This document shows, in pieces, positions 1-64,000 of a stretch of DNA of 64,000 nt. The notes under the pieces are model-generated. The model saw only the letters and a list, made by a program, of their open reading frames with translations. It searched no databases and had not been told where the DNA came from. The number at the start of each line of letters is the position of its first letter. The stretch's first letter is position 1. This DNA comes from Longimicrobiales bacterium. GTDB lineage: Bacteria > Gemmatimonadota > Gemmatimonadetes > Longimicrobiales > RSA9. The stretch covers positions 5,622 through 69,621 of the forward strand of contig DASVDH010000062.1 in NCBI GenBank assembly GCA_036381195.1. Reading direction: 5' to 3'. The position numbers and the translations under genes were made by a program.

Positions 1-1226
1 TCGGCGACCGGCCCCTCGACCTCCGCCAGCACCTCGCCGATGTCGTCGCTGTAGCCGCGGCTGACGACCCGGCCCGCCGCGTCCCGCCGCGGCTCGCTGC
101 GCGCGTCGTAGCCGCGCCGCGTGCCGATGAAGGTCGTGCGGTAGCTCACGCCCTCCTCGGCCTCGATCTCGATCGTGATCCGGTCGCCCTCGCGGCGCAC
201 GTCGCGCAGCAGCACGCCCGACGTCGCGTAGAAGTCGCCGCGCTCCAGCGCCGCGATCAGCGCATCGGCGGTCAGCTCCGGCGCCCGTACCATGACCCAG
301 CCCCGCCCCGGGTTGGCGTTCTTCACATCTATCCCGTGGTAGTGATGCGCATCGTCCGTCGCGAGGCCGAACATGATCTCGCGCCCCTCCGCGAGCCGGT
401 GCGCCAGCAGGATGTCCCACATCCGCTCGGTGCTCGGGTGGACGTCGTCCCCGTCGTTGTGCACCAGCGGGTGGCCGTTGTAGACCTCGAAGAAGCGCTC
501 GCCCTCCAGCGCCATGAGGTCCTCGACCGTGACCGCCCACACGAAGTTGGGGTGGTTCACGTGCGGGAACATCGGCTGATGGGTGCGCTCCCGCTGCGCG
601 AGCACCGCGTCGATGTTGTTCTGGAGCACCTCGCGCACGCTGTTGCCGCCTTGCGGCTCGATCGCCTCCGCGATGTTCGTCGCGTTGACGTGCAGCGGCT
701 TGTCCTCGAACCTGTCGCTGATCTCCTCGCTCTGGATCAGCAGGAACCGTCCCGGCTCCTCGAACAGCGGCCGGTACTCCGCCAGCGTCTTCAACCGAAC
801 GCGCAGCGTGTCCCCTCCGAGCCGCTCCGCCACGACCCAGTCGCGGCCGAAGCGCTCGAGGTAGCGGGCGTACGCGCGCGCGGCCTTCCCGCCCGGCGGC
901 ACGGTCACCCAGCGCTCGCCCTCGGGCAGCACGTTGTGGTCCGAGATCGCGAGGAAGTGGTAGCCGGCGTTGCGGTACCAGTCCACGATCATCTCGGGGT
1001 AGTCGTCCCCATCGCTCCAGAACGAGTGCGTGTGCAGGTTCCCCTTCCACCAGCGCCCCTGCGGCGCAGGCGCGGCCGCGTCCGCACGCGGGCCCGCATC
1101 CGCGTTCGCACCCGGGTCCGCGTCCGCACCGGCGGCGCAGCTCGCCAGGACGACGAGGAGCCACAGGGGAGCGCTCAGCTCGCCGCGCCTCGCTCCGCTG
1201 CGTTTCCGCCCGTGTGTGCCCCGCAT
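1..1226 (-). CDS. PHP-domain (histidinol-phosphatase-like/CehA-McbA family) metallohydrolase, probable lipoprotein; 3' end runs off the window
   Basis: Not in the ORF track because it is open at the window edge. Manual translation from ATG at 1226 gives a signal/lipobox-like LWLLVVLASC, then WWKGNLHTHSFWSDGDDYPEMIVDWY...FLAISDHN, NHPNF and ATDDAHHY, which are PHP metal-binding motifs. Confidence 0.85.
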   Translation of the reverse strand, partial: MRGTHGRKRSGARRGELSAPLWLLVVLASCAAGADADPGANADAGPRADAAAPAPQGRWWKGNLHTHSFWSDGDDYPEMIVDWYRNAGYHFLAISDHNVLPEGERWVTVPPGGKAARAYARYLERFGRDWVVAERLGGDTLRVRLKTLAEYRPLFEEPGRFLLIQSEEISDRFEDKPLHVNATNIAEAIEPQGGNSVREVLQNNIDAVLAQRERTHQPMFPHVNHPNFVWAVTVEDLMALEGERFFEVYNGHPLVHNDGDDVHPSTERMWDILLAHRLAEGREIMFGLATDDAHHYHGIDVKNANPGRGWVMVRAPELTADALIAALERGDFYATSGVLLRDVRREGDRITIEIEAEEGVSYRTTFIGTRRGYDARSEPRRDAAGRVVSRGYSDDIGEVLAEVEGPVA

Positions 1227-1303
1227 GGTCGAACCCTCCCTCCAGGGATCGCGCCCGGCCTCCTGCCTCACGGCACGCTGCGGTGTGGGTGAGCCCTCCG
1301 CGC

Positions 1304-2932
1304 TCACCGCACCGCGTTCGAGAAGTACAGCCACACCAGCCCCACCACGGCCACCAGCGCGGCGCTGAGCACCACGTCCTGCACGCGCCAGCGCCGTACG
1401 CCCGCCTCGTCGACCGGACGCGCCGGAGTCTGGTAGGTCAGGCCCGCGATCTGCTGGCGCGCCGGCGGCGACGCGGTGAAGCTGACGAGAACGAGGATCG
1501 CCGCACACACCACGAACAGGATCGCCGCGAAGTGCAGGAAGTTGATCTCCGCGTAGCCGCGCAGCCAGCCGCTCAGCGCCTCCCGGTTCAGCTCGGCGAC
1601 CAGCCGGCCCATGCCCAGCACGAACCCGGCGAGCAACGCGGCCAGCGCGCCGCGCGCGTTCACCCGGTCCCAGAACACGCCCACCAGGAACACCGCCGCG
1701 ATCGGCGGCGCGATGTACGCCTGCACGCTCTGGATGTACTGGTAGAGCTGCCCGGACACGCGCTCCATCAACGGGATCCACAGCAGCCCGAGCGCGACCA
1801 GCACCGCGGTCGTGACCTGCCCCACCACCACCAGGCGCCGGTCGGACGCCTTCGGATTCAACTTCTTGTAGACGTCCCAGGTGATCAGCGTGGACGCCGA
1901 GTTGAACACGGAGGAGAGCGAGCTCATCAGCGCCGCGAGCAGGCCCGCGACCACCAGGCCGCGCAGCCCCACGGGCAGCAGCGCGCCCACGAGCGCCGGC
2001 AGCGCCTCGTCCGGGCGGCCCAGCGCGAGCCGCCCCTGCTGCGCCAGCGCGTACGCGATCAGCCCCGGAACCACGAAGATGAACACCGGCAGGACCTTCA
2101 GGTACCCGGCGAAGATGGCGCCCCGGCGCGCGTGCCCTTGCCCGTGCGCCGCCAGCACGCGCTGCACGATGAACTGGTCCGTGCACCAGTACCAGATCCC
2201 CAGGATCGGCGCGCCCAGCAGGATCCCCGTCCACGGGAACGCGGGGTCCGTCCTCGGCTTCCACATGTTCAGGAACTCCGGGCCGACCGCCTCCGTCAGC
2301 GCACCCCAGCCGCCCAGCGCGGACAGCCCGACCAGCGTCACCGCGACGGAGCCTCCGATCAGCACGAACATCTGGAACAGGTCCGTGTAGAGCACCGCGC
2401 GCAGGCCGCCGAAGATCGTGTACAGGCCGGTGATCACCACCACGACCAGCGCGCCGGTCCAGAAGTCCACGCCCATCAACGCCTCGAACACGATCCCGCC
2501 CGCCGCGATCGTGACCGAGATCTTCGTGAGCACGTACCCGATGATGGAGACCACGGCGAGGTACCAGCGCGCGCCCGCCGAGTAGCGCCGCTCCAGGAAC
2601 TCCGGCATCGTGTACACGCCGCTGGCCAGGTAGAACGGCACAAATACCCAGCCCAGCAGCAGCAGGATCAGGGAGGCGAGGATCTCGAACTGGCCGACCG
2701 CCACGCCGCTCGCCGCCCCAGTCCCCGCGAGCCCCACGAGGTGCTCCGACCCGATGTTCGACGCGAACAGCGACCCGCCCACCACGAACCAGCCCGCGTC
2801 CCGGCCCGCCAGGAAGTAGCCGGCCGAGCTCTCGCGCGTCTTCTCGCGCCAGGTCGACCAGATGGCGACGCCGAACACGAGCAGGAAGTAGGCAATGACG
2901 ACGATCCAGTCCAAGGCGGCGAGGTGGTTCAC
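1304..2932 (-). CDS. Sodium:solute symporter (SSS, SGLT-like sugar transporter)
   Basis: Motifs YFLAGR, SLFASNIGSEH, TMPEFLERRY, WYWCTDQFIVQR and many TM helices. GTG start at 2932 is preceded by AGGAGG. Confidence 0.95.
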   Translation of the reverse strand: MNHLAALDWIVVIAYFLLVFGVAIWSTWREKTRESSAGYFLAGRDAGWFVVGGSLFASNIGSEHLVGLAGTGAASGVAVGQFEILASLILLLLGWVFVPFYLASGVYTMPEFLERRYSAGARWYLAVVSIIGYVLTKISVTIAAGGIVFEALMGVDFWTGALVVVVITGLYTIFGGLRAVLYTDLFQMFVLIGGSVAVTLVGLSALGGWGALTEAVGPEFLNMWKPRTDPAFPWTGILLGAPILGIWYWCTDQFIVQRVLAAHGQGHARRGAIFAGYLKVLPVFIFVVPGLIAYALAQQGRLALGRPDEALPALVGALLPVGLRGLVVAGLLAALMSSLSSVFNSASTLITWDVYKKLNPKASDRRLVVVGQVTTAVLVALGLLWIPLMERVSGQLYQYIQSVQAYIAPPIAAVFLVGVFWDRVNARGALAALLAGFVLGMGRLVAELNREALSGWLRGYAEINFLHFAAILFVVCAAILVLVSFTASPPARQQIAGLTYQTPARPVDEAGVRRWRVQDVVLSAALVAVVGLVWLYFSNAVR

Positions 2933-3109
2933 GGCCGTCCTCCTGGGCACGTGGGGACGATCACGGCTCCCGGCGCGCGGGCCGGCGAAACGGCGCGCGC
3001 AAGGCCGGGGCGATTCCAGGGCGCGGATGAGGGCCGGCCCATGCCCGCGGGCGCGGACGGCGCCGGCCCGGGCGCGGCGGCTCTACGGTGGAGGGGGCGG
3101 CGCCCCCGG

Positions 3110-4060
3110 TCAACCCGGCGCGTCCTTCGCCAGCCGGAAGCCGACGTGGAACAGCGCCGTCTCCGGCGTCGAATGGCTGCGCGCGGAGACGCGGTACCCG
3201 CGGCAGAACGTCGGGCTACAGAGGAAGGAGCCGCCCCGCTGCACCTTCTCGCCGGCCGCCGTCTCCCGGAACGGCCGGCCTCGCTCCGCGTAGGGGCGGA
3301 ACCAGTCCGCCGTCCACTCCCACACGTTGCCGCCCATGTCCGCGAGCCCGAGCTCGGTCGTGCCGAAGGCGCCCACTGGCGACGTGTAGAGATAGCCATC
3401 CTCCAGGGTGTTGCCGTCCGGGAACGCCCCCTGCCACGTGTTCGCGTGATGCCTGCCGCCCTCCCGCAGCGACGAGCCCCACGGGTAGGGGCCGGGCGCG
3501 TTCCGCGCGCCGCGCGCCGCGTGCTCCCACTCGATCTCCGTGGGCAGCCGCTTGCCCACCCAGCGCGCGTACGCGACGGCATCGTTCCACGAGACCTGCG
3601 TGACCGGATGGTCGTCCGGTGCCTCGGGGCCGTCCGGGCCCAGCGGCCGGCGCCAGGTCGCGCCGCGCACCAGTCGCCATTCGCCCGTCCGCACATCGTA
3701 GACGCCCGCATCCCCCAGCCGCTCCGCATCCGTCACGTAGCCGGTCGCCTCGACGAACGCGCGGAACTGCGCCACCGTCACCGGGTGCACGTCCAGGAAG
3801 AACGGCTCGACCCACGTCTCGAACACGGGTCGCTCTTCGGGCGGGCCGTCCTCCGAGCCGATCCGCGCGATGCCGCCCGGCACGTAGACCATGCCCTCGG
3901 GAACCACGACGCCCGGCGGCGGACCCCTGCGCGCCGCGCCCGGATCGCCTGCCGCGCCCGCATCGCCGGCGCGCGTCGGCCACGCACGGAGCGCGAGGCC
4001 CGCCGCCGCCGCGCCCACCAGCGCGCCCAGGCCGAGCGCGGCCACCCGCCGCCCGCGCAT
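3110..4060 (-). CDS. Formylglycine-generating enzyme (SUMF1/FGE), with N-terminal hydrophobic segment
   Basis: Motifs HPVTQVSWNDA, RLPTEIEWE, GNVWEW and RGGSFLCSPTFCRGYRVSAR (catalytic CxxxxC intact). ATG overlaps the sulfatase stop (TGATG). Confidence 0.93.
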   Translation of the reverse strand: MRGRRVAALGLGALVGAAAAGLALRAWPTRAGDAGAAGDPGAARRGPPPGVVVPEGMVYVPGGIARIGSEDGPPEERPVFETWVEPFFLDVHPVTVAQFRAFVEATGYVTDAERLGDAGVYDVRTGEWRLVRGATWRRPLGPDGPEAPDDHPVTQVSWNDAVAYARWVGKRLPTEIEWEHAARGARNAPGPYPWGSSLREGGRHHANTWQGAFPDGNTLEDGYLYTSPVGAFGTTELGLADMGGNVWEWTADWFRPYAERGRPFRETAAGEKVQRGGSFLCSPTFCRGYRVSARSHSTPETALFHVGFRLAKDAPG

Positions 4061-5571
4061 CACGGCCGCTTCCGCTCCGCCGCCTGCCAGTTGCCCCGCC
4101 GCACCGGCACGCGCATGCCGTCCGTCGCCTCCAGAAGGTCCCACAGCCGATCGCGCATCGCCTCGACGCGGGAACGATACGCCGGCACGTGGATCAGGTT
4201 GATGCGCTCCTCCGGATCCGTCTCGAGATCGTAGAGCTCACTGAGATCCCAGATCCCGTGGTAGAAGATGTACTTGTAGCGTCCATCCCGCAGCGCGAAA
4301 GTCGTCGGCGTGTGCGGGAACGCGTACTCCCAGTAGTACTCGTACAGCAGCTCGCTGTCCCACTCGCCCGCCCGGCCCGTCAGCACCGGCAGGATCGAGC
4401 GGCCGTCCACCACGCCGCGCGGCCGCACCCCCGCCAGCTCGAGCACGGTCGGCGCGATGTCGATGTTTCGGACGAGCTCCTCGGGCGCGGAGCCCGGTGC
4501 GATGAAGCCCGGCGCCCATGCCAGCATCGGGATGCGGATGGATTCCTCGTACGCGTGCCGCTTGTCGATCAGCCCGTGCTCGCCGAGGGAGAAGCCGTTG
4601 TCGCTCATGTAGAGCACCAGCGTGCTCGAGGCCAGGCCGGACTGCCGCAGGAACTCCAGCACGCGGCCGATGCTCTCGTCCAGCGCCAGCAGCGTCTCCG
4701 CGTAGCGGCGGTAGAACGTGTCGAAGTCCAGGGCCCCGTGGTACGCGTAGTCCACGCCGTGCCAGCCGAAGCGCTGGTCGTAGACCCAGCGCGGCTTCCC
4801 CCGATAATTGGATTCGGTGTTCGCCATCGTCGCCGGATAGGGGATCGGCGCGTCCCGGTACCGGCCCGCGTGCCGCTCCGCCGGCACGAACTCCGCGTGC
4901 ACCGCCTTGTGTGAGAGGATCAGCAGGAACGGCTGCTGCCGCCCGTTCGTGGCTTGCCGGCCCAGCCACTCGAGCGCGAAGTCCGTGAGGATGTCCGTCG
5001 TGTAGCCCTTCACCTGCCGGCGCTCGCCGTTCACGTTCAGCACCGGATCCACGTAGACGCCCTGGCCGCGAAAGCTGACCCAGTAGTCGAAGCCCGGCCG
5101 CGGGTCGTCCGCTTCCTCGCCCATGTGCCACTTGCCGATGAACGCCGTGCGCCACCCCGCCCGCTGCAGCAGCTCCGGGAAGAACGTGGTGCCCGGCGGG
5201 ATGGGCGACGTGTTGTCCACCACGCCGTGCCGGTGCGCGTACTGCCCCGTCAGGATGGATGCGCGGCTGGGCGAGCACAGCGACGTCGTGACGAACGCGT
5301 TGCGCACATGCGCGCCCTCCGCGGCCATGCGGTCCAGCTCGGGCGTCTCGAGCCACTCCGGCGCGCCGGGCATGAAGCCCATGAAGTCGTAGCGGTGGTC
5401 GTCGCTCAGGATGAGGATGACGTTGCGCGGCCGCTGCGCCACCGCCGGGCGGGGCAGCATCGCGGGCAACGCGAGCACCAGGGCGGCCGCGAGCATCGCG
5501 CGCCAGCCGCGCAGGGCCGCGGCGAGGGCGGACGTGCGCCGGCCAGCCGACATCGGTCCTGCTGCACTCAC
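4060..5571 (-). CDS. Type I (Cys-type, S1) sulfatase, GlcNAc-6-sulfatase-like, secreted
   Basis: Motifs NVILILSDDHR, CSPSRASILTG, GKWH, SDNG and GEHGLIDKR, with a signal peptide ending AVAQ. The start is uncertain (GTG 5571 overlapping the upstream stop, or ATG 5553). Confidence 0.92.
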   Translation of the reverse strand: MSAAGPMSAGRRTSALAAALRGWRAMLAAALVLALPAMLPRPAVAQRPRNVILILSDDHRYDFMGFMPGAPEWLETPELDRMAAEGAHVRNAFVTTSLCSPSRASILTGQYAHRHGVVDNTSPIPPGTTFFPELLQRAGWRTAFIGKWHMGEEADDPRPGFDYWVSFRGQGVYVDPVLNVNGERRQVKGYTTDILTDFALEWLGRQATNGRQQPFLLILSHKAVHAEFVPAERHAGRYRDAPIPYPATMANTESNYRGKPRWVYDQRFGWHGVDYAYHGALDFDTFYRRYAETLLALDESIGRVLEFLRQSGLASSTLVLYMSDNGFSLGEHGLIDKRHAYEESIRIPMLAWAPGFIAPGSAPEELVRNIDIAPTVLELAGVRPRGVVDGRSILPVLTGRAGEWDSELLYEYYWEYAFPHTPTTFALRDGRYKYIFYHGIWDLSELYDLETDPEERINLIHVPAYRSRVEAMRDRLWDLLEATDGMRVPVRRGNWQAAERKRP

Positions 5572-6980
5572 CCGCACCTCCCCTCCAGCCAGCCGCCCGT
5601 GAACCCGGCGCGGCACAGCCCACGCACGACGTACGGGCTCCGTTTCATCAGCTCCCACACGAAGCCGTTGCGGTAGTTCTCGATCATCAGCACGATCGGC
5701 CCTTGGTCAATGCCGAGGTAGTCCGTGTTGAACCAGCCGACGCCCGGCACGCGCGTCCCACGCTCCGGCGTGAGCTCGACATGGCCCAGCGTCGGGTTGA
5801 ACGAGTCCAGGAAGCCGTAGCGCTGGTAGAGGTGCTCGCCGTAGCGGTCACGCATCGCACGCAGCACCGGGGTCGTGACCTCCGGCGCGAACGGGATCGA
5901 GCCGGCTACCGCCGTGGGGGCCAGCGTGCCGTCATCGCGGATGTCGCCGGCCGCCGCGCCCCGCGCCCAGTACCTGCGGAACCTGCGCTCCTCGCCGTTC
6001 ACCTCGAGCGTCGCGCTCAGCGGGCCGTCGCTCGCCGTCAGCCCCCAGCCGTCCTCGCCGTAGCCCTTCCAGCCCATGGGGTTGTCGATCGCGTACGCGC
6101 GCTGCGCCAGCGTCGCGCGCCGCGAGTTCTCGAAGTAGTCGATTCCCCGCTCCCGCATGTACGCGTCCTGGATCCCGCGGAAGTCGATCCACACGTGCGA
6201 GTACTGGTGCCCGAACAGCGGCGCGAAGTTGACGTGCTCCTGGCCGTAGAAGTCCGCCCACCTGTATGTGCTCGTGAACGCCTGCCACGCAGACTCGTCG
6301 ATCGGGTGCGTGGGTGAGCCCAGCGCCAGCAGGTACAGCAGCATCGCCTCGTTGTAACCCCGGTAATCGTGCGGGCTCAGTCCCCGCTCCGGCCGCCACG
6401 CCATCGCGATCAGCGGCGCGCGCGGCTGCATCCACGTCCACTCGACGCGGCGGTACAGCGAATCCGCGAGCGCGCGGATCTCCACCTCCTCCGGCTCCGT
6501 CCCGTCGAAGTACACTTGAGCGCACAGCACGCCGAGCATGAGCAGCGCTGTGTCGATCGAGGATAGCTCCGACGTCTTGTGACGGAGCCCCGTCTCCATG
6601 TCCAGGAAATGGTAGAAGAATCCGTGGTAGCCCGCAGCACCCTCGGGCTGTGGCCCCTGCGGCGCTCTCCAGAGGAAGCGCAGCGTGGCCAGCGTCCGTT
6701 CGCGCGCCTGCTCGCGGCTGACGTAGCCCCGCTCCACGCCGACCGTGTAGGCCGTGAGCCCGAAGCCGACCGCCGCGATGCTCGAAAACGACGGCGTCGG
6801 CCAGCGGTCCGGCACCAGCCCGTTCGCGGCGTTCGCCGTCTCCCAGAAGAAGTCGAACGTGCGCCGCTGGAGGTCCTCGAGGAACGGGTCCAGCGTGCGC
6901 TCGTCCGCTGAGGGTGACGGACCCGCCGAGCAGGCGAGGAGGGGGAGCAGGACGAGCGTGGCGAGCCGACTGCGTGGCAT
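5568..6980 (-). CDS. Glucoamylase-family (DUF3131/GH144-like) endo-beta-1,2-glucanase, lipoprotein
   Basis: Motifs FSSIAAVGFGL, ELSSIDTALL, GYNEAM, APLFGHQYSH, WGLTASD and YLGIDQGPI, with lipobox LLAC. ATG at 6980. Confidence 0.85.
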   Translation of the reverse strand: MPRSRLATLVLLPLLACSAGPSPSADERTLDPFLEDLQRRTFDFFWETANAANGLVPDRWPTPSFSSIAAVGFGLTAYTVGVERGYVSREQARERTLATLRFLWRAPQGPQPEGAAGYHGFFYHFLDMETGLRHKTSELSSIDTALLMLGVLCAQVYFDGTEPEEVEIRALADSLYRRVEWTWMQPRAPLIAMAWRPERGLSPHDYRGYNEAMLLYLLALGSPTHPIDESAWQAFTSTYRWADFYGQEHVNFAPLFGHQYSHVWIDFRGIQDAYMRERGIDYFENSRRATLAQRAYAIDNPMGWKGYGEDGWGLTASDGPLSATLEVNGEERRFRRYWARGAAAGDIRDDGTLAPTAVAGSIPFAPEVTTPVLRAMRDRYGEHLYQRYGFLDSFNPTLGHVELTPERGTRVPGVGWFNTDYLGIDQGPIVLMIENYRNGFVWELMKRSPYVVRGLCRAGFTGGWLEGRCG

Positions 6981-7050
6981 CAGGTGGTCCTCCGCGGGGA
7001 AACAGCGCCCCCGCCCCGGTGCGACTGGAGCGGGGGCGCAACGCGTCAAG

Positions 7051-10000
7051 TCAGAAGGAGTAGCGCATGCCGAACTGGAAGCGCCGGGGCGCGCCGAACT
7101 GACGCGGGTCGGTGATCACGCTCGTGGGCGTCCCGAGGTTCGGATTCCGCTGCACCACCACCTGCCCGTCCACGATCTGATACGTGCCGTAGCTGAGGTC
7201 GTACCCGTTGAAGTTCTCGAAATTGAAGACGTTGAACACCTCGGCGATCAATGCAACCTGCTGCCCCCGGAACGTCGGGAAGCGCTTCTCGAGGCGCAGG
7301 TCGACGTTGCGGAACGCCCAGGCATCCGGAATGATGAACGAGTGCTTCTCGGGCCGGAACCAGTTGCGGCCCTTGCCCTCCGGCCAGTCGTTCCCGCCCA
7401 TGCAGTCCTGGTTGCCGTGCGTGCAGTTGTTCGTGCCCGGCCCGAAGCCGATGGTCGCGTTGTACGGTGTACCTGAACCCAGGGTGATGAAGCCGCTGAA
7501 GCGAATATCGAACGGTAGCCCCACGATCCAGTTGGCCGTCACGCGATGCCGCTCATCCTCGTTAGACGGGTACCGCGCCAGGGTAGCGGGAACGAACTCG
7601 TTCAGCGTGCCGAACCGGTCATGCGGATTCGTGTTCTGCTCGGCCCGGCCGAGCGTGTAGGCGAACTGGAAGCCCCAGCGCGACTCCTCCGTGTAGCGCT
7701 TCTCCGCCTTCAGGTACAGGGCGTCGTACCAGTTGCGCCCCTCGTGCGTCGACACGAACAGGTTCGACCAGTGGTTGTCCGGGGCTGCCTCGCAGCAGCT
7801 CCCGTCCGGCCGCCGGTTGGCACGCATCATCGTCAGGAAGTTGTAGCCGCGCACGCCCGTGTAGTTGACGGTGAAGTTGTACTCGCCGAACGCCTGCCGC
7901 ACACCCAGGGTGAAATGATGTGTCTTCGGCGGCTTGATGTCGTTGGCGTACAGGTGCAGCTCACTAGCCGGCGGGTTGGCCGCCTCCGTCAGGATCGCCT
8001 CCAGGCCCTCGCGGCTCATGTACCGATCCTCCCACCGGATCGTCGGCGTACCGTTGGGCAGCGGCTCGCCATCCGCCGAGAACCGGTAGGTGTACGTGTC
8101 GTACCGGCCGCGCTGGATCTCGCTGATGAAGTTGCCGACCCGGTTCCGGTCGTAGTACACGCCGAATCCGCCGAATAGCACCGTCTGCTGATCGCCGCGG
8201 ACGTCGTACGAGAAGCCGAAGCGCGGCTGGATCGCGCCCGTGAACGGCTTGCGCTGCGTCCCGTCCGTGGTGTAGCGATCGAGGTCGCAAATCAGTTGCC
8301 GGGCCAGCACCTTCGGATCGCTGCTCTGGGTGCCGCAGGGAAGGGTCGCGACGTACGCCTCGAGCGCCGCCCGCGTCTCCGGCGGCGTCACGTGCTCGTT
8401 GTTCGACTCGTTGGTCTCGTAATCCCACCGCACGCCGAGGTTGAGCGTGAGTCGCGGCGACACGGCCCAATCGTCCTGCACGTAGATACCGATCTGCCGG
8501 TTGTCGATCACGACGCCGGGCGTGCCAAAGCCTGCCCGCGCCTCGACGGGGAACGCGTAGTCGTTCCTCGAGTCGAAGATGAACTGCGGCCTGATGTAAT
8601 TGGTCTGGTTGATGTCGTAGCTGACGAAGTCGACGTTCGCGCCAACCTTGAACACGTGGTCACCGAGCCACCCCGGCAGCGTGTAGCTCAGGTCGTTCCG
8701 GAAACTCAGACGCCTCTGCTCCCAGTCCTGCGAACAGCAGCGCGCGCCGTCCGAGAGGACGTGCTGCCCGTTCACCTGCCAGATGATGTTGAAGGGCTCG
8801 TCCGTGTCCTGTACGGGATTCCATTTGTAGGTCTGATAGCTGACGCCGAACTCGTTGAGCCAGGAGCCCTTCGCGAACTGGTATTTCCCGGCGAAGGTGT
8901 TGATGTCGTTGACGAACCGGGTGGCCGCGGAGCGCGCGTTCGCACCGCCGAAGTCCCGCAGGTCGTACTCATCGCGGATGTTGGCGCTCACCTCGAACCG
9001 ATGGGGCGAGCCGATCGAAGGCACGTAGGTCAGCTTGCCGAAGTACAGGTTCGAGCGCACCGGGCCGTTGAAGTTCCCCTCCTCCTGACGGAGCTGGTCG
9101 AACAGGTCGGGACGCACCTCCTGGAGCGCCTGCCGGTTGTTGAGCGTGACCGTTACGCCGCGGTTGACGTGGTTCCCTTCGTACGTGCCGAAGAAGAACA
9201 GCCGGTCCCGGATGAGGGGTCCGCCGAGGCTGAACCCGCCCTGCAGCTTGTCACGCTTCGGGCGCTCCGGGCAAACGTAGTTCGGATCCGCCGCCTTGTT
9301 GTCGTTGCAGCGCTTTATCGTGAAGAAGTCCTCCGCGACCAGACTGTTGTTCTGCCCGAAGAGGAAGAACTCGCCGTGCCACTCGTTCGTCCCCGACTTG
9401 GTCGTCGCCGAAATGATCGCACTGGTCGCCTTGTGGTACTCGGCCTTGTACTGCTGCGTGATGACGCGGAACTCCTGGATGGCCGCCTGCGGGAACGGAT
9501 TCCCCTGACTCGCGTCCTGTCCGACCACGCCCCCGACGAGCATGTCGTTCTTGAAGCTGATGCCGTCCAGGAAGACGTTCATATTGTTCGGGCTCTGCGC
9601 GCCGCTGGTGATGCTGCCGCCCTGCGAGCGAACGCCGGGAGCCAGGAGCGCCAGCGAGAGGAAGTTGCGATCGTTGATCGGAATGTTCTGGATCTGCTCC
9701 AGCGTGATGTTCGTCGCCACCTCCGGCGTCGTGGTCTCCACGCCGCGCTCGGCCTGCACGGCGATCGCCTCGAGCGCGATCGCCTGCTCGGCGAGGCCGA
9801 ACTCGACGTTGAGCGTCTGGCCGATCAGCAGCCGCACCGGCCGCTCCTGCTCCCCGTAGCCGAGCGACGAGACCCGCACCAGGTAGCGGCCCGGCGGCAG
9901 GCCGGGCAGGTTGTAGAAGCCCGTCGAGGTGGTGATCGCCGTCCGCTGGAAGTTCGTCTCGACCTGCGTCGCCACCACATTGGCGCCGACCACCGCCGCC

Positions 10001-10137
10001 CCCTGCTGGTCCCGCACGAAGCCGCGGATCGTCCCCGTGCTCGTCTGCGCCCCCGCATCGGTCCAGGCCCCCGCCCCGAGCAAGCCGGCCAGCGCCACCG
10101 TGCTGCCGATCCGCCGGAACATCGAGTGCGTGCTCAT
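7051..10137 (-). CDS. TonB-dependent receptor (Oar-like, carboxypeptidase-regulatory N-domain)
   Basis: Signal peptide, GTIRGFVRD N-domain, NPFPQAAIQEFRVIT plug, YVQDDW..LTLNLGVRWDY, and C-terminal FQFGMRYSF. RBS CAGGAGG before ATG 10137. Confidence 0.93.
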   Translation of the reverse strand: MSTHSMFRRIGSTVALAGLLGAGAWTDAGAQTSTGTIRGFVRDQQGAAVVGANVVATQVETNFQRTAITTSTGFYNLPGLPPGRYLVRVSSLGYGEQERPVRLLIGQTLNVEFGLAEQAIALEAIAVQAERGVETTTPEVATNITLEQIQNIPINDRNFLSLALLAPGVRSQGGSITSGAQSPNNMNVFLDGISFKNDMLVGGVVGQDASQGNPFPQAAIQEFRVITQQYKAEYHKATSAIISATTKSGTNEWHGEFFLFGQNNSLVAEDFFTIKRCNDNKAADPNYVCPERPKRDKLQGGFSLGGPLIRDRLFFFGTYEGNHVNRGVTVTLNNRQALQEVRPDLFDQLRQEEGNFNGPVRSNLYFGKLTYVPSIGSPHRFEVSANIRDEYDLRDFGGANARSAATRFVNDINTFAGKYQFAKGSWLNEFGVSYQTYKWNPVQDTDEPFNIIWQVNGQHVLSDGARCCSQDWEQRRLSFRNDLSYTLPGWLGDHVFKVGANVDFVSYDINQTNYIRPQFIFDSRNDYAFPVEARAGFGTPGVVIDNRQIGIYVQDDWAVSPRLTLNLGVRWDYETNESNNEHVTPPETRAALEAYVATLPCGTQSSDPKVLARQLICDLDRYTTDGTQRKPFTGAIQPRFGFSYDVRGDQQTVLFGGFGVYYDRNRVGNFISEIQRGRYDTYTYRFSADGEPLPNGTPTIRWEDRYMSREGLEAILTEAANPPASELHLYANDIKPPKTHHFTLGVRQAFGEYNFTVNYTGVRGYNFLTMMRANRRPDGSCCEAAPDNHWSNLFVSTHEGRNWYDALYLKAEKRYTEESRWGFQFAYTLGRAEQNTNPHDRFGTLNEFVPATLARYPSNEDERHRVTANWIVGLPFDIRFSGFITLGSGTPYNATIGFGPGTNNCTHGNQDCMGGNDWPEGKGRNWFRPEKHSFIIPDAWAFRNVDLRLEKRFPTFRGQQVALIAEVFNVFNFENFNGYDLSYGTYQIVDGQVVVQRNPNLGTPTSVITDPRQFGAPRRFQFGMRYSF

Positions 10138-10250
10138 GCCTGCTACCTCCTGATGGGTATGGGTGAGGCGTGTCTCATCGATCCTCGTTCCGCGGCGCAC
10201 GGAGGCCGCCCCCCGCCCTCGCCCTCGCCCACCCTCCAGCACCGAAAACC

Positions 10251-12530
10251 TCATCTCGCCCGGCGCGGTTGGCTCGCGCGCCCCGCCACCACCTCGAACC
10301 GCGCCTCCCGCACGTCCACCGAGCTGCCGCCCACGTAGACCTTGAAGAAGCCCGGCTCGATGACGGGCCGCAGGTCCGGTCCGTAGAAGGCGAGGTCGTC
10401 CGGCGTCAGCGTGAACGAGACCGTCCGCGTCTCCCCCGGCCGCAGCGTGATGCGCCGGAAGCCGCGCAGCTCCTTGACCGGCCGCGTCACGCTCGCCACC
10501 TCGTCCTGGATGTAGAGCTGCACGACCTCATCGCCCGCGCGCGTGCCCGTGTTCGTCACCGCGACCTCGACCCGCAGGCTGTCCGCCATGCCGATCCGCT
10601 CCGCGGCGAGCCGCGGCGCGCCGTACGCGAACGTCGTGTAGCTCAGGCCGTGGCCGAACGGGTACAGCGGCGTCCACGGTACGTCGAGGTACTTGGACGT
10701 GTACTTGCTCGCCTCCGAAGGCGGGCGCCCCGTGTTCTTGTGGTTGTAATAGATGGGCACCTGACCGGCCGCGCGCGGGAACGTGACCGGCAGCTTTCCG
10801 CCCGGATTGAAGTCCCCGAACAGCACGTCCGCCACGGCCGGGCCGGCCTGCACGCCCGGGAACCACGCCTCGAGGATCGCCGGCACGTTGGCAGCCAGCC
10901 AGGGGATCGAGAGCGGGCGGCCGTTCATCAGGACGACGACGACCGGCGTGCCCGTCGCGTGCACCCGCTGCGCGAGCGCGAGCTGCACGCCGGGCAGGTC
11001 CAGCGACGTGCGGCTCGCGGCCTCCCCGCTCAGCTCGTGGCTCTCGCCCAGCACCAGCACCACCGCGTCCGCGCGGCGCGCGACGGCGACCGCCTCCGCG
11101 AACCCGCTGGTGTCCGTCCCGAGCACCTCCGCGCCCTTCGCGTACAGCACTTCGGTCCCCGGCCCCACCGCGGCGCGGATGCCCTCGAGCACCGTGACCG
11201 CGTCCTCGGCCCGGCCCGCAGCCGCCCAGGGGCCGAGCATCGCGCGCTCTTCATCTGCCAGCGGGCCGATCACGGCCAGCGTGCGCAGGTCCTTGCGCAG
11301 CGGTAGGGCGCCGCCCTCGTTCTTCAGCAGCACCATCGACTTCCGGGCCATCTCGCGCGCCGCCGCGAGGTGCTCCCGCGTCAGCGTGAGCGCGCGCTCG
11401 CGCGCGGGGTCGCTGTAGCGGTACGGGTCCTCGAACAGCCCGAGCCGGTACTTCGCCCGGAGCACGCGGCGCACGGCGTCGTCCACCTCCGCTTCGGAGA
11501 CCTTGCCCGCTCGCACGGCATCCGCCAGCTCGTCCAGGTAGATGCCGCTCACCATGTCCACGTCCACGCCCGCGCGCAGCGCGAGGACGACGGCATCCTC
11601 GCGCGTCGCCGCCACGCCGTGCGGCATCAGCTCGAGGATGCCCGTGTAGTCGCTGATGACGACGCCGTCGAAGCCCCACTCGCGCCGCAGCACCTCGCGG
11701 ATGAGGTGCCGGTTCGCGTGCATCGGGATGCCGGCCACCTCGTTGAACGCGGCCATGATGGCCTGCGCGCCCGCCTCGACCGCCGCCCGGAACGGCGGCA
11801 GGTAGACCTCGAGCAGCGTCCGCTCCGAGACGTCCACCGTGTTGTAGTCGCGCCCCGCCTCCGCGGCGCCGTACGCCACGAAGTGCTTCGCCGTCGCCAG
11901 CATCGTGTTCGGCGCGGCGAGGTCCGTGCCCTGGAACCCGCGCACGCGCGCGGCCGCCATCACGGCGCCGAGATAGGGGTCCTCGCCCGCGCCCTCGACG
12001 ACGCGGCCCCAACGCGCGTCCCGCGCGATGTCCACCATCGGCGCGTAGTTCCAGTGGACGCCGTGCGCCGTCGCCTCGATGGCGGCGATGCGCGCCGCGC
12101 GCTCGACGGCCTCCGGGTCCCAGCTCGCCGCCTCCGCCAGCGGCACCGGGAAGATGGTGCGGAAGCCGTGGATGACGTCGTGCGCGAAGAGCAGCGGGAT
12201 GCCGAGCCGCGACTCCTCGACGGCGATGCGCTGGAGCTCCCGCGTGTACGCCGCGCCGAAGACGCCCAGGAACGAGCCGACCCTGCCGGCCCGGATCTCG
12301 GCCACCCCTTCCTCGGGGACCCGCGGGCCGGAGTCGGTCCCGCGTGCCGTCCCCTGCGTGAGCTGCCCGAGCTTCTCCTCGAGCGTCATGCGCGCAAGGA
12401 GCGACTCGACGAACGCGTCTTCCGCGGCGCGCGTCGTCTGCGCCGCCACCCCGCTCCAGGCCCCCACGCCGAGCAACAAGGCCAGCGCGACCAGGCCGCC
12501 GACCGGCCTGATCGCCGGGCGCCTCCTCAT
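10251..12530 (-). CDS. bglX: Periplasmic GH3 beta-glucosidase (BglX type)
   Basis: Motifs MTLEEKLGQL, DVIHG, RWGR.EGAGEDP, AKHF, VISDY (nucleophile), SGEAASR and a C-terminal Fn3-like ELRGFRRI. RBS AGGAGG before ATG 12530. Confidence 0.93.
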   Translation of the reverse strand: MRRRPAIRPVGGLVALALLLGVGAWSGVAAQTTRAAEDAFVESLLARMTLEEKLGQLTQGTARGTDSGPRVPEEGVAEIRAGRVGSFLGVFGAAYTRELQRIAVEESRLGIPLLFAHDVIHGFRTIFPVPLAEAASWDPEAVERAARIAAIEATAHGVHWNYAPMVDIARDARWGRVVEGAGEDPYLGAVMAAARVRGFQGTDLAAPNTMLATAKHFVAYGAAEAGRDYNTVDVSERTLLEVYLPPFRAAVEAGAQAIMAAFNEVAGIPMHANRHLIREVLRREWGFDGVVISDYTGILELMPHGVAATREDAVVLALRAGVDVDMVSGIYLDELADAVRAGKVSEAEVDDAVRRVLRAKYRLGLFEDPYRYSDPARERALTLTREHLAAAREMARKSMVLLKNEGGALPLRKDLRTLAVIGPLADEERAMLGPWAAAGRAEDAVTVLEGIRAAVGPGTEVLYAKGAEVLGTDTSGFAEAVAVARRADAVVLVLGESHELSGEAASRTSLDLPGVQLALAQRVHATGTPVVVVLMNGRPLSIPWLAANVPAILEAWFPGVQAGPAVADVLFGDFNPGGKLPVTFPRAAGQVPIYYNHKNTGRPPSEASKYTSKYLDVPWTPLYPFGHGLSYTTFAYGAPRLAAERIGMADSLRVEVAVTNTGTRAGDEVVQLYIQDEVASVTRPVKELRGFRRITLRPGETRTVSFTLTPDDLAFYGPDLRPVIEPGFFKVYVGGSSVDVREARFEVVAGRASQPRRAR

Positions 12531-12585
12531 ACTGCATCCTCCTGAAGGGGATGGATGGAGCCTCGTTCGCCCCTTGCCGATGGAT

Positions 12586-13623
12586 CTATGGGCCGCGGGC
12601 GCCCCCTTCAGCACCCGTGCAGCCGCACGACCGGCGCACGACCACCGTCGCCGGCAACGTCTCGCGCTGGCGCGGCCGGGGCCGCGGTCCCGCCCCCGGG
12701 ACCAGCGCATCCACCAGCATCCCGACCGCCCGCGCGCCCAGTTCCCGGATCGCCACGTGCGCCGTGGTGAGCGGGGGGATCGTGTACCGCGTCGATGACA
12801 CGTCGTCGAAGCCAGCCAGGGCCATCTCCTCCGGAACCGCGATGCCGGCGTCTCGCAGCGCGCTCAGCGCGCCGAATGCCATCGCGTCGTTCGCCGCGAA
12901 GATCGCCGTCGGCCGCGGGTCCATCCGCAGCACGGCCTCCGCACCCCGGTAGCCCGACTCGCCCGTGAAGTCGCCCGGGATCTCCAGCTCCTGGCGCCAC
13001 GGGACACCGGCCGCCGCGAGCGCGGTACGGTAGCCGCGCAAGCGCTCCTCCGCGTCGTGGTTCCGCTCCGGCCCCTTCAGGATCGCCACCCGCTCGTGCC
13101 CGTGGGACAGCAGGTGCTCCACCACCTGGCGCGCCCCCCCGTGGTTGTCCACGGTGAGCGCGTCGAAGGCGCCGTCCGCGAGCGGCGAGCTCAGCAGCAC
13201 CACCGGCACGTTGCGCGGCAGCATCGGCTTCAGCACGCCGGCTTCCACCATGGGCGCCATCACGACGAGGCCGTCCACCCGGCCACGCATCCCCCGCAGC
13301 GCCGCCTCGATCTCGCTCGCCGCATCGTGCGAGCTCGAGACGAGCAGATGATAGCCTCCCGCCTGCGCCGCGCCGTCGATGCCGCGGATGAGCTCGGAGA
13401 AGAACTCGCCGAACAGGTCCGGCAACAGCACGCCCAGCATCCCCGTCCGCCGGCTGATCAGACTCCGCGCCGCGCTGTTCGGCGCGTAGTTCAGCTCCCG
13501 CGCCGCCTGCTCGATGCGTCGGCGCGTTTCCTCCCGCACCGGCCCGCTCCGGTTCAATGCACGGGACACCGTCGCCACGGACACTCCGGCCCGCCGGGCC
13601 ACATCCCAGATGGTCACGGTCAT
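12586..13623 (-). CDS. LacI-family transcriptional regulator
   Basis: N-terminal HTH TIWDVARRAGVSVATVSRALN, hinge YAPNSAARSL and periplasmic-binding-like domain (ANDAMA, GFDD, PPLTT). Confidence 0.95.
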   Translation of the reverse strand: MTVTIWDVARRAGVSVATVSRALNRSGPVREETRRRIEQAARELNYAPNSAARSLISRRTGMLGVLLPDLFGEFFSELIRGIDGAAQAGGYHLLVSSSHDAASEIEAALRGMRGRVDGLVVMAPMVEAGVLKPMLPRNVPVVLLSSPLADGAFDALTVDNHGGARQVVEHLLSHGHERVAILKGPERNHDAEERLRGYRTALAAAGVPWRQELEIPGDFTGESGYRGAEAVLRMDPRPTAIFAANDAMAFGALSALRDAGIAVPEEMALAGFDDVSSTRYTIPPLTTAHVAIRELGARAVGMLVDALVPGAGPRPRPRQRETLPATVVVRRSCGCTGAEGGARGP

Positions 13624-13789
13624 CGGCGGCACGGGCTGAGGTGCCGGCGGGACCGCGCCGCGACCGGACGCACGCGCGCACAACCGCCCGGCCGGCGGCC
13701 CGGCGAACGGGCCGGCCGGCCCACCGGAAGCGCTCTGGCTGAACGGCGGGCCATGCCCATACACACACAGGAGCGGCGATCGGACGGAT

Positions 13790-13838
13790 TGGAAACGTTT
13801 ACGGGCACACTGTAATCGTTTCCACTCCCGCCTGTCAA
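13790..13838 (-). promoter_or_regulatory. sigma70 promoter (TTGACA-N18-TACAGT) with two overlapping LacI-type operators
   Basis: Plus-strand TGGAAACGTTTACG (13790-13803) and TGTAATCGTTTCCA (13811-13824) match the LacI-family TGxAAxCGxTTxCA pattern. -35 lies at 13833-13838 and -10 at 13809-13814 on the minus strand. Confidence 0.75.
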
Positions 13839-13839
13839 G

Positions 13840-13864
13840 AGACCTCACGGCAGACCTCACGGCA
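13840..13864. repeat. Perfect 12-bp tandem duplication AGACCTCACGGC
   Basis: Copies at 13840-13851 and 13852-13863, immediately upstream of the lacI -35 box. Confidence 0.8.
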
Positions 13865-14253
13865 ACCCGCCGTGCCACCGGCGCAGCCCGGCGGACCTCG
13901 CCCGGGCGCGGGCGTACGCTGGACCCGTTTCGCGTAAGTCATTGTGCGCCTTGATGAAGCACATTTCTTGCGTCTATCCGCCGCGCTCCCCAGGACACAC
14001 CGCTTCGCTCCGCAGGACCGGCCGCCCCAGGGCGGCGCAGCCACAGGCCGATCCGCGACGCGGCGGCCACGCACCGCCCCCGGCGCGCACGGGCACCCCG
14101 CCGGCCCTTTGCGGGAAACGGAGTCGTCGAGAGGACGTCGAGCGTGAGGAGGCGCCCGGACTTCGCAACGACCAGAGCGAACGCAGGACCCGCGTCTCAC
14201 CCTCGGGCCCCGACAGGCCCGCGGCCGTTTCAGAAGTCAGCCTGGTGAATCCG

Positions 14254-15243
14254 ATGCAGGAAGAGTTGGTCACGCAATCCACCCGTTATGTCCGCTGGCT
14301 ATTTCGGCGGTTTCGGACCCATGTGTTCGTCCCCGACGACCTCGCCGAGGACATCCTCGCCGAGGGCTACCTGGGGCTCGTCGCCGCCGCCCGCCGCTAC
14401 GACCCCGGCCGGGGCTCGTTCTTCGCCTTCGCGAAGAAGTTCGTCTGGGGCCATATGCTGGATGGCCTGTGCCGCTTCAACGACATCCCTGCCGAGGTGC
14501 TCCGCCGCCACCTCCGGATCCGGACGCAGCGCGAGAAGCTGCATGCCTCGCTCGGCCGGGAGCCGACGATCCGCGAGCTCGCCAACGCCGTGGGCTGCAG
14601 GGAGAGCACGCTCCGGCGCACGCTGTTCTGGGTCGAGGCGCGGACGTTCGTCTCGGCGGACGAGCCCGTTCGCCACGATGCGGACGACGCCGTCACGCTG
14701 GGCGAGATGCTGCCGGACCCGGCCGATCCCGAGGGGACGCTGGACCGGTCGCAGGCGCTGCAGCTCGTCCTTGGCGCCTGCGATCCCGTGCAGCGCTTCG
14801 TGCTGGTCAAGCACTACCTCGAGGATCGCGACCTGGCGCGGTTGACCGGCCCGACGGGGCAGACGGTGACCGAGCTGCAACGTCTGCTGGACACGACCCT
14901 CACCGGGCTACGCAAGCGCTTCGGCACGCCGGCGCCGGCCCGGAAGCTCGACCGGCTGCCGGGCTCCTTCCCGCGCGAGCGTTTCTGGCGGAACGTGCGC
15001 AAGACCGACGGTTGCTGGATCTGGACGGGCACGGTGACGCGGCAGGGCTACGGTCAGTTCTCGGAGAAGCGTGGCGGGCGTTGGGTCCATCATCTGGCGC
15101 ACCGGGCGAGCTGGCTCCTGCAGCATGACGGGATCGGGCCGGGCCGCGCCGTCGTGCAGACGTGCGGCAACCGGCTGTGCGTGCGGCCGGAGCACCTGAT
15201 GACCAGGGCCAAGCGGAAGGCGAAGCGCATGCAGGTAGCGTGA
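14254..15243 (+). CDS. FliA/WhiG-like sigma-70 factor fused to a C-terminal degenerate HNH (His-Me/HNH_3-type) domain
   Basis: Region 2 EDILAEGYLGLVAAARRYDPGRGSFFAFA, region 3 LGREPTIRELANAVG, and a divergent region 4. The C-terminus RFWRNVRKTDGCWIWTG..GYG..AHRASW..VVQTCGNRLCVRPEHL matches phage HNH_3 endonucleases. Start taken as ATG 14254 (GTG 14245 is possible). Confidence 0.85.
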   Translation: MQEELVTQSTRYVRWLFRRFRTHVFVPDDLAEDILAEGYLGLVAAARRYDPGRGSFFAFAKKFVWGHMLDGLCRFNDIPAEVLRRHLRIRTQREKLHASLGREPTIRELANAVGCRESTLRRTLFWVEARTFVSADEPVRHDADDAVTLGEMLPDPADPEGTLDRSQALQLVLGACDPVQRFVLVKHYLEDRDLARLTGPTGQTVTELQRLLDTTLTGLRKRFGTPAPARKLDRLPGSFPRERFWRNVRKTDGCWIWTGTVTRQGYGQFSEKRGGRWVHHLAHRASWLLQHDGIGPGRAVVQTCGNRLCVRPEHLMTRAKRKAKRMQVA

Positions 15244-15367
15244 CGGTGCGCGCGGGTTGCGCCCGCCGCGACCACCCTGGACTCCTACCTCCAGCTCCGG
15301 GTCAGGGACGTCCGCGGCACGGCTGGCCGGCCCCCCCCGGCGCCAGCCATGCGTCGCCTCCGCACGG

Positions 15368-15485
15368 GAGCCGGCCACGCGCGTCCCGCCGGCTCGCGGC
15401 GCGTCCAATCGGGAGTCCCTGCCCCCGCTGGCCGAGCATCGAGCCGGCCAGCGTGCCGCCGGCTCCCGACACGTCCAATCAGGAG
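15368..15485 (+). repeat. Two-copy non-coding motif: hairpin GAGCCGGC...GCCGGCTC + N6 + CGTCCAATC(G/A)GGAG
   Basis: Copy 1 at 15368-15415 and copy 2 at 15441-15485 have identical stem arms, identical spacing and an identical CGTCCAATC core. Confidence 0.75.
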
Positions 15486-15533
15486 CCCGCGAACCGGGCC
15501 CCGACCCCCACCGGGCGAGCGAGGGGGCGAGCA

Positions 15534-15563
15534 TTGACACCGGGCGCCCCCGAGTTCCATTCT
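15534..15563 (+). promoter_or_regulatory. Putative sigma70 promoter TTGACA-N18-CATTCT
   Basis: Perfect -35 in a GC-rich background, about 105 bp upstream of ATG 15668. Confidence 0.55.
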
Positions 15564-15667
15564 GTTGACGACATTCGCCGACAGAAGCACCCGCTTTGAC
15601 CGCGGCGTCCGTCCGGCACGGTGCGTCTGGTGCGGGACGGGAAGCCGCCCGCCGTCGGAGGTCGCAG

Positions 15668-16702
15668 ATGCGGTCCCTTCCTGCCGCCTCGCGAGCCTCG
15701 GTTCGACCGGCGTGGGTCGCCGGCGTCGCCGCACTGGGCCTCGTCCTGGGCTGCGGAGAGTCTCGCGACCCGCTCGCGGCCGCCGGGGCGCGGATCGAGC
15801 TGCGGCTCGAGGGGGTGCCGCCGCTCGAGGCCGACCAGGGCCGCTACGCCGTGTGGTTGCTGGATGGCAGGGGCGCACCGCACCACGCGGGCGACCTCGC
15901 CCTCGGCGCAGACGGCCGCGGCGAAGTCGTGAGCCCCATCGGCGGCGTCCGCGCCATCGAGATCACGATCGAGCCGCCCGGCGATTCCGAGCCCGGCCCA
16001 TCGCCCCTGCGCCTGCTGCGCGGGCGGTTCCGCGGCGAGGTCGCGGAGCTCGAGATCGTCGACGCGGTGACCGCCGGCGGACAGCGGCTGCACGAGCAGC
16101 CCGGTCAATTCACGATGTTCACCCCCAGCGACAACTTCGAGAACGGCTACCCGTCCCACGAGGAGTCCGGGATCTGGTTGTTCAACGTGCGGCCGCGGGA
16201 GACGCCGCAGAACGACCACTGGGTCCGGCTCACGCCGCTGCGGGAGGGGTGGGTCTACGAGGGCTGGATGGTCCGCGATTACGGCCAGCCCGGCGAGATC
16301 TGGCTCTCTTACGGCAAGTTCCTGCCGGACCGCTTCGGCGCCGTCAGCAGCCGCGACGACACCGGCTGGGGCGCGTTCTCGGGTGTGGTCGACTTCCGCA
16401 CCGCCGGGCTCGAGGAGTTCCCCGGCGACGATTGGATCTCGAACCCGCTCGGGCTCCCCTTCCCGTCCGAGCTGTCCCTCCCGCTGAACCTGCGGGAGAA
16501 GACGGCGACGGGAGAGGACCGCTGGACGCACGTGATCACGGTCGAGCCCGCGACCGACCAGGGCGAGCCGATCGGCAGCGAGCGGCCGTTCTTCATCCGC
16601 CCCTACCGCGACCCGTTCGGGCAGGCCGGACCCGGCATGCCGCGCACGATCACGTTCAATCCAGAAGGGGTGCCGCGCGGCACCGCCCGCGTCCTGCCAT
16701 GA
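15668..16702 (+). CDS. Lipoprotein with two RskA-C-like ('anti-sigma factor'-annotated) beta domains
   Basis: RBS GGAGG and lipobox LVLGC. Repeats VPPLEADQGRYAVWL...IEITIEPPGDSEP and LTPLREGWVYEGWMV...VITVEP resemble the RskA C-terminal domain pattern. Confidence 0.65.
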   Translation: MRSLPAASRASVRPAWVAGVAALGLVLGCGESRDPLAAAGARIELRLEGVPPLEADQGRYAVWLLDGRGAPHHAGDLALGADGRGEVVSPIGGVRAIEITIEPPGDSEPGPSPLRLLRGRFRGEVAELEIVDAVTAGGQRLHEQPGQFTMFTPSDNFENGYPSHEESGIWLFNVRPRETPQNDHWVRLTPLREGWVYEGWMVRDYGQPGEIWLSYGKFLPDRFGAVSSRDDTGWGAFSGVVDFRTAGLEEFPGDDWISNPLGLPFPSELSLPLNLREKTATGEDRWTHVITVEPATDQGEPIGSERPFFIRPYRDPFGQAGPGMPRTITFNPEGVPRGTARVLP

Positions 16703-18240
16703 GCCGCGGCGACCGGGACGCCGGGGGCGGCCGGCCGGGCGGCCGGGCGGAAGCCGCCGCGATGTGGAGGAGACCTCGGCCGGGCCGTGCTGCCCGGGCG
16801 CGCGTGGCCGGCCAGCGTCCTGCCCTGGCGGGGTGGCCCGCGCCGCTTCTCCTCCCGCTCGCGCTGGCCTGGGGCGGGTGCGGCGGCGATTCGCTCGTCG
16901 GACCGGCGGAGACGCTCGAGCCGGATGCCGGGACGTGGCGCACGTGGGTGATCTCTGACGTCGCGGCGCTGAGGCCGCCCGCCCCGCCCGACTCCGCCGC
17001 GACGCAGGCCGAGCTGGAGGAGGTCCTCCGCCTTCAGGTCGGCCGGACGGCCGCCGACGAAGAGCTGATCGCCGCGTGGCGCAGCCCCACCGAGCCGTGG
17101 TCCGCGCTCGCCACCGAGATGCTGGAGCACTGGTGGCCGTTCCTGCCCGACGTGCAGATCGCGACGCCGGTGCGCGCGGCGCGCATCATGGCGCTCCTGC
17201 ACGTCGCGATGTACGACGCGATGGTGGCCGCATGGGCCGCCAAGTACCACTACCAGCGCCCGGCGCCCAGCCGTGCCTCGAGGCAGGTCGCGGCTCTGGC
17301 GCCGGACGCGGACAGGTTGCCCAGCTACCCATCCGAGCACGCGGCGGCGGCAGCCGCGGCGGCCGCCGTGCTCAGCTACGCCTTCCCACTGGATGACACC
17401 ACGCGCTTCCACGCGCTCGCGCGCGACGCCGGCCGCGCCCGTATCCTCGCCGGCGCCGCCTACCCGTCCGATGTCGAGGCCGGCGCCGCGCTCGGGCGCG
17501 CTGTCGCCGCGCAGGTGCTCGAGTGGGCAAGGACGGATGGATCCGACGAGCCCTGGACCGGCACCATCCCCGAGGGGCCGGGCATGTGGGAGCCGACGCC
17601 GCCACGGCGCTACCCCATGCCCCTCGACCCGCTGGCGGGGAGCTGGCGCACCTGGGTGCTGCCGACCGGCGGCGCGTTCCTGCCGGAGCCGCACCCGCCG
17701 ATCGACTCGCCGGAGTTCGAGCGGGATCTCCAGGAGGTCGTGGACGTGGGCGCCTCGCTCACCGACGAGCAGGCAGACATCGCCCGCGACTGGGCGACCG
17801 AGGCGCCGTCGCTGCGCTGGGAGCTCTTCATGGGCGAGGAGATCCAGCGCCGGCGGCTGAGCCCCATGCGGGCGATCCGCGCGCGTGCGCTCGCCAGCGT
17901 CGCCATGTACGACGCGTTCGTGGCCTGCTGGCACGCGAAGTACCACTACTGGCTCGCGCGCCCCGTCACCATGGCGCCCGGCTTCACGCCGCTGCTCAGC
18001 ACGCCCCCGTTCCCCAGCTACCCGTCGGGCCACTCGACCCAGTCGGCCGCCGCCGCGGAGGTCTTCGCCGAGCTGTTCCCGGATGCGGCGGCGAAGTACC
18101 ACGACTTGGCCGAGGAGGCCTCGATCTCGCGGCTCTATGGCGGCATCCACTACCGCTTCGACCTCGAGGCCGGCCACGAGCTGGGTCGTAAGGTCGGGCA
18201 GCTCGTCGTCGAACGGGCCCGCTCCGACGGCGCGCAGTAA
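16699..18240 (+). CDS. PAP2 / vanadium-dependent haloperoxidase-family lipoprotein with tandem duplicated domain
   Basis: ATGA overlap with the upstream gene. C-domain KYHYWLARP / PSYPSGH / SRLYGGIHY; N-domain KYHYQRPAP / PSYPSEH / ARILAGAAY. Lipobox-like AWGGC. Start could be 16762. Confidence 0.85.
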   Translation: MSRGDRDAGGGRPGGRAEAAAMWRRPRPGRAARARVAGQRPALAGWPAPLLLPLALAWGGCGGDSLVGPAETLEPDAGTWRTWVISDVAALRPPAPPDSAATQAELEEVLRLQVGRTAADEELIAAWRSPTEPWSALATEMLEHWWPFLPDVQIATPVRAARIMALLHVAMYDAMVAAWAAKYHYQRPAPSRASRQVAALAPDADRLPSYPSEHAAAAAAAAAVLSYAFPLDDTTRFHALARDAGRARILAGAAYPSDVEAGAALGRAVAAQVLEWARTDGSDEPWTGTIPEGPGMWEPTPPRRYPMPLDPLAGSWRTWVLPTGGAFLPEPHPPIDSPEFERDLQEVVDVGASLTDEQADIARDWATEAPSLRWELFMGEEIQRRRLSPMRAIRARALASVAMYDAFVACWHAKYHYWLARPVTMAPGFTPLLSTPPFPSYPSGHSTQSAAAAEVFAELFPDAAAKYHDLAEEASISRLYGGIHYRFDLEAGHELGRKVGQLVVERARSDGAQ

Positions 18241-18271
18241 CGGGTCGGGCAGCTAGTCGCTGCCCGACCCG
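18241..18271. terminator. Hairpin between convergent genes
   Basis: CGGGTCGGGCAGC-TAGTC-GCTGCCCGACCCG, a 13-bp perfect stem with no U-tract. Confidence 0.6.
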
Positions 18272-18287
18272 CCGCCCCTGCGCGTCC

Positions 18288-19532
18288 TCAGGTCCCCTGC
18301 AGGTTGGGGTTGGAGAGCTGCTCGTTCAGGCTGATCGGGATGCATTTGTCCCGGTTCGTCAGGAACGGGTGGTGCGCCGGGCCCGTCTCCGCGTTCCAGC
18401 GCCGCAGGTCCCAGAGGCGCCGGGCCTCGAGCCAGACCACCGCGCCGCGCTCCCTGTGCAGCGTCGCCCACGCCTCCTCGAGGGTCGTGGGCGGGGTGAG
18501 AGGCGGCAACTCGTAGAACGCGCGCATCTCGTTGATCTTGCCGAACGCGCCGGGGATGTCTTCCTGGCGCAGCAGCGCCTCCGCCTCCAGCACGCGCATC
18601 TCCGTCCCTTTCACCAGCGGGACGTCCGCGTCGAAGCTCGGGTACTTGCGCTGGCGGAAGTGCGGCGTGCGGCCGTCCTGTCCGGTCCGCACCCCCTGCC
18701 CGCTCTCGTCGTACATCGTGTCCCAGGGCACGCGCGGATCACCGAACACTTCGGCCCACGGCGTGCCGTAGACCGTGATCTCGAAGCGGACATGCGTCTC
18801 CTGGTACATGTAGTTCCGCTCGCGCCCCGAGTTGCTGGAGTAGAACGCGACCGTCACGTGATTCGTCGGCACCTGCTGCGCGTCAGCGACGGCCTCGTCC
18901 CACCGGCCGAGCCACGCCCGGACCGACGCCCGGCCCGCGAGCGCCGCCAGCCGCACGTCATCGTTGCCCTGGGCCGTCGCCAACCGGATCGCCTCGCTGA
19001 AATAGTGCTCAGCGCGCTCGAAGTGCACGGTGTGCGGCTGCTCCGGCCCGCCGTCAATCACCGCGCTGCACACGTTCTCGCCCAGCGTGCGGTTCGCGAT
19101 GCCCGCCAGGAAGTTCGCGCGCGGCGCGAGGGGGTGCGCCTCGAACCCCTCTTCCCCGAGCACGCGCCGCATGCGCTCGATCCCGTTCTCGGCGGTCCAG
19201 CGCGCCGTGTGCATGGCGGCCCACAGGCCGTTGACCTCATCGGGCCTGATGATCCCTCGATAGAACAGCCCCTCGGGCGTGTAGCTGCCGCCATGGGCCA
19301 GCTCGTCGGCCATGATCGAGGTGTCGAAGATCAGGTCGTCCAGTGCATCGGAGAGGTCCGATGACATTCCCGTCACGATCCCCGGCACCGCCTCCGGCTT
19401 GTTGAGGTCCTCGTCCGCGATCGGGCCGGGATTGGTCACCTCGACGAGCTCGCACGCCACGAGGGCCGCGCAGAGCCAGCAGAGGCCGGCGAGTGCGCTC
19501 GCGGGCCGGACCGTTCTCGTCGTGATCATCAT
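18288..19532 (-). CDS. RagB/SusD-family outer-membrane lipoprotein
   Basis: Lipobox LVAC, VTNPG, TPR-like helices, EMRVLEAEA and ERGAVVWLEARRLWDLRRW, C-terminal PISLNEQLSNPNL. Lies directly downstream of SusC. Confidence 0.88.
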   Translation of the reverse strand: MMITTRTVRPASALAGLCWLCAALVACELVEVTNPGPIADEDLNKPEAVPGIVTGMSSDLSDALDDLIFDTSIMADELAHGGSYTPEGLFYRGIIRPDEVNGLWAAMHTARWTAENGIERMRRVLGEEGFEAHPLAPRANFLAGIANRTLGENVCSAVIDGGPEQPHTVHFERAEHYFSEAIRLATAQGNDDVRLAALAGRASVRAWLGRWDEAVADAQQVPTNHVTVAFYSSNSGRERNYMYQETHVRFEITVYGTPWAEVFGDPRVPWDTMYDESGQGVRTGQDGRTPHFRQRKYPSFDADVPLVKGTEMRVLEAEALLRQEDIPGAFGKINEMRAFYELPPLTPPTTLEEAWATLHRERGAVVWLEARRLWDLRRWNAETGPAHHPFLTNRDKCIPISLNEQLSNPNLQGT

Positions 19533-19549
19533 ACCGTACCTCCCGCTCC

Positions 19550-22501
19550 TCAGAAGGTGAACCGGAGTGAGGCCAGGAAGGTCCGCATCGGTGGGAGCTG
19601 GTAGTACTCCCGCCGCGCCAGCCCGTTGAGGCCCGAATCACCCAGGTCGGAGACCTCGGGGTCGATCCCGGTGTAATCCGTGATCTTGAACAGGTTGCGC
19701 CCCGCCAGCGTCAGGGTCGCCGTGCGGCCGCCGGTCCACTCCGACGGCAGCCGATAGCTGAGCGTGACCGTGCGCAGCTTGAAGAAGTCCGCCTTCTCGA
19801 TAAAGAAATCCGCGTTCTGGTCGGGCCGGTTGATGGCGCAGCGTGCCCGCTCGAGCGCGGTCACCTTCGCGAGCGCGGACGGATCTCCATTCTCCGCGGC
19901 CCGCAGCGCCTTCTGCGCCTCGTAGCAGGGGTACCAGACGAACCGGTTCGCGTTCTGGTAGCCCGTCCAGTTCTGCAGGTAATGCCCGCCCTGATGCTCT
20001 CCCAGCACGTCCAGCGTGATGCGGTTGAAGAGCGTCAACGTGGTCCCGACCGCGATCGTCCGGGTCGGGTAGATCGGGCCGATGAACGTGTCGGTCGGCG
20101 TCAGTACGGGGTCGGCGAATTCGTTCGGGTTCAGGACCTTCACCCCGTAGATGGCCGGCACCGGCCGGCCCTCCTTGGCCCACGACCCCAGGCCGATCGA
20201 AACGTCCTCGCCGCCCAGGTCGATGGCCTTCGTCTCGTTGGTCGAGAGACTCAGCCGCACGCGCCAGTCCACTGTCGGTGTGACGATCAGGCCGCCGTCG
20301 AGCTGCAGCTCGATGCCCTTGTTCTCGAGCTCTCCGATGTTCTCGAGCTGGCGGTTCGCGAATCCCTGCGAGGGCGGGTAGCGCACCTGGACCAGCGCGT
20401 CGAGCGTGCGCTGGTGGTAGAACGTGAACTCCGCGCCGAGCCGGCCCTGGAACGCGCTCGACTCGAAGCCCACCTCGATCTCCCGCGTGCGCTCGGGGCC
20501 GAGGTCGGGGTTGCCGATCTGGTCCGGCGTGAAGCCCGGGTTCCCCTCGTCACCCGCGACGGGCTCCCACGTCCGCGACGCATCGAACGCGCCCGGCGCC
20601 TTGCCCGCCTCGCCGACCGCGGCGCGCAGCTTGAACGTCTCCCACTGCTCGGACGGCCAGAAGGCGAGGTCGCTCAGGACGTAGGACGCGCTGATCTTCG
20701 GGTAGACCTGCAGGCCGAAGCTCTCGCCGAACGCGCTGTTCCCGTCGACGCGCACGCCGGCCGTGATGAAGAGCCGGTCGTTCCAGCCCATGACCTGCTG
20801 CGCGAAGAAGCCCGCGTTCACCACGCGGAGCCGCTGATCGAACGTGACGTCCCGCAACGACCCCGACGTCACCGTGGGGTTGCCGGGCCCCGAAAAGTTC
20901 TGTCCCTGGAAATTGGTCTGCCGGTTCCGGTCCTCGAAGAGCTGGCCGCCCCACGAGAACGTGGACGCGGCGCCCAACAGCTCGTGGCGGAACGACCCCA
21001 CGTAGTCCAGGGACAGCGTCGTGTGATTCCAGGCCTGGGTCAGCATCTGCCCCAGCGGCTGGCGGGAGAACCCGAAGGGCAGGTGCGTGAGATTGTCCGC
21101 GGCGTTGTAATCGTACCCGACGGTGAACCGGTGCGACCAGCGCTCGTTCGGCTCCCAGCGGATCGTGAGCCCGCTCACGAAATGGTCGTTGTTGTTGAAG
21201 AGCTCCTGCTCGAGGATCTCGCCGTTCGCCAGGCACACGATGCTGTCATCCTCGCACAGCTCCGCGTTCTTGAAGTTGTTGTTCCTGCCGCGCATCACGT
21301 TCAGCGTGAAGCCATTGGCCAGGTTGCCGTCCGGCAGCCATCGGATCTTGCGTCTGGTGTAGGCGGTGTTGACCGCGAGCTCGAGCGTGTTCGACGGGCG
21401 GAAGGAGAAATTGCCGCGAAAACCGCCATCCCGGGAGAAGTTGTCCTCGATCACGCCCTGCTCGTCGTTGTACGAGCCGGAGAGGTAGTACGTCAGCGCC
21501 TGACTCCCGCCGCGCACGGACACGCTGTAGCGCTGCACCATCCCCTTGCGCAGCCAGGTCCCACTCGGCGGGCACGTCGGGTCCTCCCACCGGATCCCGT
21601 CGGACGAGACCAGCTCGGGTCCGCGGCACTTCTTCAGGAACAGCCCCGTGGGGTCGCCCTCCGGCCCGACCTGGCCGAGATCGTTGTAGCCCGCGCTCAC
21701 CTCGGCCGACCAGACGGGCGCGCCCGCCGTGCCCCGCTTCGTGAAGATCTGGATCACGCCGCCGGACGCCTCGGTGCCGTAGAGCGTCGTCGCCGCCGCG
21801 CCCTTCACGATCTCGATCCGCTCGATGTCCTCGGGGTTGATGTCGTTGATCGGCAGGGTGCCCTGCCGGGCGGAGCCCGGCGCCGGCGCGACACGGCTGT
21901 AGAGCCGCACCCCGTCCACGTAGACCAGCGGCTCGTTGCCCATCGCGATACTGTTGTTCCCGCGCAGCCGGATCGCGCCGCCCGACCCCGGCTGGCCCGA
22001 GTTGGCCAGCACCGTGACGCCCGTTGCCCGGGCATTGACGATGTCCTGCATGCTGCGAACCGGCGCCAGCTCGATCTCGGTCGATGCGATGCTCGACAGG
22101 CTGTTGCCGACCTCCCGCTTGCGCGCCTGCCCGGCAGTGCCCGTCACCACGATCTGGTCCAGCGGGACCGCGGACTCCTGCAGCTCGAAATCCACCACCA
22201 CCGACCCCTCCGCGGGCACGGTCGCCGTCTGCTCGAGCACCTCGTATCCGATGAACTCCACGCGCAGGCGATGCACCCCGGCGGGGACGTTGCGCAGGAG
22301 GTACCGGCCATCCGCGTTGGTCACCGCACCGAGGTTCGTTCCGGGGATGATCACCGAGGCGCCGGCCACCGGCCTCTGCGTGCCCGCGGCGCGTACCTGG
22401 CCGGTCACCGTCCCCTGGGCCGCGGCGGGCACCGCCGCAGCGGCGAGCAGGGCGGGGGGGATCAGCGATCGCAGGCAGAGGTTCCGCATTGCTCGTGTCA
22501 T
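19550..22501 (-). CDS. SusC/RagA-family TonB-linked outer-membrane transporter
   Basis: Motifs LDQIVVTG, PLVYVDGV, DINPEDIERIEIVKGAAATTLYG, GNPDLGPERTRE, YTGIDPEV and terminal F. RBS GGAGG before ATG 22501. Confidence 0.95.
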   Translation of the reverse strand: MTRAMRNLCLRSLIPPALLAAAAVPAAAQGTVTGQVRAAGTQRPVAGASVIIPGTNLGAVTNADGRYLLRNVPAGVHRLRVEFIGYEVLEQTATVPAEGSVVVDFELQESAVPLDQIVVTGTAGQARKREVGNSLSSIASTEIELAPVRSMQDIVNARATGVTVLANSGQPGSGGAIRLRGNNSIAMGNEPLVYVDGVRLYSRVAPAPGSARQGTLPINDINPEDIERIEIVKGAAATTLYGTEASGGVIQIFTKRGTAGAPVWSAEVSAGYNDLGQVGPEGDPTGLFLKKCRGPELVSSDGIRWEDPTCPPSGTWLRKGMVQRYSVSVRGGSQALTYYLSGSYNDEQGVIEDNFSRDGGFRGNFSFRPSNTLELAVNTAYTRRKIRWLPDGNLANGFTLNVMRGRNNNFKNAELCEDDSIVCLANGEILEQELFNNNDHFVSGLTIRWEPNERWSHRFTVGYDYNAADNLTHLPFGFSRQPLGQMLTQAWNHTTLSLDYVGSFRHELLGAASTFSWGGQLFEDRNRQTNFQGQNFSGPGNPTVTSGSLRDVTFDQRLRVVNAGFFAQQVMGWNDRLFITAGVRVDGNSAFGESFGLQVYPKISASYVLSDLAFWPSEQWETFKLRAAVGEAGKAPGAFDASRTWEPVAGDEGNPGFTPDQIGNPDLGPERTREIEVGFESSAFQGRLGAEFTFYHQRTLDALVQVRYPPSQGFANRQLENIGELENKGIELQLDGGLIVTPTVDWRVRLSLSTNETKAIDLGGEDVSIGLGSWAKEGRPVPAIYGVKVLNPNEFADPVLTPTDTFIGPIYPTRTIAVGTTLTLFNRITLDVLGEHQGGHYLQNWTGYQNANRFVWYPCYEAQKALRAAENGDPSALAKVTALERARCAINRPDQNADFFIEKADFFKLRTVTLSYRLPSEWTGGRTATLTLAGRNLFKITDYTGIDPEVSDLGDSGLNGLARREYYQLPPMRTFLASLRFTF

Positions 22502-22710
22502 ACCGACCTCCGAAGGTGGGCGAGAGGAAGCCGCAGCCAGCGGCGCAGGCCGGCCAGCCGCCCCTTCAGCAGGGGGCAGCCGGCAGGACCGAGACGTGAC
22601 AGGCCGGGCCGCGCGCTCGAGGCGCACGGGCCGGCCGGCGATCGTCACCCTCGAGTGTCACCCGAGCCCCGGGCGGGGAGCCCGCCCCGGTTCATTTCTG
22701 CGTACTCTCC

Positions 22711-22740
22711 AGTATCCGGACCTGGGAGCAGGCGTGTCAA
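22711..22740 (-). promoter_or_regulatory. Putative sigma70 promoter TTGACA-N18-GATACT for susCD
   Basis: tgtcaa at 22735-22740 and agtatc at 22711-22716, implying a leader of about 200 nt. Confidence 0.55.
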
Positions 22741-22950
22741 GAGCAATACGAAGACCCGGCCGCGATGCGGCCGGGTCACCACCCGATGGAGGGACGGCGG
22801 CCCGGGCGAGCCCGAGCCGGTCGGTGGGCCGCGCATCCCGGGGCTCGCGGACCCTTGGCCTGGCCGGACGAGGGGGCGGAGGGCCCGCGCGGCGGCGGCC
22901 CTGCGGCCACCGCGGCGCCGCGGCTCACCCCTGCCCTGCCCGCGCCGGCC

Positions 22951-23589
22951 TCACCCCGGCCCGTTCGCCCTCGCCGCCAGATTCTTGTATACGACCCGCC
23001 AGCCCGTATACGGCTCCCGCCGCAGGAGCAGGTCCCACAGCTCCCGCAGGATCTGCCCGCCCGCGCCACGGCCGTCCTGGTACAGGATCACGCGGACGGG
23101 CAGGACGTCTTTCTGCAGCGGCCGCTCCGGCACCATGAACTGGAAGATCATGCCGTCGCCGGGGATCGTGCACGTCTCCGGCCGGGAGCGGTCCTTGCAC
23201 CGGATCGCCTCCTCCGGGTAGGCGATCGTCGCATCGAACCGCTCCCTCACCTTCTCCAGCGTCGCGACCGTGTGGCGCGGCCGGCCCCGGAAGCCGGCGC
23301 GCATCATGGCTTCGGTGAGCAGGAGCCCGGGCGACACGTAGATCCGGCGGCCCGGCTGCGCGAAGGCCTCCACCACGGCCTCGACCATGGTGTTCTCCGG
23401 ACCCTGGGCCCTCGCGGCCCGGGCCGGGAGGGCGGCGAGCGCCGCAGCGCCCAGCACGATGATCGCGGCCCGCCGCCGGGCCCGCCCCGCGCACCCTGCG
23501 CGCCCAGCCCCGCACCCCGGTGGGCGAGGCGGGCCGTGGGGCGGGCGGACGGCCTGTGGCTGGCGGCCTGAGGGGAGCTCTCTGGACAT
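22951..23589 (-). CDS. Hypothetical exported protein
   Basis: Signal-like AAIIVLGAAALAALPARAARA followed by a globular region with a Cys pair (CKDRSRPETC). The start is uncertain. Confidence 0.6.
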   Translation of the reverse strand: MSRELPSGRQPQAVRPPHGPPRPPGCGAGRAGCAGRARRRAAIIVLGAAALAALPARAARAQGPENTMVEAVVEAFAQPGRRIYVSPGLLLTEAMMRAGFRGRPRHTVATLEKVRERFDATIAYPEEAIRCKDRSRPETCTIPGDGMIFQFMVPERPLQKDVLPVRVILYQDGRGAGGQILRELWDLLLRREPYTGWRVVYKNLAARANGPG

Positions 23590-23637
23590 CGGGCACTCGC
23601 TTCGTCGCGGGGAACGGGCGGCCCCGGGGGGCGCGGT

Positions 23638-25326
23638 CTACGGCGACGCCGGCAGCGCGCCGGCGCCGCGCGTCCGCATGGGCACGTTTCGCATGATCTT
23701 GCGCACCGGCACGGGCTCGCCCGGCTGGAGCCATGCGTCAAAGAAATTCCAGTCGAACAACCCGTCGTCGCTCTCCGGCTCGAGCAGGTAGGCCGCCAGC
23801 CGGCCCAGCGGCTGCGCGAGCCGCACGACCAGCGAGCCCGCCGGCAGCGTCGTCCGGGTGCTCGCGTACGCGCCCTCCATCCGCAGCTCGCGATGTCCCT
23901 GGAAGGCGCGTGACGCCTTGGTGAGCGACGACGGCGTGAAGGTCACCACCTCGGCCTCGAGCGGCTCCGCGAGCTCCTCGACCACGATCCCGTGCTGCCG
24001 CAGCTTCTCCGCGATCGGCGCCTGCCACGGGCCGGGCGGCAACACGTACACCCGTGCCATCGGCACGCTCCGCGTCGGCTCGAACACCCCGTAGTCCAGC
24101 ATCGGGACGGCCCTGATGCTGTCCTGGATCATCACGCGCATCTCACGGCCGTTGCGCGGATTCACCTCGTGGCGGACAGCGCCGACCAGGATCGGCACCG
24201 GCTCCGGCAACGGCCGGATCTCGTACTCCACGCCGATCGGCATCTCACCCTCGCCCTGCGCCGCCTCCACGAATTCCCGGTCCAGACGCGCCGTCAGCTC
24301 CATGATCTCGCTGCCGTGCGCGTCAGCGTAGCGCAGGATCTCCTCGACGAACGCCTCCGTCACCGCGACCCGGTCGCGGAAATGCAGGTAGCTGTACGCC
24401 TCTGACAGGATGGTGAGCCGGTTACGGAAGCCCACGTAGTTCTGTCCCGCGCGGGGCCGGTGGTCGAACCCGACCCACGCGCGCACCGCCGGCTGCCCCG
24501 GCGCCGGCGCGCGCTCCTCGAAGTTGCCGTAGTAGTACGAGCGGAAGCCGTGCTTCTCGAGCAAGGCCCGCTCGATCTCCGGCATCATCCGGCGGCGGTG
24601 ATAGTCCAGCAGCTCCGCGGGCAGTGTCAGGTTCAGGGGGATGGAGTAGGTGAGGTGGTACCCGTGATACGAGCCGTTGGTCGTGTGCAGGTCCACGACG
24701 AGGTGCGGGTCCCACTCCGTGTACGCCCGCACCAGCGCCCGCGCCTCTGCGGACTCGAGCTTCATGTAGTCGCGGTTCAGGTCCAGCCCGTTCGTGTTCC
24801 CCCGCGTCCCGACGCCCGCGATCGGGCCGTACTGCGCCGTGCGGTTCATCACGTCGATCGCCTCGTTGCCGTCCACGTTGTAGATCGGCACGATCAACAC
24901 GACGAGGCGATCCAGCAGCGGCCGCAGGTCCCCCAACGCGAGCCGCCGCATCAGCATCTGCACCGCCTCCTTCCCCTCCACCTCGCCGCCGTGGATGTTC
25001 GCCTGCACGAAGACCACCGGCCGGCGGAGCGCCCGCGCGTCCGCCGGCGTCGCCACCGCGGGGTTCGACAGCGTCACCAGCAGCAGCGGCCGGCCCTGCT
25101 CCGAGACGCCGAACGTGTCCACCCGCACCAGCTCCGAGCGCGCAGACAGCGCGGCGAGGAACCGCTGGACGTCCTCGAGCCGGCTCGTCTCCACATAGCC
25201 CGTGCGTTCCGCGCGCGTGGTCAGCGCGGGATCGTCCTGCTGCGCCGCGAGCGGAGCCGGCGCCGCCAGCGCGAGCGCCAGGATCGCCGGCCCCGTCGCC
25301 CTCCAGTACCACCTCATCGTGTTCAC
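23638..25326 (-). CDS. M14-family zinc carboxypeptidase, secreted
   Basis: Motifs ANIHGGEVEG (HxxE), DLNRD and VDLHTTNG, plus a signal peptide. Confidence 0.92.
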   Translation of the reverse strand: MNTMRWYWRATGPAILALALAAPAPLAAQQDDPALTTRAERTGYVETSRLEDVQRFLAALSARSELVRVDTFGVSEQGRPLLLVTLSNPAVATPADARALRRPVVFVQANIHGGEVEGKEAVQMLMRRLALGDLRPLLDRLVVLIVPIYNVDGNEAIDVMNRTAQYGPIAGVGTRGNTNGLDLNRDYMKLESAEARALVRAYTEWDPHLVVDLHTTNGSYHGYHLTYSIPLNLTLPAELLDYHRRRMMPEIERALLEKHGFRSYYYGNFEERAPAPGQPAVRAWVGFDHRPRAGQNYVGFRNRLTILSEAYSYLHFRDRVAVTEAFVEEILRYADAHGSEIMELTARLDREFVEAAQGEGEMPIGVEYEIRPLPEPVPILVGAVRHEVNPRNGREMRVMIQDSIRAVPMLDYGVFEPTRSVPMARVYVLPPGPWQAPIAEKLRQHGIVVEELAEPLEAEVVTFTPSSLTKASRAFQGHRELRMEGAYASTRTTLPAGSLVVRLAQPLGRLAAYLLEPESDDGLFDWNFFDAWLQPGEPVPVRKIMRNVPMRTRGAGALPASP

Positions 25327-25380
25327 TCTCTCACGTTCGATGATGGTCGCCGCCGGTGTCCGCCGCCGCCCCGTCGCAGC

Positions 25381-25896
25381 TCACTGCTCTGCGGAGAAGG
25401 TGATCGGCATCCACACCCAGACCGCCACGGGCTCGCCGTCACGGTTCAGCGCCGGCTCGAATCGCATCGCCAGGCCGATCTGCACGGCGATGGAATCCAG
25501 CATCTCGATCCCGGTGCTCTCCACCAGCCGTATCTTGCTGGGGATGCCGTTCTCGGGAACGAACGCGCAGACCGCCGCCGCCGCGCGCCTCGACCGCTCA
25601 CCGTACGGCAGGTAGCGTACGCGCGCCATCTCCGCGACGAACTCCCGGTTGGTGAGGGTCGGCGGCTTCGCGGCGCGCCCATCCTCGGCGCTGTCCGGCT
25701 GCGCCTCCGGGGCCGCGGGCGCGCCCCCCGCGGCCTCTCTCTCCGCCGACGCGAGGTCGCACCGGATTCGCGGCCCGCTGAAAAAGCCGGCGTGTCCCGC
25801 ACACGCGCCCGTGACGAGCGACACCATACCCAGGACCAGCCCGGCCAGGATGGGTCGCTTCCGTCGCGCGCCGCGCCGCGCGCATCGCCGCTTCAC
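25381..25896 (-). CDS. TonB C-terminal-domain protein (energy transducer TonB family)
   Basis: One TM/signal helix, then ESTGIEMLDSIAV...RFEPALNRDGEPVAVWVWMPITF. Confidence 0.75.
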   Translation of the reverse strand: MKRRCARRGARRKRPILAGLVLGMVSLVTGACAGHAGFFSGPRIRCDLASAEREAAGGAPAAPEAQPDSAEDGRAAKPPTLTNREFVAEMARVRYLPYGERSRRAAAAVCAFVPENGIPSKIRLVESTGIEMLDSIAVQIGLAMRFEPALNRDGEPVAVWVWMPITFSAEQ

Positions 25897-26061
25897 GGTT
25901 CCCTCCCCCGCTCAGACGACTCCGGCACTCGACGGGTCCCGACACGCGAGGCCAGGCGCCGGGTCCTACCCCGGCCCTCTCCTTCGGCGCTCCGCAAGAT
26001 ACGGCGCGCCACGGGCCTGGGCCACCTCTCCGCCCCGCTCCGCCTCCGCGCCGCGGCGGGC

Positions 26062-27132
26062 TTGCTGCCGGCGGAGCTGCCGCCGGTGGAAGGGGCGGTG
26101 CTGGATCCGCGGGTGCTCGCGTTCGCCATCGCGACCACGGTGCTGGCCGGCCTGGCGTTCGGCGCCGTGCCCGCCCTGGCCGGCGCGCGGGTGGAGCTGA
26201 CGGACGCGCTGAAGGAGGGTGCTCGCGGCGGCACTGCGAGCCGGCGCACGGTCCGCGGCGGCCACGTGCTGGTCGCGGCGGAGGTGGCGCTCGCGCTCGT
26301 GCTGGTGCTCGGTGCGGGCCTGCTCACCCGCAGCTTCATCGCGTTGCGCGAGGTGGATCCCGGCTTCCGCAGCGAGGGCCGGGTCTCGGACCGCATCTCG
26401 CTGCCGCTCGCGAAGTACGGCGCCCCCGAGAAGACGTGGGCGTTCTACGACGGCCTCCTCGAGCGGCTCGCGACCTCGCCGGGCATCCGCGCTGTCGGCG
26501 TCGCACGCACGCTGCCGCTGACCGGGACCAGCCACACCTCGGACTTCGTCGTCGAGGGCTGGGCGCCCGGCGAGTTCGGCGCCGAGGTCAGCCACCAGGC
26601 GGTGTCGCCCTCCTACTTCGAGGCGCTGGGCATCCCGCTGTTGCGTGGCCGGCCGCTGCAAGCGACCGACAGGGCGGGCGCGGAGCCGGTCCTCCTGATC
26701 AACGAGGAGCTGGCGCGGCGCTATTTCCCGGACGAGGACCCGATCGGCAAGCGGATCGCGTTCGACCGGCGGCCGGGCGCGGGCACGACGTGGTGGCGCG
26801 TGGTGGGCGTCGTCGGGAACACGCGGCAGCGTGGGATCGCAACCGCGCCGCAGAACGAGGTCTACACGACGTACTGGCAGGGCCCCGCGTGGGCGCTCGT
26901 GGTGGTCGTGCACGGCACGCGGCCGGAGCGCGAGCTGATCCGCACGTTGCACAGCGCCGTCGCCGCCCTGGACGCGGACATCCCGCTGGCCAGCGTCCGG
27001 CCGCTCGGGCAGATCTACGCCGCGTTCCTCGTCGTGCCGCTCGTCCTCGCCGCGACCGCCGTCCTGGCCTCGTGGCTGCCCGCACGGAGCGCGATGCGCG
27101 CGGACCCCGTCGCGGCGCTGCGGGCGGAGTAG
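26062..27132 (+). pseudogene. Truncated, internally deleted ADOP/MacB-type ABC permease
   Basis: LDPRVLAF...ALKEGARG...LVAAEVALALVLVLGAGLLTRSF..VDPGF, periplasmic domain and terminal ADPVAALRAE. The N-terminal half is absent and the final FtsX TM block appears deleted near 27020. Confidence 0.7.
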
Positions 27133-27226
27133 GGTTGCGCGGGCGGCCTGGGCTTCCCGGCCCGCGCCAGGCCCACACGAAGCCGCGGAGGCCCGGAGCC
27201 CGGAGCCCGGATCCGCCTGCCCGGCG

Positions 27227-30200
27227 TCACCGCTCCCACGGGAAGCGGCCGCGCTCCTTCCCGCCCACCTCGTTCATGGTCAGCCCGTCGTACAGCCGCC
27301 CGTTCACCATCACGTAGCGGATCGAGGTCGAGTTGCGGATGTTCTCGAGCGGGTTCTTCTCGAGCACGACGAGGTCCGCGAGCTTGCCGGGCTCGATCGA
27401 GCCCAGGTCGCGGTCCAGGCCGAGGTACTCCGCGCCGTGCAGCGTGGCGGCGCGCAGCGCTTCGTGCGGCGTCATCCCGCCCTGCACGAGCATCCACAGC
27501 TCCCAGTGGGCGCCCAGCCCATCGAGCTGGCCGTGCGCGCCGAGCTGGACGTGCCCGCCCGCGTCAAGGAGCGCCTTCGCCGCGCGCGAGACCTCCTGGT
27601 AGAAGTAGTCGTCCTCGGCCGCCATGACCCGCCGCCGCGAGCGCGCCACCACTTCGTCCTTCGGCACGAAGCGCAGCAGCCGCTCGTTCTCCCACACGTT
27701 CGAGTGCTGGTACCAGTAGTACTCGCCCGAGAGGCCGCCGAAGCTCACGATCAGCGTCGGCGTGTACCCCGTGCCGGAGGCGGCCATGAGCTGGAGCACG
27801 TCACGGTACAGCGGCGCGACCGGGATGTTGTGCTCGATCCCCGTGTGGCCGTCCAGCACGTGCGTCATGTTCCAGTAGAAGGTCGAGCTGCCCTCCGGCA
27901 CGACCATCATCTTCAGCTCGCGCGCCGCCTCGATGATCTGCTGGCGCTGGTCACGCCGCGGCTGGATGTAGCTCTTCACCGTGAACGCGCCGACGGCATG
28001 CATGCGGCGCAGGTGCGAGAGCGCGTCCTCGTAGTCCTCGATCACGGCGCGCGATGCGGTCTCACCGCCGTACAGCACCGTGCCGGTCGAGAACAGCCGC
28101 GGCGCGACGAGCTCGCCCGCACGGATCAGCTCCGCGTTCGAGAACACCATCTCGGTGTTCGAGGACGGGTCGTGCAGCGTCGTCACGCCGAACGCGAGGT
28201 TCGCGTAGTAGACCCAGTGCGTCTGCGGCGTGATCCCGTTGCTGCCCGTCCCGACGTGCGCGTGCACATCGATGATGCCGGGGATGATCGTGTAGCCGGC
28301 GACGTCAATGCGCCGCGCGCCCGCCGGCACCTCCACCTGCGCGGCCGGGCCGACCGCCGTGATGCGGTTGCGCTCGACGACGATCGTCGCATCACGCAGC
28401 ACCACGTCGCCACGCATGGTGACGACCGTCGCGCCGACCAGCGCGATCGTGCCGTCCGGCCTGTCCGTGGCCGCCTTGAAGCCGATGAACCGCCCAGCCG
28501 TGTCCGCCTGCGCCGGAGCCTCAGGCGGCTCCACCGGCTCGGCCGCCTTCTCATCCTCCCCCGACCCGGCCCCGGCCCTCCCAGCCGTGGTCGCTGGACC
28601 TGCCTCACGCAGGAACGCAAACGCCTCCTCGAGCCTTCGCTCATAGAGATACGGTCCGAGCGACCAGTACACGCGGTCGCTCGCCGGCGACCAGTGCAGG
28701 TACATGCCCGCGTCGCGCGTGAGCCGCGTGACCGGGTACTCGTTGGCGCCGGGGCCGATCGTGACCGGCTGCCCCGTGTGCGGCAGCGGCGCGAGGTGCG
28801 CGCGGTACCGCTCGACCCACGCGACGTAGCGCTCGTCGGGCGAGGGCACGATCTCCGTCGCGTAGCGGGAGAGCAGGTGCACGCGCCGGTCGGCGCCGTG
28901 CGCCGTCACGCTGATCAGCGCGACCTGCCCCTGCTCGCGCGACGTCAGGAAGATGCGGTCGCCCGTGCGGTTGAACCGCGGGTTCGAGCCCTCGGCGGTG
29001 ACGAACACCGGCGCGCCGCCCGCCGCGGGCACGCGGTAGATCCCGGTCTCGTGCGAGTAGAGCCGGCCGCGTAGCGCGTCGCCGCCGATGCGCCGGTAGA
29101 CGACCTGCTGGCCATCCCGGGAGAACGATGGCTCGACGTAGTGCCCGGGCCGGGTCGTGAGTGTGCGGCCGCCGCGGCCGTCCGCGCGCACGACGCGCAC
29201 CGCGCCCAGCGCGTCGTCGTTCCACGTCACGTAGACGATGGAGCGGCCGTCCGGCGACCACGAGGGGTACAGCTCCCAGTTGCTCTCGTCGTCCGTCAGC
29301 CGCCGCGGCCGGCCGCCGGGCAGCGGCCGGATCCACAGCTTGCCCAGCGCCGTGTAGACGACGCTCTTCCCGTCCGGCGCGACGCTCACCCAGCGCAGCA
29401 TGCGCACGTCGAAGCTGTCCGGCGCGACCTCCTGCGGGAAGCGCAGCGCTTCCGTGATGGTCTGGTGGACGCGCGCCCGGAACGGGATCATTTCCGCCTC
29501 GCCCGAGTCCACGGCGACCTTCCAGATCCTGCCCTGCGCCCAGATCACGATGTAGCGGCTGTCCGGCGTCCAGGAGTAGTGCGGGTAGACGCCGAAGATC
29601 GCCCACGCCTCCTGCTGGTCGTGGTCCAGCCGGTCGAACAGCGGGCGCTCGCGCCCACTCTCGATGTCCTGGAGGAACAGCACGCTCTTCGGCCCGACGC
29701 GCCGCACGAACGCCAGCGTGCGGCCGTCCGGCGAGACCTCGGGCCGCACCGCGCCGCCCGTCCCGCGGATCCACGTCTCCGTGCGTCCGGTCTCCCGGTC
29801 CAGCCGCTGGATCGCGTAGATCCCCGCGTGCGGGTCGCGGTTGTACTGGAAGCCGCCGCCCGGCGAAATGTCCTCGCTGTAGTACAGGTAGCGGCCGTCT
29901 GGCGAGAGCGACGGCTCGCCCGCGTTCTGCTCCCAGTTGCGCCGCTTGGTGAGCTGGAGCCCGCTGCCGCCGCCGATGTGGTACAGCCACATCTCGCCCG
30001 CGCCCAGCGAGCGCGTGTTGCGGTAATGCTTGCGGCCGATCAGGTACATGCCGTCCGGCGTCCAGATCGGGCTGTTCACCTGCCGCTCCCGCTCCTTCGT
30101 GATCTGGCGCGGGCTCGAGCCGTCCGCGTCCATGATCCACAGGTTGTCCAGCCCGTCGCGGTCGCTCGTGAACGCGATGTGGCGCCCGTCCGGGCTGAAG

Positions 30201-30499
30201 CGCGGCTGCACGTCGTACGCGGGGCCGCTCGTGAGCTGCGTCGCCTCGCCGCCCTCGATCGGCATGACGTAGATGTCTCCGAGCAGGTCGAACGCGATGC
30301 GGCGCCCGTCCGGGCTCACGCTGACCGACATCCACGTGCCCTCGTCGGTCACGAAGTCGACCTCGCGCACGGGTGCGTGTCGTGCGCTCACGTCCCACTT
30401 CGCGGCCTTGCCCTCCGTCGCAGCCTGCTGCTGTCGTGCGGCCGCACTGCCGGCCACGCCGAGAGTCAGCAGCGTGGCCAGGACGACCATTCGGTTCAT
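27227..30499 (-). CDS. Secreted amidohydrolase with N-terminal TolB/PD40 beta-propellers
   Basis: Repeated PxFSPDGR motifs, then PGIIDVHAH, GVTTLHDP, HTGIEH, GAHGQ and GSIEPGKLADLVVL. Confidence 0.92.
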   Translation of the reverse strand: MNRMVVLATLLTLGVAGSAAARQQQAATEGKAAKWDVSARHAPVREVDFVTDEGTWMSVSVSPDGRRIAFDLLGDIYVMPIEGGEATQLTSGPAYDVQPRFSPDGRHIAFTSDRDGLDNLWIMDADGSSPRQITKERERQVNSPIWTPDGMYLIGRKHYRNTRSLGAGEMWLYHIGGGSGLQLTKRRNWEQNAGEPSLSPDGRYLYYSEDISPGGGFQYNRDPHAGIYAIQRLDRETGRTETWIRGTGGAVRPEVSPDGRTLAFVRRVGPKSVLFLQDIESGRERPLFDRLDHDQQEAWAIFGVYPHYSWTPDSRYIVIWAQGRIWKVAVDSGEAEMIPFRARVHQTITEALRFPQEVAPDSFDVRMLRWVSVAPDGKSVVYTALGKLWIRPLPGGRPRRLTDDESNWELYPSWSPDGRSIVYVTWNDDALGAVRVVRADGRGGRTLTTRPGHYVEPSFSRDGQQVVYRRIGGDALRGRLYSHETGIYRVPAAGGAPVFVTAEGSNPRFNRTGDRIFLTSREQGQVALISVTAHGADRRVHLLSRYATEIVPSPDERYVAWVERYRAHLAPLPHTGQPVTIGPGANEYPVTRLTRDAGMYLHWSPASDRVYWSLGPYLYERRLEEAFAFLREAGPATTAGRAGAGSGEDEKAAEPVEPPEAPAQADTAGRFIGFKAATDRPDGTIALVGATVVTMRGDVVLRDATIVVERNRITAVGPAAQVEVPAGARRIDVAGYTIIPGIIDVHAHVGTGSNGITPQTHWVYYANLAFGVTTLHDPSSNTEMVFSNAELIRAGELVAPRLFSTGTVLYGGETASRAVIEDYEDALSHLRRMHAVGAFTVKSYIQPRRDQRQQIIEAARELKMMVVPEGSSTFYWNMTHVLDGHTGIEHNIPVAPLYRDVLQLMAASGTGYTPTLIVSFGGLSGEYYWYQHSNVWENERLLRFVPKDEVVARSRRRVMAAEDDYFYQEVSRAAKALLDAGGHVQLGAHGQLDGLGAHWELWMLVQGGMTPHEALRAATLHGAEYLGLDRDLGSIEPGKLADLVVLEKNPLENIRNSTSIRYVMVNGRLYDGLTMNEVGGKERGRFPWER

Positions 30500-30700
30500 G
30501 GCACTCGGACTCGTCTGGGGGGCGATTGCGCCGGGCGCTGCGCGCCCGTGCGCCTGGGGGTTGCCGCGGCAAGATAGGCCGCCGCGCCGCGGCTGGCCAG
30601 CGCGTGGCGCCGCGCCTCAGCGGCCGGCGCGCGCCTCTGCGGCCGCTGAGGGCGGTGGTCCGCTACCGCCGACGCAGCGCCTTCGCGCGGCGCGGCGGGT

Positions 30701-31468
30701 TCAGCCGATCCAGTGTACGCGGGGATCCAGCGGGATGGTGGGCGGCGCGCTCTCCGGCTCGGCCGCATCCGCATCGGGCGCGGTCCCGTCCGGCTGCGAT
30801 GGCGGGCCGTGCGGCGTGCCGATGATCTCCGGCAGCGCGCTGTCCTCTTCGGCCTCGTCGCCGCCCGGCGGGGCTGTCGCGTCCACCGGCGCGGCGGAAG
30901 GATCCTGCGGGGCGGGGCCGGACGCGCCGCCGCCGGCGGGCGCAGCCGGGTTGCCAGGCGCCGTGCCGGCGGCCTCGGGCCGCGGCGGCCCGGCGGGGGC
31001 GAGGGAGCCCTCGAGCGCCCAGGAGACGTCCGTCAGCATGGCCGGCGGGGCGGGCTCGGGAGCGCCGGCTGCATTTTCGGGCGTCCCGCCGATGACCTCT
31101 CCGGCGGCCCACGGCGTCTGCGCGGGCGCCCCCTCCGGCATCCCGCCCGTCCCGCCGTTGTCCGCCGGCACCGCTCCCGGCGCCGTGCCGGCCGCCCCGT
31201 TGCCCGCGCCGGCCTCCGGCATGACGAGCACGTTGGACGCGGCGGCGTAGAACGGCGGCGCGTCCTTCTCCAGCAGCCGGAGCTCGAGCAGGCGGCTGCC
31301 GTCGCCGGTCTTTCCCAGGATGCGGACGACCTCCGCCATCCCTTCCGTACAGTAGACCGCTTGCCCGGGACGGGGCGGCTGCTCTGCTCCCGTCTTCCAC
31401 CCCGGACGAGCCGAACGGTCCACGCGCAGGAGTCGGGGTGCCGGCGCGTCTGACCTCTTGCCGAGCAT
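30701..31468 (-). CDS. Hypothetical protein: small beta-rich domain plus long Pro/Ala/acidic low-complexity tail
   Basis: RBS GAAGGAG. Ordered segment PGQAVYCTEGMAEVVRILGKTGDGSRLLELRL...FYAAASNVLV, followed by a disordered tail. Confidence 0.6.
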   Translation of the reverse strand: MLGKRSDAPAPRLLRVDRSARPGWKTGAEQPPRPGQAVYCTEGMAEVVRILGKTGDGSRLLELRLLEKDAPPFYAAASNVLVMPEAGAGNGAAGTAPGAVPADNGGTGGMPEGAPAQTPWAAGEVIGGTPENAAGAPEPAPPAMLTDVSWALEGSLAPAGPPRPEAAGTAPGNPAAPAGGGASGPAPQDPSAAPVDATAPPGGDEAEEDSALPEIIGTPHGPPSQPDGTAPDADAAEPESAPPTIPLDPRVHWIG

Positions 31469-31638
31469 CGCTCGCTCCTTCCGTTTCGGGCGGCGACATC
31501 ACCGCGCTTCGGATTGCGCAACTGAGCCGCGGCCATGGAGGAAGCCCGGAATCCCGGGCCGCGGCCGCGTATCGAGACCGCGTAAATGTAATCAGATCAG
31601 GGCCGGCACGGCAGCCCGGGATCCGGAACGCGACGACC

Positions 31639-32664
31639 TCAGCGGTCCGGGCCCGCAGCGACCTTCGGCGCGCCTTCCTCGGCCTCCGGCTTCAGGGCCT
31701 CCGCATCCGCCACCCCGGCCGCGCCGGCCAGCCCCATGATGCCCGGCAGGTTGAGCGAGTCCGCGAGGCCGGACGGCACGACCATCAGCGAACCCCGCTT
31801 CACGATGCTCTCGTACAGCATGTTCATCGCGCGGAGGTTGAGCGCCACCGGGTTCTCGCTGTAGCGAGCCGCCGCGTCCACGAACTTGGACGCGATCTCC
31901 GTCTCGGCGGTGCCCAGGATGATGCGCGCCTGCCGCTCCCGCTCGGCCTGCGCCTGCCGCGACATTGCCTCCTCCAGCGCCTCCGGGATGACGACGTCCC
32001 GGATCTCGACCGACTGCACCTGGATCCCCCAGTCGTGCATCTTCCGGTCGAGTGCCTCCTGCAGGCCGCGGCCCAGCTCCTTGCGCGACTGGATCAACTC
32101 GGCCAGGTCGTGCTTGCCGATCGCGTCCCGCAGCGCGGTCTGCGCCGCGAGGATCACCGCCTGCTCGTAGTCCTGCACCTCGAGCGCCGCACGCTCCGCG
32201 TCGTAGACCACCCAGAAGGCGATGGCGTCCACGTCCACGGGCACCGTGTCCCGCGTGAGACAGGACTCGGCGCCGAACGCGGTCGTCCGGATGCGCTGGT
32301 CGATGTGGTAGCCCACGCGGTCCACGATCGGCAGCACCATGAACACGCCGGGGCCGCGCAGCCCACGGTAGCGGCCCAGCCGCAACACCACCGCCTTCTC
32401 CCACTGGTCCGCGTACTTGATGGACGAGCCGAGCAGCAGCCCCGCGACCGCAGAGGCGAGGCCTGCGAGGGGCAGCGCGAGGCCGGCGAGCGCGAGCCCG
32501 CCGAGCACCGCGCCTCCACCCAGCAGGCCGGCGGCCAGCGCCGGCAGCGGGTAGCGCGTGTCGTTCGGCGAGGCGCCGCCTCGCTGTGCAGGCAGCGTGG
32601 CCGCGGCGTGCACCGCGTCCCTGCGCTTGCTTGTGATGGGCGGCATCGTCGGCACGAAGGTCAT
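31639..32664 (-). CDS. SPFH/stomatin (slipin) family membrane protein
   Basis: Motifs WEKAVVLRLG, LTRDTVPVDVDA, AQTALRDAIG, VEIRDVVIP and QAQAERERQA. Confidence 0.92.
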   Translation of the reverse strand: MTFVPTMPPITSKRRDAVHAAATLPAQRGGASPNDTRYPLPALAAGLLGGGAVLGGLALAGLALPLAGLASAVAGLLLGSSIKYADQWEKAVVLRLGRYRGLRGPGVFMVLPIVDRVGYHIDQRIRTTAFGAESCLTRDTVPVDVDAIAFWVVYDAERAALEVQDYEQAVILAAQTALRDAIGKHDLAELIQSRKELGRGLQEALDRKMHDWGIQVQSVEIRDVVIPEALEEAMSRQAQAERERQARIILGTAETEIASKFVDAAARYSENPVALNLRAMNMLYESIVKRGSLMVVPSGLADSLNLPGIMGLAGAAGVADAEALKPEAEEGAPKVAAGPDR

Positions 32665-32689
32665 CGTCTCACCCCGTGTCCGTGTTCAC

Positions 32690-33103
32690 CTAACGATCGC
32701 GCGCAGACGCCTGCCTGCCGGTCGCGCGGTAGTCCGCCAGCGCGTCCAGCAGCTCGTCCACGCTGAAGCCCAGCTCCAGCGCCCGGGCCACCGTCTCGCG
32801 GCAGAGCGCCGCGAACTCGCGGTGCCGCTCCCGCGCCTCCGCCGGCGGCGGCTCCAGCCGCACGAAGGTGCCTTCGCCCGGCCGCGTCGCGACCACGCCG
32901 CGCCGCTCCAGCTCCGCGTACGCCCGCTCCACGCTGCGCGGGCTCACGCCCAGCGCGATCGCGAGCTGGCGCGTCGTCGGCAGCCGCTCGCCCGTCGGCA
33001 GGCTCCCCTCCACCACCGCCAGCCACACGTCCTCCACGATCACGTGGGCCGCCGGCTCGCCGCCGCTCTCCGCCAGGCGGGCAGCGAGCCGCCGTGTGAG
33101 CAT
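32690..33103 (-). CDS. GntR-family (YtrA-like, short) transcriptional regulator
   Basis: GERLPTTRQLAIALGVSPRSVERAYAELERRGVVATRPGEGTFV winged HTH with a short C-terminal helix pair. Confidence 0.9.
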   Translation of the reverse strand: MLTRRLAARLAESGGEPAAHVIVEDVWLAVVEGSLPTGERLPTTRQLAIALGVSPRSVERAYAELERRGVVATRPGEGTFVRLEPPPAEARERHREFAALCRETVARALELGFSVDELLDALADYRATGRQASARDR

Positions 33104-33221
33104 GTCCCGTGACGCGGCCACGTGACGCCCCCGTCCTCCGTACGCGTGAACCAACCGGCTGCGTTCGACAAGGTGGCCCCCGGATCACGGAAGGGCAAGG
33201 GCAGCCGCCGGATAGGCGAAC

Positions 33222-33271
33222 GCCCCGGGGCCGGGCGGCTCGTGTGCTGCCGAACCGCCCGGCCCCGGGGC
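33222..33271. terminator. Long GC hairpin downstream of the TPR gene
   Basis: Inverted repeat GCCCCGGGGCCGGGCGG ... CCGCCCGGCCCCGGGGC. Confidence 0.5.
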
Positions 33272-33294
33272 GGGCCGCCGGAGGCGTCCTCCGC

Positions 33295-34332
33295 TCAGCC
33301 CTCCTGCCCCGTCACGCCGGGCACCTCCTCTGACCCCACGCCCCGCGGCTCAGTCGCTTCCTGCCTCCAGCGCTCCACCTCCTCCGAGAACGCGCCGGCG
33401 AGGGCGATCAGGTCCAGTGGCGTCGGCGATGTCGTCGCCGCAGCCACCCTGGACTCGACACGCTCGAGACTGACGCGCGCCTTCTCGTAGCCGGGATCCG
33501 CATCCAGCGCGGCCCGGAACGCCTGCGCCGCCTCCGGGAGGTGCCCCGTCCGCTCCAGCGCGATGCCGAGGTTGTTCTGGAACCGCGCGACGTCCGGCCG
33601 CAGCTCCGTTGCGCGCGCCAGCGGCGGCAGCGCCTCCTCGTACCGGCCCTCACGGATCATCAGCAGCCCCAGGTTGTTCATCGTCCACGCATCCCGGTGG
33701 TCCAGCACGATCGCCCGCCGGTACGCCTCCACCGCCTCCTGCACCATGCCCAGATCCGAGCGCGCGTTGCCCAGCACCCGCCACGCGGGCCCGCTCTCCG
33801 GCTTCGAGTCAACCGCCGCCTCCGCGTACTCCAACGCGTCCGAGGCCCGGCCCTGCTCGAGCAGCACGCGCGCCAGGTTCACCAGCGCCTTCTCGTGCGT
33901 CGAGTCCACCTCGAGCGTGCGCCGCAGCGCCGCCTCCGCACCCGCGTGGTCACCCGCACGCCACAGCGAGATCCCCAGCATGTAATGCCCCCACGGGTTC
34001 TCCGGCCGCCGCGAAGCGTACGCCTCGAACAGCCGGGCGGCCTCCTCGTAGTCGCCGGTCCGGAAAACCGCCTCGGCATCGCCGTAGCTGACGTTCTCCG
34101 GGACCGGCGGCTCGCTCACCGGCTCGGCGCCCGGCTCCGGCGCAGCCGTGTCCACCCCGAGGACCTCCGGCCCCGCCGCCACCACGAGCGGCTCCTCCGT
34201 CTGCGGCTGCGACCCGCTCGCGAGCGCCCGGTCCTTGCGCTCCACCTCGCACGCGGCGAGCCCCGCCGCCACGAGCAGCGCGAAGATCACCAGCGCCCTC
34301 CTCGCGTTCACTGGCCCGTACGTTCTCGTCAT
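33295..34332 (-). CDS. Tetratricopeptide-repeat lipoprotein
   Basis: Lipobox LAAC and about six TPR units (e.g. AWRVLGNARSDLG, TMNNLGLLMI, FQNNLGIAL). ATG at 34332. Confidence 0.9.
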   Translation of the reverse strand: MTRTYGPVNARRALVIFALLVAAGLAACEVERKDRALASGSQPQTEEPLVVAAGPEVLGVDTAAPEPGAEPVSEPPVPENVSYGDAEAVFRTGDYEEAARLFEAYASRRPENPWGHYMLGISLWRAGDHAGAEAALRRTLEVDSTHEKALVNLARVLLEQGRASDALEYAEAAVDSKPESGPAWRVLGNARSDLGMVQEAVEAYRRAIVLDHRDAWTMNNLGLLMIREGRYEEALPPLARATELRPDVARFQNNLGIALERTGHLPEAAQAFRAALDADPGYEKARVSLERVESRVAAATTSPTPLDLIALAGAFSEEVERWRQEATEPRGVGSEEVPGVTGQEG

Positions 34333-34439
34333 GGCCCCTCCTCGCGTCGTGCGCCGTCCCCGGCGCGGTTGGTTGGGTTGCTCGGCGCGGCAGGAGAGCA
34401 AGCGCGCCGCCAGGGCGGGCGCCGGCATGCCTGCATCGG

Positions 34440-34467
34440 CGTAACGATCAGCGGCACAGCGAGTTAC
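34440..34467 (-). promoter_or_regulatory. Possible ECF-sigma promoter (GTAAC-N16-CGTT) upstream of the TPR gene
   Basis: The minus strand reads GTAACTCGCTGTGCCGCTGATCGTTACG, matching the ECF AAC/CGT consensus. Confidence 0.4.
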
Positions 34468-34587
34468 GACGTGCGCACGGAGGGTCGCCCCCCGCTCCCG
34501 GCCGCCGGATTCGTGTACGGACGGACACGCCCGCACGGCCCCGCCCGTGTGCACGCGGACACGCCGAGCGAGCAGTCAACGGCGCAG

Positions 34588-34630
34588 AAAAACAGGGGCC
34601 GGCTCCTCTCGTCTCGAGAGGAGCCGGCCC
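34588..34630 (-). terminator. Rho-independent terminator of the TBDR-PorV operon
   Basis: 16-bp stem GGGCCGGCTCCTCTCG/CGAGAGGAGCCGGCCC with an A5 run on the plus strand (U-tract on minus). A second hairpin lies at about 34654-34696. Confidence 0.75.
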
Positions 34631-34702
34631 TCGCTCCGCCATCGCGCGGGGATGGGTGCGGGTGCCGTGGCACGGGCCACGGCACCCGTCCCACCCGCGC
34701 CC

Positions 34703-36538
34703 TCAGCGGAAGAGCGCCTCGGGCAGCGGGCCGGAGAGCACGATGTGCGGCGCGATCCCCTGCGCCCCCACCTTGGGCTGGAGCGTGACGCGCAGGCTCT
34801 GGAACGCGGTCCAGGGTTGGCCGACGTCGGCCGCATCGATGTAGAAGCCCGCCTCGAGGATCTCGCCGGCCGTGACGACGTCGAAGGAGTCGTCCACGTC
34901 GGCGTCTCGCAGGGAGGCGAGGTCCGGGGGCGGAGTGGTGAGAGGCCCGAGCTCCAGCGCGGTGCCGTCCTCGGCGACCAGCCACAGCGCGTAGTAGTAG
35001 CCGACGGGCGGCCTGCGCAGGTTCTGGAACGCGATGCCCAGGCGGTCCGCCCAGAAGGAGCCCTTCGCCCCGCCGGTCGCCTGGAACAGCCGCGGGTTGC
35101 GGGGCGCGGCGAGATCGAGCGTGCCGAAGCCCACTGGCCCCTGGACCAGCGCATCATCCGCCGGGTCGGCCGTTCCACCGTCGTCGAGGTAGGGCACCCA
35201 GAGCGGGACCGCGCCCGTCGGCTCGCTCGTCCCGAGGGCGATCAGCACGTGCGTGTAGTCCCCGGTCGCCACGCCATCGAGCGTCTCGGAGTTGAGCACG
35301 AAGTGGTGCCGCTCGTCCGCCGCCCCCGCGTTGAACGTGGCCGTCCGGACGGTCGGCTGCGGATCGTCCTCGTAGATCGGGTTCCCCTCGTCGTCCACGC
35401 CCGTCTGCACGCGGAGGATCCGCGTGTAGTCGGCCGTCGCGGCGGCGAGATTGCCGGTGCGGGAGTCGAACAGCCAGAGACTGTACTCGGTGCCGGCCAG
35501 CGGCGCGAGCGACGTGGTGGTGAATTCGAGCGCACTCACCCGCGCCTCTACGCCCGGCACGTCGATCAGGTCGATCCGGTCCTCGAAGAGCGGGAACGGG
35601 GCGAACGCGTTGGGCAGCGGGTTGCCGGCGAGGTCCAGGTCCACGCCGAGCTGGATGCGCAGCACGGGCGGCCCGAGGTCCGGCGGCTCGCCCTGGTAGA
35701 CCACGACGTAGTTGTACTGGTACGCCGGCACCGGACCCGTGCCGAGCACGTTCGGCACCACGATGGACGAGTCGGGAACGGGCGGGCCGCTCTGGTTCTG
35801 GTACCATGCCCAGGGCGTGCCCATGCAGTAGTCGGCGGTGCCCACGCCCGAGCCGTCGGCGGCGAACGCGCCCAGGTACCACGGATTCGGCAGCGGGTCC
35901 GGGATCGGCTCGGCCTGGCACCCGGCGTTGTCCGTCCACGCGTAATCGTTCGCCGGGTACCCGCCCGCGGTGCCGCCCAGCGGGACCAGCTCGTCCGGCT
36001 CGGTCACCTCGCCGTACAGGATCATCTCGAGGTGGTCGACGAGGCCGTTCACCCTCGTGGCCAGCCGCTCGAGCGCGAAGGTGTAGACCGCGCCGGGCTC
36101 CAGCCCGGTCCACCGCATGTACAGGTCCCACATGTTCGCGCCCCAGTACTCGGGGCCCATGATCCGCGCGAACGCAGTGCTGACGGCGGACGGGTCGGGC
36201 AGCGGTGCGAGCGCGGGGAGCCGCGGGTCCTGTCCAGCGATCCGCGTGCCGGCGTGCACCTCGTACCGGCTGTTGGCGGAGTTGTAGTAGCCGTCCTTGC
36301 CCGCACGCTGGAACGCGTCGGGGTTGCCTTCCACGTCCGCGACCAGCTCGAAGCTCGTGATCGTGGACTCGCCGCCGGGGAACCCACCCGCGTCCTTGAG
36401 GTCGAGCAGGAAATCATCGGAGTCGCCGTCCAGCGACCTGTCTGGCCCCACGAACCGCTCCTGCTCGCAGGCCGTGAGCGTCGCGACGACGCCGACGATG
36501 GCGAGAAGTCTGAGGTCGAAGCGCATCACGGTTCTCAT
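34703..36538 (-). CDS. Acidic lipoprotein of unknown function with RskA-C-like repeats
   Basis: Lipobox LTAC. Repeats LAPLAGTEYSLWLFD and NLRRPPVGYYYALWLV...RVTLQP. ATGA-coupled to the upstream OMP. Confidence 0.75.
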   Translation of the reverse strand: MRTVMRFDLRLLAIVGVVATLTACEQERFVGPDRSLDGDSDDFLLDLKDAGGFPGGESTITSFELVADVEGNPDAFQRAGKDGYYNSANSRYEVHAGTRIAGQDPRLPALAPLPDPSAVSTAFARIMGPEYWGANMWDLYMRWTGLEPGAVYTFALERLATRVNGLVDHLEMILYGEVTEPDELVPLGGTAGGYPANDYAWTDNAGCQAEPIPDPLPNPWYLGAFAADGSGVGTADYCMGTPWAWYQNQSGPPVPDSSIVVPNVLGTGPVPAYQYNYVVVYQGEPPDLGPPVLRIQLGVDLDLAGNPLPNAFAPFPLFEDRIDLIDVPGVEARVSALEFTTTSLAPLAGTEYSLWLFDSRTGNLAAATADYTRILRVQTGVDDEGNPIYEDDPQPTVRTATFNAGAADERHHFVLNSETLDGVATGDYTHVLIALGTSEPTGAVPLWVPYLDDGGTADPADDALVQGPVGFGTLDLAAPRNPRLFQATGGAKGSFWADRLGIAFQNLRRPPVGYYYALWLVAEDGTALELGPLTTPPPDLASLRDADVDDSFDVVTAGEILEAGFYIDAADVGQPWTAFQSLRVTLQPKVGAQGIAPHIVLSGPLPEALFR

Positions 36539-37218
36539 CTCCCTTGCTCGCCCGGGACGAAGCTGAAGGCGAGAGAGAAGCGCAGGTTGTGTACGGTGCT
36601 CTTCGCCTCCGGGATGTCCGGGTTGGGATGTGGCATGGTCCGGTCGATGTAGAGCGGGTCGACGACGCTGAACACCTCGCGGTCGAAGCCGGTATAGATC
36701 TCGTCGCGCACATCGAGGCGCAGGCCGATGGTGCCCGCGCTCATGAGCTGGATCCCGCCGCCGACCATCCAGGTCGAGAAGCCCTCACTGTGCTGGCCGC
36801 GGTTCTGCTCGGGATCCATGAAGAAGCGCGTGCGCCCCAGGCCGGCGGTCACGTACGGCACCAGACTCTGGGCCAGGGGGAAGCGCAGCACGCCCGCGAG
36901 GCCGAACCCGATCTGCGTCACTTCCTGGTCCGGCAGGTAGCGGAACGTGCTGTCCTCGAACTCGAGCCCCACCAGCGGGAAATACTCGCCCTTCGTCGTG
37001 GGTCGCCCGACCGAGAGGTAGCCGCCCACGCCGATCGCCCCGGTCGCGAAGTACACCGCCTCGATGCCCGCAGCCGGCCCGTTCTCGAGCGCGGCGGCAT
37101 CGTCGAAGCGCTGCCAGCCGAGCAGCGTGTTCACCTCGAACTCTCCCGGCCGCGCCTGGGCAGCGAGCGGCGCGGCGGCCATCAGGGCCAGGAGCACGGT
37201 CCCGAAAACGGTTCGCAT
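36535..37218 (-). CDS. Small outer-membrane beta-barrel (OmpA-N/porin-like)
   Basis: Signal peptide, PYVTAGLG, alternating beta-strands (GLRLDVRD) and terminal strand NLRFSLAFSF. Confidence 0.8.
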   Translation of the reverse strand: MRTVFGTVLLALMAAAPLAAQARPGEFEVNTLLGWQRFDDAAALENGPAAGIEAVYFATGAIGVGGYLSVGRPTTKGEYFPLVGLEFEDSTFRYLPDQEVTQIGFGLAGVLRFPLAQSLVPYVTAGLGRTRFFMDPEQNRGQHSEGFSTWMVGGGIQLMSAGTIGLRLDVRDEIYTGFDREVFSVVDPLYIDRTMPHPNPDIPEAKSTVHNLRFSLAFSFVPGEQGR

Positions 37219-37230
37219 GCCGCGCCTCCT

Positions 37231-38355
37231 CTAGAATCCGAACTCGAAGGAGAAGACCTGGTTGTGCCCGAGGGCGTCACCGAGGGCCGTGTACGCGTAA
37301 TCGAGCGCGATCCTGCGGTCCCCGACGGGGAGCCGCAGGCCGAGGCCGCCGGACAGGCCATCGGTGAACTCCCAGCCGGCCCGCGGCTCGTTGCGGAAGT
37401 GCTTGCCCGCGCGCACGAAGAACATCCCGCGGTACGAGTACTCCGCCCCGAACGACGGCTCCATGAGACTCGTCGTCGCGTCCTGGATCGAGGTGAGGAA
37501 GGCGAGCCCGTGGTCGGCGCTCGGCCCGAGGATCGCGTCCGGCGCGCCGTAGAGCTCCGCCCGGATTCCGAAGCGGAACGCGGTCGGGAGCTGGAGCTTC
37601 CGCGTGCGGAGCTCCACATCCACCGGGTCGCCGGAAGGAATCGTCCCCTGGTTCGGCGACGAGGGCATCACGGTCTCGATCGCGCCGCCGCGGAACTGGC
37701 CGGTGGTGCCCACGTTCACGACGGCGGCCCCCATCGTGATACCGTAGATCCCGGTGTGGAAGATCGTGGAGAGGTCGAGGCCCACGTAGCTCGCGGTCGC
37801 CTGCGTGATCCCCTCCTGGATGTACTTGGCGCTGATGCCCACGTTGAGCCGGTCGGTGATCGCGCGGCTGTAATGCAGCCCAAACGCCGTGCCCGCCCAC
37901 TCCACGAACTCGGCGCGCTGCGGGTCGCCCCCGGTCGGCCACTGCTCGGTCGTCACGCGGACGTCTCCGGACGAGAAGCGCGTCAGCGAGGCGCCGATCA
38001 CGTTCCCCGGCGAGAGCGGCAGCGCCGCGGCGAGGTAGGTGTGAGTCACGCCGGAGGAGCCGTACAGCTCCGCGTAGCTGACCGCGCCGGAGACGCCCTG
38101 GATCCCGACGATCGCGGAGGAGTTCCAGTAGAGCGAGTTGAGCCCCTCGGCCGCCGCGACCACGGCGCCGCCCAGCGCGAGCTCCCTGGCGCCCACGCCG
38201 ATCTCGAGGAAGTTCGCCCCGCGCGTCCCCACCCGCGTGATCCCGCGGTTGGGGTCCGACTGGAGTTGTGTGCCCTGGCGCTGCGCCCACCCTGTCGTGG
38301 TGGTGGACGCCAGCAGAACGAGCGCCGTCAGGCAGGTCCTGATTCGCATGGTCAT
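37231..38355 (-). CDS. PorV/PorQ-family (FadL-like) outer-membrane barrel
   Basis: Signature VGTRGANFLEIGVGARELALGGA...SLYWN, LPTAFRFG, ALDYAY and terminal F. Confidence 0.85.
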   Translation of the reverse strand: MTMRIRTCLTALVLLASTTTTGWAQRQGTQLQSDPNRGITRVGTRGANFLEIGVGARELALGGAVVAAAEGLNSLYWNSSAIVGIQGVSGAVSYAELYGSSGVTHTYLAAALPLSPGNVIGASLTRFSSGDVRVTTEQWPTGGDPQRAEFVEWAGTAFGLHYSRAITDRLNVGISAKYIQEGITQATASYVGLDLSTIFHTGIYGITMGAAVVNVGTTGQFRGGAIETVMPSSPNQGTIPSGDPVDVELRTRKLQLPTAFRFGIRAELYGAPDAILGPSADHGLAFLTSIQDATTSLMEPSFGAEYSYRGMFFVRAGKHFRNEPRAGWEFTDGLSGGLGLRLPVGDRRIALDYAYTALGDALGHNQVFSFEFGF

Positions 38356-38362
38356 CCCCACC

Positions 38363-41300
38363 TCAGCGGATCACGATGAACTTGCCGAGCTTGCGGCGCG
38401 TGGCGCCGGTCTCGGGGTCGCGCGCCGTCACGACGAACATGTAGAAGCCCGCGGCGAGGTCGGTCTCCTCGTGCGTCCTCATGTTCCAGAAGAGATCGCC
38501 GTCGCCGGTCAGGTCCTGCGGCGTCCACGTGATGCGTTGCACGAACTGCCCCGCCGCCGTGTAGATGGTGATCTCACCGCTCGGCGGCAGGTTCGTGAAC
38601 GCCAGCCGCGCGCCGTCGCCCGCGACCTCGTACGCCGAGGCGACGACGTACGGGTTCGGCACGACCAGCACGTCATCCAGCGAGTGTCGGCCGAGCGAAG
38701 CGATGGCCTCGCCCCGCACGCTCGGCGAGACGGTGAACGCCAGCTCCACGCCGGAGCGCAGCGGGATGCCGAACCGCGCCACCAACGTGTAGTCCGGCCG
38801 CATCCGGTTGTAGCCGCCGCTCGTACCCGGCCCGACCACCGGGTTGCAGCTCGGGAGGTCGCCGGAGCAGCCGATCCGGGCGGGCGCCCACGTCACGGCG
38901 AGCTGCGGCGCGTACACCGGCTGCCCATCTTGCAGCACGACTTCACCCGCAGCGTCCGTCTGCGCGACCGGAACCTCCTCGAGGAGGTAGACGGGCGTGC
39001 CGGGCATCCACTTCCCTTCGGGCACCCGGATCCACGCCGTATCCGCGCCGGAGCCGATCCGGATCGCTTCCGGCAGGTCTGCGGCCAGCACGGCCACGGT
39101 CACGGGCCGGTTGCCGTACGACGCGTTGGTGATCGTGAAGGGCAATCCGACGGCCGCCAATTCGTCCGGCGACACGGTGCGGCCCAGGGCCGCGCTCAGC
39201 GCGTCCGCGACCGCCTGCCCCGTCGCCGAGGTCGCGGCATCGGCCCGCCGCGCGATCGCGTCCTCCACCACGGCGCGCGTCGCGTCCCGGTCCATGGCGT
39301 TGATCCGGAACGGCGCGGTGCTGCCGTACGGATCGTCACTCCAGCGGATCAGGTAGCGGCCGTAGGACGCGCCCGTCGCGGTGCCGCCGAGGAAGCGCTG
39401 GAACGGCCACGCGTCGCTGTTCGGGATGACCTCGTCCTGCGCGTTGCGGTACTCGGTCGGGTACTGCCTGCCCAGCGAGTCCCGTACGCTCACGATGAGG
39501 CCCGGGAACTCCGGCCGGCCGAAGATGGCGTTCGGCGTGAAGCTGGACGAGAGGTTGGCCGAGACGTAGAGCGGCTCGCCCGCGCCGGTCACCAGGATCC
39601 CCGCGCGCGCGCGCACCCGCGTCTCCTCGGAATCCGCGGTGCTCGTGCGGACCAGCGCGGTGTCCGGCCCCGTGACCAGGATCCCCGTCGGCTGCGTGGA
39701 CTTCCAGCGCAGCGGCGCCGCGGCCGAGTAGTCCTTGTAGACCGGCGCGCCGCCCGGTCCGAAGCCGACCAGCGCAGAGCGGTACGCGCTCACGATGGTG
39801 CTGTCCCGTGCCTCCGCCGGGCCGTACGCCGTGACGACGACCGAGTCCACGAACACCAGTCGGTACGAGACCTCGGCGTCCAGCTCCTCGACCACGTCCA
39901 CGACGACGTTCGCCAGGCCCGCCGTCGCGCCGTCTACCACGAACGGTGTGCCGACGAAGCCGGGCGACGTCCAGAGCCCGCCGCTCAACCCGTCCAGGGC
40001 GATGCGCGCGCCCCGGCCGCCCGCCTGCGAGCTGATCGGCACGTAGACGCTCTCCACGTTGGGCAGAGAGGGGTTCGTCGCCAGCGTGTTCCGCGTCGGC
40101 GGCGTCACCTCGTAGACGGTGCGGTCCACGCCGTCGAACACGCCGTCTTCATCGACGTCCACGCTGTCCCAGACGGTGAAGCGGATGCCAGGGCTCTCGG
40201 CCACGAACGCGTACAGGTAACTCTGGCCCGGCAGCACATAGGGATCCTCGTAGACGGTCGGGAAATCGCCACTCGAGTTCCTGACGATCTGGTCGTAGGC
40301 TTGCCAGCCCGGCGAGACGGTGTTGCCCAGATCGTCCTCGAGCGGCGCGGCCCGGCAGCGGCCGCTCTGCGGCGTGTCGTCCGCCGTGAAGGTCGCCCCG
40401 CCGTCGCACGACTTGTAGACGAGGATCCGGCTGACGTTGCCGTGGTTGTACGCCCGGATGCTGTCCACCAGCCAGGGGTTCAGCGCGTACAGCCGCTCGA
40501 GGCGCGTGTCGCCCGTCGTGCCCTGCTCGATCTTGTCCGCGAGCCGCGCGGTGTACTCGTCCACCCACTGCGAGGCCGCATCATCCAGGAAGATGCGGAC
40601 CCGCGGCTGGCCCAGGTCGCGAATGCCGCCCTGCGCCGTGGCGCGGATCGTGACCGGGGCGGGCACGTCCGGCCCGAGGTAGAAGTCCCGATAGAACTGG
40701 TACGTGTTCTCGAGCAGCGCCGCGAACTGCGCGGAGTCCACCGCGGCGAGGAACGCGACGGTGAAGCCGACCGAGTCTCCGGCCTTGAGCGGGAACGGGC
40801 CCGCGCCGGACCAGGTGTTGTTGTACGAGTAGTTGCCCGTCCCGTCCGGGAGCGTGTCGGACCACAGCGCCACGCACGCGTTCAGCACGGGGTTGCAGGT
40901 GTCGAAGAACAGCGTGTCCGGCCCCGTCGCGGGCGCGCCCTCCGGGCGGTTCGTGTAGGTCCAGTTCGGGTCGGGCACGTACCAGTTGAAGCAGCCCGGC
41001 CCGCGCGGATCGTTGGCGATGTCGCAGCGCTCGGCGCCCGGGCCCGAGCCGTTGTAGGGTTTGATCAGCATCCACGTGTCGTAGCCGGTCATCGCCGCGG
41101 GATCCCGGCCGTTCAGCGCGTCCGCCGTGTTGGCCGCGATCACGCCGTAGCCGCCGCGCCGGTCCGGCCCGAGGAACTGGATCTGCCCGCACTCGAAGCC
41201 GCAGAGCGACATCCGGTTGAACGTGATGGTGTCGCCGGCGAGTGGATGGCTGGGGTCGTAGAACGGGGAGTTCGGATCCGAGAAGTGCTTGTTGCGCAGG

Positions 41301-42580
41301 TCGCCGATGGGGCTCTTCAGCCACATGATGCCGGTGGCGCCGACACGGAAGCCGCGCCCCACACGCGCCCGCAGCGCCGGACAGTTGATCCAGTCCACGT
41401 CCGGCGGGATCTCGAGCCCGTCACAGTCGGGCGTCCGCCCCAGCTCGTTGGAGACCACCGCGCCGCGCTCGACGATCGCGTGCACCGCGGCGCGCCGGCC
41501 GCTCCCGGGCGGCGCACGCAGCCAGCGGGTCTGGAAGCCGAAGTACAGCGAGTCGTAGTCCAGCCCGACGCCGTACACTTCCTCGGTGTTGTTGATCAGC
41601 ACGCCCTGGAGGATGAACATCCCGGCGACGGTCGGGACGTTGAACGTGAAGGCGTCGAACGCGATGTCGATGCCGAGCGGGTATCCCTCGAGCTGCGGGT
41701 CACCCGTCCCGCCGGGGACCACGCTGCCGTACATGGCCCGGATCTCGCGCCCGTGATCGCTCATCATGCCGAACGTCTGGAACGCCGTGCCGATGAACTG
41801 GCGATTCGGGTCGTGCAGCTCTTCCGGGACGAGCCACCAGTCGAAGGTGAACTGGGAGCCCCTCTGCCGGAAGAACTCCTCCCAGCCTTCCTGCGAGATC
41901 GGGCGCGCGCCCTGCCAGCCGGCGCTGCCCCAGGTTTCCGGGCAGTCCGAGCCGGCCATGAGCGGGAAGCCCGCCTGGATGAACGAGGCCGTGTGGTTCT
42001 TGCAGGTGTCGTCGTTCGTGGACTGGGCGCCCGAGTGGAGCACGCCGAACGAGCCGTCGTGGGCGGTGAAGTGCTCGATGTCGGGGTAGAGGTTGGTCTC
42101 CCACATGTAGCCGCCGCCGATCACGTTCTGCAGGCTCGCGACCGTCTCGCGGTGGCGCCGCCACTCGCTGGGCGCCGCCGCGATGTACGGCTGGAGGTCG
42201 AAGACCTCCCAGACCCAGGTGCTCGGCCCCGCCTCGACGCCGCGCTTCTGGATGGGTGGGTAATCGGTGCGCTGCCACGGCCCCATGCCGTAGTTGCCGA
42301 CCCAGAACGCGATGTTCTGGGAGGCGGCGCGCAGGCCGGTGTACGCGATATCACCCTGGCCGCGCAGGTTGAACGGCGAGCGTGCCAGGAAATCAGCGTC
42401 GCACAGGCGCGCGGGCGGCGGGACCCGCGGGTTCTCCCACTCCTCGCACGGCGTCGGCACGCCGGCTGGTGGCTGCCTGAACGCCTGGGCCGCGAGGTCC
42501 GCCGGCGCCGCCAGGCCGATGGCCGCCGCGAGGGCGAGGAGACGCAGGTGAGCCGGGGGTTTCTGCATCAGGATCCTCAT
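38363..42580 (-). CDS. Large secreted protein (1405 aa) with T9SS type-A-like C-terminal sorting domain
   Basis: Signal peptide and a Cys-rich N-half. C-terminus VLVVPNPY...FTNLP...ITIYTAAGQFV...WNMRT...AAGFYMFVV...KLGKFIVIR is CTD-like. Contains a DVDEDG Ca-binding-like loop. Confidence 0.8.
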   Translation of the reverse strand: MRILMQKPPAHLRLLALAAAIGLAAPADLAAQAFRQPPAGVPTPCEEWENPRVPPPARLCDADFLARSPFNLRGQGDIAYTGLRAASQNIAFWVGNYGMGPWQRTDYPPIQKRGVEAGPSTWVWEVFDLQPYIAAAPSEWRRHRETVASLQNVIGGGYMWETNLYPDIEHFTAHDGSFGVLHSGAQSTNDDTCKNHTASFIQAGFPLMAGSDCPETWGSAGWQGARPISQEGWEEFFRQRGSQFTFDWWLVPEELHDPNRQFIGTAFQTFGMMSDHGREIRAMYGSVVPGGTGDPQLEGYPLGIDIAFDAFTFNVPTVAGMFILQGVLINNTEEVYGVGLDYDSLYFGFQTRWLRAPPGSGRRAAVHAIVERGAVVSNELGRTPDCDGLEIPPDVDWINCPALRARVGRGFRVGATGIMWLKSPIGDLRNKHFSDPNSPFYDPSHPLAGDTITFNRMSLCGFECGQIQFLGPDRRGGYGVIAANTADALNGRDPAAMTGYDTWMLIKPYNGSGPGAERCDIANDPRGPGCFNWYVPDPNWTYTNRPEGAPATGPDTLFFDTCNPVLNACVALWSDTLPDGTGNYSYNNTWSGAGPFPLKAGDSVGFTVAFLAAVDSAQFAALLENTYQFYRDFYLGPDVPAPVTIRATAQGGIRDLGQPRVRIFLDDAASQWVDEYTARLADKIEQGTTGDTRLERLYALNPWLVDSIRAYNHGNVSRILVYKSCDGGATFTADDTPQSGRCRAAPLEDDLGNTVSPGWQAYDQIVRNSSGDFPTVYEDPYVLPGQSYLYAFVAESPGIRFTVWDSVDVDEDGVFDGVDRTVYEVTPPTRNTLATNPSLPNVESVYVPISSQAGGRGARIALDGLSGGLWTSPGFVGTPFVVDGATAGLANVVVDVVEELDAEVSYRLVFVDSVVVTAYGPAEARDSTIVSAYRSALVGFGPGGAPVYKDYSAAAPLRWKSTQPTGILVTGPDTALVRTSTADSEETRVRARAGILVTGAGEPLYVSANLSSSFTPNAIFGRPEFPGLIVSVRDSLGRQYPTEYRNAQDEVIPNSDAWPFQRFLGGTATGASYGRYLIRWSDDPYGSTAPFRINAMDRDATRAVVEDAIARRADAATSATGQAVADALSAALGRTVSPDELAAVGLPFTITNASYGNRPVTVAVLAADLPEAIRIGSGADTAWIRVPEGKWMPGTPVYLLEEVPVAQTDAAGEVVLQDGQPVYAPQLAVTWAPARIGCSGDLPSCNPVVGPGTSGGYNRMRPDYTLVARFGIPLRSGVELAFTVSPSVRGEAIASLGRHSLDDVLVVPNPYVVASAYEVAGDGARLAFTNLPPSGEITIYTAAGQFVQRITWTPQDLTGDGDLFWNMRTHEETDLAAGFYMFVVTARDPETGATRRKLGKFIVIR

Positions 42581-42614
42581 CCGTTCCTCTTCGTCGACTT
42601 GATCCGGTCGATGC

Positions 42615-45600
42615 TCAGAAGGTCACGCGGATGCCCGCGTTGATCGCACGCGGCGCCGCCACCATGTCGGGGCGGTCCCAGATGTCGGCGGTCGTCGAGG
42701 TCTCCGAGATGCTGCCGCCGCCGATCACGTCGAACCGGCCAGCCATGCCGCTGCCGCCCTCGCAGTCGCCCGTCGTGGGGAAGACCTGCAGGCAGTTGCG
42801 GCGGTTGAACAGGTTCGTGATGCGCACGAACGCGCCGTAGCGGAGGTTCGCCACCTGCCAGTCCTTGCGGAGCAGCAGGTTCACGTTGAAGGTCGCCGGG
42901 CTCGTCCCGCTGTTCCGCTCCGCGTCCCCCACGGCGTAGGCCAGCTCCGGCGTGTACGGCAGGCCGCTCGCCGCGCGCAGCGTGACGCTGGCCGACGTGT
43001 TGCGCAGCAGGTTGCCCAGCGGGATGTCCGGCGCGTCATTGCCCACCGCGAAGCGCAGCACGCCGTTGAAGACGTGCGCCTGGTCGATCTCCGAGCGGAT
43101 CTCCTGGTAGGCCGGCGGGTCGTTCTGCGCCTGCTTCAGCATCTCGAGGTCGGGCGGCGCCGCGTTCGTCCGCATCTGCGAGAGGGAGTAGCGCAGGTCG
43201 AACCCCCAGTAGTCGCCCAGCCGCCGCGCGAGCGAGACCTCGAGCCCCCGCACCGTCTGGTAGTCCAGGTTCAGCAGCACGGTGTAGCTCGGCGTCGAGC
43301 TGTTGTTGTAGTTCGCGCCCGGGTCGAATACCGGCGTGCCCGCCTCCGTCACACCGCCGCGGCGGATCCCCGTCAAGCCGAGCTGGTCCTTGTTGAACAG
43401 CACGGCCGAGAGCGCGTAGTTGTCGAACAGCTCCGCGAGGAAGCCGAACTCGTAGGAGGACGTCTGCTCCGTCACGAGCTGCGGGTTGCCGATCAGGATG
43501 CTGCCGGTCTCGTGGAAGAACCGCGCCGCCTGCGGCGTACCCTCCAGCGGCGTGCCAATCCCCGTGCCGCGATACATGTTGTGCAGCAAGGGGTTCTGGC
43601 TGTAACGCCCGAAGTTGAAGAAGAAGCTCGAGTTCTCGGTCACCGGCACGCTCACGCCGAGACGCGGCGACCACTGCTTGCGGACGGGCGCCTCCTTGAA
43701 GTCGTCCTTCATCGCGACCGCGTTCGCCTCGTCGAACAGGGCCCTGTCCAGGCCGCACGCCTGCACGCCCGTGTACACGGCGCCCGTGGCCGTGTCGACG
43801 TACTGGAACCTGTCCGCCGGCAGGCCGAACGCGGTCGGGTTCTCGCACACGTGATAGAGCGTCGTGCCGTTCGTCGGGTCGCGCGGGTTCGCCCAGAACA
43901 GCCCGTCCGCGCGGCCGTAGTCGAACCGGAACCCGAGGTTCACGCGCAGGAAGTCGAACTCGATGTTGTCCTGGACGTACGCCGCCGCATCCCACGGCTT
44001 GGCCGCGTAGCGGGAGATGTCCAGCGCGACGTTGTTCAGGCCGACCTGCTGGAACTCCTCGAAGGCGACGTCATGGCGCTGGAAGAAGACGCCGGCCTTG
44101 ATGTTGTGGTGGTCGCCGAGCTGCGTCTGCAGGTCGAACCGGCCGACCCACGTCTTCAGCTCCTCGCCCCCGTAGATCTTGTCCGTGCCGAAGAACGGCT
44201 GACGCCCGTACGCGCGGGAGGAGCCCGTGGTGTGGAAGGGGCCCGCCCAGTACGTGTAGGCCATCCGGTCCTCGATGCACACGCCGCTCACGAACGTGCA
44301 CGTCGTGCGGTTCTGGTCGAAGCGCCCGATCGCCGCCGTGTAGGCCGTCCGGCTCAGCGTGTGGTCCCACTTGAGCACCCAGAGCCGCCGGTTCTGGTTG
44401 ATCGAGCTCTGGAGCACGTACTGCTGCTCCTGGTTCGTCGCCTGGAGGTCCTCGATGACCTGCGGATCCACCCCGTTCAGGAACACGGTGCGGCAGATGT
44501 CCTCGCTGTCCGGGTACAGCTCCGTGCAGCGGCCGAACATGTCGAAGCCGCTGCGCAGCCAGCTGAACATGTAGGGCTGCGTCTGCCGCTGATAGTCCAG
44601 ACCGAGGAAGGAGAGCTTCGCCGCCGGCGTGAAGTAGTAGGTCAGCTTGCCGTAGAGGTCCCGCCGGCTGTCGAAGCCGAGCTGACGGTAGCCCGGGAAG
44701 AGGTCGTAGATGCTCGCGTAGCGGTTCGCCAGGTCACGCTCGCTCGCGTACGGGTTGTAGACCAGGTCGTCGAACTTGAGCACCCGGCCCACGCCGGACT
44801 CGAACTGCGCCGCCGCCATGAAGCGCAGCTTGTTCGAGGTGAGCGGCACCGGCCCGCTCACGAAGCCGTCGAGCTGCTCCCATTCCCGCATCTCGTCGTA
44901 CTCGGAGCCCAGTGCGCCGCCCACCGCCGAGGTCTGGTACTCGATCGCGCCCTCGAGCTCCTCACCCCCCTCGCGGGTCGCGATGTTGATCACGCCCGAG
45001 AGCGCGTTGCCGTACTGCGCCTCGAACCCGCCCCGCAGGTAGTCCACCTGCTCGACGGCCTTGCTCGGCAGGAACATCGCCGGCCCGCCGAACACGAAGT
45101 TGTTGATCGGGATGCCATCCACCAGCGTCAGGGTCTCGCCCTGCCGGCCGCCCCGGATGCGCACCGGCGTGAGCCCGCGCCGCTGCTCGTCGTAGCTGAT
45201 GACGTCCGTGTTCTGCGGCACCTCCAGGAACCCGTGCTGCAACGCCAGCACGCCCTGCAGGTCGTTCACCGGCAGCGCCTGGATCTGCTCCGCCGTGATC
45301 ACGTTGGAGGCGCCCGTCGCCCGCGTCTCGATCAGCGGAACGCGTTCCGCCTCCACCACGACGGCTTCCACCGCCAGGGCCTCGCTGGGCAGCTCGAAGT
45401 CCACCGTGCGCGTGACGTCGATCGAAACCTGCACGTTCTCCTTGCGCACAGTCGCGTACCCGATGAGCTGCGCCGAGACCGTGTAGACGCCGGGTGGGAC
45501 GTTGATCAGGAAGTAGCGCCCGTTCTCCTGCGTCAGCACGCTGCGCCCGGTTCCCTCCACGGTCACCTGGGCGCCCGCCAGCGGCTCCCCCGTCGCCGCA

Positions 45601-45722
45601 TCGGTGACCAGCCCCGTCAGCTTGCCGGTCTGCGCCTGCGCCGGACGGGCGCTCAGCGCCGCGAGCGCGAGCAGGGCCAGGCCACTTCCGAGGATGGCTC
45701 TCATCCTGGTGGGGGACATCAT
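42615..45722 (-). CDS. TonB-dependent receptor with carboxypeptidase-like N-domain
   Basis: QTGKLTGLVTD, IRGGRQGETLTLVDGIPI, GGFEAQYGNALSGVINIATREG, SPRLGVSVP and terminal GIRVTF. RBS GGAGG. Confidence 0.93.
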   Translation of the reverse strand: MMSPTRMRAILGSGLALLALAALSARPAQAQTGKLTGLVTDAATGEPLAGAQVTVEGTGRSVLTQENGRYFLINVPPGVYTVSAQLIGYATVRKENVQVSIDVTRTVDFELPSEALAVEAVVVEAERVPLIETRATGASNVITAEQIQALPVNDLQGVLALQHGFLEVPQNTDVISYDEQRRGLTPVRIRGGRQGETLTLVDGIPINNFVFGGPAMFLPSKAVEQVDYLRGGFEAQYGNALSGVINIATREGGEELEGAIEYQTSAVGGALGSEYDEMREWEQLDGFVSGPVPLTSNKLRFMAAAQFESGVGRVLKFDDLVYNPYASERDLANRYASIYDLFPGYRQLGFDSRRDLYGKLTYYFTPAAKLSFLGLDYQRQTQPYMFSWLRSGFDMFGRCTELYPDSEDICRTVFLNGVDPQVIEDLQATNQEQQYVLQSSINQNRRLWVLKWDHTLSRTAYTAAIGRFDQNRTTCTFVSGVCIEDRMAYTYWAGPFHTTGSSRAYGRQPFFGTDKIYGGEELKTWVGRFDLQTQLGDHHNIKAGVFFQRHDVAFEEFQQVGLNNVALDISRYAAKPWDAAAYVQDNIEFDFLRVNLGFRFDYGRADGLFWANPRDPTNGTTLYHVCENPTAFGLPADRFQYVDTATGAVYTGVQACGLDRALFDEANAVAMKDDFKEAPVRKQWSPRLGVSVPVTENSSFFFNFGRYSQNPLLHNMYRGTGIGTPLEGTPQAARFFHETGSILIGNPQLVTEQTSSYEFGFLAELFDNYALSAVLFNKDQLGLTGIRRGGVTEAGTPVFDPGANYNNSSTPSYTVLLNLDYQTVRGLEVSLARRLGDYWGFDLRYSLSQMRTNAAPPDLEMLKQAQNDPPAYQEIRSEIDQAHVFNGVLRFAVGNDAPDIPLGNLLRNTSASVTLRAASGLPYTPELAYAVGDAERNSGTSPATFNVNLLLRKDWQVANLRYGAFVRITNLFNRRNCLQVFPTTGDCEGGSGMAGRFDVIGGGSISETSTTADIWDRPDMVAAPRAINAGIRVTF

Positions 45723-45897
45723 CGGCACCTCCGTACGCCGTTGGAACTTGAACGGAGAAAATCGGCACGGCTGCGCGCAGCCGGGTGAAGAGCACGCCAA
45801 GGCGCGCCGGCAATTCGCATCATCGCAGTCCACAGAATGAGGAGCAGAATGCAGGGCTGTGCGCTACACTGCGTCCAAACACCGGACTACAGCCGCT

Positions 45898-45927
45898 ACT
45901 CTACACGCCACCCACCACCCCTGTCAA
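45898..45927 (-). promoter_or_regulatory. Putative sigma70 promoter TTGACA-N18-TAGAGT
   Basis: tgtcaa at 45922-45927 and actcta at 45898-45903. Confidence 0.6.
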
Positions 45928-46541
45928 GCAAACTCCGTCCACGCCACGGCCGGACCACCCCCGGCCCATCCCCACAACGCGCCGGGCGCCCCGTTCCTGA
46001 CAGTCGCCCGCTTGCTGCCCAGACCCTACACGCCGGCCCCGCCGGAGCACGCACGCCCCGGGGGCACCGGTCGGAACGCCTGGAGGCACGGCAGGGCCCG
46101 GGCCCGGCGGTCCCGCCCGCGAGAGTCCCCGGAACGGGGCTTGCCCCGCCACGCCGCCCGCTCTCCCTCGACCGGCCCGCCGCCGCGGAGCGTGCCCCCG
46201 CGACGGAGCCTCCGCCACCGAGTGTGCTCCTGATCCAGGGAGCTCCGTCGTGGAGCATACTCCCACCACGGAGCCGTCATCGCGAAGCGCGCTCCTACCA
46301 GGGGAACCCGCCGACCGTGCTCCGACCGCGGAGCCCCGCCGCCAAGCGTGCTGCGGTCACCGGGCGTGCTGCCACCACCCGCCGCCATCGGTGCGCCTCC
46401 GCGCGGAAGCCCCGCAGCATGGAGGCCCGGTGGCGCCAGCCGCATGGCCACAGGGGAGCACGCGCGCGTGCGCCCCGTGACCGGCCGCCGCTCGCCGCCG
46501 CCCCGTGCCTCCGGGCACGATCCTCGCCCCGGTGGCAGGGC

Positions 46542-48839
46542 ATGATGCGGAGGGGATCGCACGCTTCCACGCGCAGCCCTGTCCGGCCACAGGACGCGGC
46601 AGGAACGGCGACCCGACCCGGCGCACACGCCGGGGGCACGTGGTTGCTTGTCGAAGAAGGGTTCGACCTCGCCCGGGAGCACGAGGTCGAGTCGCTCCTG
46701 GCGATCTCGAACGGCTATCTCGGCGTGCGGGCTTCCCTCGCCGAGGGCAGCGAGTTCTCGGCGCCGGCGACGTTCGTGGCGGGCATCTTCGGCGTGCACC
46801 CCGGGGAGGGCTCAGCCCCGGAGCTGGTCGCCGGGCCGGACTGCACCCGCCTCCGGCTGGTGGCCGGCGGGGAGGAGATCCGTCTGGAGAGCGGCGAGGC
46901 GCTCGAGCACCGGCGCGTCCTGGATCTGCGCCGCGGCGTGCTGCGGCGCGAGTGGCGGCACCGCACGCCGGCGGGGCGGATCACGCGCATCCGCGAGGTG
47001 CGTCTCGCCTCGTTGAGCGACCGTCACGTGATCCTCCAGATGGTGGAGCTCACGCCGGAGAACTACGGAGCGCAGGTGCTGGTCGAGAGCCGGATCGAGG
47101 CGGCGGTGCCGGTGCCGCCGCTGACCACCCCGCCGCCGGACCTCGTGCCGCTCCGCCTCGCGGCCGGGCCCGTGGCGGATGCTGGGCCGCCGCGGCTCGC
47201 GCTGCGCGCGCAGGGGACGGACGCCGTCATCGCCTTCGCGGTGGCGAGCACGCTGTGGCCCAGGGCTGCGGAGGGGCGCGTGCCGGAGGTGGAAGCGGCG
47301 CCCGGCCGCGTCGCGGAGCGGTGGGAGTTCGCCGCGGAGATGGGCAAGACCTACCGGCTCGTGCGCATGGTGGCGGTACACACGTCGCGCGATGCGGACG
47401 CGCCCGCAGGCGCGGCGGCCGCCCGTGCCGCGCGCCTCGCCGCCGCCGGCGCCGAGCGCATCGTGAGCGCACACGTGGCTGCGTGGAACGAGCGGTGGCG
47501 GGCTGCGGACGTCGAGATCGACGGGGACGACGACGCTCAGCGCGCGTTGCGCTTCGCGTGTTATCACCTGATCGCTGCCGCAGATCCCAGGGATGAACGC
47601 GTCTCGATCGGCGCGCGCCTGCTCACGGGCGGCGTCTACAAGGGGCACGTGTTCTGGGACGTCGAGATCTACATGCTCCCGTTCTACGTGTTCACGCACC
47701 CGCCGGCGGCGCGTGCGCTGCTCATGTACCGCTGGCACACGTTGCCGGCGGCGCGCGAGAAGGCGCGCGCGCTGGGCTGGCGCGGCGCGCTGTACGCGTG
47801 GGAGTCCGCGGCGACGGGCGAGGAGACGACGCCGCCTGCCGTGGTGGCGCCGGATGGCGAGGTGGTGGTGATCCGGAACGGCGAGCAGGAGAACCACATC
47901 AGCGCGGACGTGGCGTACGGCGTGTGGCAGTACTGGCACGCCACGGGCGACGATGGCTTCCTGCTGGATGCCGGCGCGGAGATCCTGATCGAGACCGCGC
48001 GCTTCTGGGTCAGCCGCGTCGAACCGGGCGGGGATGGCCGCTACCACATCCGCCACGTGATCGGCCCGGACGAGTACCACGAGGATGTGGACGACAACGC
48101 CTACACCAACGTGATGGCGCAGTGGAACCTGGAGCGCGCGCTGGAGGTGGTGCGGCTCGTGCGGGAGCGCTGGCCGGAGCGGTGGCGCGAGCTCGAGCGA
48201 CGGCTGGGGGTCGAGCCCGGCGAGCCGGAGTCGTGGGGCGACATCGCCGCGGCGATGTACACGGGCTTCGACCCGGCGACCGGCCTGTTCGAACAGTTTC
48301 GGGGTTATCACGCGCTCGAGGAGGTGGACCTTGCCGCGTACGATCTGCGGTCAGGCCCCGCCGACGTGCTGCTCGGACGGGAGCGGACGCGGCGCAGCAA
48401 GGTGCTCAAGCAGGCGGACGTGGTGCTCCTGATGTACCTGCTGTGGGACCGCTTCACGCCAGAGGTGAGGCAGGCGAACTTCCGGTACTACGAGCCACGT
48501 TGCGCGCACGGCAGCTCGCTCAGCCCTTCGATCCACGCGCTGGTCGCGGCGCGTTTGGGCGAGGTGGAGATCGCGCGGCACTACTTCCGCCAGGCCGCCC
48601 AGATCGACCTCGCGAACAACATGGGCAACGCCGCGGGCGGCGTGCACGGCGCGGCGCTGGGCGGGCTGTGGCAAGCGGCGGTGTTCGGCTTCGCGGGGCT
48701 GCACTTCGGGCAGAACGGCCCGGAGGTCGGGCCACACCTCCCGCCGGGCTGGCGCGGCTTGCGCTTTCCCATCCGGTGGCGTGGGAGATCGATGGAGCTG
48801 CGGGCGAGCGCAGGACCGCAGCAGGAGGTGGAGGCGTGA
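46542..48839 (+). CDS. GH65 disaccharide phosphorylase (trehalose/maltose/kojibiose phosphorylase family)
   Basis: Motifs ESLLAISNGYLGVR, YKGHVFWDVE, GALYAWES, VIGPDEYHE, KQADV and HGSSLS. The start is uncertain (ATG 46542 used). Confidence 0.92.
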   Translation: MMRRGSHASTRSPVRPQDAAGTATRPGAHAGGTWLLVEEGFDLAREHEVESLLAISNGYLGVRASLAEGSEFSAPATFVAGIFGVHPGEGSAPELVAGPDCTRLRLVAGGEEIRLESGEALEHRRVLDLRRGVLRREWRHRTPAGRITRIREVRLASLSDRHVILQMVELTPENYGAQVLVESRIEAAVPVPPLTTPPPDLVPLRLAAGPVADAGPPRLALRAQGTDAVIAFAVASTLWPRAAEGRVPEVEAAPGRVAERWEFAAEMGKTYRLVRMVAVHTSRDADAPAGAAAARAARLAAAGAERIVSAHVAAWNERWRAADVEIDGDDDAQRALRFACYHLIAAADPRDERVSIGARLLTGGVYKGHVFWDVEIYMLPFYVFTHPPAARALLMYRWHTLPAAREKARALGWRGALYAWESAATGEETTPPAVVAPDGEVVVIRNGEQENHISADVAYGVWQYWHATGDDGFLLDAGAEILIETARFWVSRVEPGGDGRYHIRHVIGPDEYHEDVDDNAYTNVMAQWNLERALEVVRLVRERWPERWRELERRLGVEPGEPESWGDIAAAMYTGFDPATGLFEQFRGYHALEEVDLAAYDLRSGPADVLLGRERTRRSKVLKQADVVLLMYLLWDRFTPEVRQANFRYYEPRCAHGSSLSPSIHALVAARLGEVEIARHYFRQAAQIDLANNMGNAAGGVHGAALGGLWQAAVFGFAGLHFGQNGPEVGPHLPPGWRGLRFPIRWRGRSMELRASAGPQQEVEA

Positions 48840-49684
48840 AGCCGGAGACGATCATCGTCCCGCTGGACGGCACCGAACAGGCGCTCGCGGCGCTGCCCGT
48901 GGCCCGGCCCCTGGCGGACGCGCTCGGCGCGACGCTGCACGTGGTGCATGTCGGCGAGCGCGCGCTGCCGTCGCGTACCCTCCTCGGCGAGCTGGGGCTC
49001 GATGCGGAGGACGTGAAGGGGTTCGTCATCGACCAGCGGACGGGGCGCGCGGCCGAGGAGATCCTGGGCTACGCGGCCAGGCAGCGGCGGCCGCTGCTGG
49101 TGATCTGCACGCATACCGACACGGAGAAGCCGCGCGGCACGCTGGGTGGCGTCGCCGAGCACGTGCTGGTCCATGCGCCCTGCGGCGTCGTGCTGGTCGA
49201 GCCGGAGCGCGGGCGCCGGCCGTGGTCTCTACGCCGCATCCTGCTCCCGCACGACGGGACGCCCACGACCGCCGCCGCAATGGATCCGGCCGGCGATCTC
49301 GCCGAGCTGACCGGCGCCGAAGTGCTCGTGCTGCACGTAGCCGCGCCCGGCGCTCCGCCGCCCGTCGAGCCGGGGACGCTCACGGCGCCGCGCTACCTCG
49401 ACCAGCCGCAGCACGAGTGGCCGGCCTGGGCCGCCGAGTTCCTCGGCCGGATGTGTGCGCTGGGACACCCGCCATCCGAGGTGCGGTTCGGGCTCGTGAT
49501 GGCCACGGGCGAGCCGGGCGAGGAGATCGTGCGGGTGGCGCGTGAGTACGAGAGCGACCTCATCGTCCTCGCCTGGCACGGCGTGTGGGAAGCCAGGCAC
49601 GCGCTGACAATGAAGGAAGTCATCCGCGCCGCGCCCTGCCCCGAGCTGGTGGTCCGCGCCCGCCGGGAGGGCGCGCCGGGATGA
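48836..49684 (+). CDS. Tandem universal stress protein (UspA x2)
   Basis: TIIVPLDG..LGGVAEHVLVHAPC and RILLPHDG..SDLIVLA..APCP. GTGA overlap with the GH65 stop. Confidence 0.9.
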   Translation: MKPETIIVPLDGTEQALAALPVARPLADALGATLHVVHVGERALPSRTLLGELGLDAEDVKGFVIDQRTGRAAEEILGYAARQRRPLLVICTHTDTEKPRGTLGGVAEHVLVHAPCGVVLVEPERGRRPWSLRRILLPHDGTPTTAAAMDPAGDLAELTGAEVLVLHVAAPGAPPPVEPGTLTAPRYLDQPQHEWPAWAAEFLGRMCALGHPPSEVRFGLVMATGEPGEEIVRVAREYESDLIVLAWHGVWEARHALTMKEVIRAAPCPELVVRARREGAPG

Positions 49685-49772
49685 TGCGCGCGCCATCCGC
49701 GCCCGGATCCGGCGCACGCGGCGCCGCAGTTGCCGCCGCGCCTGCGCGCCCCGTCGGCCGCATGCAGCCGCG

Positions 49773-50609
49773 ATGAGCGCGAGCGTCGGCCACCCTGGCG
49801 CGGCGGCGGGCCCGGACGACGCGGGCCGGGGCGGCCGCACGGGCCTGGCGGCGGCGGTCTTCGACCTCGACGGCGTGGTCACGCTCACGGCGAGCGTGCA
49901 TCGCGCGGCGTGGAAGGAGGTCTTCGACGCGTACCTGCGCGCGCGCGCCGCGAGGAGCGGCGAGCCGTTCCGGCCGTTCACCGACGTGGATTATGCCGCG
50001 TACGTGGACGGCCGGCCGCGGCGGGAGGGCATCCGGGCCTTCCTCGCCTCCCGCGGCATCACGCTGCCCGAGGGCAGCCCGTCCGACCCGGCCGGCGCGG
50101 AAACCGTGCACGGGCTCGCCGGGCGCAAGAACCGCATCTTCCGCGAGCGGCTGCGCACGATGGGCGTGATGGTTGACCGCGAGGCCGTGCGCTTCGCGCG
50201 CGAGTTGCGCGCGGCCGGCGTGCGCGTGGGCATGGCATCCTCGAGCCGGAACGCGGCGCGCATCCTGGAGGCCGCGGGGCTCGAGGACCTGTTCGATGCG
50301 CGCGTGGACGGGGCGCTGAGCGACGAGCTCGGGCTCCGCGGCAAGCCGGAGCCGGACATCTTCCTCGAGTGCCTGCGCCGGCTCGGCGCGCCGGACCCCG
50401 GCCGCGCGTTGCTCGTCGAGGACTCGGTCGCCGGCGTGGAAGCCGGGCGCCGCGGCGGGTTCGCGCTCGTGATCGGCGTGGACCGCGGCAGCAATGCGGC
50501 CGCGCTGCGCGCACACGGCGCCCACCTGGTCGTGCGCGATCTCCGCGGGTTGACCGCCCCCGACGTGCTGGAAGGAGCGCGCGCCCGCACGCAAGGGGAG
50601 GGGCGGTGA
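49773..50609 (+). CDS. HAD-superfamily beta-phosphoglucomutase-like hydrolase
   Basis: Motifs FDLDGV, SSSRN, GKPEPDIF, VEDSVAGV and VIGVDR. Confidence 0.9.
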   Translation: MSASVGHPGAAAGPDDAGRGGRTGLAAAVFDLDGVVTLTASVHRAAWKEVFDAYLRARAARSGEPFRPFTDVDYAAYVDGRPRREGIRAFLASRGITLPEGSPSDPAGAETVHGLAGRKNRIFRERLRTMGVMVDREAVRFARELRAAGVRVGMASSSRNAARILEAAGLEDLFDARVDGALSDELGLRGKPEPDIFLECLRRLGAPDPGRALLVEDSVAGVEAGRRGGFALVIGVDRGSNAAALRAHGAHLVVRDLRGLTAPDVLEGARARTQGEGR

Positions 50610-51028
50610 GCTCGGCTGCTTCGGCCGGCATCGCCATTCGCGCGCGGACCACCCATACAGCCTACCTGGACTACGCCGGCCGGCTGGCCTACGCCCGGCG
50701 CGGCCGCCTCTCCGCTCCCAGCACCGCCCCGCCGAAGCTCCTGTCCTGACCCCAGGACCCCGCACGACACCGTAGCTGCGGGCGCGCCGCGAACGCCGCG
50801 GCAGCCGGTGCGCCTCGCCCGGCGCACGCAGGGCCGCGCGGCCGTGGGCCCGCTTTCCGGAGCGGCCGACGCGCTGGTCTCCGACCTGCAGGGGCCGTGG
50901 CCCCCACGTGTGCGGGGATACGCGTTTCGCGCCGTGCGCTGTACCCGGCGCTCGCGCCGTCGCCGCGAAGCACACTCGATGACGTGAGGCCCGCAGAGCA
51001 TCCGGGCCCCTTCGAACACAGAGGTGGC

Positions 51029-53424
<2,396 letters not shown>

Positions 53425-53428
<4 letters not shown>

Positions 53429-53512
53429 CGGCAGGCGCCGCCTGCGCGCTGGCCGGCCTGTGCTACGCCGAGTTCTCGAGCATGATCCCCGTGGCCGGGA
53501 GCGCGTTACGCG
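53425..53512 (+). pseudogene. Short remnant of an APC-family amino-acid permease
   Basis: Translates as AGAACALAGLCYAEFSSMIPVAGSA, the conserved CYAE...P.AGSAY motif. The expected Y follows in a shifted frame and there is no other permease sequence. Confidence 0.6.
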
Positions 53513-53755
53513 CAGCGGGCGGCGGCTCGCCCGGCCGCGCTCTCGCCGCCACACACACCCCACGGCCCCGGCGCACAGGCCGGCTGCTCCGCCCACGCCG
53601 CCGCCGGCCTGCCATGGCGCCCATCCCCCTTCTGGCGGATCCCGCCAAGTCGCCCGGACGGCAGCGGTGCACGGATTGCACCGACGGCCCCCTGGAGCGG
53701 CTCCGCCCGGACGGGCGGGTCATCCGGCCACGATCACGGTACCCGGAGGGTCTGC

Positions 53756-54241
53756 ATGAGAGGCATCGCGTTCCGGCTGGCATACCTCCCGTCGCTCGGC
53801 GTGGCGCTCGGCCTCCTCGCCGGCTGCGCCAGCACACCCGAGCAGGACATGGTTGTGCTCCCGGCCCCGCCGCCCGGCGGCACCTACATCGAGGACATCC
53901 ACGATACCACGGTGGAAAACGATGACTTCCGTCGCGTGGTGGCCACGGGCCGTCACGCGCAACTGGTGCTCATGACCCTGCGCCCGGGCGAAGACATCGG
54001 CATGGAGACGCACGCGAACGTCGACCAGTTCATCCGGGTCGAACGGGGCGAGGGGCGCGCCATCCTCAACGGCCAGGCCTATCCCCTCCACGACGGCACC
54101 GTGCTCATGGTCCCCGCGGGCACCTCACACAACATCATCAACACCGGCGGCTCCCGGCTGCACATGTACATCGTGTACAGCCCGCCGGAGCATCCGCACG
54201 GCACGGTGCACCGCACGAGGGCGGAAGGCGCGCACCGCTGA
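53756..54241 (+). CDS. Cupin-2 domain protein with lipoprotein signal
   Basis: Motifs ETHANVDQFIRVERG and VPAGTSHNIIN, with lipobox LLAGC. Confidence 0.85.
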   Translation: MRGIAFRLAYLPSLGVALGLLAGCASTPEQDMVVLPAPPPGGTYIEDIHDTTVENDDFRRVVATGRHAQLVLMTLRPGEDIGMETHANVDQFIRVERGEGRAILNGQAYPLHDGTVLMVPAGTSHNIINTGGSRLHMYIVYSPPEHPHGTVHRTRAEGAHR

Positions 54242-54461
54242 ATGACGCGGGTGCACGACGAGGGGCGCGTGAGGAGCCCGTCGCGCGGTTACAGCGCGTG
54301 CGGGTGAGGAGAATGCAGCGCGCCCGGCGGCCTGCTGCGCGGGATCGCGCGCACGCCGCCGGGCGCCGTCTGCCCGACCCAGGATCGCCTGAGCGACCGG
54401 GAGTCCCTCGCGTGTGAGGACGGCACGGACACGCGCGCGCGGCGCGCGCCGCCCGGCCGCC

Positions 54462-55037
54462 TCACTCCTTCACATCATCGGGGAGCTCCTCCGGCGGGCC
54501 GATCGTCGCGGCCTCGGGGCCGAACCGCTGGGCGTAGAGCCGGTTCAGCGGCTTCCAGCGCTCCATCGGCGCCGCGATCGGCTCCGCACCGGCCAGGTGC
54601 CGCTCGAGCTGGTCGAAGCAGACGTGCCACCCCGCCGCATCGCGCGCAGACTTGCCCACCTCGTCGTACGTCGTGGTGAAGACGAGCGTGCAGCCGCCGG
54701 CCTCCGGCACCAACTCGAAGCGGCAGCGCTCCGCCGGCCTGGTGCCATCTGCCGAGCCGCCCCACGTGAACTCCAGCAGCCGCGGCGGCTCGCACGCGAT
54801 CACCTCGCCGATCTCCGCCGGCAGGTCGGAGCCCCGGTAGCGGAACTCCAGCGGCGCACCGGGCCGCAGCTCCCCCTCGATCGTCGTGGGGAACCACGCG
54901 GCCAGGTGCTGCTCCTCCGTCAACGCCTGCCACACCTTCTCCGGCGGGTGCGCCAGCCGCCGCACGAAGCGCAATCGCCACTGCCCGCCGACCTGCTCCA
55001 GCGTCCCCTCTGCCGGGTCCCTCCCCAGCCCGCTCAT
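54462..55037 (-). CDS. SRPBCC/AHSA1-family protein
   Basis: LRFVRRLAHPPEKVWQALT..LAAWFP, EPPRLLEFTW and AAGWHVCFDQL. ATGA-coupled to ArsR. Confidence 0.9.
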   Translation of the reverse strand: MSGLGRDPAEGTLEQVGGQWRLRFVRRLAHPPEKVWQALTEEQHLAAWFPTTIEGELRPGAPLEFRYRGSDLPAEIGEVIACEPPRLLEFTWGGSADGTRPAERCRFELVPEAGGCTLVFTTTYDEVGKSARDAAGWHVCFDQLERHLAGAEPIAAPMERWKPLNRLYAQRFGPEAATIGPPEELPDDVKE

Positions 55038-55342
55038 TCGTCCTCCAACTCGTCGAGGTGGTCCTCCAGCGCGTCCAGCCGGCCCGACCAGAGCAGCCGG
55101 TAGGGCTCGAGCCACGCGTCCAGCTCTCGCAAGGACTCCGGGCGCAGCCGGTACAGCCGGCGCTGCGCATCGACGCGCGCCTCCACCAGCCCCGCCTCCC
55201 GCAGCACGCGGAGGTGCCGCGAGACCGCCGGCTGACTCGCACCGAGCGCCCGGACGAGCTCGCCCACGGAGTGCTCGCCCGTACGCAGCAGGTCGAGGAT
55301 CCGCCTGCGATTCGGCTCGGCCAGAGTCTCGAAGAGTGACAT
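55034..55342 (-). CDS. ArsR/SmtB-family transcriptional regulator
   Basis: FETLAEPNRRRILDLL...SQPAVSRHLRVLREAGLV...QRRLYRL. Confidence 0.93.
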   Translation of the reverse strand: MSLFETLAEPNRRRILDLLRTGEHSVGELVRALGASQPAVSRHLRVLREAGLVEARVDAQRRLYRLRPESLRELDAWLEPYRLLWSGRLDALEDHLDELEDE

Positions 55343-55348
55343 GGCGCG

Positions 55349-55378
55349 TATATTATCGTCGCGTTATATAATGCGCAA
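55349..55378 (-). promoter_or_regulatory. Leaderless promoter (TTGCGC-N17-TAATAT) with AT-rich inverted repeat, the likely ArsR operator
   Basis: The -10 is 7 nt upstream of the ATG and there is no SD. A TATAT...ATATA inverted repeat at 55349-55370 overlaps the promoter. Confidence 0.6.
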
Positions 55379-55649
55379 GGAATTCATAGGCGGGAGCGGA
55401 AGGCGCTCCACCTCCCCGGCGAGTGAGCTGCTCCTGCAGCGGCGGGGGGTGGCTGCTTGCGGCGAGGTCATGCCCCGGGTCATGATGTCGGGGCTGAGCG
55501 CGCCGCTGTCCGAGCGCTGGCCGACGCAGACGACCCGCTCGGGCTCCGGGACCGCCGCGGGCGGAGGTCGAGCGTCCGCGGCGAAGCCGGCCGCGCAGGC
55601 CGGCCCTCGTTTTTCCACGGCGATCGGGCGGCGTGGGCCTCCCCCGGGC

Positions 55650-55676
55650 GGAAACCCTTTCGCCCGGCGGCGCGTA
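55650..55676 (+). promoter_or_regulatory. Possible ECF-sigma promoter GGAAAC-N17-CGTA
   Basis: Matches the SigW/SigM-like GAAAC/CGTA consensus, about 65 bp upstream of the DUF305 ATG. Confidence 0.45.
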
Positions 55677-55740
55677 TCACGTATCGTTCGTGACGAACGC
55701 CACGAGAGCGAGCCGTTTCCACTCGGAGCCCCGAAGAGGA

Positions 55741-56442
55741 ATGACGAGAGAATCACGCCTGGTCGGGCCGCGCGCGGCGGTGCTGGCGTTGGCGGTGGTG
55801 GCGGCGGCGTGTGCGGGGGGCGCCCGGCCGGAGCCCGAGGGTCCGCGGCCGGCCGGCAGCCCGGCGGCCGAGACAGCCGACCTCGAGGCGCTGTTCCGCG
55901 CGCGGCGGGACAGCGCCCGGATGCGCTACACGCCGGCGGACGTCCGTTTCATGACTGGCATGATCGCGCACCACGCGCAGGCGCTGGTGATGGCGGGGCT
56001 CGTCCCGGAGCGGTCCTCCAACTCGAGCATCCGGACGCTCGCCGCTCGCATCATCAACGCGCAGAAGGACGAGATCGCGCGGATGCAGCAGTGGCTCCGC
56101 GGGCGCGGGCAGCCGGTGCCGGAGGTGCACATCGAGGGGACGACGATGATGGTGCACGGCGCAGAGCACGCCATGCACATGCCCGGGATGCTCACGCCCG
56201 AGCAGTTGCGCGAGCTCGAGGCGGCGCGCGGAGTGGAGTTCGACCGGCTCTTCCTGAAGTACATGATCCAGCACCATCGCGGTGCCATCAGCATGGTGCG
56301 CGAGCTGTTCGCCACGGATGGCGCGGCGCAGGACGAGGATGCGTTCAGACTCGCCTCCGACATCCGGGTGGACCAGGATACCGAGATCGCCCGCATGGAG
56401 CTCATGCTGGCCGCGTTGCCCGTCGAGGACGGCGCTCCCTGA
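55741..56442 (+). CDS. DUF305 (ferritin-like, CopM-like) lipoprotein
   Basis: Lipobox AAAC, ADVRFMTGMIAHHAQA, MPGMLT and FDRLFLKYMIQHHRGA. Confidence 0.9.
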   Translation: MTRESRLVGPRAAVLALAVVAAACAGGARPEPEGPRPAGSPAAETADLEALFRARRDSARMRYTPADVRFMTGMIAHHAQALVMAGLVPERSSNSSIRTLAARIINAQKDEIARMQQWLRGRGQPVPEVHIEGTTMMVHGAEHAMHMPGMLTPEQLRELEAARGVEFDRLFLKYMIQHHRGAISMVRELFATDGAAQDEDAFRLASDIRVDQDTEIARMELMLAALPVEDGAP

Positions 56443-56499
56443 GGACTCGAGCCCGGTCGGCTCCCGGCCGGATCCTGCACCAGAGAAAAGGACTCTGCC

Positions 56500-58545
56500 A
56501 TGAAATCCTTCGCTCTTCCCGGCCTTTCCCCTGCCTGGCGAGCGGTCCGCGTTCGCTCGCTGCCGCTCGCGGCCGGGCTACTCGCCGCCGCCGCTTGCGC
56601 GCCCTCGACCACGACAACGGGCGCGGGCGAGCCCGAGCCGCCGGCCGGCCGCGCGGCGCAGACGACGACGCCGGCCACGACGCCGCGCAGCTCGGATCCG
56701 CGTGTCGGCCTGGAGGCTGGCCTGTTCGACGCCGAGGAGGCGGTCTGGAACCTGCGAGTGGTCTCGAAGACGCCGCCGCCGCCGGAGTTCGTCGGCGTGA
56801 CGAACTCGGACCTGGCGTTCACGGGCAACTACGTGATCCAGGGCAACTACAACGGGTTCCAGGTCTGGGACATCTCGAACCCGGCGAAGCCGGTGCTGGT
56901 GAAGGGGTACGTCTGCCCTGCGTCGCAGAGCGACGTCTCGGTCTACAAGAACCTGCTGTTCGTCTCGGGCGAGGGGCTGGGCGGCCGGCTGGATTGCGGG
57001 ACGCAGGGCGTGCCAGAGGCGGTCAGCCCTGACCGGCTGCGCGGCATCCGGATCTTCGACATCTCGGATATCCGGAACCCGAAGTACGTCGCCAACGTGC
57101 AGACCTGTCGCGGCTCGCACACGCACACGGTGCTGGAGCACCCGGGCGACACGGCGAACGTCTACATCTACGTCTCCGGCTCCGCGCCGGTGCGGCCGGC
57201 GGAGGAGCTGCCCGGCTGCGTGAGCGCGCCGCCCAGCGAGGACCCGAACTCGGCGCTGTTCCGGATCGAGGTGATCCGGGTCCCGCTCGCGGATCCGTCC
57301 AAGGCGGCGATCGTGAGCTCGCCGCGCATCTTCGAGGGCCTCGTCGAACCGCCGCGCCACGGCTTGGGGCCGGCGGACCGCGCGGAGATCGCGGCCGCGA
57401 AGGCGCGCGGCGCGTACGTCGTGGAGATCATGGGTGAGGAGCGGGTGCTGCCCGACCGGATCGTGGACAACCTGCTGCGGCAGATGGTCGCGGCACGGGG
57501 TGGCACGGGCGCGCCGACCGCGGCGGACAGCGCGGCCCTGCGCGAGCGCCTGCCGGGGCTCGTCGCGCAGATGACCCGCCAGCGCGAGCCCGAAGATCCG
57601 AACAAGCCGCGCCCTGGCCCGACGCAGTGCCACGACATCACCGTCTACCCGGCGATCGGCCTCGCGGGCGGCGCCTGCGAGGGCTACGGTCTCCTGCTCG
57701 ACATCAGCGACCCGGTCAACCCGAAGCGCATCGCCGCGGTCGCCGACTCGAACTTCTCCTACTGGCACTCGGCCACGTTCAGCAACGACGGCACCAAGCT
57801 GCTCTTCAGCGACGAGTGGGGCGGCGGCGGCGGGCCGAAGTGCCGCGAGCTGGATCCCAAGGAATGGGGCGCGGATGCGATCTTCACGATCGAGAACCGC
57901 GACCTGGAGTTCCAGAGCTATTACAAGATGCCGGCGCCCCAGACCTCGCAGGAGAACTGCGTGGCGCACAACGGCTCGCTGATCCCGATCCCGGGCCGCG
58001 ACGTGATGGTGCAGGCCTGGTACCAGGGTGGGATCTCCGTCTTCGACTGGACGGACCCGGAGAACCCCGTCGAGATCGCGTTCTTCGACCGCGGGCCGGT
58101 GAACGCGGAGGAGCTGGAGAGCGGCGGGTCGTGGTCGGTCTACTGGTACAACGGCTACATCTACAGCTCGGAGATCGCGCGCGGGCTGGACGTGTTCGAG
58201 CTCGTGCCCAGCGAGTTCCTCTCGCAGAACGAGATCGACGCCTCGAAGACGGTGAAGCTCGAGTACTTCAACGTGCAGGGCCAGCCCAGGTTCGTCTGGC
58301 CGCCCTCGTTCGCGCTGGCGCGCGCCTACGTGGACCAGCTCGAGCGCTCGAAGGGGCTGTCCGCGGACCGGATCGCCGCGGTGCGGCGCGAGCTGGCGAG
58401 CGCGGAAGCGAGCTCCGGCGCGGCGCGCCGCGATGCGCTCACGCGGCTGGCCACGCAGCTCGATGCGGAGGCCGGCGCCTCCAGCGATGCGGCGAAGGTC
58501 CGCATGCTGGCGGACGCCGTGCGGGACCTGGCGGCCGCGTCCTGA
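56500..58545 (+). CDS. LVIVD-repeat beta-propeller lipoprotein
   Basis: Lipobox AAAC, NSDLAF, WDISNP repeats, GSHTHT, CHDIT, YWHSA, CVAHNG and QAWYQGG. Confidence 0.88.
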   Translation: MKSFALPGLSPAWRAVRVRSLPLAAGLLAAAACAPSTTTTGAGEPEPPAGRAAQTTTPATTPRSSDPRVGLEAGLFDAEEAVWNLRVVSKTPPPPEFVGVTNSDLAFTGNYVIQGNYNGFQVWDISNPAKPVLVKGYVCPASQSDVSVYKNLLFVSGEGLGGRLDCGTQGVPEAVSPDRLRGIRIFDISDIRNPKYVANVQTCRGSHTHTVLEHPGDTANVYIYVSGSAPVRPAEELPGCVSAPPSEDPNSALFRIEVIRVPLADPSKAAIVSSPRIFEGLVEPPRHGLGPADRAEIAAAKARGAYVVEIMGEERVLPDRIVDNLLRQMVAARGGTGAPTAADSAALRERLPGLVAQMTRQREPEDPNKPRPGPTQCHDITVYPAIGLAGGACEGYGLLLDISDPVNPKRIAAVADSNFSYWHSATFSNDGTKLLFSDEWGGGGGPKCRELDPKEWGADAIFTIENRDLEFQSYYKMPAPQTSQENCVAHNGSLIPIPGRDVMVQAWYQGGISVFDWTDPENPVEIAFFDRGPVNAEELESGGSWSVYWYNGYIYSSEIARGLDVFELVPSEFLSQNEIDASKTVKLEYFNVQGQPRFVWPPSFALARAYVDQLERSKGLSADRIAAVRRELASAEASSGAARRDALTRLATQLDAEAGASSDAAKVRMLADAVRDLAAAS

Positions 58546-58565
58546 CGCGGCGCCCCGCGCGATGG

Positions 58566-58606
58566 CGGCCGGGCCGGCAACCTCGCCGGCCCGGCCGTTT
58601 TGCTTT
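58566..58606 (+). terminator. Rho-independent terminator
   Basis: CGGCCGGGCCGGC-AACCTC-GCCGGCCCGGCCG followed by TTTTGCTTT. Confidence 0.8.
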
Positions 58607-58847
58607 GCGGCACCCGTCTGTCTTTCGCGGCACCGGCCTCCCCCAGGGCACCCGCCTCCCACCCCATGGCGCGGCCGGCCCAACCACGCCGCTGATGCCC
58701 GTTGCGGGACTCCGGGCCATCGCCTCCCCGGTGTCCTGCCGGATCCGCGGCGCCCCGCCGGGACCGCCGGGCGCCGCACCTGGCGCGAAGCCGCCCGACT
58801 CGCCAGAATGGGCGTCCGTCCCATCATCCATCGCGTGAGGAGCCCCG

Positions 58848-59933
58848 ATGCCGGTGCCCAGGACGACGTCGCTCTCGCCTCGCCCGCGTGCGGCCGCCGC
58901 GTTCCTCGCGGCCGCGCTTGCCACGGGTTGCGCCGCGCGCAGCCCGGCGCCCGCCGTGCCGGCGCCGCCCATCGTGCCGCATTCCGCCTGGGAGGCGCAC
59001 CCGCCGCTCGGCTACCCGGCCGACGCCACGCGGCGCAACCTGCGGCCGGGCGACCGCCTCGAGTTCCGCGATCTCGTCCTCGAGGTGATCGCGGCCACGG
59101 TCGACTCGACCACGGCGGCTGCGCCGCCGACGGAGGCGGCCACGGCGGCGGACCGCGCGCCCGCCTCGCCGCCCGGCGACGTCGTCCTGCTCCGGCTCGA
59201 GCGCGGCGCCGCGCGAGAGGAGCGCCGGGCGCGCGAGGGCGCCGCGTTCGCGTGGCAGGGCTACCGCATCGCCGTGGTGGCGATCCACGGGCCGGGCGAG
59301 CTGGGCGCCGGCCTGGTCGCGCTCGAGGTCGCGACGCTGGCCTCACTGCCTCCCGAAGTCGCCGGGGCGGACAGCGCGGGCGGCGCCGCGCTGCGGCTGC
59401 GCGTGCCGCACGAGATCACGCACATCACCCTGCACCACACGGGCAGCCGGGAGCCGCTCCGGCCGGAGGACGACCCGGCGGAGAAGCTGCGCGGGCTGCA
59501 GGTGTGGGGCGCGCGCGACCGCAACTGGTGGGACGTGCCCTACCACATGCTGATCGACCTCGATGGCCGGATCTACGAGGGCCGCGATTGGCACTACATG
59601 GGCGAGACGAACACCACGTACGACCCGCGCGGCCATTTCCTGATCAGCGTCATCGGCAACTACGGGCGCCAGGAGCCGACCCCTGCGCAGATCGAGGCGA
59701 TCGCGGACCTGATGGCCTGGGCCGTAGACCGCTTCGGCGTGCCGCTGGAGCGCATCGGCGGACACTACGACTACGCGGACACGACATGCCCGGGCAAGCA
59801 CCTGCGCCGCTACCTCGAGGACGGCACGCTGCGGCGCATGGTGGAGGAGCGGCTGGCGCGGCGCGGCCCCGCAGCACCCGCGCAGGACTCCGCAGCGGCT
59901 CGGCGCCCAACAACCGGGAGAACAGGATCATGA
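58848..59933 (+). CDS. N-acetylmuramoyl-L-alanine amidase (Amidase_2/PGRP-like) lipoprotein
   Basis: Lipobox ATGC, HITLHHT, WWDVPYH, GRIYEGR and GHYD..TTCPG (Zn ligands present). Confidence 0.88.
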   Translation: MPVPRTTSLSPRPRAAAAFLAAALATGCAARSPAPAVPAPPIVPHSAWEAHPPLGYPADATRRNLRPGDRLEFRDLVLEVIAATVDSTTAAAPPTEAATAADRAPASPPGDVVLLRLERGAAREERRAREGAAFAWQGYRIAVVAIHGPGELGAGLVALEVATLASLPPEVAGADSAGGAALRLRVPHEITHITLHHTGSREPLRPEDDPAEKLRGLQVWGARDRNWWDVPYHMLIDLDGRIYEGRDWHYMGETNTTYDPRGHFLISVIGNYGRQEPTPAQIEAIADLMAWAVDRFGVPLERIGGHYDYADTTCPGKHLRRYLEDGTLRRMVEERLARRGPAAPAQDSAAARRPTTGRTGS

Positions 59934-61552
59934 CGATGGAGTCGTGTTCGCAGGTGACAGCCGACGCGCGGGCGACGCGCCCACGGCTCGCGCAGGCTGC
60001 GGCCATCGGCGCGGCGACCGCGCTGCTCGCGGCCGGCTGCGCGGGCGGCGCTCGCGCGCCGGAGCCGCCCGGCGCTGCAGGCGGGCCGCCGGCGGTCGCG
60101 CGCGAGTTCCGCGGCGTCTGGGTCGCGACCGTGAGCAACATCGACTGGCCGTCCGCGCGGGGGCTGCCGGTGGACAGCCAGAAGGCGGAGCTGCTCGCGA
60201 TCATCGACCGCGCGGCGGAGCTGAAGCTCAATGCCGTGATCTTCCAGGTCCGCACGGCCGCGGACGCGCTGTACCCGTCCGCGCTCGAGCCCTGGTCCGA
60301 GTACCTGACGGGCACGCAGGGGCAGGCGCCCGAGCCGCTCTGGGACCCGCTCGCCTTCGCCGTCGAAGCCGCGCACGCGCGCGGCCTCGAGCTGCACGCG
60401 TGGTTCAACCCGTACCGCGCGCGGCATCCATCCGCGCGCTCGCCCGCCTCGGCCGACCACATCAGCGTGACGCGGCCGGACATCGTGCGGCGCTACGGCA
60501 GGCACCTGTGGATGGACCCGGGCGAGCCGGACGTGCAGGACCACACGGTCGCCGTGATGCTGGACGTGGTGCGCCGCTACGACGTGGACGGCATCCACAT
60601 CGACGACTACTTCTACCCCTACCGCGAGCGGGACTCGACGGGCAAGGTGATCGACTTCCCGGACGAGCCGAGCTGGAACCGCTACGCCGCCTCCGGCGGC
60701 AAGCTCTCGCGCGACGCGTGGCGGCGACAGAACGTGGACCGGTTGATCGAGCGGCTGTACCGCGAGATCCACCGGGTGAAGCCGTGGGTGAAGTTCGGCG
60801 TGAGCCCCATCGGCATCTGGCGGCCGGGGCACCCGCCGACGCCGGAGGCGTGCTGCTTCGATGCCTACCAGCAGATCTACGCCGACTCGCGCAAGTGGCT
60901 CGCCGAGGGCTGGGTGGACTACTTCGTCCCGCAGCTCTACCGGCCCATGGCGGACACGCTCATGAACTACGGCGTGATGCTCGGGTGGTGGGCCGAGCAG
61001 AACCTCCGTGGCCGGCACCTGTACGTGGGCATGATCCCGAGCCGGGTGCGCACCGAGCGCCGGCCGGACGGCTGGCCGCCCGAGGAGATCGTGGGCCAGA
61101 TCTACGTCGCGCGCGGCCATCCCGGCGTGCTCGGCCACGTGCACTTCAGCGCCCGCGCGCTCATGCGCGACAGCCTCGCCCAGCGACTCGCCCGGACCGT
61201 GTATCGCTACCCGGCGCTCGTGCCGCCCTCACCCTGGCTGGAAGGTCGGAAGCCGGCCGCGCCGCACGCGACGCTGGCCGCCGCGCCCGGAAACGACGGC
61301 GCGACCCTCTCGCTCGCCCCGGGCGGCGGCGAGCTGCCGCGGCTCTGGGTCGTGCGCGCACGCTACGGCAACCGCTGGACGGTGGACGTGGTCCCCGCTA
61401 CGCGGAGCCAGGTAGAGCTCGACGGCCCCGCGCCGCTCACGGAGGTCGTCGTCTCCGCCGTCAGCCGCACCGGCGACGAAGGGCCGGCGGTCACGCTGCG
61501 GCCGGCCGCCGCTGTGACGGAGGACGCGGCGGAGAGCGCGGAGCGGCTGTAG
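59930..61552 (+). CDS. GHL10/DUF187 glycosyl hydrolase lipoprotein (YddW/DigH-like)
   Basis: REFRGVWVATVSNIDWPS, ELHAWFNPYR, YDVDGIHIDDYFYPY and FGVSP, with lipobox AAGC and ATGA overlap. Confidence 0.9.
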   Translation: MTMESCSQVTADARATRPRLAQAAAIGAATALLAAGCAGGARAPEPPGAAGGPPAVAREFRGVWVATVSNIDWPSARGLPVDSQKAELLAIIDRAAELKLNAVIFQVRTAADALYPSALEPWSEYLTGTQGQAPEPLWDPLAFAVEAAHARGLELHAWFNPYRARHPSARSPASADHISVTRPDIVRRYGRHLWMDPGEPDVQDHTVAVMLDVVRRYDVDGIHIDDYFYPYRERDSTGKVIDFPDEPSWNRYAASGGKLSRDAWRRQNVDRLIERLYREIHRVKPWVKFGVSPIGIWRPGHPPTPEACCFDAYQQIYADSRKWLAEGWVDYFVPQLYRPMADTLMNYGVMLGWWAEQNLRGRHLYVGMIPSRVRTERRPDGWPPEEIVGQIYVARGHPGVLGHVHFSARALMRDSLAQRLARTVYRYPALVPPSPWLEGRKPAAPHATLAAAPGNDGATLSLAPGGGELPRLWVVRARYGNRWTVDVVPATRSQVELDGPAPLTEVVVSAVSRTGDEGPAVTLRPAAAVTEDAAESAERL

Positions 61553-61584
61553 GACCAGCGGCTGAGCCGGACGCCCCGTCCGGC

Positions 61585-62970
61585 TCAGCCCTCCCCTCCC
61601 TTCCGGATCCCCAGCCGCCGCATGATCTTGAGCAGACTCGCGTGGTCGGCGAGCCCCAGGGCTTCCGCCGTTCGCGTGATGTGCCAGTCGTGCGCGTGCA
61701 GCGCCTCGAGCACGATCGTGCGCTCCGCCTCCGCCTTGCGTTCCTGGTAGGTGCGCGGCGGCCGGTCCGCGGCGATCGCTGCCCCACCCGGCTGCGCCGC
61801 CGCACCGACCAGGACGTCCGCGGGCACGTCGTCGACCTCGATCACCTCACCATCCGACGCGATCAGCATGCGCTCGACCGCGTTGCGCAGCTCCCGCACG
61901 TTGTTCTTCCGCCAGTCGTAGCGGCAGAGCGCTGCGAGCGCCTCCGGCGAGACGCGCTTCCTGCGCATGCCGAAGCGCGCGCAGAGCTGCGCGAGGAAGT
62001 GCTCGACCAGCTCCGGCACGTCCGAGAGCCGCTCCGCGAGCGGCGGCACGCGGATGACGTGCACGTTGAGCCGGTAGAGTAGGTCCTTGCGGAACGCGCC
62101 TTCCTCGACCGCGCGCTCGAGGTCGCGGTGCGTCGCGGCGACGACGCGCGCCTCCACCGCCACGGTGCGGTCGCCGCCCACGCGCGTGACCTCGCGGTTC
62201 TCGAGCGCGCGCAGCAGCTTGGCCTGCGCGGCGAGCGGCAGGTCACCGACCTCGTCCAGGAACAGCGTGCCGCGGCCCGCGCGCTCGAACGCGCCCTTCC
62301 TCTGCCGGTCCGCTCCCGTGAACGCGCCACGCTCGTGGCCGAACAGCTCGCTCTCGACCAGGTTCTCCGGCAAGGCCGCGCAGTTCAGCGCGACGAACGG
62401 CTGCTTCGGCTCCGCGCCCAGCGTGTGCAGGTCCCGCGCGACCAGCTCCTTGCCCGAGCCGCTCTCGCCCAGGACCAGCACCGGGCTGGGGATCGGCGCC
62501 AGCCGGCGGATCTCCTCGCGCAACCGCTGCATGGCCGGGCTCGAGCCGACGAGCGACGTCTCCGCGTCCAGCCGCGCGCGCAGCGCCTTCACCTCGCCGA
62601 CGAGCCGGCCTCGCTCCAGCGCGTTCCGCACTTCCTGCACGACGCGCTGCATCGGCTCCGCCTTGTCGATGAACGCGAACGCGCCGAGCCGCACCGCGCG
62701 CACGCAGCGGTCGAAGTCGCCCGTGCCGGTGTAGACGATGACCGGCGTGTCCAGCCCCAGCTCCTGCATCCGGCGCAGTACCTCGAAGCCGTCCATGCCC
62801 GGCATCTCGAGGTCCAAGATCACGCAGTCCAGCTCCTCGTCGCGCAACGCCTCGAGCGCCTCCGGGCCGGACGTGGCAATGCGTACGCGCCAGCCGCCCA
62901 GCCGCTGGAGGTCGTAGGCGTACTGATCGGCCATGGCCGCGACGTCATCGACGACGAGGATGCGGGTCAC
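61585..62970 (-). CDS. Sigma54-dependent response regulator (NtrC family)
   Basis: REC domain (ILVVDD, LDLEMPG), GESGSGKE, ESELFGHERGAFTGA, LFLDEVGD, NVRELRN and a C-terminal HTH. GTG start at 62970. Confidence 0.95.
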   Translation of the reverse strand: MTRILVVDDVAAMADQYAYDLQRLGGWRVRIATSGPEALEALRDEELDCVILDLEMPGMDGFEVLRRMQELGLDTPVIVYTGTGDFDRCVRAVRLGAFAFIDKAEPMQRVVQEVRNALERGRLVGEVKALRARLDAETSLVGSSPAMQRLREEIRRLAPIPSPVLVLGESGSGKELVARDLHTLGAEPKQPFVALNCAALPENLVESELFGHERGAFTGADRQRKGAFERAGRGTLFLDEVGDLPLAAQAKLLRALENREVTRVGGDRTVAVEARVVAATHRDLERAVEEGAFRKDLLYRLNVHVIRVPPLAERLSDVPELVEHFLAQLCARFGMRRKRVSPEALAALCRYDWRKNNVRELRNAVERMLIASDGEVIEVDDVPADVLVGAAAQPGGAAIAADRPPRTYQERKAEAERTIVLEALHAHDWHITRTAEALGLADHASLLKIMRRLGIRKGGEG

Positions 62971-63127
62971 GTGGGGTCTCCGGCGGGCTGCGGGATCGCT
63001 GCTCGAACGCGCCCGGCGTGCGCGCATCGCCGGGCGCATGGAGGTACTCGGCGGCTCCGCCGCGCGTTCCCCGGCGAGCGCGCCGGGACACGCCTGGCGC
63101 GCGCAGTCTCCGCCCAGCGAAGGCCCC

Positions 63128-64000
63128 CTACGGTACCACGCGAACGAGCCCCACCCTGCGGTCCAGCCCGTTCTCGGTCTTGCCGACCACGAGGATCTTG
63201 CCGTCCGGCTGGATCACGACGTCGCTGGCCTGGTCGAAGTCCGCGAAGAAGTCGACGGTGAGCACGCCGTTGGTGCCGAAGCTCGTGTCGAGCGTGCCGT
63301 CGTCGCTCAGTCGGATCACGCCGAAGTCGCCGCTCGTGGCGCCGACGATGATGATCCGGCCGGCGGCGTCCACCGCGATGCCGTTGGCCTTCGAGAGCGT
63401 GGGGGTGAGGAGCAGCCCGCCGGCCCCGAAGCCGGCATCCGGCGCGCCGTTCGCGTCGTAGCGCGCGACGAACGCGCTCGAGTCGGAGTGGCCGGAGACG
63501 AGGACCCTACCGCTCGCGTCCAGCGCGAGCTCGACGGCCCAATCGAACGCGCCGGTCTGCGGCCACACGATGCCCTCGTTGTCGAACGTCGAGTCCGGGA
63601 CGCCGGTCGCGAGCAGGCGCACGATGCCGATGTCCGGGTCCGAGCCGCCGGACTCGGCCGCCCGCCCGGTGACGACGGTCCGGCCGTCCGGCAGCAGCGC
63701 GCCCGCGTGCGCGCCATCCGACCGGCCCGCAATGTCGATGGTCACCGTGCCGTCCCCGCCGAACGTCGGGTCGAGGACGCCCGCGCTCGTGAGGCGCGCG
63801 ATCGCGAAATCGGCGTCGGCCGTCACGGAGTGCGCCGCGCCGACGAGGATGATCGAGCCGTCCGGCTGGATCAGGATGTCGTCGGCCCCGTCCAGCCGTC
63901 CGTCGAAGTCGGCGAACGCCACGCCGTTGCTGCCGAAGCTGGCGTCGAGCGTGCCGTCGGCGTTCAGGCGCGCCACGCCGAAATCGTCGTTGGCCGGGAG
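63128..64000 (-). CDS. Delta-60 repeat protein (5' end outside the window)
   Basis: Repeated ARLxxDGxLDxxFGxxG and IQPDGKI motifs. Confidence 0.85.
   Translation of the reverse strand, partial: LPANDDFGVARLNADGTLDASFGSNGVAFADFDGRLDGADDILIQPDGSIILVGAAHSVTADADFAIARLTSAGVLDPTFGGDGTVTIDIAGRSDGAHAGALLPDGRTVVTGRAAESGGSDPDIGIVRLLATGVPDSTFDNEGIVWPQTGAFDWAVELALDASGRVLVSGHSDSSAFVARYDANGAPDAGFGAGGLLLTPTLSKANGIAVDAAGRIIIVGATSGDFGVIRLSDDGTLDTSFGTNGVLTVDFFADFDQASDVVIQPDGKILVVGKTENGLDRRVGLVRVVP

Follow-up and report, generated by a model that had tools for sequence, protein, structure and literature searches.

The locus raises the question of whether an open reading frame that joins a sigma factor to a homing-endonuclease-like domain encodes a genuine protein and, if so, which of its two halves would find the promoter. 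It lies in a window of 64,000 nucleotides of Longimicrobiales DNA (the window being the whole stretch that was analysed; positions are counted from its first letter). A single open frame of 329 codons was identified at 14254–15243 on the plus strand, and when its product, P0001, was analysed, the frame, the sigma-model matches and the HNH matches all agreed with the initial annotation of one ORF carrying FliA/WhiG-like sigma regions 2–4 followed by an HNH_3 domain. Amino acids 2–222 align to models of group 3 sigma factors, best to SigB/F/G (E 1e-18) and then to FliA/WhiG (E 1e-16), all of these matches lying under the curated cut-offs; for FliA/WhiG (TIGR02479) P0001 reaches 61 bits against a cut-off of 189.6 and so falls outside that family as curated. 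The NCBIfam SigBFG model spans aa 2–222, and sigma2, sigma3 and sigma4 occur without a region 1.1, as in group 3. In the Pfam scan of P0001, Sigma70_r2 is above the cut-off (E 6e-8), Sigma70_r3 slightly below it (E 2e-5) and r4 undetected. In a Foldseek search with the full-length model, the matches to sigma chains had E-values of 4e-9 to 4e-6, and the best solved-structure match of the sigma part is FliA (E 1e-13). Amino acids 231–322 match HNH families in PHROG (E 5e-22), and a linker of 11 residues separates sigma4 from this finger. The features are as follows:

13930..13998, plus strand: conserved non-coding block, TAAGTCATT ... TCTTGC ... CCCCAG, aligned in 8 loci, about 260–320 nt before the ATG
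14254..15243, plus strand: whole gene P0001, group-3-type sigma factor with a catalytically degenerate HNH_3/His-Me finger, 329 aa
14254..14481, plus strand: sigma domain 2, aa 1–76 (Pfam Sigma70_r2, FliA alignment, complex model, dN/dS 0.28)
14482..14733, plus strand: sigma domain 3 and region 3.2 linker, aa 77–160 (Pfam Sigma70_r3; dN/dS 0.25 and 0.49)
14734..14919, plus strand: sigma domain 4 with degenerate recognition helix, aa 161–222 (E207 where ordinary sigma factors have Arg)
14953..15198, plus strand: His-Me finger, judged dead, aa 234–315 (Zn ligands kept, Q302, no metal-binding Asn)
15031..15105, plus strand: beta-hairpin, predicted major-groove reader, aa 260–284 (near-invariant in the family, hypervariable in free HNH_3)
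15199..15240, plus strand: basic tail of low conservation where the catalytic alpha-helix would lie (no helix, pLDDT 47, dN/dS 0.80)

Both short sequences singled out by the initial annotation, the helix GQTVTELQR in region 4.2 and the basic tail RAKRKAKR (followed by MQVA), are present in P0001.

A fusion of this kind could be a product of misassembly or of a lost stop codon, and it could be unique. None of these doubts stands: among the 32 matches found in 5.8 billion proteins, 6 are fused homologues of full length with 55–92% identity, the frames are intact in the genomes G001, G002 and G007, and one contig of run X1 covers the whole stretch with 0 differences (X1 is possibly the source of the same DNA). 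The family consists of 41 distinct sequences, i.e. all distinct stored sequences that carry the family hairpin (3 of them fragments), falling into six full-length 90% clusters (subfamily A, Longimicrobiales) and three more distant ones (subfamily B). Among 73 genomes of the taxonomic family the finger was found in four (G000, G001, G002 and G007), always within the fused gene, and metagenome contigs revealed 9 further loci, 7 of them full-length. Within the genus the locus is syntenic with variable flanks and in G007 it is located at a different site. The fusion is a conserved family and not an artefact.

Other explanations for the gene itself were tried and set aside. A phage or plasmid gene was rejected in view of the synteny seen in the genus and because no full-length copy was found in IMG/VR, in GenBank phages (query P0037) or in plasmids (query P0204), and a degenerate FliA orthologue was rejected since G001, G002 and G007 harbour separate FliA and flagellin genes. 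None of rpoB/rpoC, fliA and flagellin could be detected in G000, which is 89% complete; the rpoC domains likewise went undetected in G001 and G002, and in G007 they are interrupted by contig ends. All of this probably reflects assembly gaps. Longer fused forms were not seen among 14 candidates of 577–2000 aa, which is weak evidence, and ESM Atlas matches all stayed under 0.9. A contig from an RNA run covers 14899–15244 with 20 differences and could be DNA, while RNA run X20 has a small word share, which is no evidence of expression.

To follow the state of the finger, the residues described for catalysis in His-Me endonucleases (PMC5714182, PMC3384342) were compared between free and fused domains. 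The initial annotation had proposed that the putative Zn ligands are kept, that the general-base His is replaced by Gln and that the metal-binding Asn following the HL motif is missing, and P0001 bears this out: C254, C304, C309 and H314 are present and invariant in the fused domains, residue 302 is Gln (CAG, 15157–15159) and no Asn follows HL. In an alignment of 62 free HNH_3 domains and 8 fused ones, all 62 free domains have both His at 302 and the Asn, the latter 9 residues after the His of HL where P0001 has its basic tail, and the fused rows show 7 Gln, 1 His and 0 Asn. The 62 come from 71 locus domains passing E 1e-12, the 9 left out being mostly near-duplicates, and as the free set was chosen by a query-derived pattern, columns 251–258 are conserved by construction. 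Across the 41 family sequences residue 302 is Gln in 36 and His in 5 and the metal-binding Asn is found in 0/41, so no homologue keeps the full catalytic pair. The proposed loss of the His therefore holds for 36 sequences but not for one 90% cluster (P0005), which has His at 302 and lacks the Asn. The five sequences of this cluster sit among Gln sequences of both subfamilies, with weakly supported forks, and since the codons differ by one base a Gln-to-His reversion is the simplest reading.

In terms of what active endonucleases possess, the finger has the fold and the Zn ligands and lacks the general-base His and the metal-binding Asn/His on the core alpha-helix. A first AlphaFold model, built with 7 sequences, left the finger unfolded; the domain model (pLDDT 88) contains the hairpin and no helix after HL. 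When this fold was searched against 48,161 chains, the best matches were I-HmuI (Z 7.5, rmsd 4.4, 85 aligned), I-PpoI (6.3, 7.2, 90), Smad4-MH1 (5.6, 3.0, 76) and NFIC (4.8, 5.6, 89), all four His-Me relatives, and the next match reached only Z 2.0. These scores are modest: no Z reaches 8, and the Foldseek E-values exceed 0.001. With 14 K/R versus 5 D/E the finger is strongly basic and, judged from its residues and its model, is catalytically dead.

Similar domains are common elsewhere. In the other 146 proteins (P0036–P0182 set) among the best 150 matches of the profile search described below, 315 HNH_3 repeats were recognised by pattern, 84 of which lack both His and Asn, and Gln is the commonest substitute for the His (48/90). 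Tandem arrays of 2–5 HNH_3 repeats are common, often with dead repeats followed by one intact, and the integrase-type proteins P0014, P0018, P0022, P0023 and P0026 start with a Gln-type dead HNH_3 (Phage_integrase confirmed for P0022), perhaps as an extra DNA-binding module. The HNH tree groups most Gln-type dead domains with the fusions (support 83), though with few columns and weak forks. Since dead Gln-type HNH_3 domains are common as accessory modules in multi-HNH proteins and integrases, the finger was probably dead already at capture, and the sigma factor probably captured a domain that already served as a non-cutting module. The earlier proposal of a domesticated homing-endonuclease domain thus stands with regard to the sequence tests but is refined in that the loss of catalysis probably preceded the capture. 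A separate protein of the kind, P0034 (L024:8716–9792, minus strand, contig C65 of G032, Longimicrobium sp.), combines a sigma4-like HTH (Pfam E 0.001), a Gln-type dead HNH_3 and a Cys/His-rich segment and is an independent HTH and dead HNH protein.

The dN/dS analysis proposed in the initial annotation was performed by the Nei-Gojobori method on 5 lineages (5 of 13 stored CDS) with a gene-wide dS of 0.59, the high GC3 probably inflating all the ratios. It revealed the strongest constraint on the hairpin, with the lowest ratio in the protein (0.08, CI 0.01–0.19), and a relaxed region 4.2 (0.61, 0.45–0.81; both halves of region 4 at 0.61), the two intervals being without overlap. The whole finger reached 0.22 (0.14–0.31), sigma2 0.28, sigma3 0.25, the region 3.2 linker 0.49, the linker between sigma4 and the finger 0.85 and the tail 0.80. 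Ten hairpin residues do not vary among the fusions (T262, R263, Q264, Q268, S270, E271, R273, R276, H279, H280), and in the same ten columns of the free domains no residue reaches 30%, gaps aside. According to a figure legend (PMC3384342, Fig. 3), a small beta-sheet makes the base contacts in I-HmuI and I-PpoI, and MH1 kept this surface after catalysis was lost; by the fold match, this DNA-reading sheet would correspond to the hairpin of P0001, which is predicted to be a major-groove DNA reader and, from its conservation and fold, may bind DNA sequence-specifically. As the hairpin is nearly unchanged, its DNA target is probably common to the whole family.

In the sigma half, position 207 of region 4.2 is Arg in 18/18 ordinary sigma factors and Glu or Gln in 8/8 fusions. 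The position aligns to R220 of E. coli FliA, described as a -35 phosphate contact; transcription drops when it is mutated together with the second such contact (10.1101/2020.01.02.893370). In G001, G002 and G007 region 4.2 is the most conserved part of the ordinary FliA, the true paralogues being 78–91% identical there against 31–59% for the fusions. The suggested decay of the -35 helix is borne out as regards the lost Arg and the relaxed constraint, but region 4 is relaxed and not dead: R192 and R210 are invariant in 8/8 (subfamily A) and the confidence interval of region 4 stays below 1. Region 4.2 is thus still under some constraint and may touch DNA.

The contacts that E. coli FliA makes with the -10 element are partly changed. 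R58 and R95 have basic counterparts, and R74, R84, R94 and R98 are replaced by residues that are largely fixed in the family; these changes could be a loss instead of a new specificity. In regions 2.3–2.4, K62, W65, G66, H67, C73 and E81 are invariant in subfamily A. The sigma tree places the fusions as a clade of their own on a very long branch (2.35 changes per column), sister to FliA at a support of 91/28, which is not firm.

The core-binding motif in region 2 is intact, as stated in the initial annotation, with the helix of region 2.2 kept as in the FliA group. Docking of sigma(1–224) was performed with the beta-prime clamp of G020, a genome of another genus, because rpoBC of G000 is not assembled, and gave a score of 0.76 (best control 0.00), with at least 70% of the contacts in agreement between runs and a partner pLDDT of at least 71. 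The mark set for this score is reached by 116/157 solved complexes and 2/215 mismatched pairs. In the model region 2.2 (aa 32–44) lies on the clamp helices, where it is predicted to dock. As like complexes are already solved, the score shows likeness and not binding, and the model may pass because it resembles sigma-RNAP structures that have been solved.

A profile search of 1.84 billion representatives, of which the best 150 proteins (148 new) were considered, extended the family. The sigma profile matches 2/148 of the new proteins among these best 150, a fragment of subfamily A and P0037, and a further search added P0204 and P0205. Subfamily B now includes P0037, P0183, P0184, P0204, P0205 and P0216, in three clusters of 3, 5 and 3 members, one member being labelled as a Woeseiaceae MAG; with P0037 as query no further fused copy was found in 401 genomes of the phylum. 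The two subfamilies have an N-terminal sigma2 and the finger in common (HHalign probability 100%), the identity of B to A being 67–72% in the hairpin, where TRQGYGQFS and RW-H-LAHR are kept, and 41–47% in sigma2. Subfamily B lacks about 45 residues of region 3 and 13–15 of region 4.2, aligning over only 4–9 of 54 and 17–19 of 32 positions respectively. Within one family, sigma2 and the dead finger can thus survive deletion of the normal -35 reader, which is the strongest single argument for the reading preferred below. After the finger follows, in frame, a hydrophobic stretch (hydropathy 1.8–2.6) with a lipobox-like end, LAGC, and then about 85 further residues, without any Pfam match in this extension of P0204 and P0205; the P0037 cluster ends just before the lipobox-like Cys. 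From these sequences subfamily B is possibly a membrane-tethered minimal sigma factor.

When analysing the region upstream of the gene, the conserved block at 13930–13998 appeared, which may be a putative promoter of the fusion gene. Searches with nhmmer and pattern scans gave no second significant copy in G000, and hence no regulon could be drawn. The motif TAAGT(C/G/T)ATT is found also in 3/3 genomes lacking the fusion and is therefore not fusion-specific. Inverted repeats of the form TAAGT-N-ACTTA, resembling the first part of the block, are located at C15:55523 and C2:29518 in G000, and genomes that lack the fusion have the core of these repeats as well. A sigma54-like reading of the block (AGCAC-N5-TTGC) was rejected since its first half is not conserved and a sigma32-like reading since no spacing peak was seen. 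At 14146–14152, about 100 nt upstream of the start, there is a Shine-Dalgarno-like GAGGAGG, conserved in the aligned loci with no start codon after it. The leader of about 260 nt may be regulatory; no Rfam match above chance was found in 13600–15650.

The gene is flanked by a LacI-family gene and a gene with an RskA_C domain. An inverted repeat at 13789–13838, TGGAAACGTTTAC ... GTAATCGTTTCCA, overlaps a minus-strand promoter, TTGACA-18-TACAGT, and the two likely serve the divergently transcribed gene of the LacI family (12586–13629) as operator and promoter. Directly downstream, at 15596–16702 on the plus strand, a predicted lipoprotein with RskA_C (anti-sigma-K C-terminal) above the Pfam cut-off is encoded, which is adjacent only in G000 and G001. 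A conserved anti-sigma or operon partner was for this reason rejected, and none was found beside the gene in the compared loci.

With a probability of about 0.6, we consider P0001 to be a working alternative sigma factor in which the dead finger takes the place of -35 recognition. The holoenzyme would be formed through sigma2 on the core, with sigma4 retained as a spacer or flap-binding adaptor; the hairpin of the finger would enter the major groove near or upstream of the -35 position, the finger thereby binding a fixed DNA sequence upstream of the promoter, and sigma2 with its changed -10 contacts would open a non-FliA -10 element. The initial annotation had offered replacement of -35 recognition and a sigma-like decoy side by side; selection on the hairpin, relaxation of region 4.2 and the loss of the HTH in subfamily B by deletion in region 4.2 favour, at the level of sequence, replacement. 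The search with the upstream block found no binding site or regulon of the fusion in G000. The hydrophobic lipobox-like segment of subfamily B is not explained by the replacement model. A wider account, in which a sigma factor swapped its -35 reader (decaying in subfamily A) for a dead homing-endonuclease finger and subfamily B became a minimal membrane-anchored sigma2-finger protein, possibly released by a signal, is held tentatively, at slightly less than even odds.

Replacement has to be weighed against a working sigma factor that acts on an extended -10 element and carries the dead finger as a regulatory extension instead of a promoter reader, be it autoinhibitory, ligand-, RNA- or protein-binding, or a zinc/redox switch. 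Fused C-terminal regulatory extensions are described for ECF sigma factors (ECF41, PMC3426412; OrbS, PMC9023288), the -35 contacts of FliA are reported as weak, so that region 4.2 could decay without a substitute (10.1101/2020.01.02.893370), and as no anti-sigma partner gene is conserved alongside, built-in control is plausible. However, the constraint is concentrated on the hairpin, at polar and basic positions where the free relatives are hypervariable, on a surface that is the DNA reader in I-HmuI, I-PpoI and MH1 (PMC3384342), in a finger with 14 K/R versus 5 D/E, and we regard a regulatory extension as unlikely. We give slightly less credit to a DNA-targeted repressor or decoy, in which the finger would sit on its site and sigma2 would capture the core with no productive initiation. 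The predicted core docking fits such a protein equally well, several FliA -10 contacts are changed, the sigma branch is very long (2.35 changes per column), and tight upstream binding could hinder promoter escape; yet regions 2 and 3 are under clear purifying selection (0.28, 0.25), the invariance of K62, W65, G66, H67, C73 and E81 exceeds the needs of core binding alone, and T4 gp55 is an example of a sigma2-only factor able to initiate (PMC2988020).

It is quite improbable that the finger still nicks DNA to some degree, or that a homing endonuclease once entered a sigma gene at its 3' end and left the finger behind as a neutral relic. Nicking could be suspected from the His at 302 in one cluster (5/41 sequences) and from PacI-type enzymes, reported to work without the His (PMC5714182), but the metal-binding Asn is found in 0/41, the catalytic helix is missing from the model and the cluster is most simply a one-base Gln-to-His reversion, while dN/dS values of 0.08–0.22 exclude neutrality.

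If replacement of -35 recognition is correct, the -35 reader of a sigma factor would be replaceable in cis by an unrelated DNA-binding fold, and a His-Me hairpin, itself swappable and directly linked to RNA polymerase, would decide which promoters are used. Since HNH_3 hairpins are highly diverse, fusions of this kind point to a way of obtaining orthogonal sigma factors. The family has a narrow distribution (4/73 genomes of the taxonomic family), which limits its biological reach, yet makes it a clean test system. No description of a sigma-HNH fusion was found by titles and the beginnings of abstracts, with subscription journals largely uncovered. Sigma factors are not mentioned in a classification of His-Me enzymes (PMC5714182), nor HNH in the main text of a 2026 survey of sigma domains (10.64898/2026.10.08.757525), the supplements of which could list such architectures.

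Compared with known systems, P0001 resembles FliA/WhiG and SigB/F/G (TIGR02479, TIGR02980; E. coli sigma28, PDB 6PMI) in its ordered regions 2-3-4 without region 1.1. It differs from FliA/WhiG in the changed ESRVSQ helix, several -10 contacts and the extra C-terminal His-Me finger, and from FliA in being located outside a flagellar locus, with a separate intact FliA in G001, G002 and G007. With HNH_3 homing endonucleases (PF13392, PF05551; I-HmuI, I-PpoI) it shares the fold, the Zn ligands, the AHR motif, the loop Asn306 and the beta-hairpin; unlike these it lacks the general-base His (36/41) and the metal Asn and helix (all), and is a fixed chromosomal gene under purifying selection, joined to a sigma factor. 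Smad MH1 and NFI likewise reuse a dead His-Me fold for sequence-specific binding in transcription (PMC5714182, PMC3384342), but they are eukaryotic, of independent origin and outside sigma factors; the fusion would be a bacterial case of the passage from His-Me enzyme to transcription factor, with intermediates still visible. WhiA, a dead LAGLIDADG domain with an HTH, also arose by domestication of a homing endonuclease into a bacterial transcription factor and is reported to interact with WhiG, but has another nuclease fold and is a separate protein; its nuclease domain may have ceded DNA binding to the HTH, which is a warning for the dead finger (PMC3384342).

In T4 gp55/gp33 a sigma2-only factor has its sigma4 function supplied otherwise (PMC2988020), a parallel to subfamily B, but there the upstream anchor is a sliding clamp while the candidate anchor of the fusion is a sequence-specific domain. 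The closest working analogy is dCas12f-sigmaE, in which a nuclease-dead DNA binder takes over from -35 recognition, sigma4 is turned into an adaptor and sigma2 still binds the core (PMC13472631, PMC12259091); a rare sigmaE clade is also described that adjoins inactive restriction-enzyme-like genes, unfused (PMC13472631). P0001 does not belong to that system, which is defined by an adjacent dCas12f gene, a guide RNA and an ECF sigma factor with its CTD, as its neighbours are the LacI and RskA_C genes, no Rfam match was seen and region 3 is present. dCas12f-sigmaE consists of two proteins, is RNA-guided and uses an ECF sigma factor and a RuvC fold, whereas the fusion would be a single protein-guided chain with a group 3 sigma factor and a His-Me fold, and would, if replacement is correct, extend the same principle to a compact protein-only design.

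Follow-up and report, generated by a model that had tools for sequence, protein, structure and literature searches.

A conserved gene cassette that joins a TonB-dependent receptor to a T9SS-type surface protein and its own PorV-family barrel: a candidate importer in Gemmatimonadota

The window analyzed in this study is a stretch of 64,000 nucleotides (positions 5,622-69,621, forward strand) of contig DASVDH010000062.1 from a Longimicrobiales bacterium (GCA_036381195.1), whose genome is 89% complete. As an earlier note on this DNA had claimed, five packed open reading frames are present on the minus strand at window positions 34703-45722. In order, these encode a TonB-dependent receptor (TBDR), a large secreted protein termed here the cargo, a PorV/PorQ-family barrel, a small barrel and a lipoprotein. 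The intergenic gaps are 34, 7 (1 if the PorV-family gene begins with GTG), 12 and -4 bp, and GC3 across the five genes is 0.91-0.97. Scans with Pfam and NCBIfam yield no match to SusD or to enzyme families in any of the five proteins, which agrees with the note. A TBDR gene paired with a SusD-family gene is located elsewhere in the same window (18288-22648).

The genes had also been placed between a single TTGACA promoter and a single terminator. A sigma-70-like promoter candidate (TTGACA-18-TAGAGT; 45898..45927, minus strand) is indeed the sole such site in 14 kb and is suitably positioned. However, 0.5 +/- 0.7 sites are expected by chance, and therefore the promoter is well placed but its count is statistically not above chance. 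A terminator-like hairpin (34630-34596) was located 3′ of the genes, beginning 72 nt beyond the final stop codon. This intrinsic terminator candidate (34586..34630, minus strand) carries a 16-bp stem with 13 G-C pairs and a T-tail. No Rfam match was found within window positions 33000-47000, and a search of 7 homologous loci uncovered a tRNA but no riboswitch.

The TBDR (1035 aa; 42615..45722, minus strand) begins with a signal peptide followed by a CarboxypepD_reg domain, and further family matches identify a plug and a TonB barrel. It also carries the stretch EAVVVEA, which we take to be TonB-box-like. Together with a C-terminal Phe and the presence of TonB genes in the host genome, the plug and barrel mark this protein as a TonB-dependent receptor. 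Among the 24 TBDR-like ORFs of the genome, only the cassette-specific subfamily to which this protein belongs is adjoined by a CTD (C-terminal domain) gene. Identity with SusC/SusD systems was rejected, as evident by a SusC model score of 56 bits, far under the cut-off of 368, and by the lack of a SusD lipoprotein partner.

The cargo (1405 aa; 38363..42580, minus strand) carries an N-terminal signal peptide read from its sequence and has 309 homologues, of which those with names are Gemmatimonadota hypothetical proteins. Predicted structures point to a beta-supersandwich, a fibronectin type III (FN3) domain, a beta-rich stalk and a CTD. The predicted supersandwich (galactose-mutarotase-like) and its linker helix (residues ~75-635; 40676..42358, minus strand; AF2 pLDDT 89) most closely resemble the N-terminal domain of glucoamylase (VIA Z 15.5, rmsd 3.3, 234 aligned). 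The next-best matches are N-domains of GH94 and GH65 proteins (Z 13-15.5 for GH15, GH65 and GH94 together, at 6-12% identity). The FN3 domain carries insertions (residues ~637-852; 40025..40672, minus strand; VIA Z 10.5, rmsd 2.2, 94 aligned) and precedes the variable stalk (residues ~860-1290; 38711..40003, minus strand), which is the least conserved part of the cargo (mean identity 28%). DSSP analysis of two models spanning residues 33-1405 revealed no catalytic (alpha/alpha)6 barrel. Thus, unlike GH15, GH65 and GH94 enzymes, the cargo has FN3 and other beta domains where this barrel is expected, and such an enzyme identity was rejected. A shared fold is no demonstration of function.

Family matches to the cargo sequence are weak and C-terminal, namely FlgD_ig and the CTD regions of PorU/PorZ (E 0.003-0.005). 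PDB sequence searches gave at most a weak Fn3 match, Foldseek with the N-part returned nothing under E 0.001, the ESM Atlas offered unnamed clusters only, and a single-sequence scan of the genome contigs with the cargo found no match. Cargos from distant phyla are homologous over their full length (hhalign 100%, E 9e-55), and eight residues (D77, D175, D275, D427, R429, D450, D555 and D575) are invariant in 115 homologues.

The earlier note regarded the C-terminus as a type-A-CTD-like domain. In the predicted structure this region (residues ~1295-1405; 38366..38698, minus strand) does fold like a T9SS CTD, with PorZ (VIA Z 10.5, rmsd 3.0, 94 aligned) and PorU (VIA Z 9.3, rmsd 3.0, 89 aligned) as its nearest relatives, whereas the released cargos NucA (Z 7.6), mirolase (7.3) and RemA (6.7) score lower. 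PorZ is likewise the top Foldseek match (E 8.6e-5). The fold therefore stands, but the domain appears to belong with the uncleaved CTDs of PorU and PorZ, not with generic type A signals. The generic model TIGR04183 is unmatched in the protein and the genome, in a search that was silent in controls too. With its signal peptide and C-terminal beta-sandwich, the protein has both features of a T9SS cargo. The CTD is also its best-conserved domain (51% versus 28-39% elsewhere, 36 loci), and the last strand opens with Lys or Arg at position 1400 in all 115 homologues. This residue may be the counterpart of RemZ K1110, a conserved Lys that is reported to contact PorV (PMC10994853).

The third gene encodes a barrel of 374 aa from its ATG codon (37231..38355, minus strand), or 376 aa from an alternative GTG start at 38361. 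It matches the PorV/PorQ family model NF033709 with 141.6 bits (cut-off 90), but remains under the equivalog cut-offs for PorV (61/250 bits), PorQ (45/220) and PorV2 (84/325). In a quick tree, PorV and PorQ references form their own starred groups and the cassette barrel falls outside both clades, its nearest reference being PorV2 (support 87, not starred). These scores and the tree led us to reject a core PorV or PorQ identity, and they bear out the proposal of a locus-specific paralogue. All three PorV-family genes of the host genome lie directly behind their own CTD gene, as do 5/5 in a 99%-complete congener; the third in the host is paired with an S8-type protease CTD protein and has no adjoining TBDR. 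The class does not keep to this one-to-one pairing throughout: some SprA-positive relatives (four loci) carry a PorV paralogue without an adjoining CTD gene, and in another genome none of the PorV loci fetched is a cassette. Moreover, the family model also matches in Bacteroides thetaiotaomicron, which has no T9SS (PMC11285876), and therefore family membership alone proves little.

The last two genes encode a small outer-membrane beta-barrel (227 aa; 36535..37218, minus strand; PF13505) and an acidic lipoprotein (611 aa, pI 4.15; 34703..36538, minus strand), both probable accessories. The LTAC lipobox of the latter includes a Cys24 that is invariant in 13/13 aligned sequences. A weak RskA_C-like domain is present (the RskA_C leads in the ESM Atlas are below 0.9), and a PDB sequence search returned nothing useful. 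Among evaluable subfamily loci, the small barrel occurs in 43 of 48 and the lipoprotein in 30 of 39.

A five-gene unit, as originally described, is thus only partly conserved: the first three genes form a widespread core, but the last two genes accompany only the Gemmatimonadota subfamily among the loci examined. The order TBDR–CTD protein–PorV, whose conservation the earlier note wished to see checked, is kept in 53/53 TBDR-selected loci with at least 6 kb of downstream sequence and in 35/40 PorV-selected loci; chance adjacency was rejected. Within the subfamily, 58 of 64 evaluable loci have a TBDR gene upstream of the cargo gene, and a single genome carries 11 cassettes among its 13 PorV loci. 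Cassettes were found across many FCB phyla (Gemmatimonadota, Ignavibacteriota, Calditrichota, Rhodothermota, Balneolota, Fidelibacterota, Cloacimonadota and KSB1). The assignment to a non-Bacteroidota FCB lineage consequently needs widening, since the distribution is FCB-wide and includes the Bacteroidota-related Rhodothermales, Balneolaceae and Ignavibacteria.

Three loci hold orphan cargos with no adjoining TBDR or PorV, two more hold a second cargo copy that is likewise an orphan, and two carry cargo and PorV with no adjoining TBDR, so that a TBDR gene does not accompany every cargo gene. No conserved substrate genes were found nearby, where the largest neighbor cluster covers 9/91 loci. 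Pairwise-identity correlations between cassette parts (0.33-0.75) reflect shared ancestry and are not evidence of co-evolution. Our literature search found no description of such a cassette.

An SprA-like translocon, which the earlier note had listed for checking, is present in the host genome as a 2084-aa ORF (518 bits with neighbors, cut-off 200). Among 151 genomes of the phylum, SprA and a strong PorV-family match (E<1e-15) occur together in 117, singly in 3 and 3, and neither in 28. Likewise, CTD genes are found in 0/4 SprA-negative and 10/10 SprA-positive genomes of the class. PorU was absent from searches of the host genome and of 9/9 class relatives, although the same search scored over cut-off in 23/26 other genomes; without a detectable PorU, no known peptidase is present to cut the CTD. 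GldM was found in 0/35 genomes and GldL and GldN in 0/16, the host genome also having none, with searches in which positive controls worked but which very divergent homologues could escape. According to the RemZ study (PMC10994853), pulling the carrier-cargo complex off SprA requires energy from the known chain, and the failure to detect GldL, GldM and GldN speaks against the interpretation that we favor.

We propose, at a probability of roughly 0.55, that the cargo leaves through SprA, stays uncleaved on its private PorV and serves the TBDR as a capture partner in the way of SusD. The CTD would direct the 1405-aa protein through SprA, and the exported protein would be held on its own PorV-family barrel in the manner of the PorU-PorV and PorZ-PorQ pairs. 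From what is known of T9SS biology, export and retention of this kind seem very likely. The cargo would then replace the SusD lipoprotein at the surface. The ligand of its supersandwich would be a large solute, with an oligosaccharide or another piece of a polymer as the most plausible candidate, and the TBDR would import this solute at the expense of TonB energy. The small barrel and the lipoprotein would be additions specific to the lineage. That cargo and TBDR cooperate is probable, as suggested by the coupling of their genes. A complex prediction for homologues from another locus (TBDR barrel residues 226-819 without the plug, and cargo residues 24-398) scored 0.00, which is no answer either way.

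Several known systems share features with the cassette and differ in others. In the PorU-PorV and PorZ-PorQ pairs of the Porphyromonas gingivalis T9SS attachment complex, an uncleaved CTD protein is held on a PorV-family barrel (PMC10947112). The cassette shares with these pairs the CTD fold and, with canonical porU-porV (seen at loci L181-L185), a CTD gene directly upstream of the barrel gene. Its cargo is neither sortase nor PorZ, however, and the pair is multi-copy and co-encoded with a TBDR. Type B T9SS substrates are surface-bound and have their own PorP/SprF carrier, often encoded by an adjoining gene (PMC12635249, PMC9143113). The cassette has the same arrangement of one carrier per cargo, but its CTD is PorU/PorZ/type-A-like and its carrier belongs to the PorV/PorQ family; Pfam and NCBIfam models for type B CTDs and PorP/SprF do not match the cassette proteins. 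As in SusC/SusD (RagA/RagB), the TBDR carries a CarboxypepD_reg domain at its N-terminus and its gene is directly followed by that of a surface partner, yet this partner is a 150-kDa T9SS-type protein rather than a lipid-anchored SusD, and no conserved CAZyme neighborhood is present. Finally, SprA is shared with the canonical Bacteroidota T9SS, from which the undetected PorU and Gld components set it apart.

The cargo might instead be a PorV-anchored surface enzyme with a catalytic supersandwich, whose products the TBDR imports. We consider this unlikely. The top structural matches are non-catalytic N-domains, sequence searches with the cargo hit neither an enzyme family nor a solved enzyme, and few polar residues (D275, N330) are shared by eye with the Ignavibacteria-type family. 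Nevertheless, supersandwich folds include enzymes (aldose 1-epimerases and GH174, Z 10.2-10.9), several Asp and Arg residues are invariant, and the third PorV of this genome anchors the S8-type protease. It is quite unlikely that the cassette forms an adhesin or structural surface complex, with the TBDR as a scaffold or signaling partner. The large multi-beta-domain cargo with its FN3 and variable stalk would suit such a role, as would the lack of metabolic neighbor genes, the many paralogues per genome and the orphan cargos. However, the TBDR precedes the cargo at most subfamily loci and retains the plug, TonB-box-like stretch and C-terminal Phe of a transporter (barrel conservation 46%, N-part plus plug 54%), in a genome with TonB genes.

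A role for the TBDR in export appears improbable. TonB energy might free PorV-cargo from SprA without GldLM, as the undetected Gld components and the energy-requiring release would invite, or the TBDR might itself secrete the cargo, in the manner of Myxococcus Oar, which is reported to be required for PopC secretion (PMC6434023). SprA tracks PorV presence, however, and two motor-less genomes hold 40-100 CTD genes, far above their cassette numbers. Given this excess and the S8-PorV pair without a TBDR, one TBDR per cargo cannot be what energizes export in general. Lastly, it is highly improbable that the barrel works as a channel or assembly factor of the FadL/BamG type that binds no CTD and is merely co-regulated. 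The FadL family does include PorV, PorP and BamG (PMC9143113, PMC12611786), the family model matches the T9SS-less control, and the barrel resembles solved PorV only weakly (E 0.084), but the BamG score is only 15.5 against a cut-off of 250, and the barrel co-occurs with SprA and directly follows the CTD gene throughout the 53 loci, copy for copy in multi-cassette genomes.

If the cargo is indeed a PorV-held capture partner, the cassette would represent a third way of equipping a TonB-dependent transporter with a surface partner, and it unites two FCB hallmark systems, the T9SS and TBDR uptake. It also blurs a published distinction, in which a single carrier serves the type A cargos and dedicated carriers are confined to type B. 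A more speculative extension, which we regard as possible but somewhat short of an even chance, is that these loci define an ancient FCB-wide class of TonB importer in which a giant T9SS client is clipped onto a private PorV barrel as the capture subunit. In the class represented here, the T9SS, lacking a sortase and any known motor, might then be reduced to SprA and a small number of carrier-cargo pairs and exist largely to build such machines. This would imply that SprA export works without the GldLM energy chain, and SprA without detectable GldL, GldM or GldN makes the motor requirement of T9SS export directly testable in a minimal system. Because cassettes occur in many phyla, with at least 11 copies in one genome, they may explain how poorly studied lineages of soil, sediment and digesters forage.

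The gene order TBDR, CTD cargo and PorV-family barrel constitutes a real, ancient and strongly conserved cassette. In the window, open reading frames re-read from the sequence reproduce the five minus-strand genes (34703-45722) reported earlier, including their lengths and gaps. Searches of Pfam and NCBIfam recovered the CarboxypepD_reg, plug and barrel domains of the TBDR and gave the PorV/PorQ-family barrel a score above its family cut-off, and the small outer-membrane barrel is PF13505 in Pfam. The lipoprotein yields a single, weak domain match, to RskA_C. Matches to the 1405-aa secreted cargo (38363-42580, minus strand) are weak and confined to its C terminus, where they point to PorU and PorZ, and its named homologues are Gemmatimonadota hypothetical proteins. 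A strong terminator-like hairpin lies 3′ of the last gene, as proposed; the candidate promoter is the sole match within 14 kb, but it does not exceed chance (1 versus 0.5 expected). The window also holds ordinary sugar-uptake loci, namely a TBDR and SusD-family pair (18288-22648) as well as genes for GH3, glucoamylase-like, sodium:solute symporter and LacI proteins grouped with an Oar-type TBDR (4238-13878).

Gene order, which the earlier note had named for a survey, is retained well beyond this locus. An alignment of cassette TBDRs served as the query against GTDB contigs, without using downstream genes as a criterion. Among the 80 best-ranked loci out of 589 confirmed, a CTD gene and then a PorV gene follow within 6.5 kb in all 53 that have at least 6 kb downstream. 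The other 27 are too short downstream, although 4 of them still show the CTD-PorV order, and an extra gene or frameshift separates TBDR from CTD in 4 of 57 loci. Because the query was made from cassette TBDRs, these values describe that subfamily rather than TBDRs at large. When we centred on PorV instead, 35 of 40 Gemmatimonadota loci picked from the best-scoring hits carry intact cassettes, and the remainder comprise 2 frameshifted cassettes, 1 truncated at the edge of its contig and 2 CTD-like/PorV pairs that lack a TBDR; one genome (G005) has cassettes at 11 of its 13 PorV loci. By record titles and tree labels, the range spans Gemmatimonadota, Ignavibacteriota, Calditrichota, Rhodothermota, Balneolota, Fidelibacterota, Cloacimonadota, KSB1 and Bacteroidota.

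Within the subfamily to which the window's cassette belongs, 79 loci from metagenomes (near-duplicates counted) were compared. Of the evaluable cases, 58 of 64 have an upstream TBDR, 50 of 57 a PorV gene, 43 of 48 the small barrel and 30 of 39 the lipoprotein. Missing partners reflect frameshifts in some loci and genuine orphan cargos in others. Cargo homologues without an adjoining TBDR or PorV occur at loci L257, L249, L287, L275 (9806-14020), L282 (12140-15709) and L270/L272, the last being an 882-aa form with a supersandwich, FN3 and a different CTD, and with PorV upstream. Since other subfamilies have different or no downstream genes, the cassette core is three genes.

The cargo was modelled in two AlphaFold2 runs (residues 33-860 and 851-1405; 57-sequence alignments; pLDDT 89). 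Its N-terminal part is predicted to form a beta-supersandwich and linker helix resembling the non-catalytic N-domains of GH15/GH94/GH65 (best match Z 15.5, rmsd 3.3, 234 aligned), followed by a predicted FN3 domain (Z 10.5) where those enzymes have their catalytic barrel. The suspected CTD is predicted to fold as one: the last 110 residues match best the CTDs of PorZ (Z 10.5) and PorU (Z 9.3), while a Vpr peptidase domain (Z 9.1) and released-cargo CTDs (Z 6.7-7.6) score lower. The CTDs of PorU and PorZ are described as uncleaved (PMC10947112). The CTD is the best-conserved domain of the cargo, and homology of Ignavibacteria-type cargos across 904 columns indicates a single cargo superfamily. 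A near-invariant N-terminal motif (F70, L72, D77 and A79, within residues 66-79; window 40001-42484) is a candidate partner-binding segment, because residues 66-72 are modelled with low confidence in the isolated domain.

A quick tree of 63 barrels placed all 38 from cassettes outside the core PorV (porU-linked) and PorQ groups, in agreement with a locus-specific paralogue. Core PorV, PorQ and PorV2 references each form a starred group, and PorV2 lies nearest to the window-subfamily barrels with unstarred support.

The window's genome (4.09 Mb, 89% complete) encodes a 2084-aa SprA (contig C22; L081:3254-9508) immediately upstream of type IV pilus-like genes, which we take to be pilB, pilT and pilC. 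The distance from sprA to a cassette is about 15-20 kb in many genomes of family f4. Seven TonB_C matches were found in the window's genome, and searches there for PorU, C25 peptidase, GldM, GldN and GldL found none. The count of PorV paralogues suggested earlier gave three genes, each directly 3′ of a CTD gene: that of the window cassette, behind the cargo; that of a four-gene paralogue on contig C4 (L079:2262-11817; TBDR, 37% identical cargo, PorV and small barrel, without the lipoprotein); and that following an S8-type protease with a CTD on C35 (L080:2852-6439 and downstream), a pair without an adjoining TBDR that is kept in a congener (L085:9984-12905). A third TBDR-cargo pair, on C31 (L296:1-6499), is interrupted by a contig end. 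Among 24 TBDR-like ORFs, a CTD gene adjoins the cassette subfamily only.

Only four CTD genes were detected in this genome, the fourth encoding an approximately 150-aa protein with a signal peptide and a single type-A-like CTD (L290:3988-4440, equal to C69:51987-52439; also L291-L295). Among the rows listed, it occurs in 9 of 10 SprA-positive class genomes and 0 of 4 SprA-negative ones; the gene often adjoins what are presumably selB/recO-like genes. It is possibly a placeholder, plug or regulator of a minimal T9SS.

Across 151 Gemmatimonadota genomes, which include relatives and hence are not independent, 117 have both SprA and a strong PorV-family hit, 28 have neither, and 3 and 3 have just one of the two; SprA is present in 23 of 23 genomes carrying the GTDB cassette-TBDR loci. 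A broad CTD profile gave no hits in 4 SprA-negative class genomes and 1-6 hits in each of 10 SprA-positive class genomes; two genomes that carry PorU gave 40 and 100. PorU was absent from 9 of 9 class relatives and above cut-off in 23 of 26 other genomes. Searches for GldM detected it in none of 35 genomes (against 15 of 61 drawn from the phylum of G154), and those for GldL and GldN in none of 16 (controls 3 of 3). A separate PorV-family clade without an adjoining CTD gene in several Gemmatimonadota (L087, L090, L093, L095; the match in the window's genome is weak) is a candidate general carrier. SprA beyond Bacteroidota is not itself new: one paper terms it FCB-specific (PMC12611786) and another states that T9SSs may occur in Gemmatimonadetes (PMC11285876).

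By analogy with established T9SS biology, the cargo would be exported by Sec, its CTD would be recognised within SprA by the private PorV, and, with PorU lacking for CTD cleavage, it would be kept at the surface; T9SS export and retention on the private PorV are likely. Cooperation with the TBDR, in which the cargo would capture a solute for it, is plausible from gene coupling only, and searches of neighbouring genes and for riboswitches gave no substrate hints. Counting against this simple export-capture picture are the orphan cargos, the lack of the energy chain and, in some relatives that have SprA, unpaired PorV paralogues and a set of PorV loci with no cassette. We found no description of a TBDR-CTD-PorV cassette in the open-access literature, judged mostly from abstracts. 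Published models assign a single general carrier to type A cargos and dedicated carriers to those of type B (PMC12635249, PMC10994853, PMC9143113). The cassette presents dedicated-carrier logic with a PorU/PorZ-like CTD.
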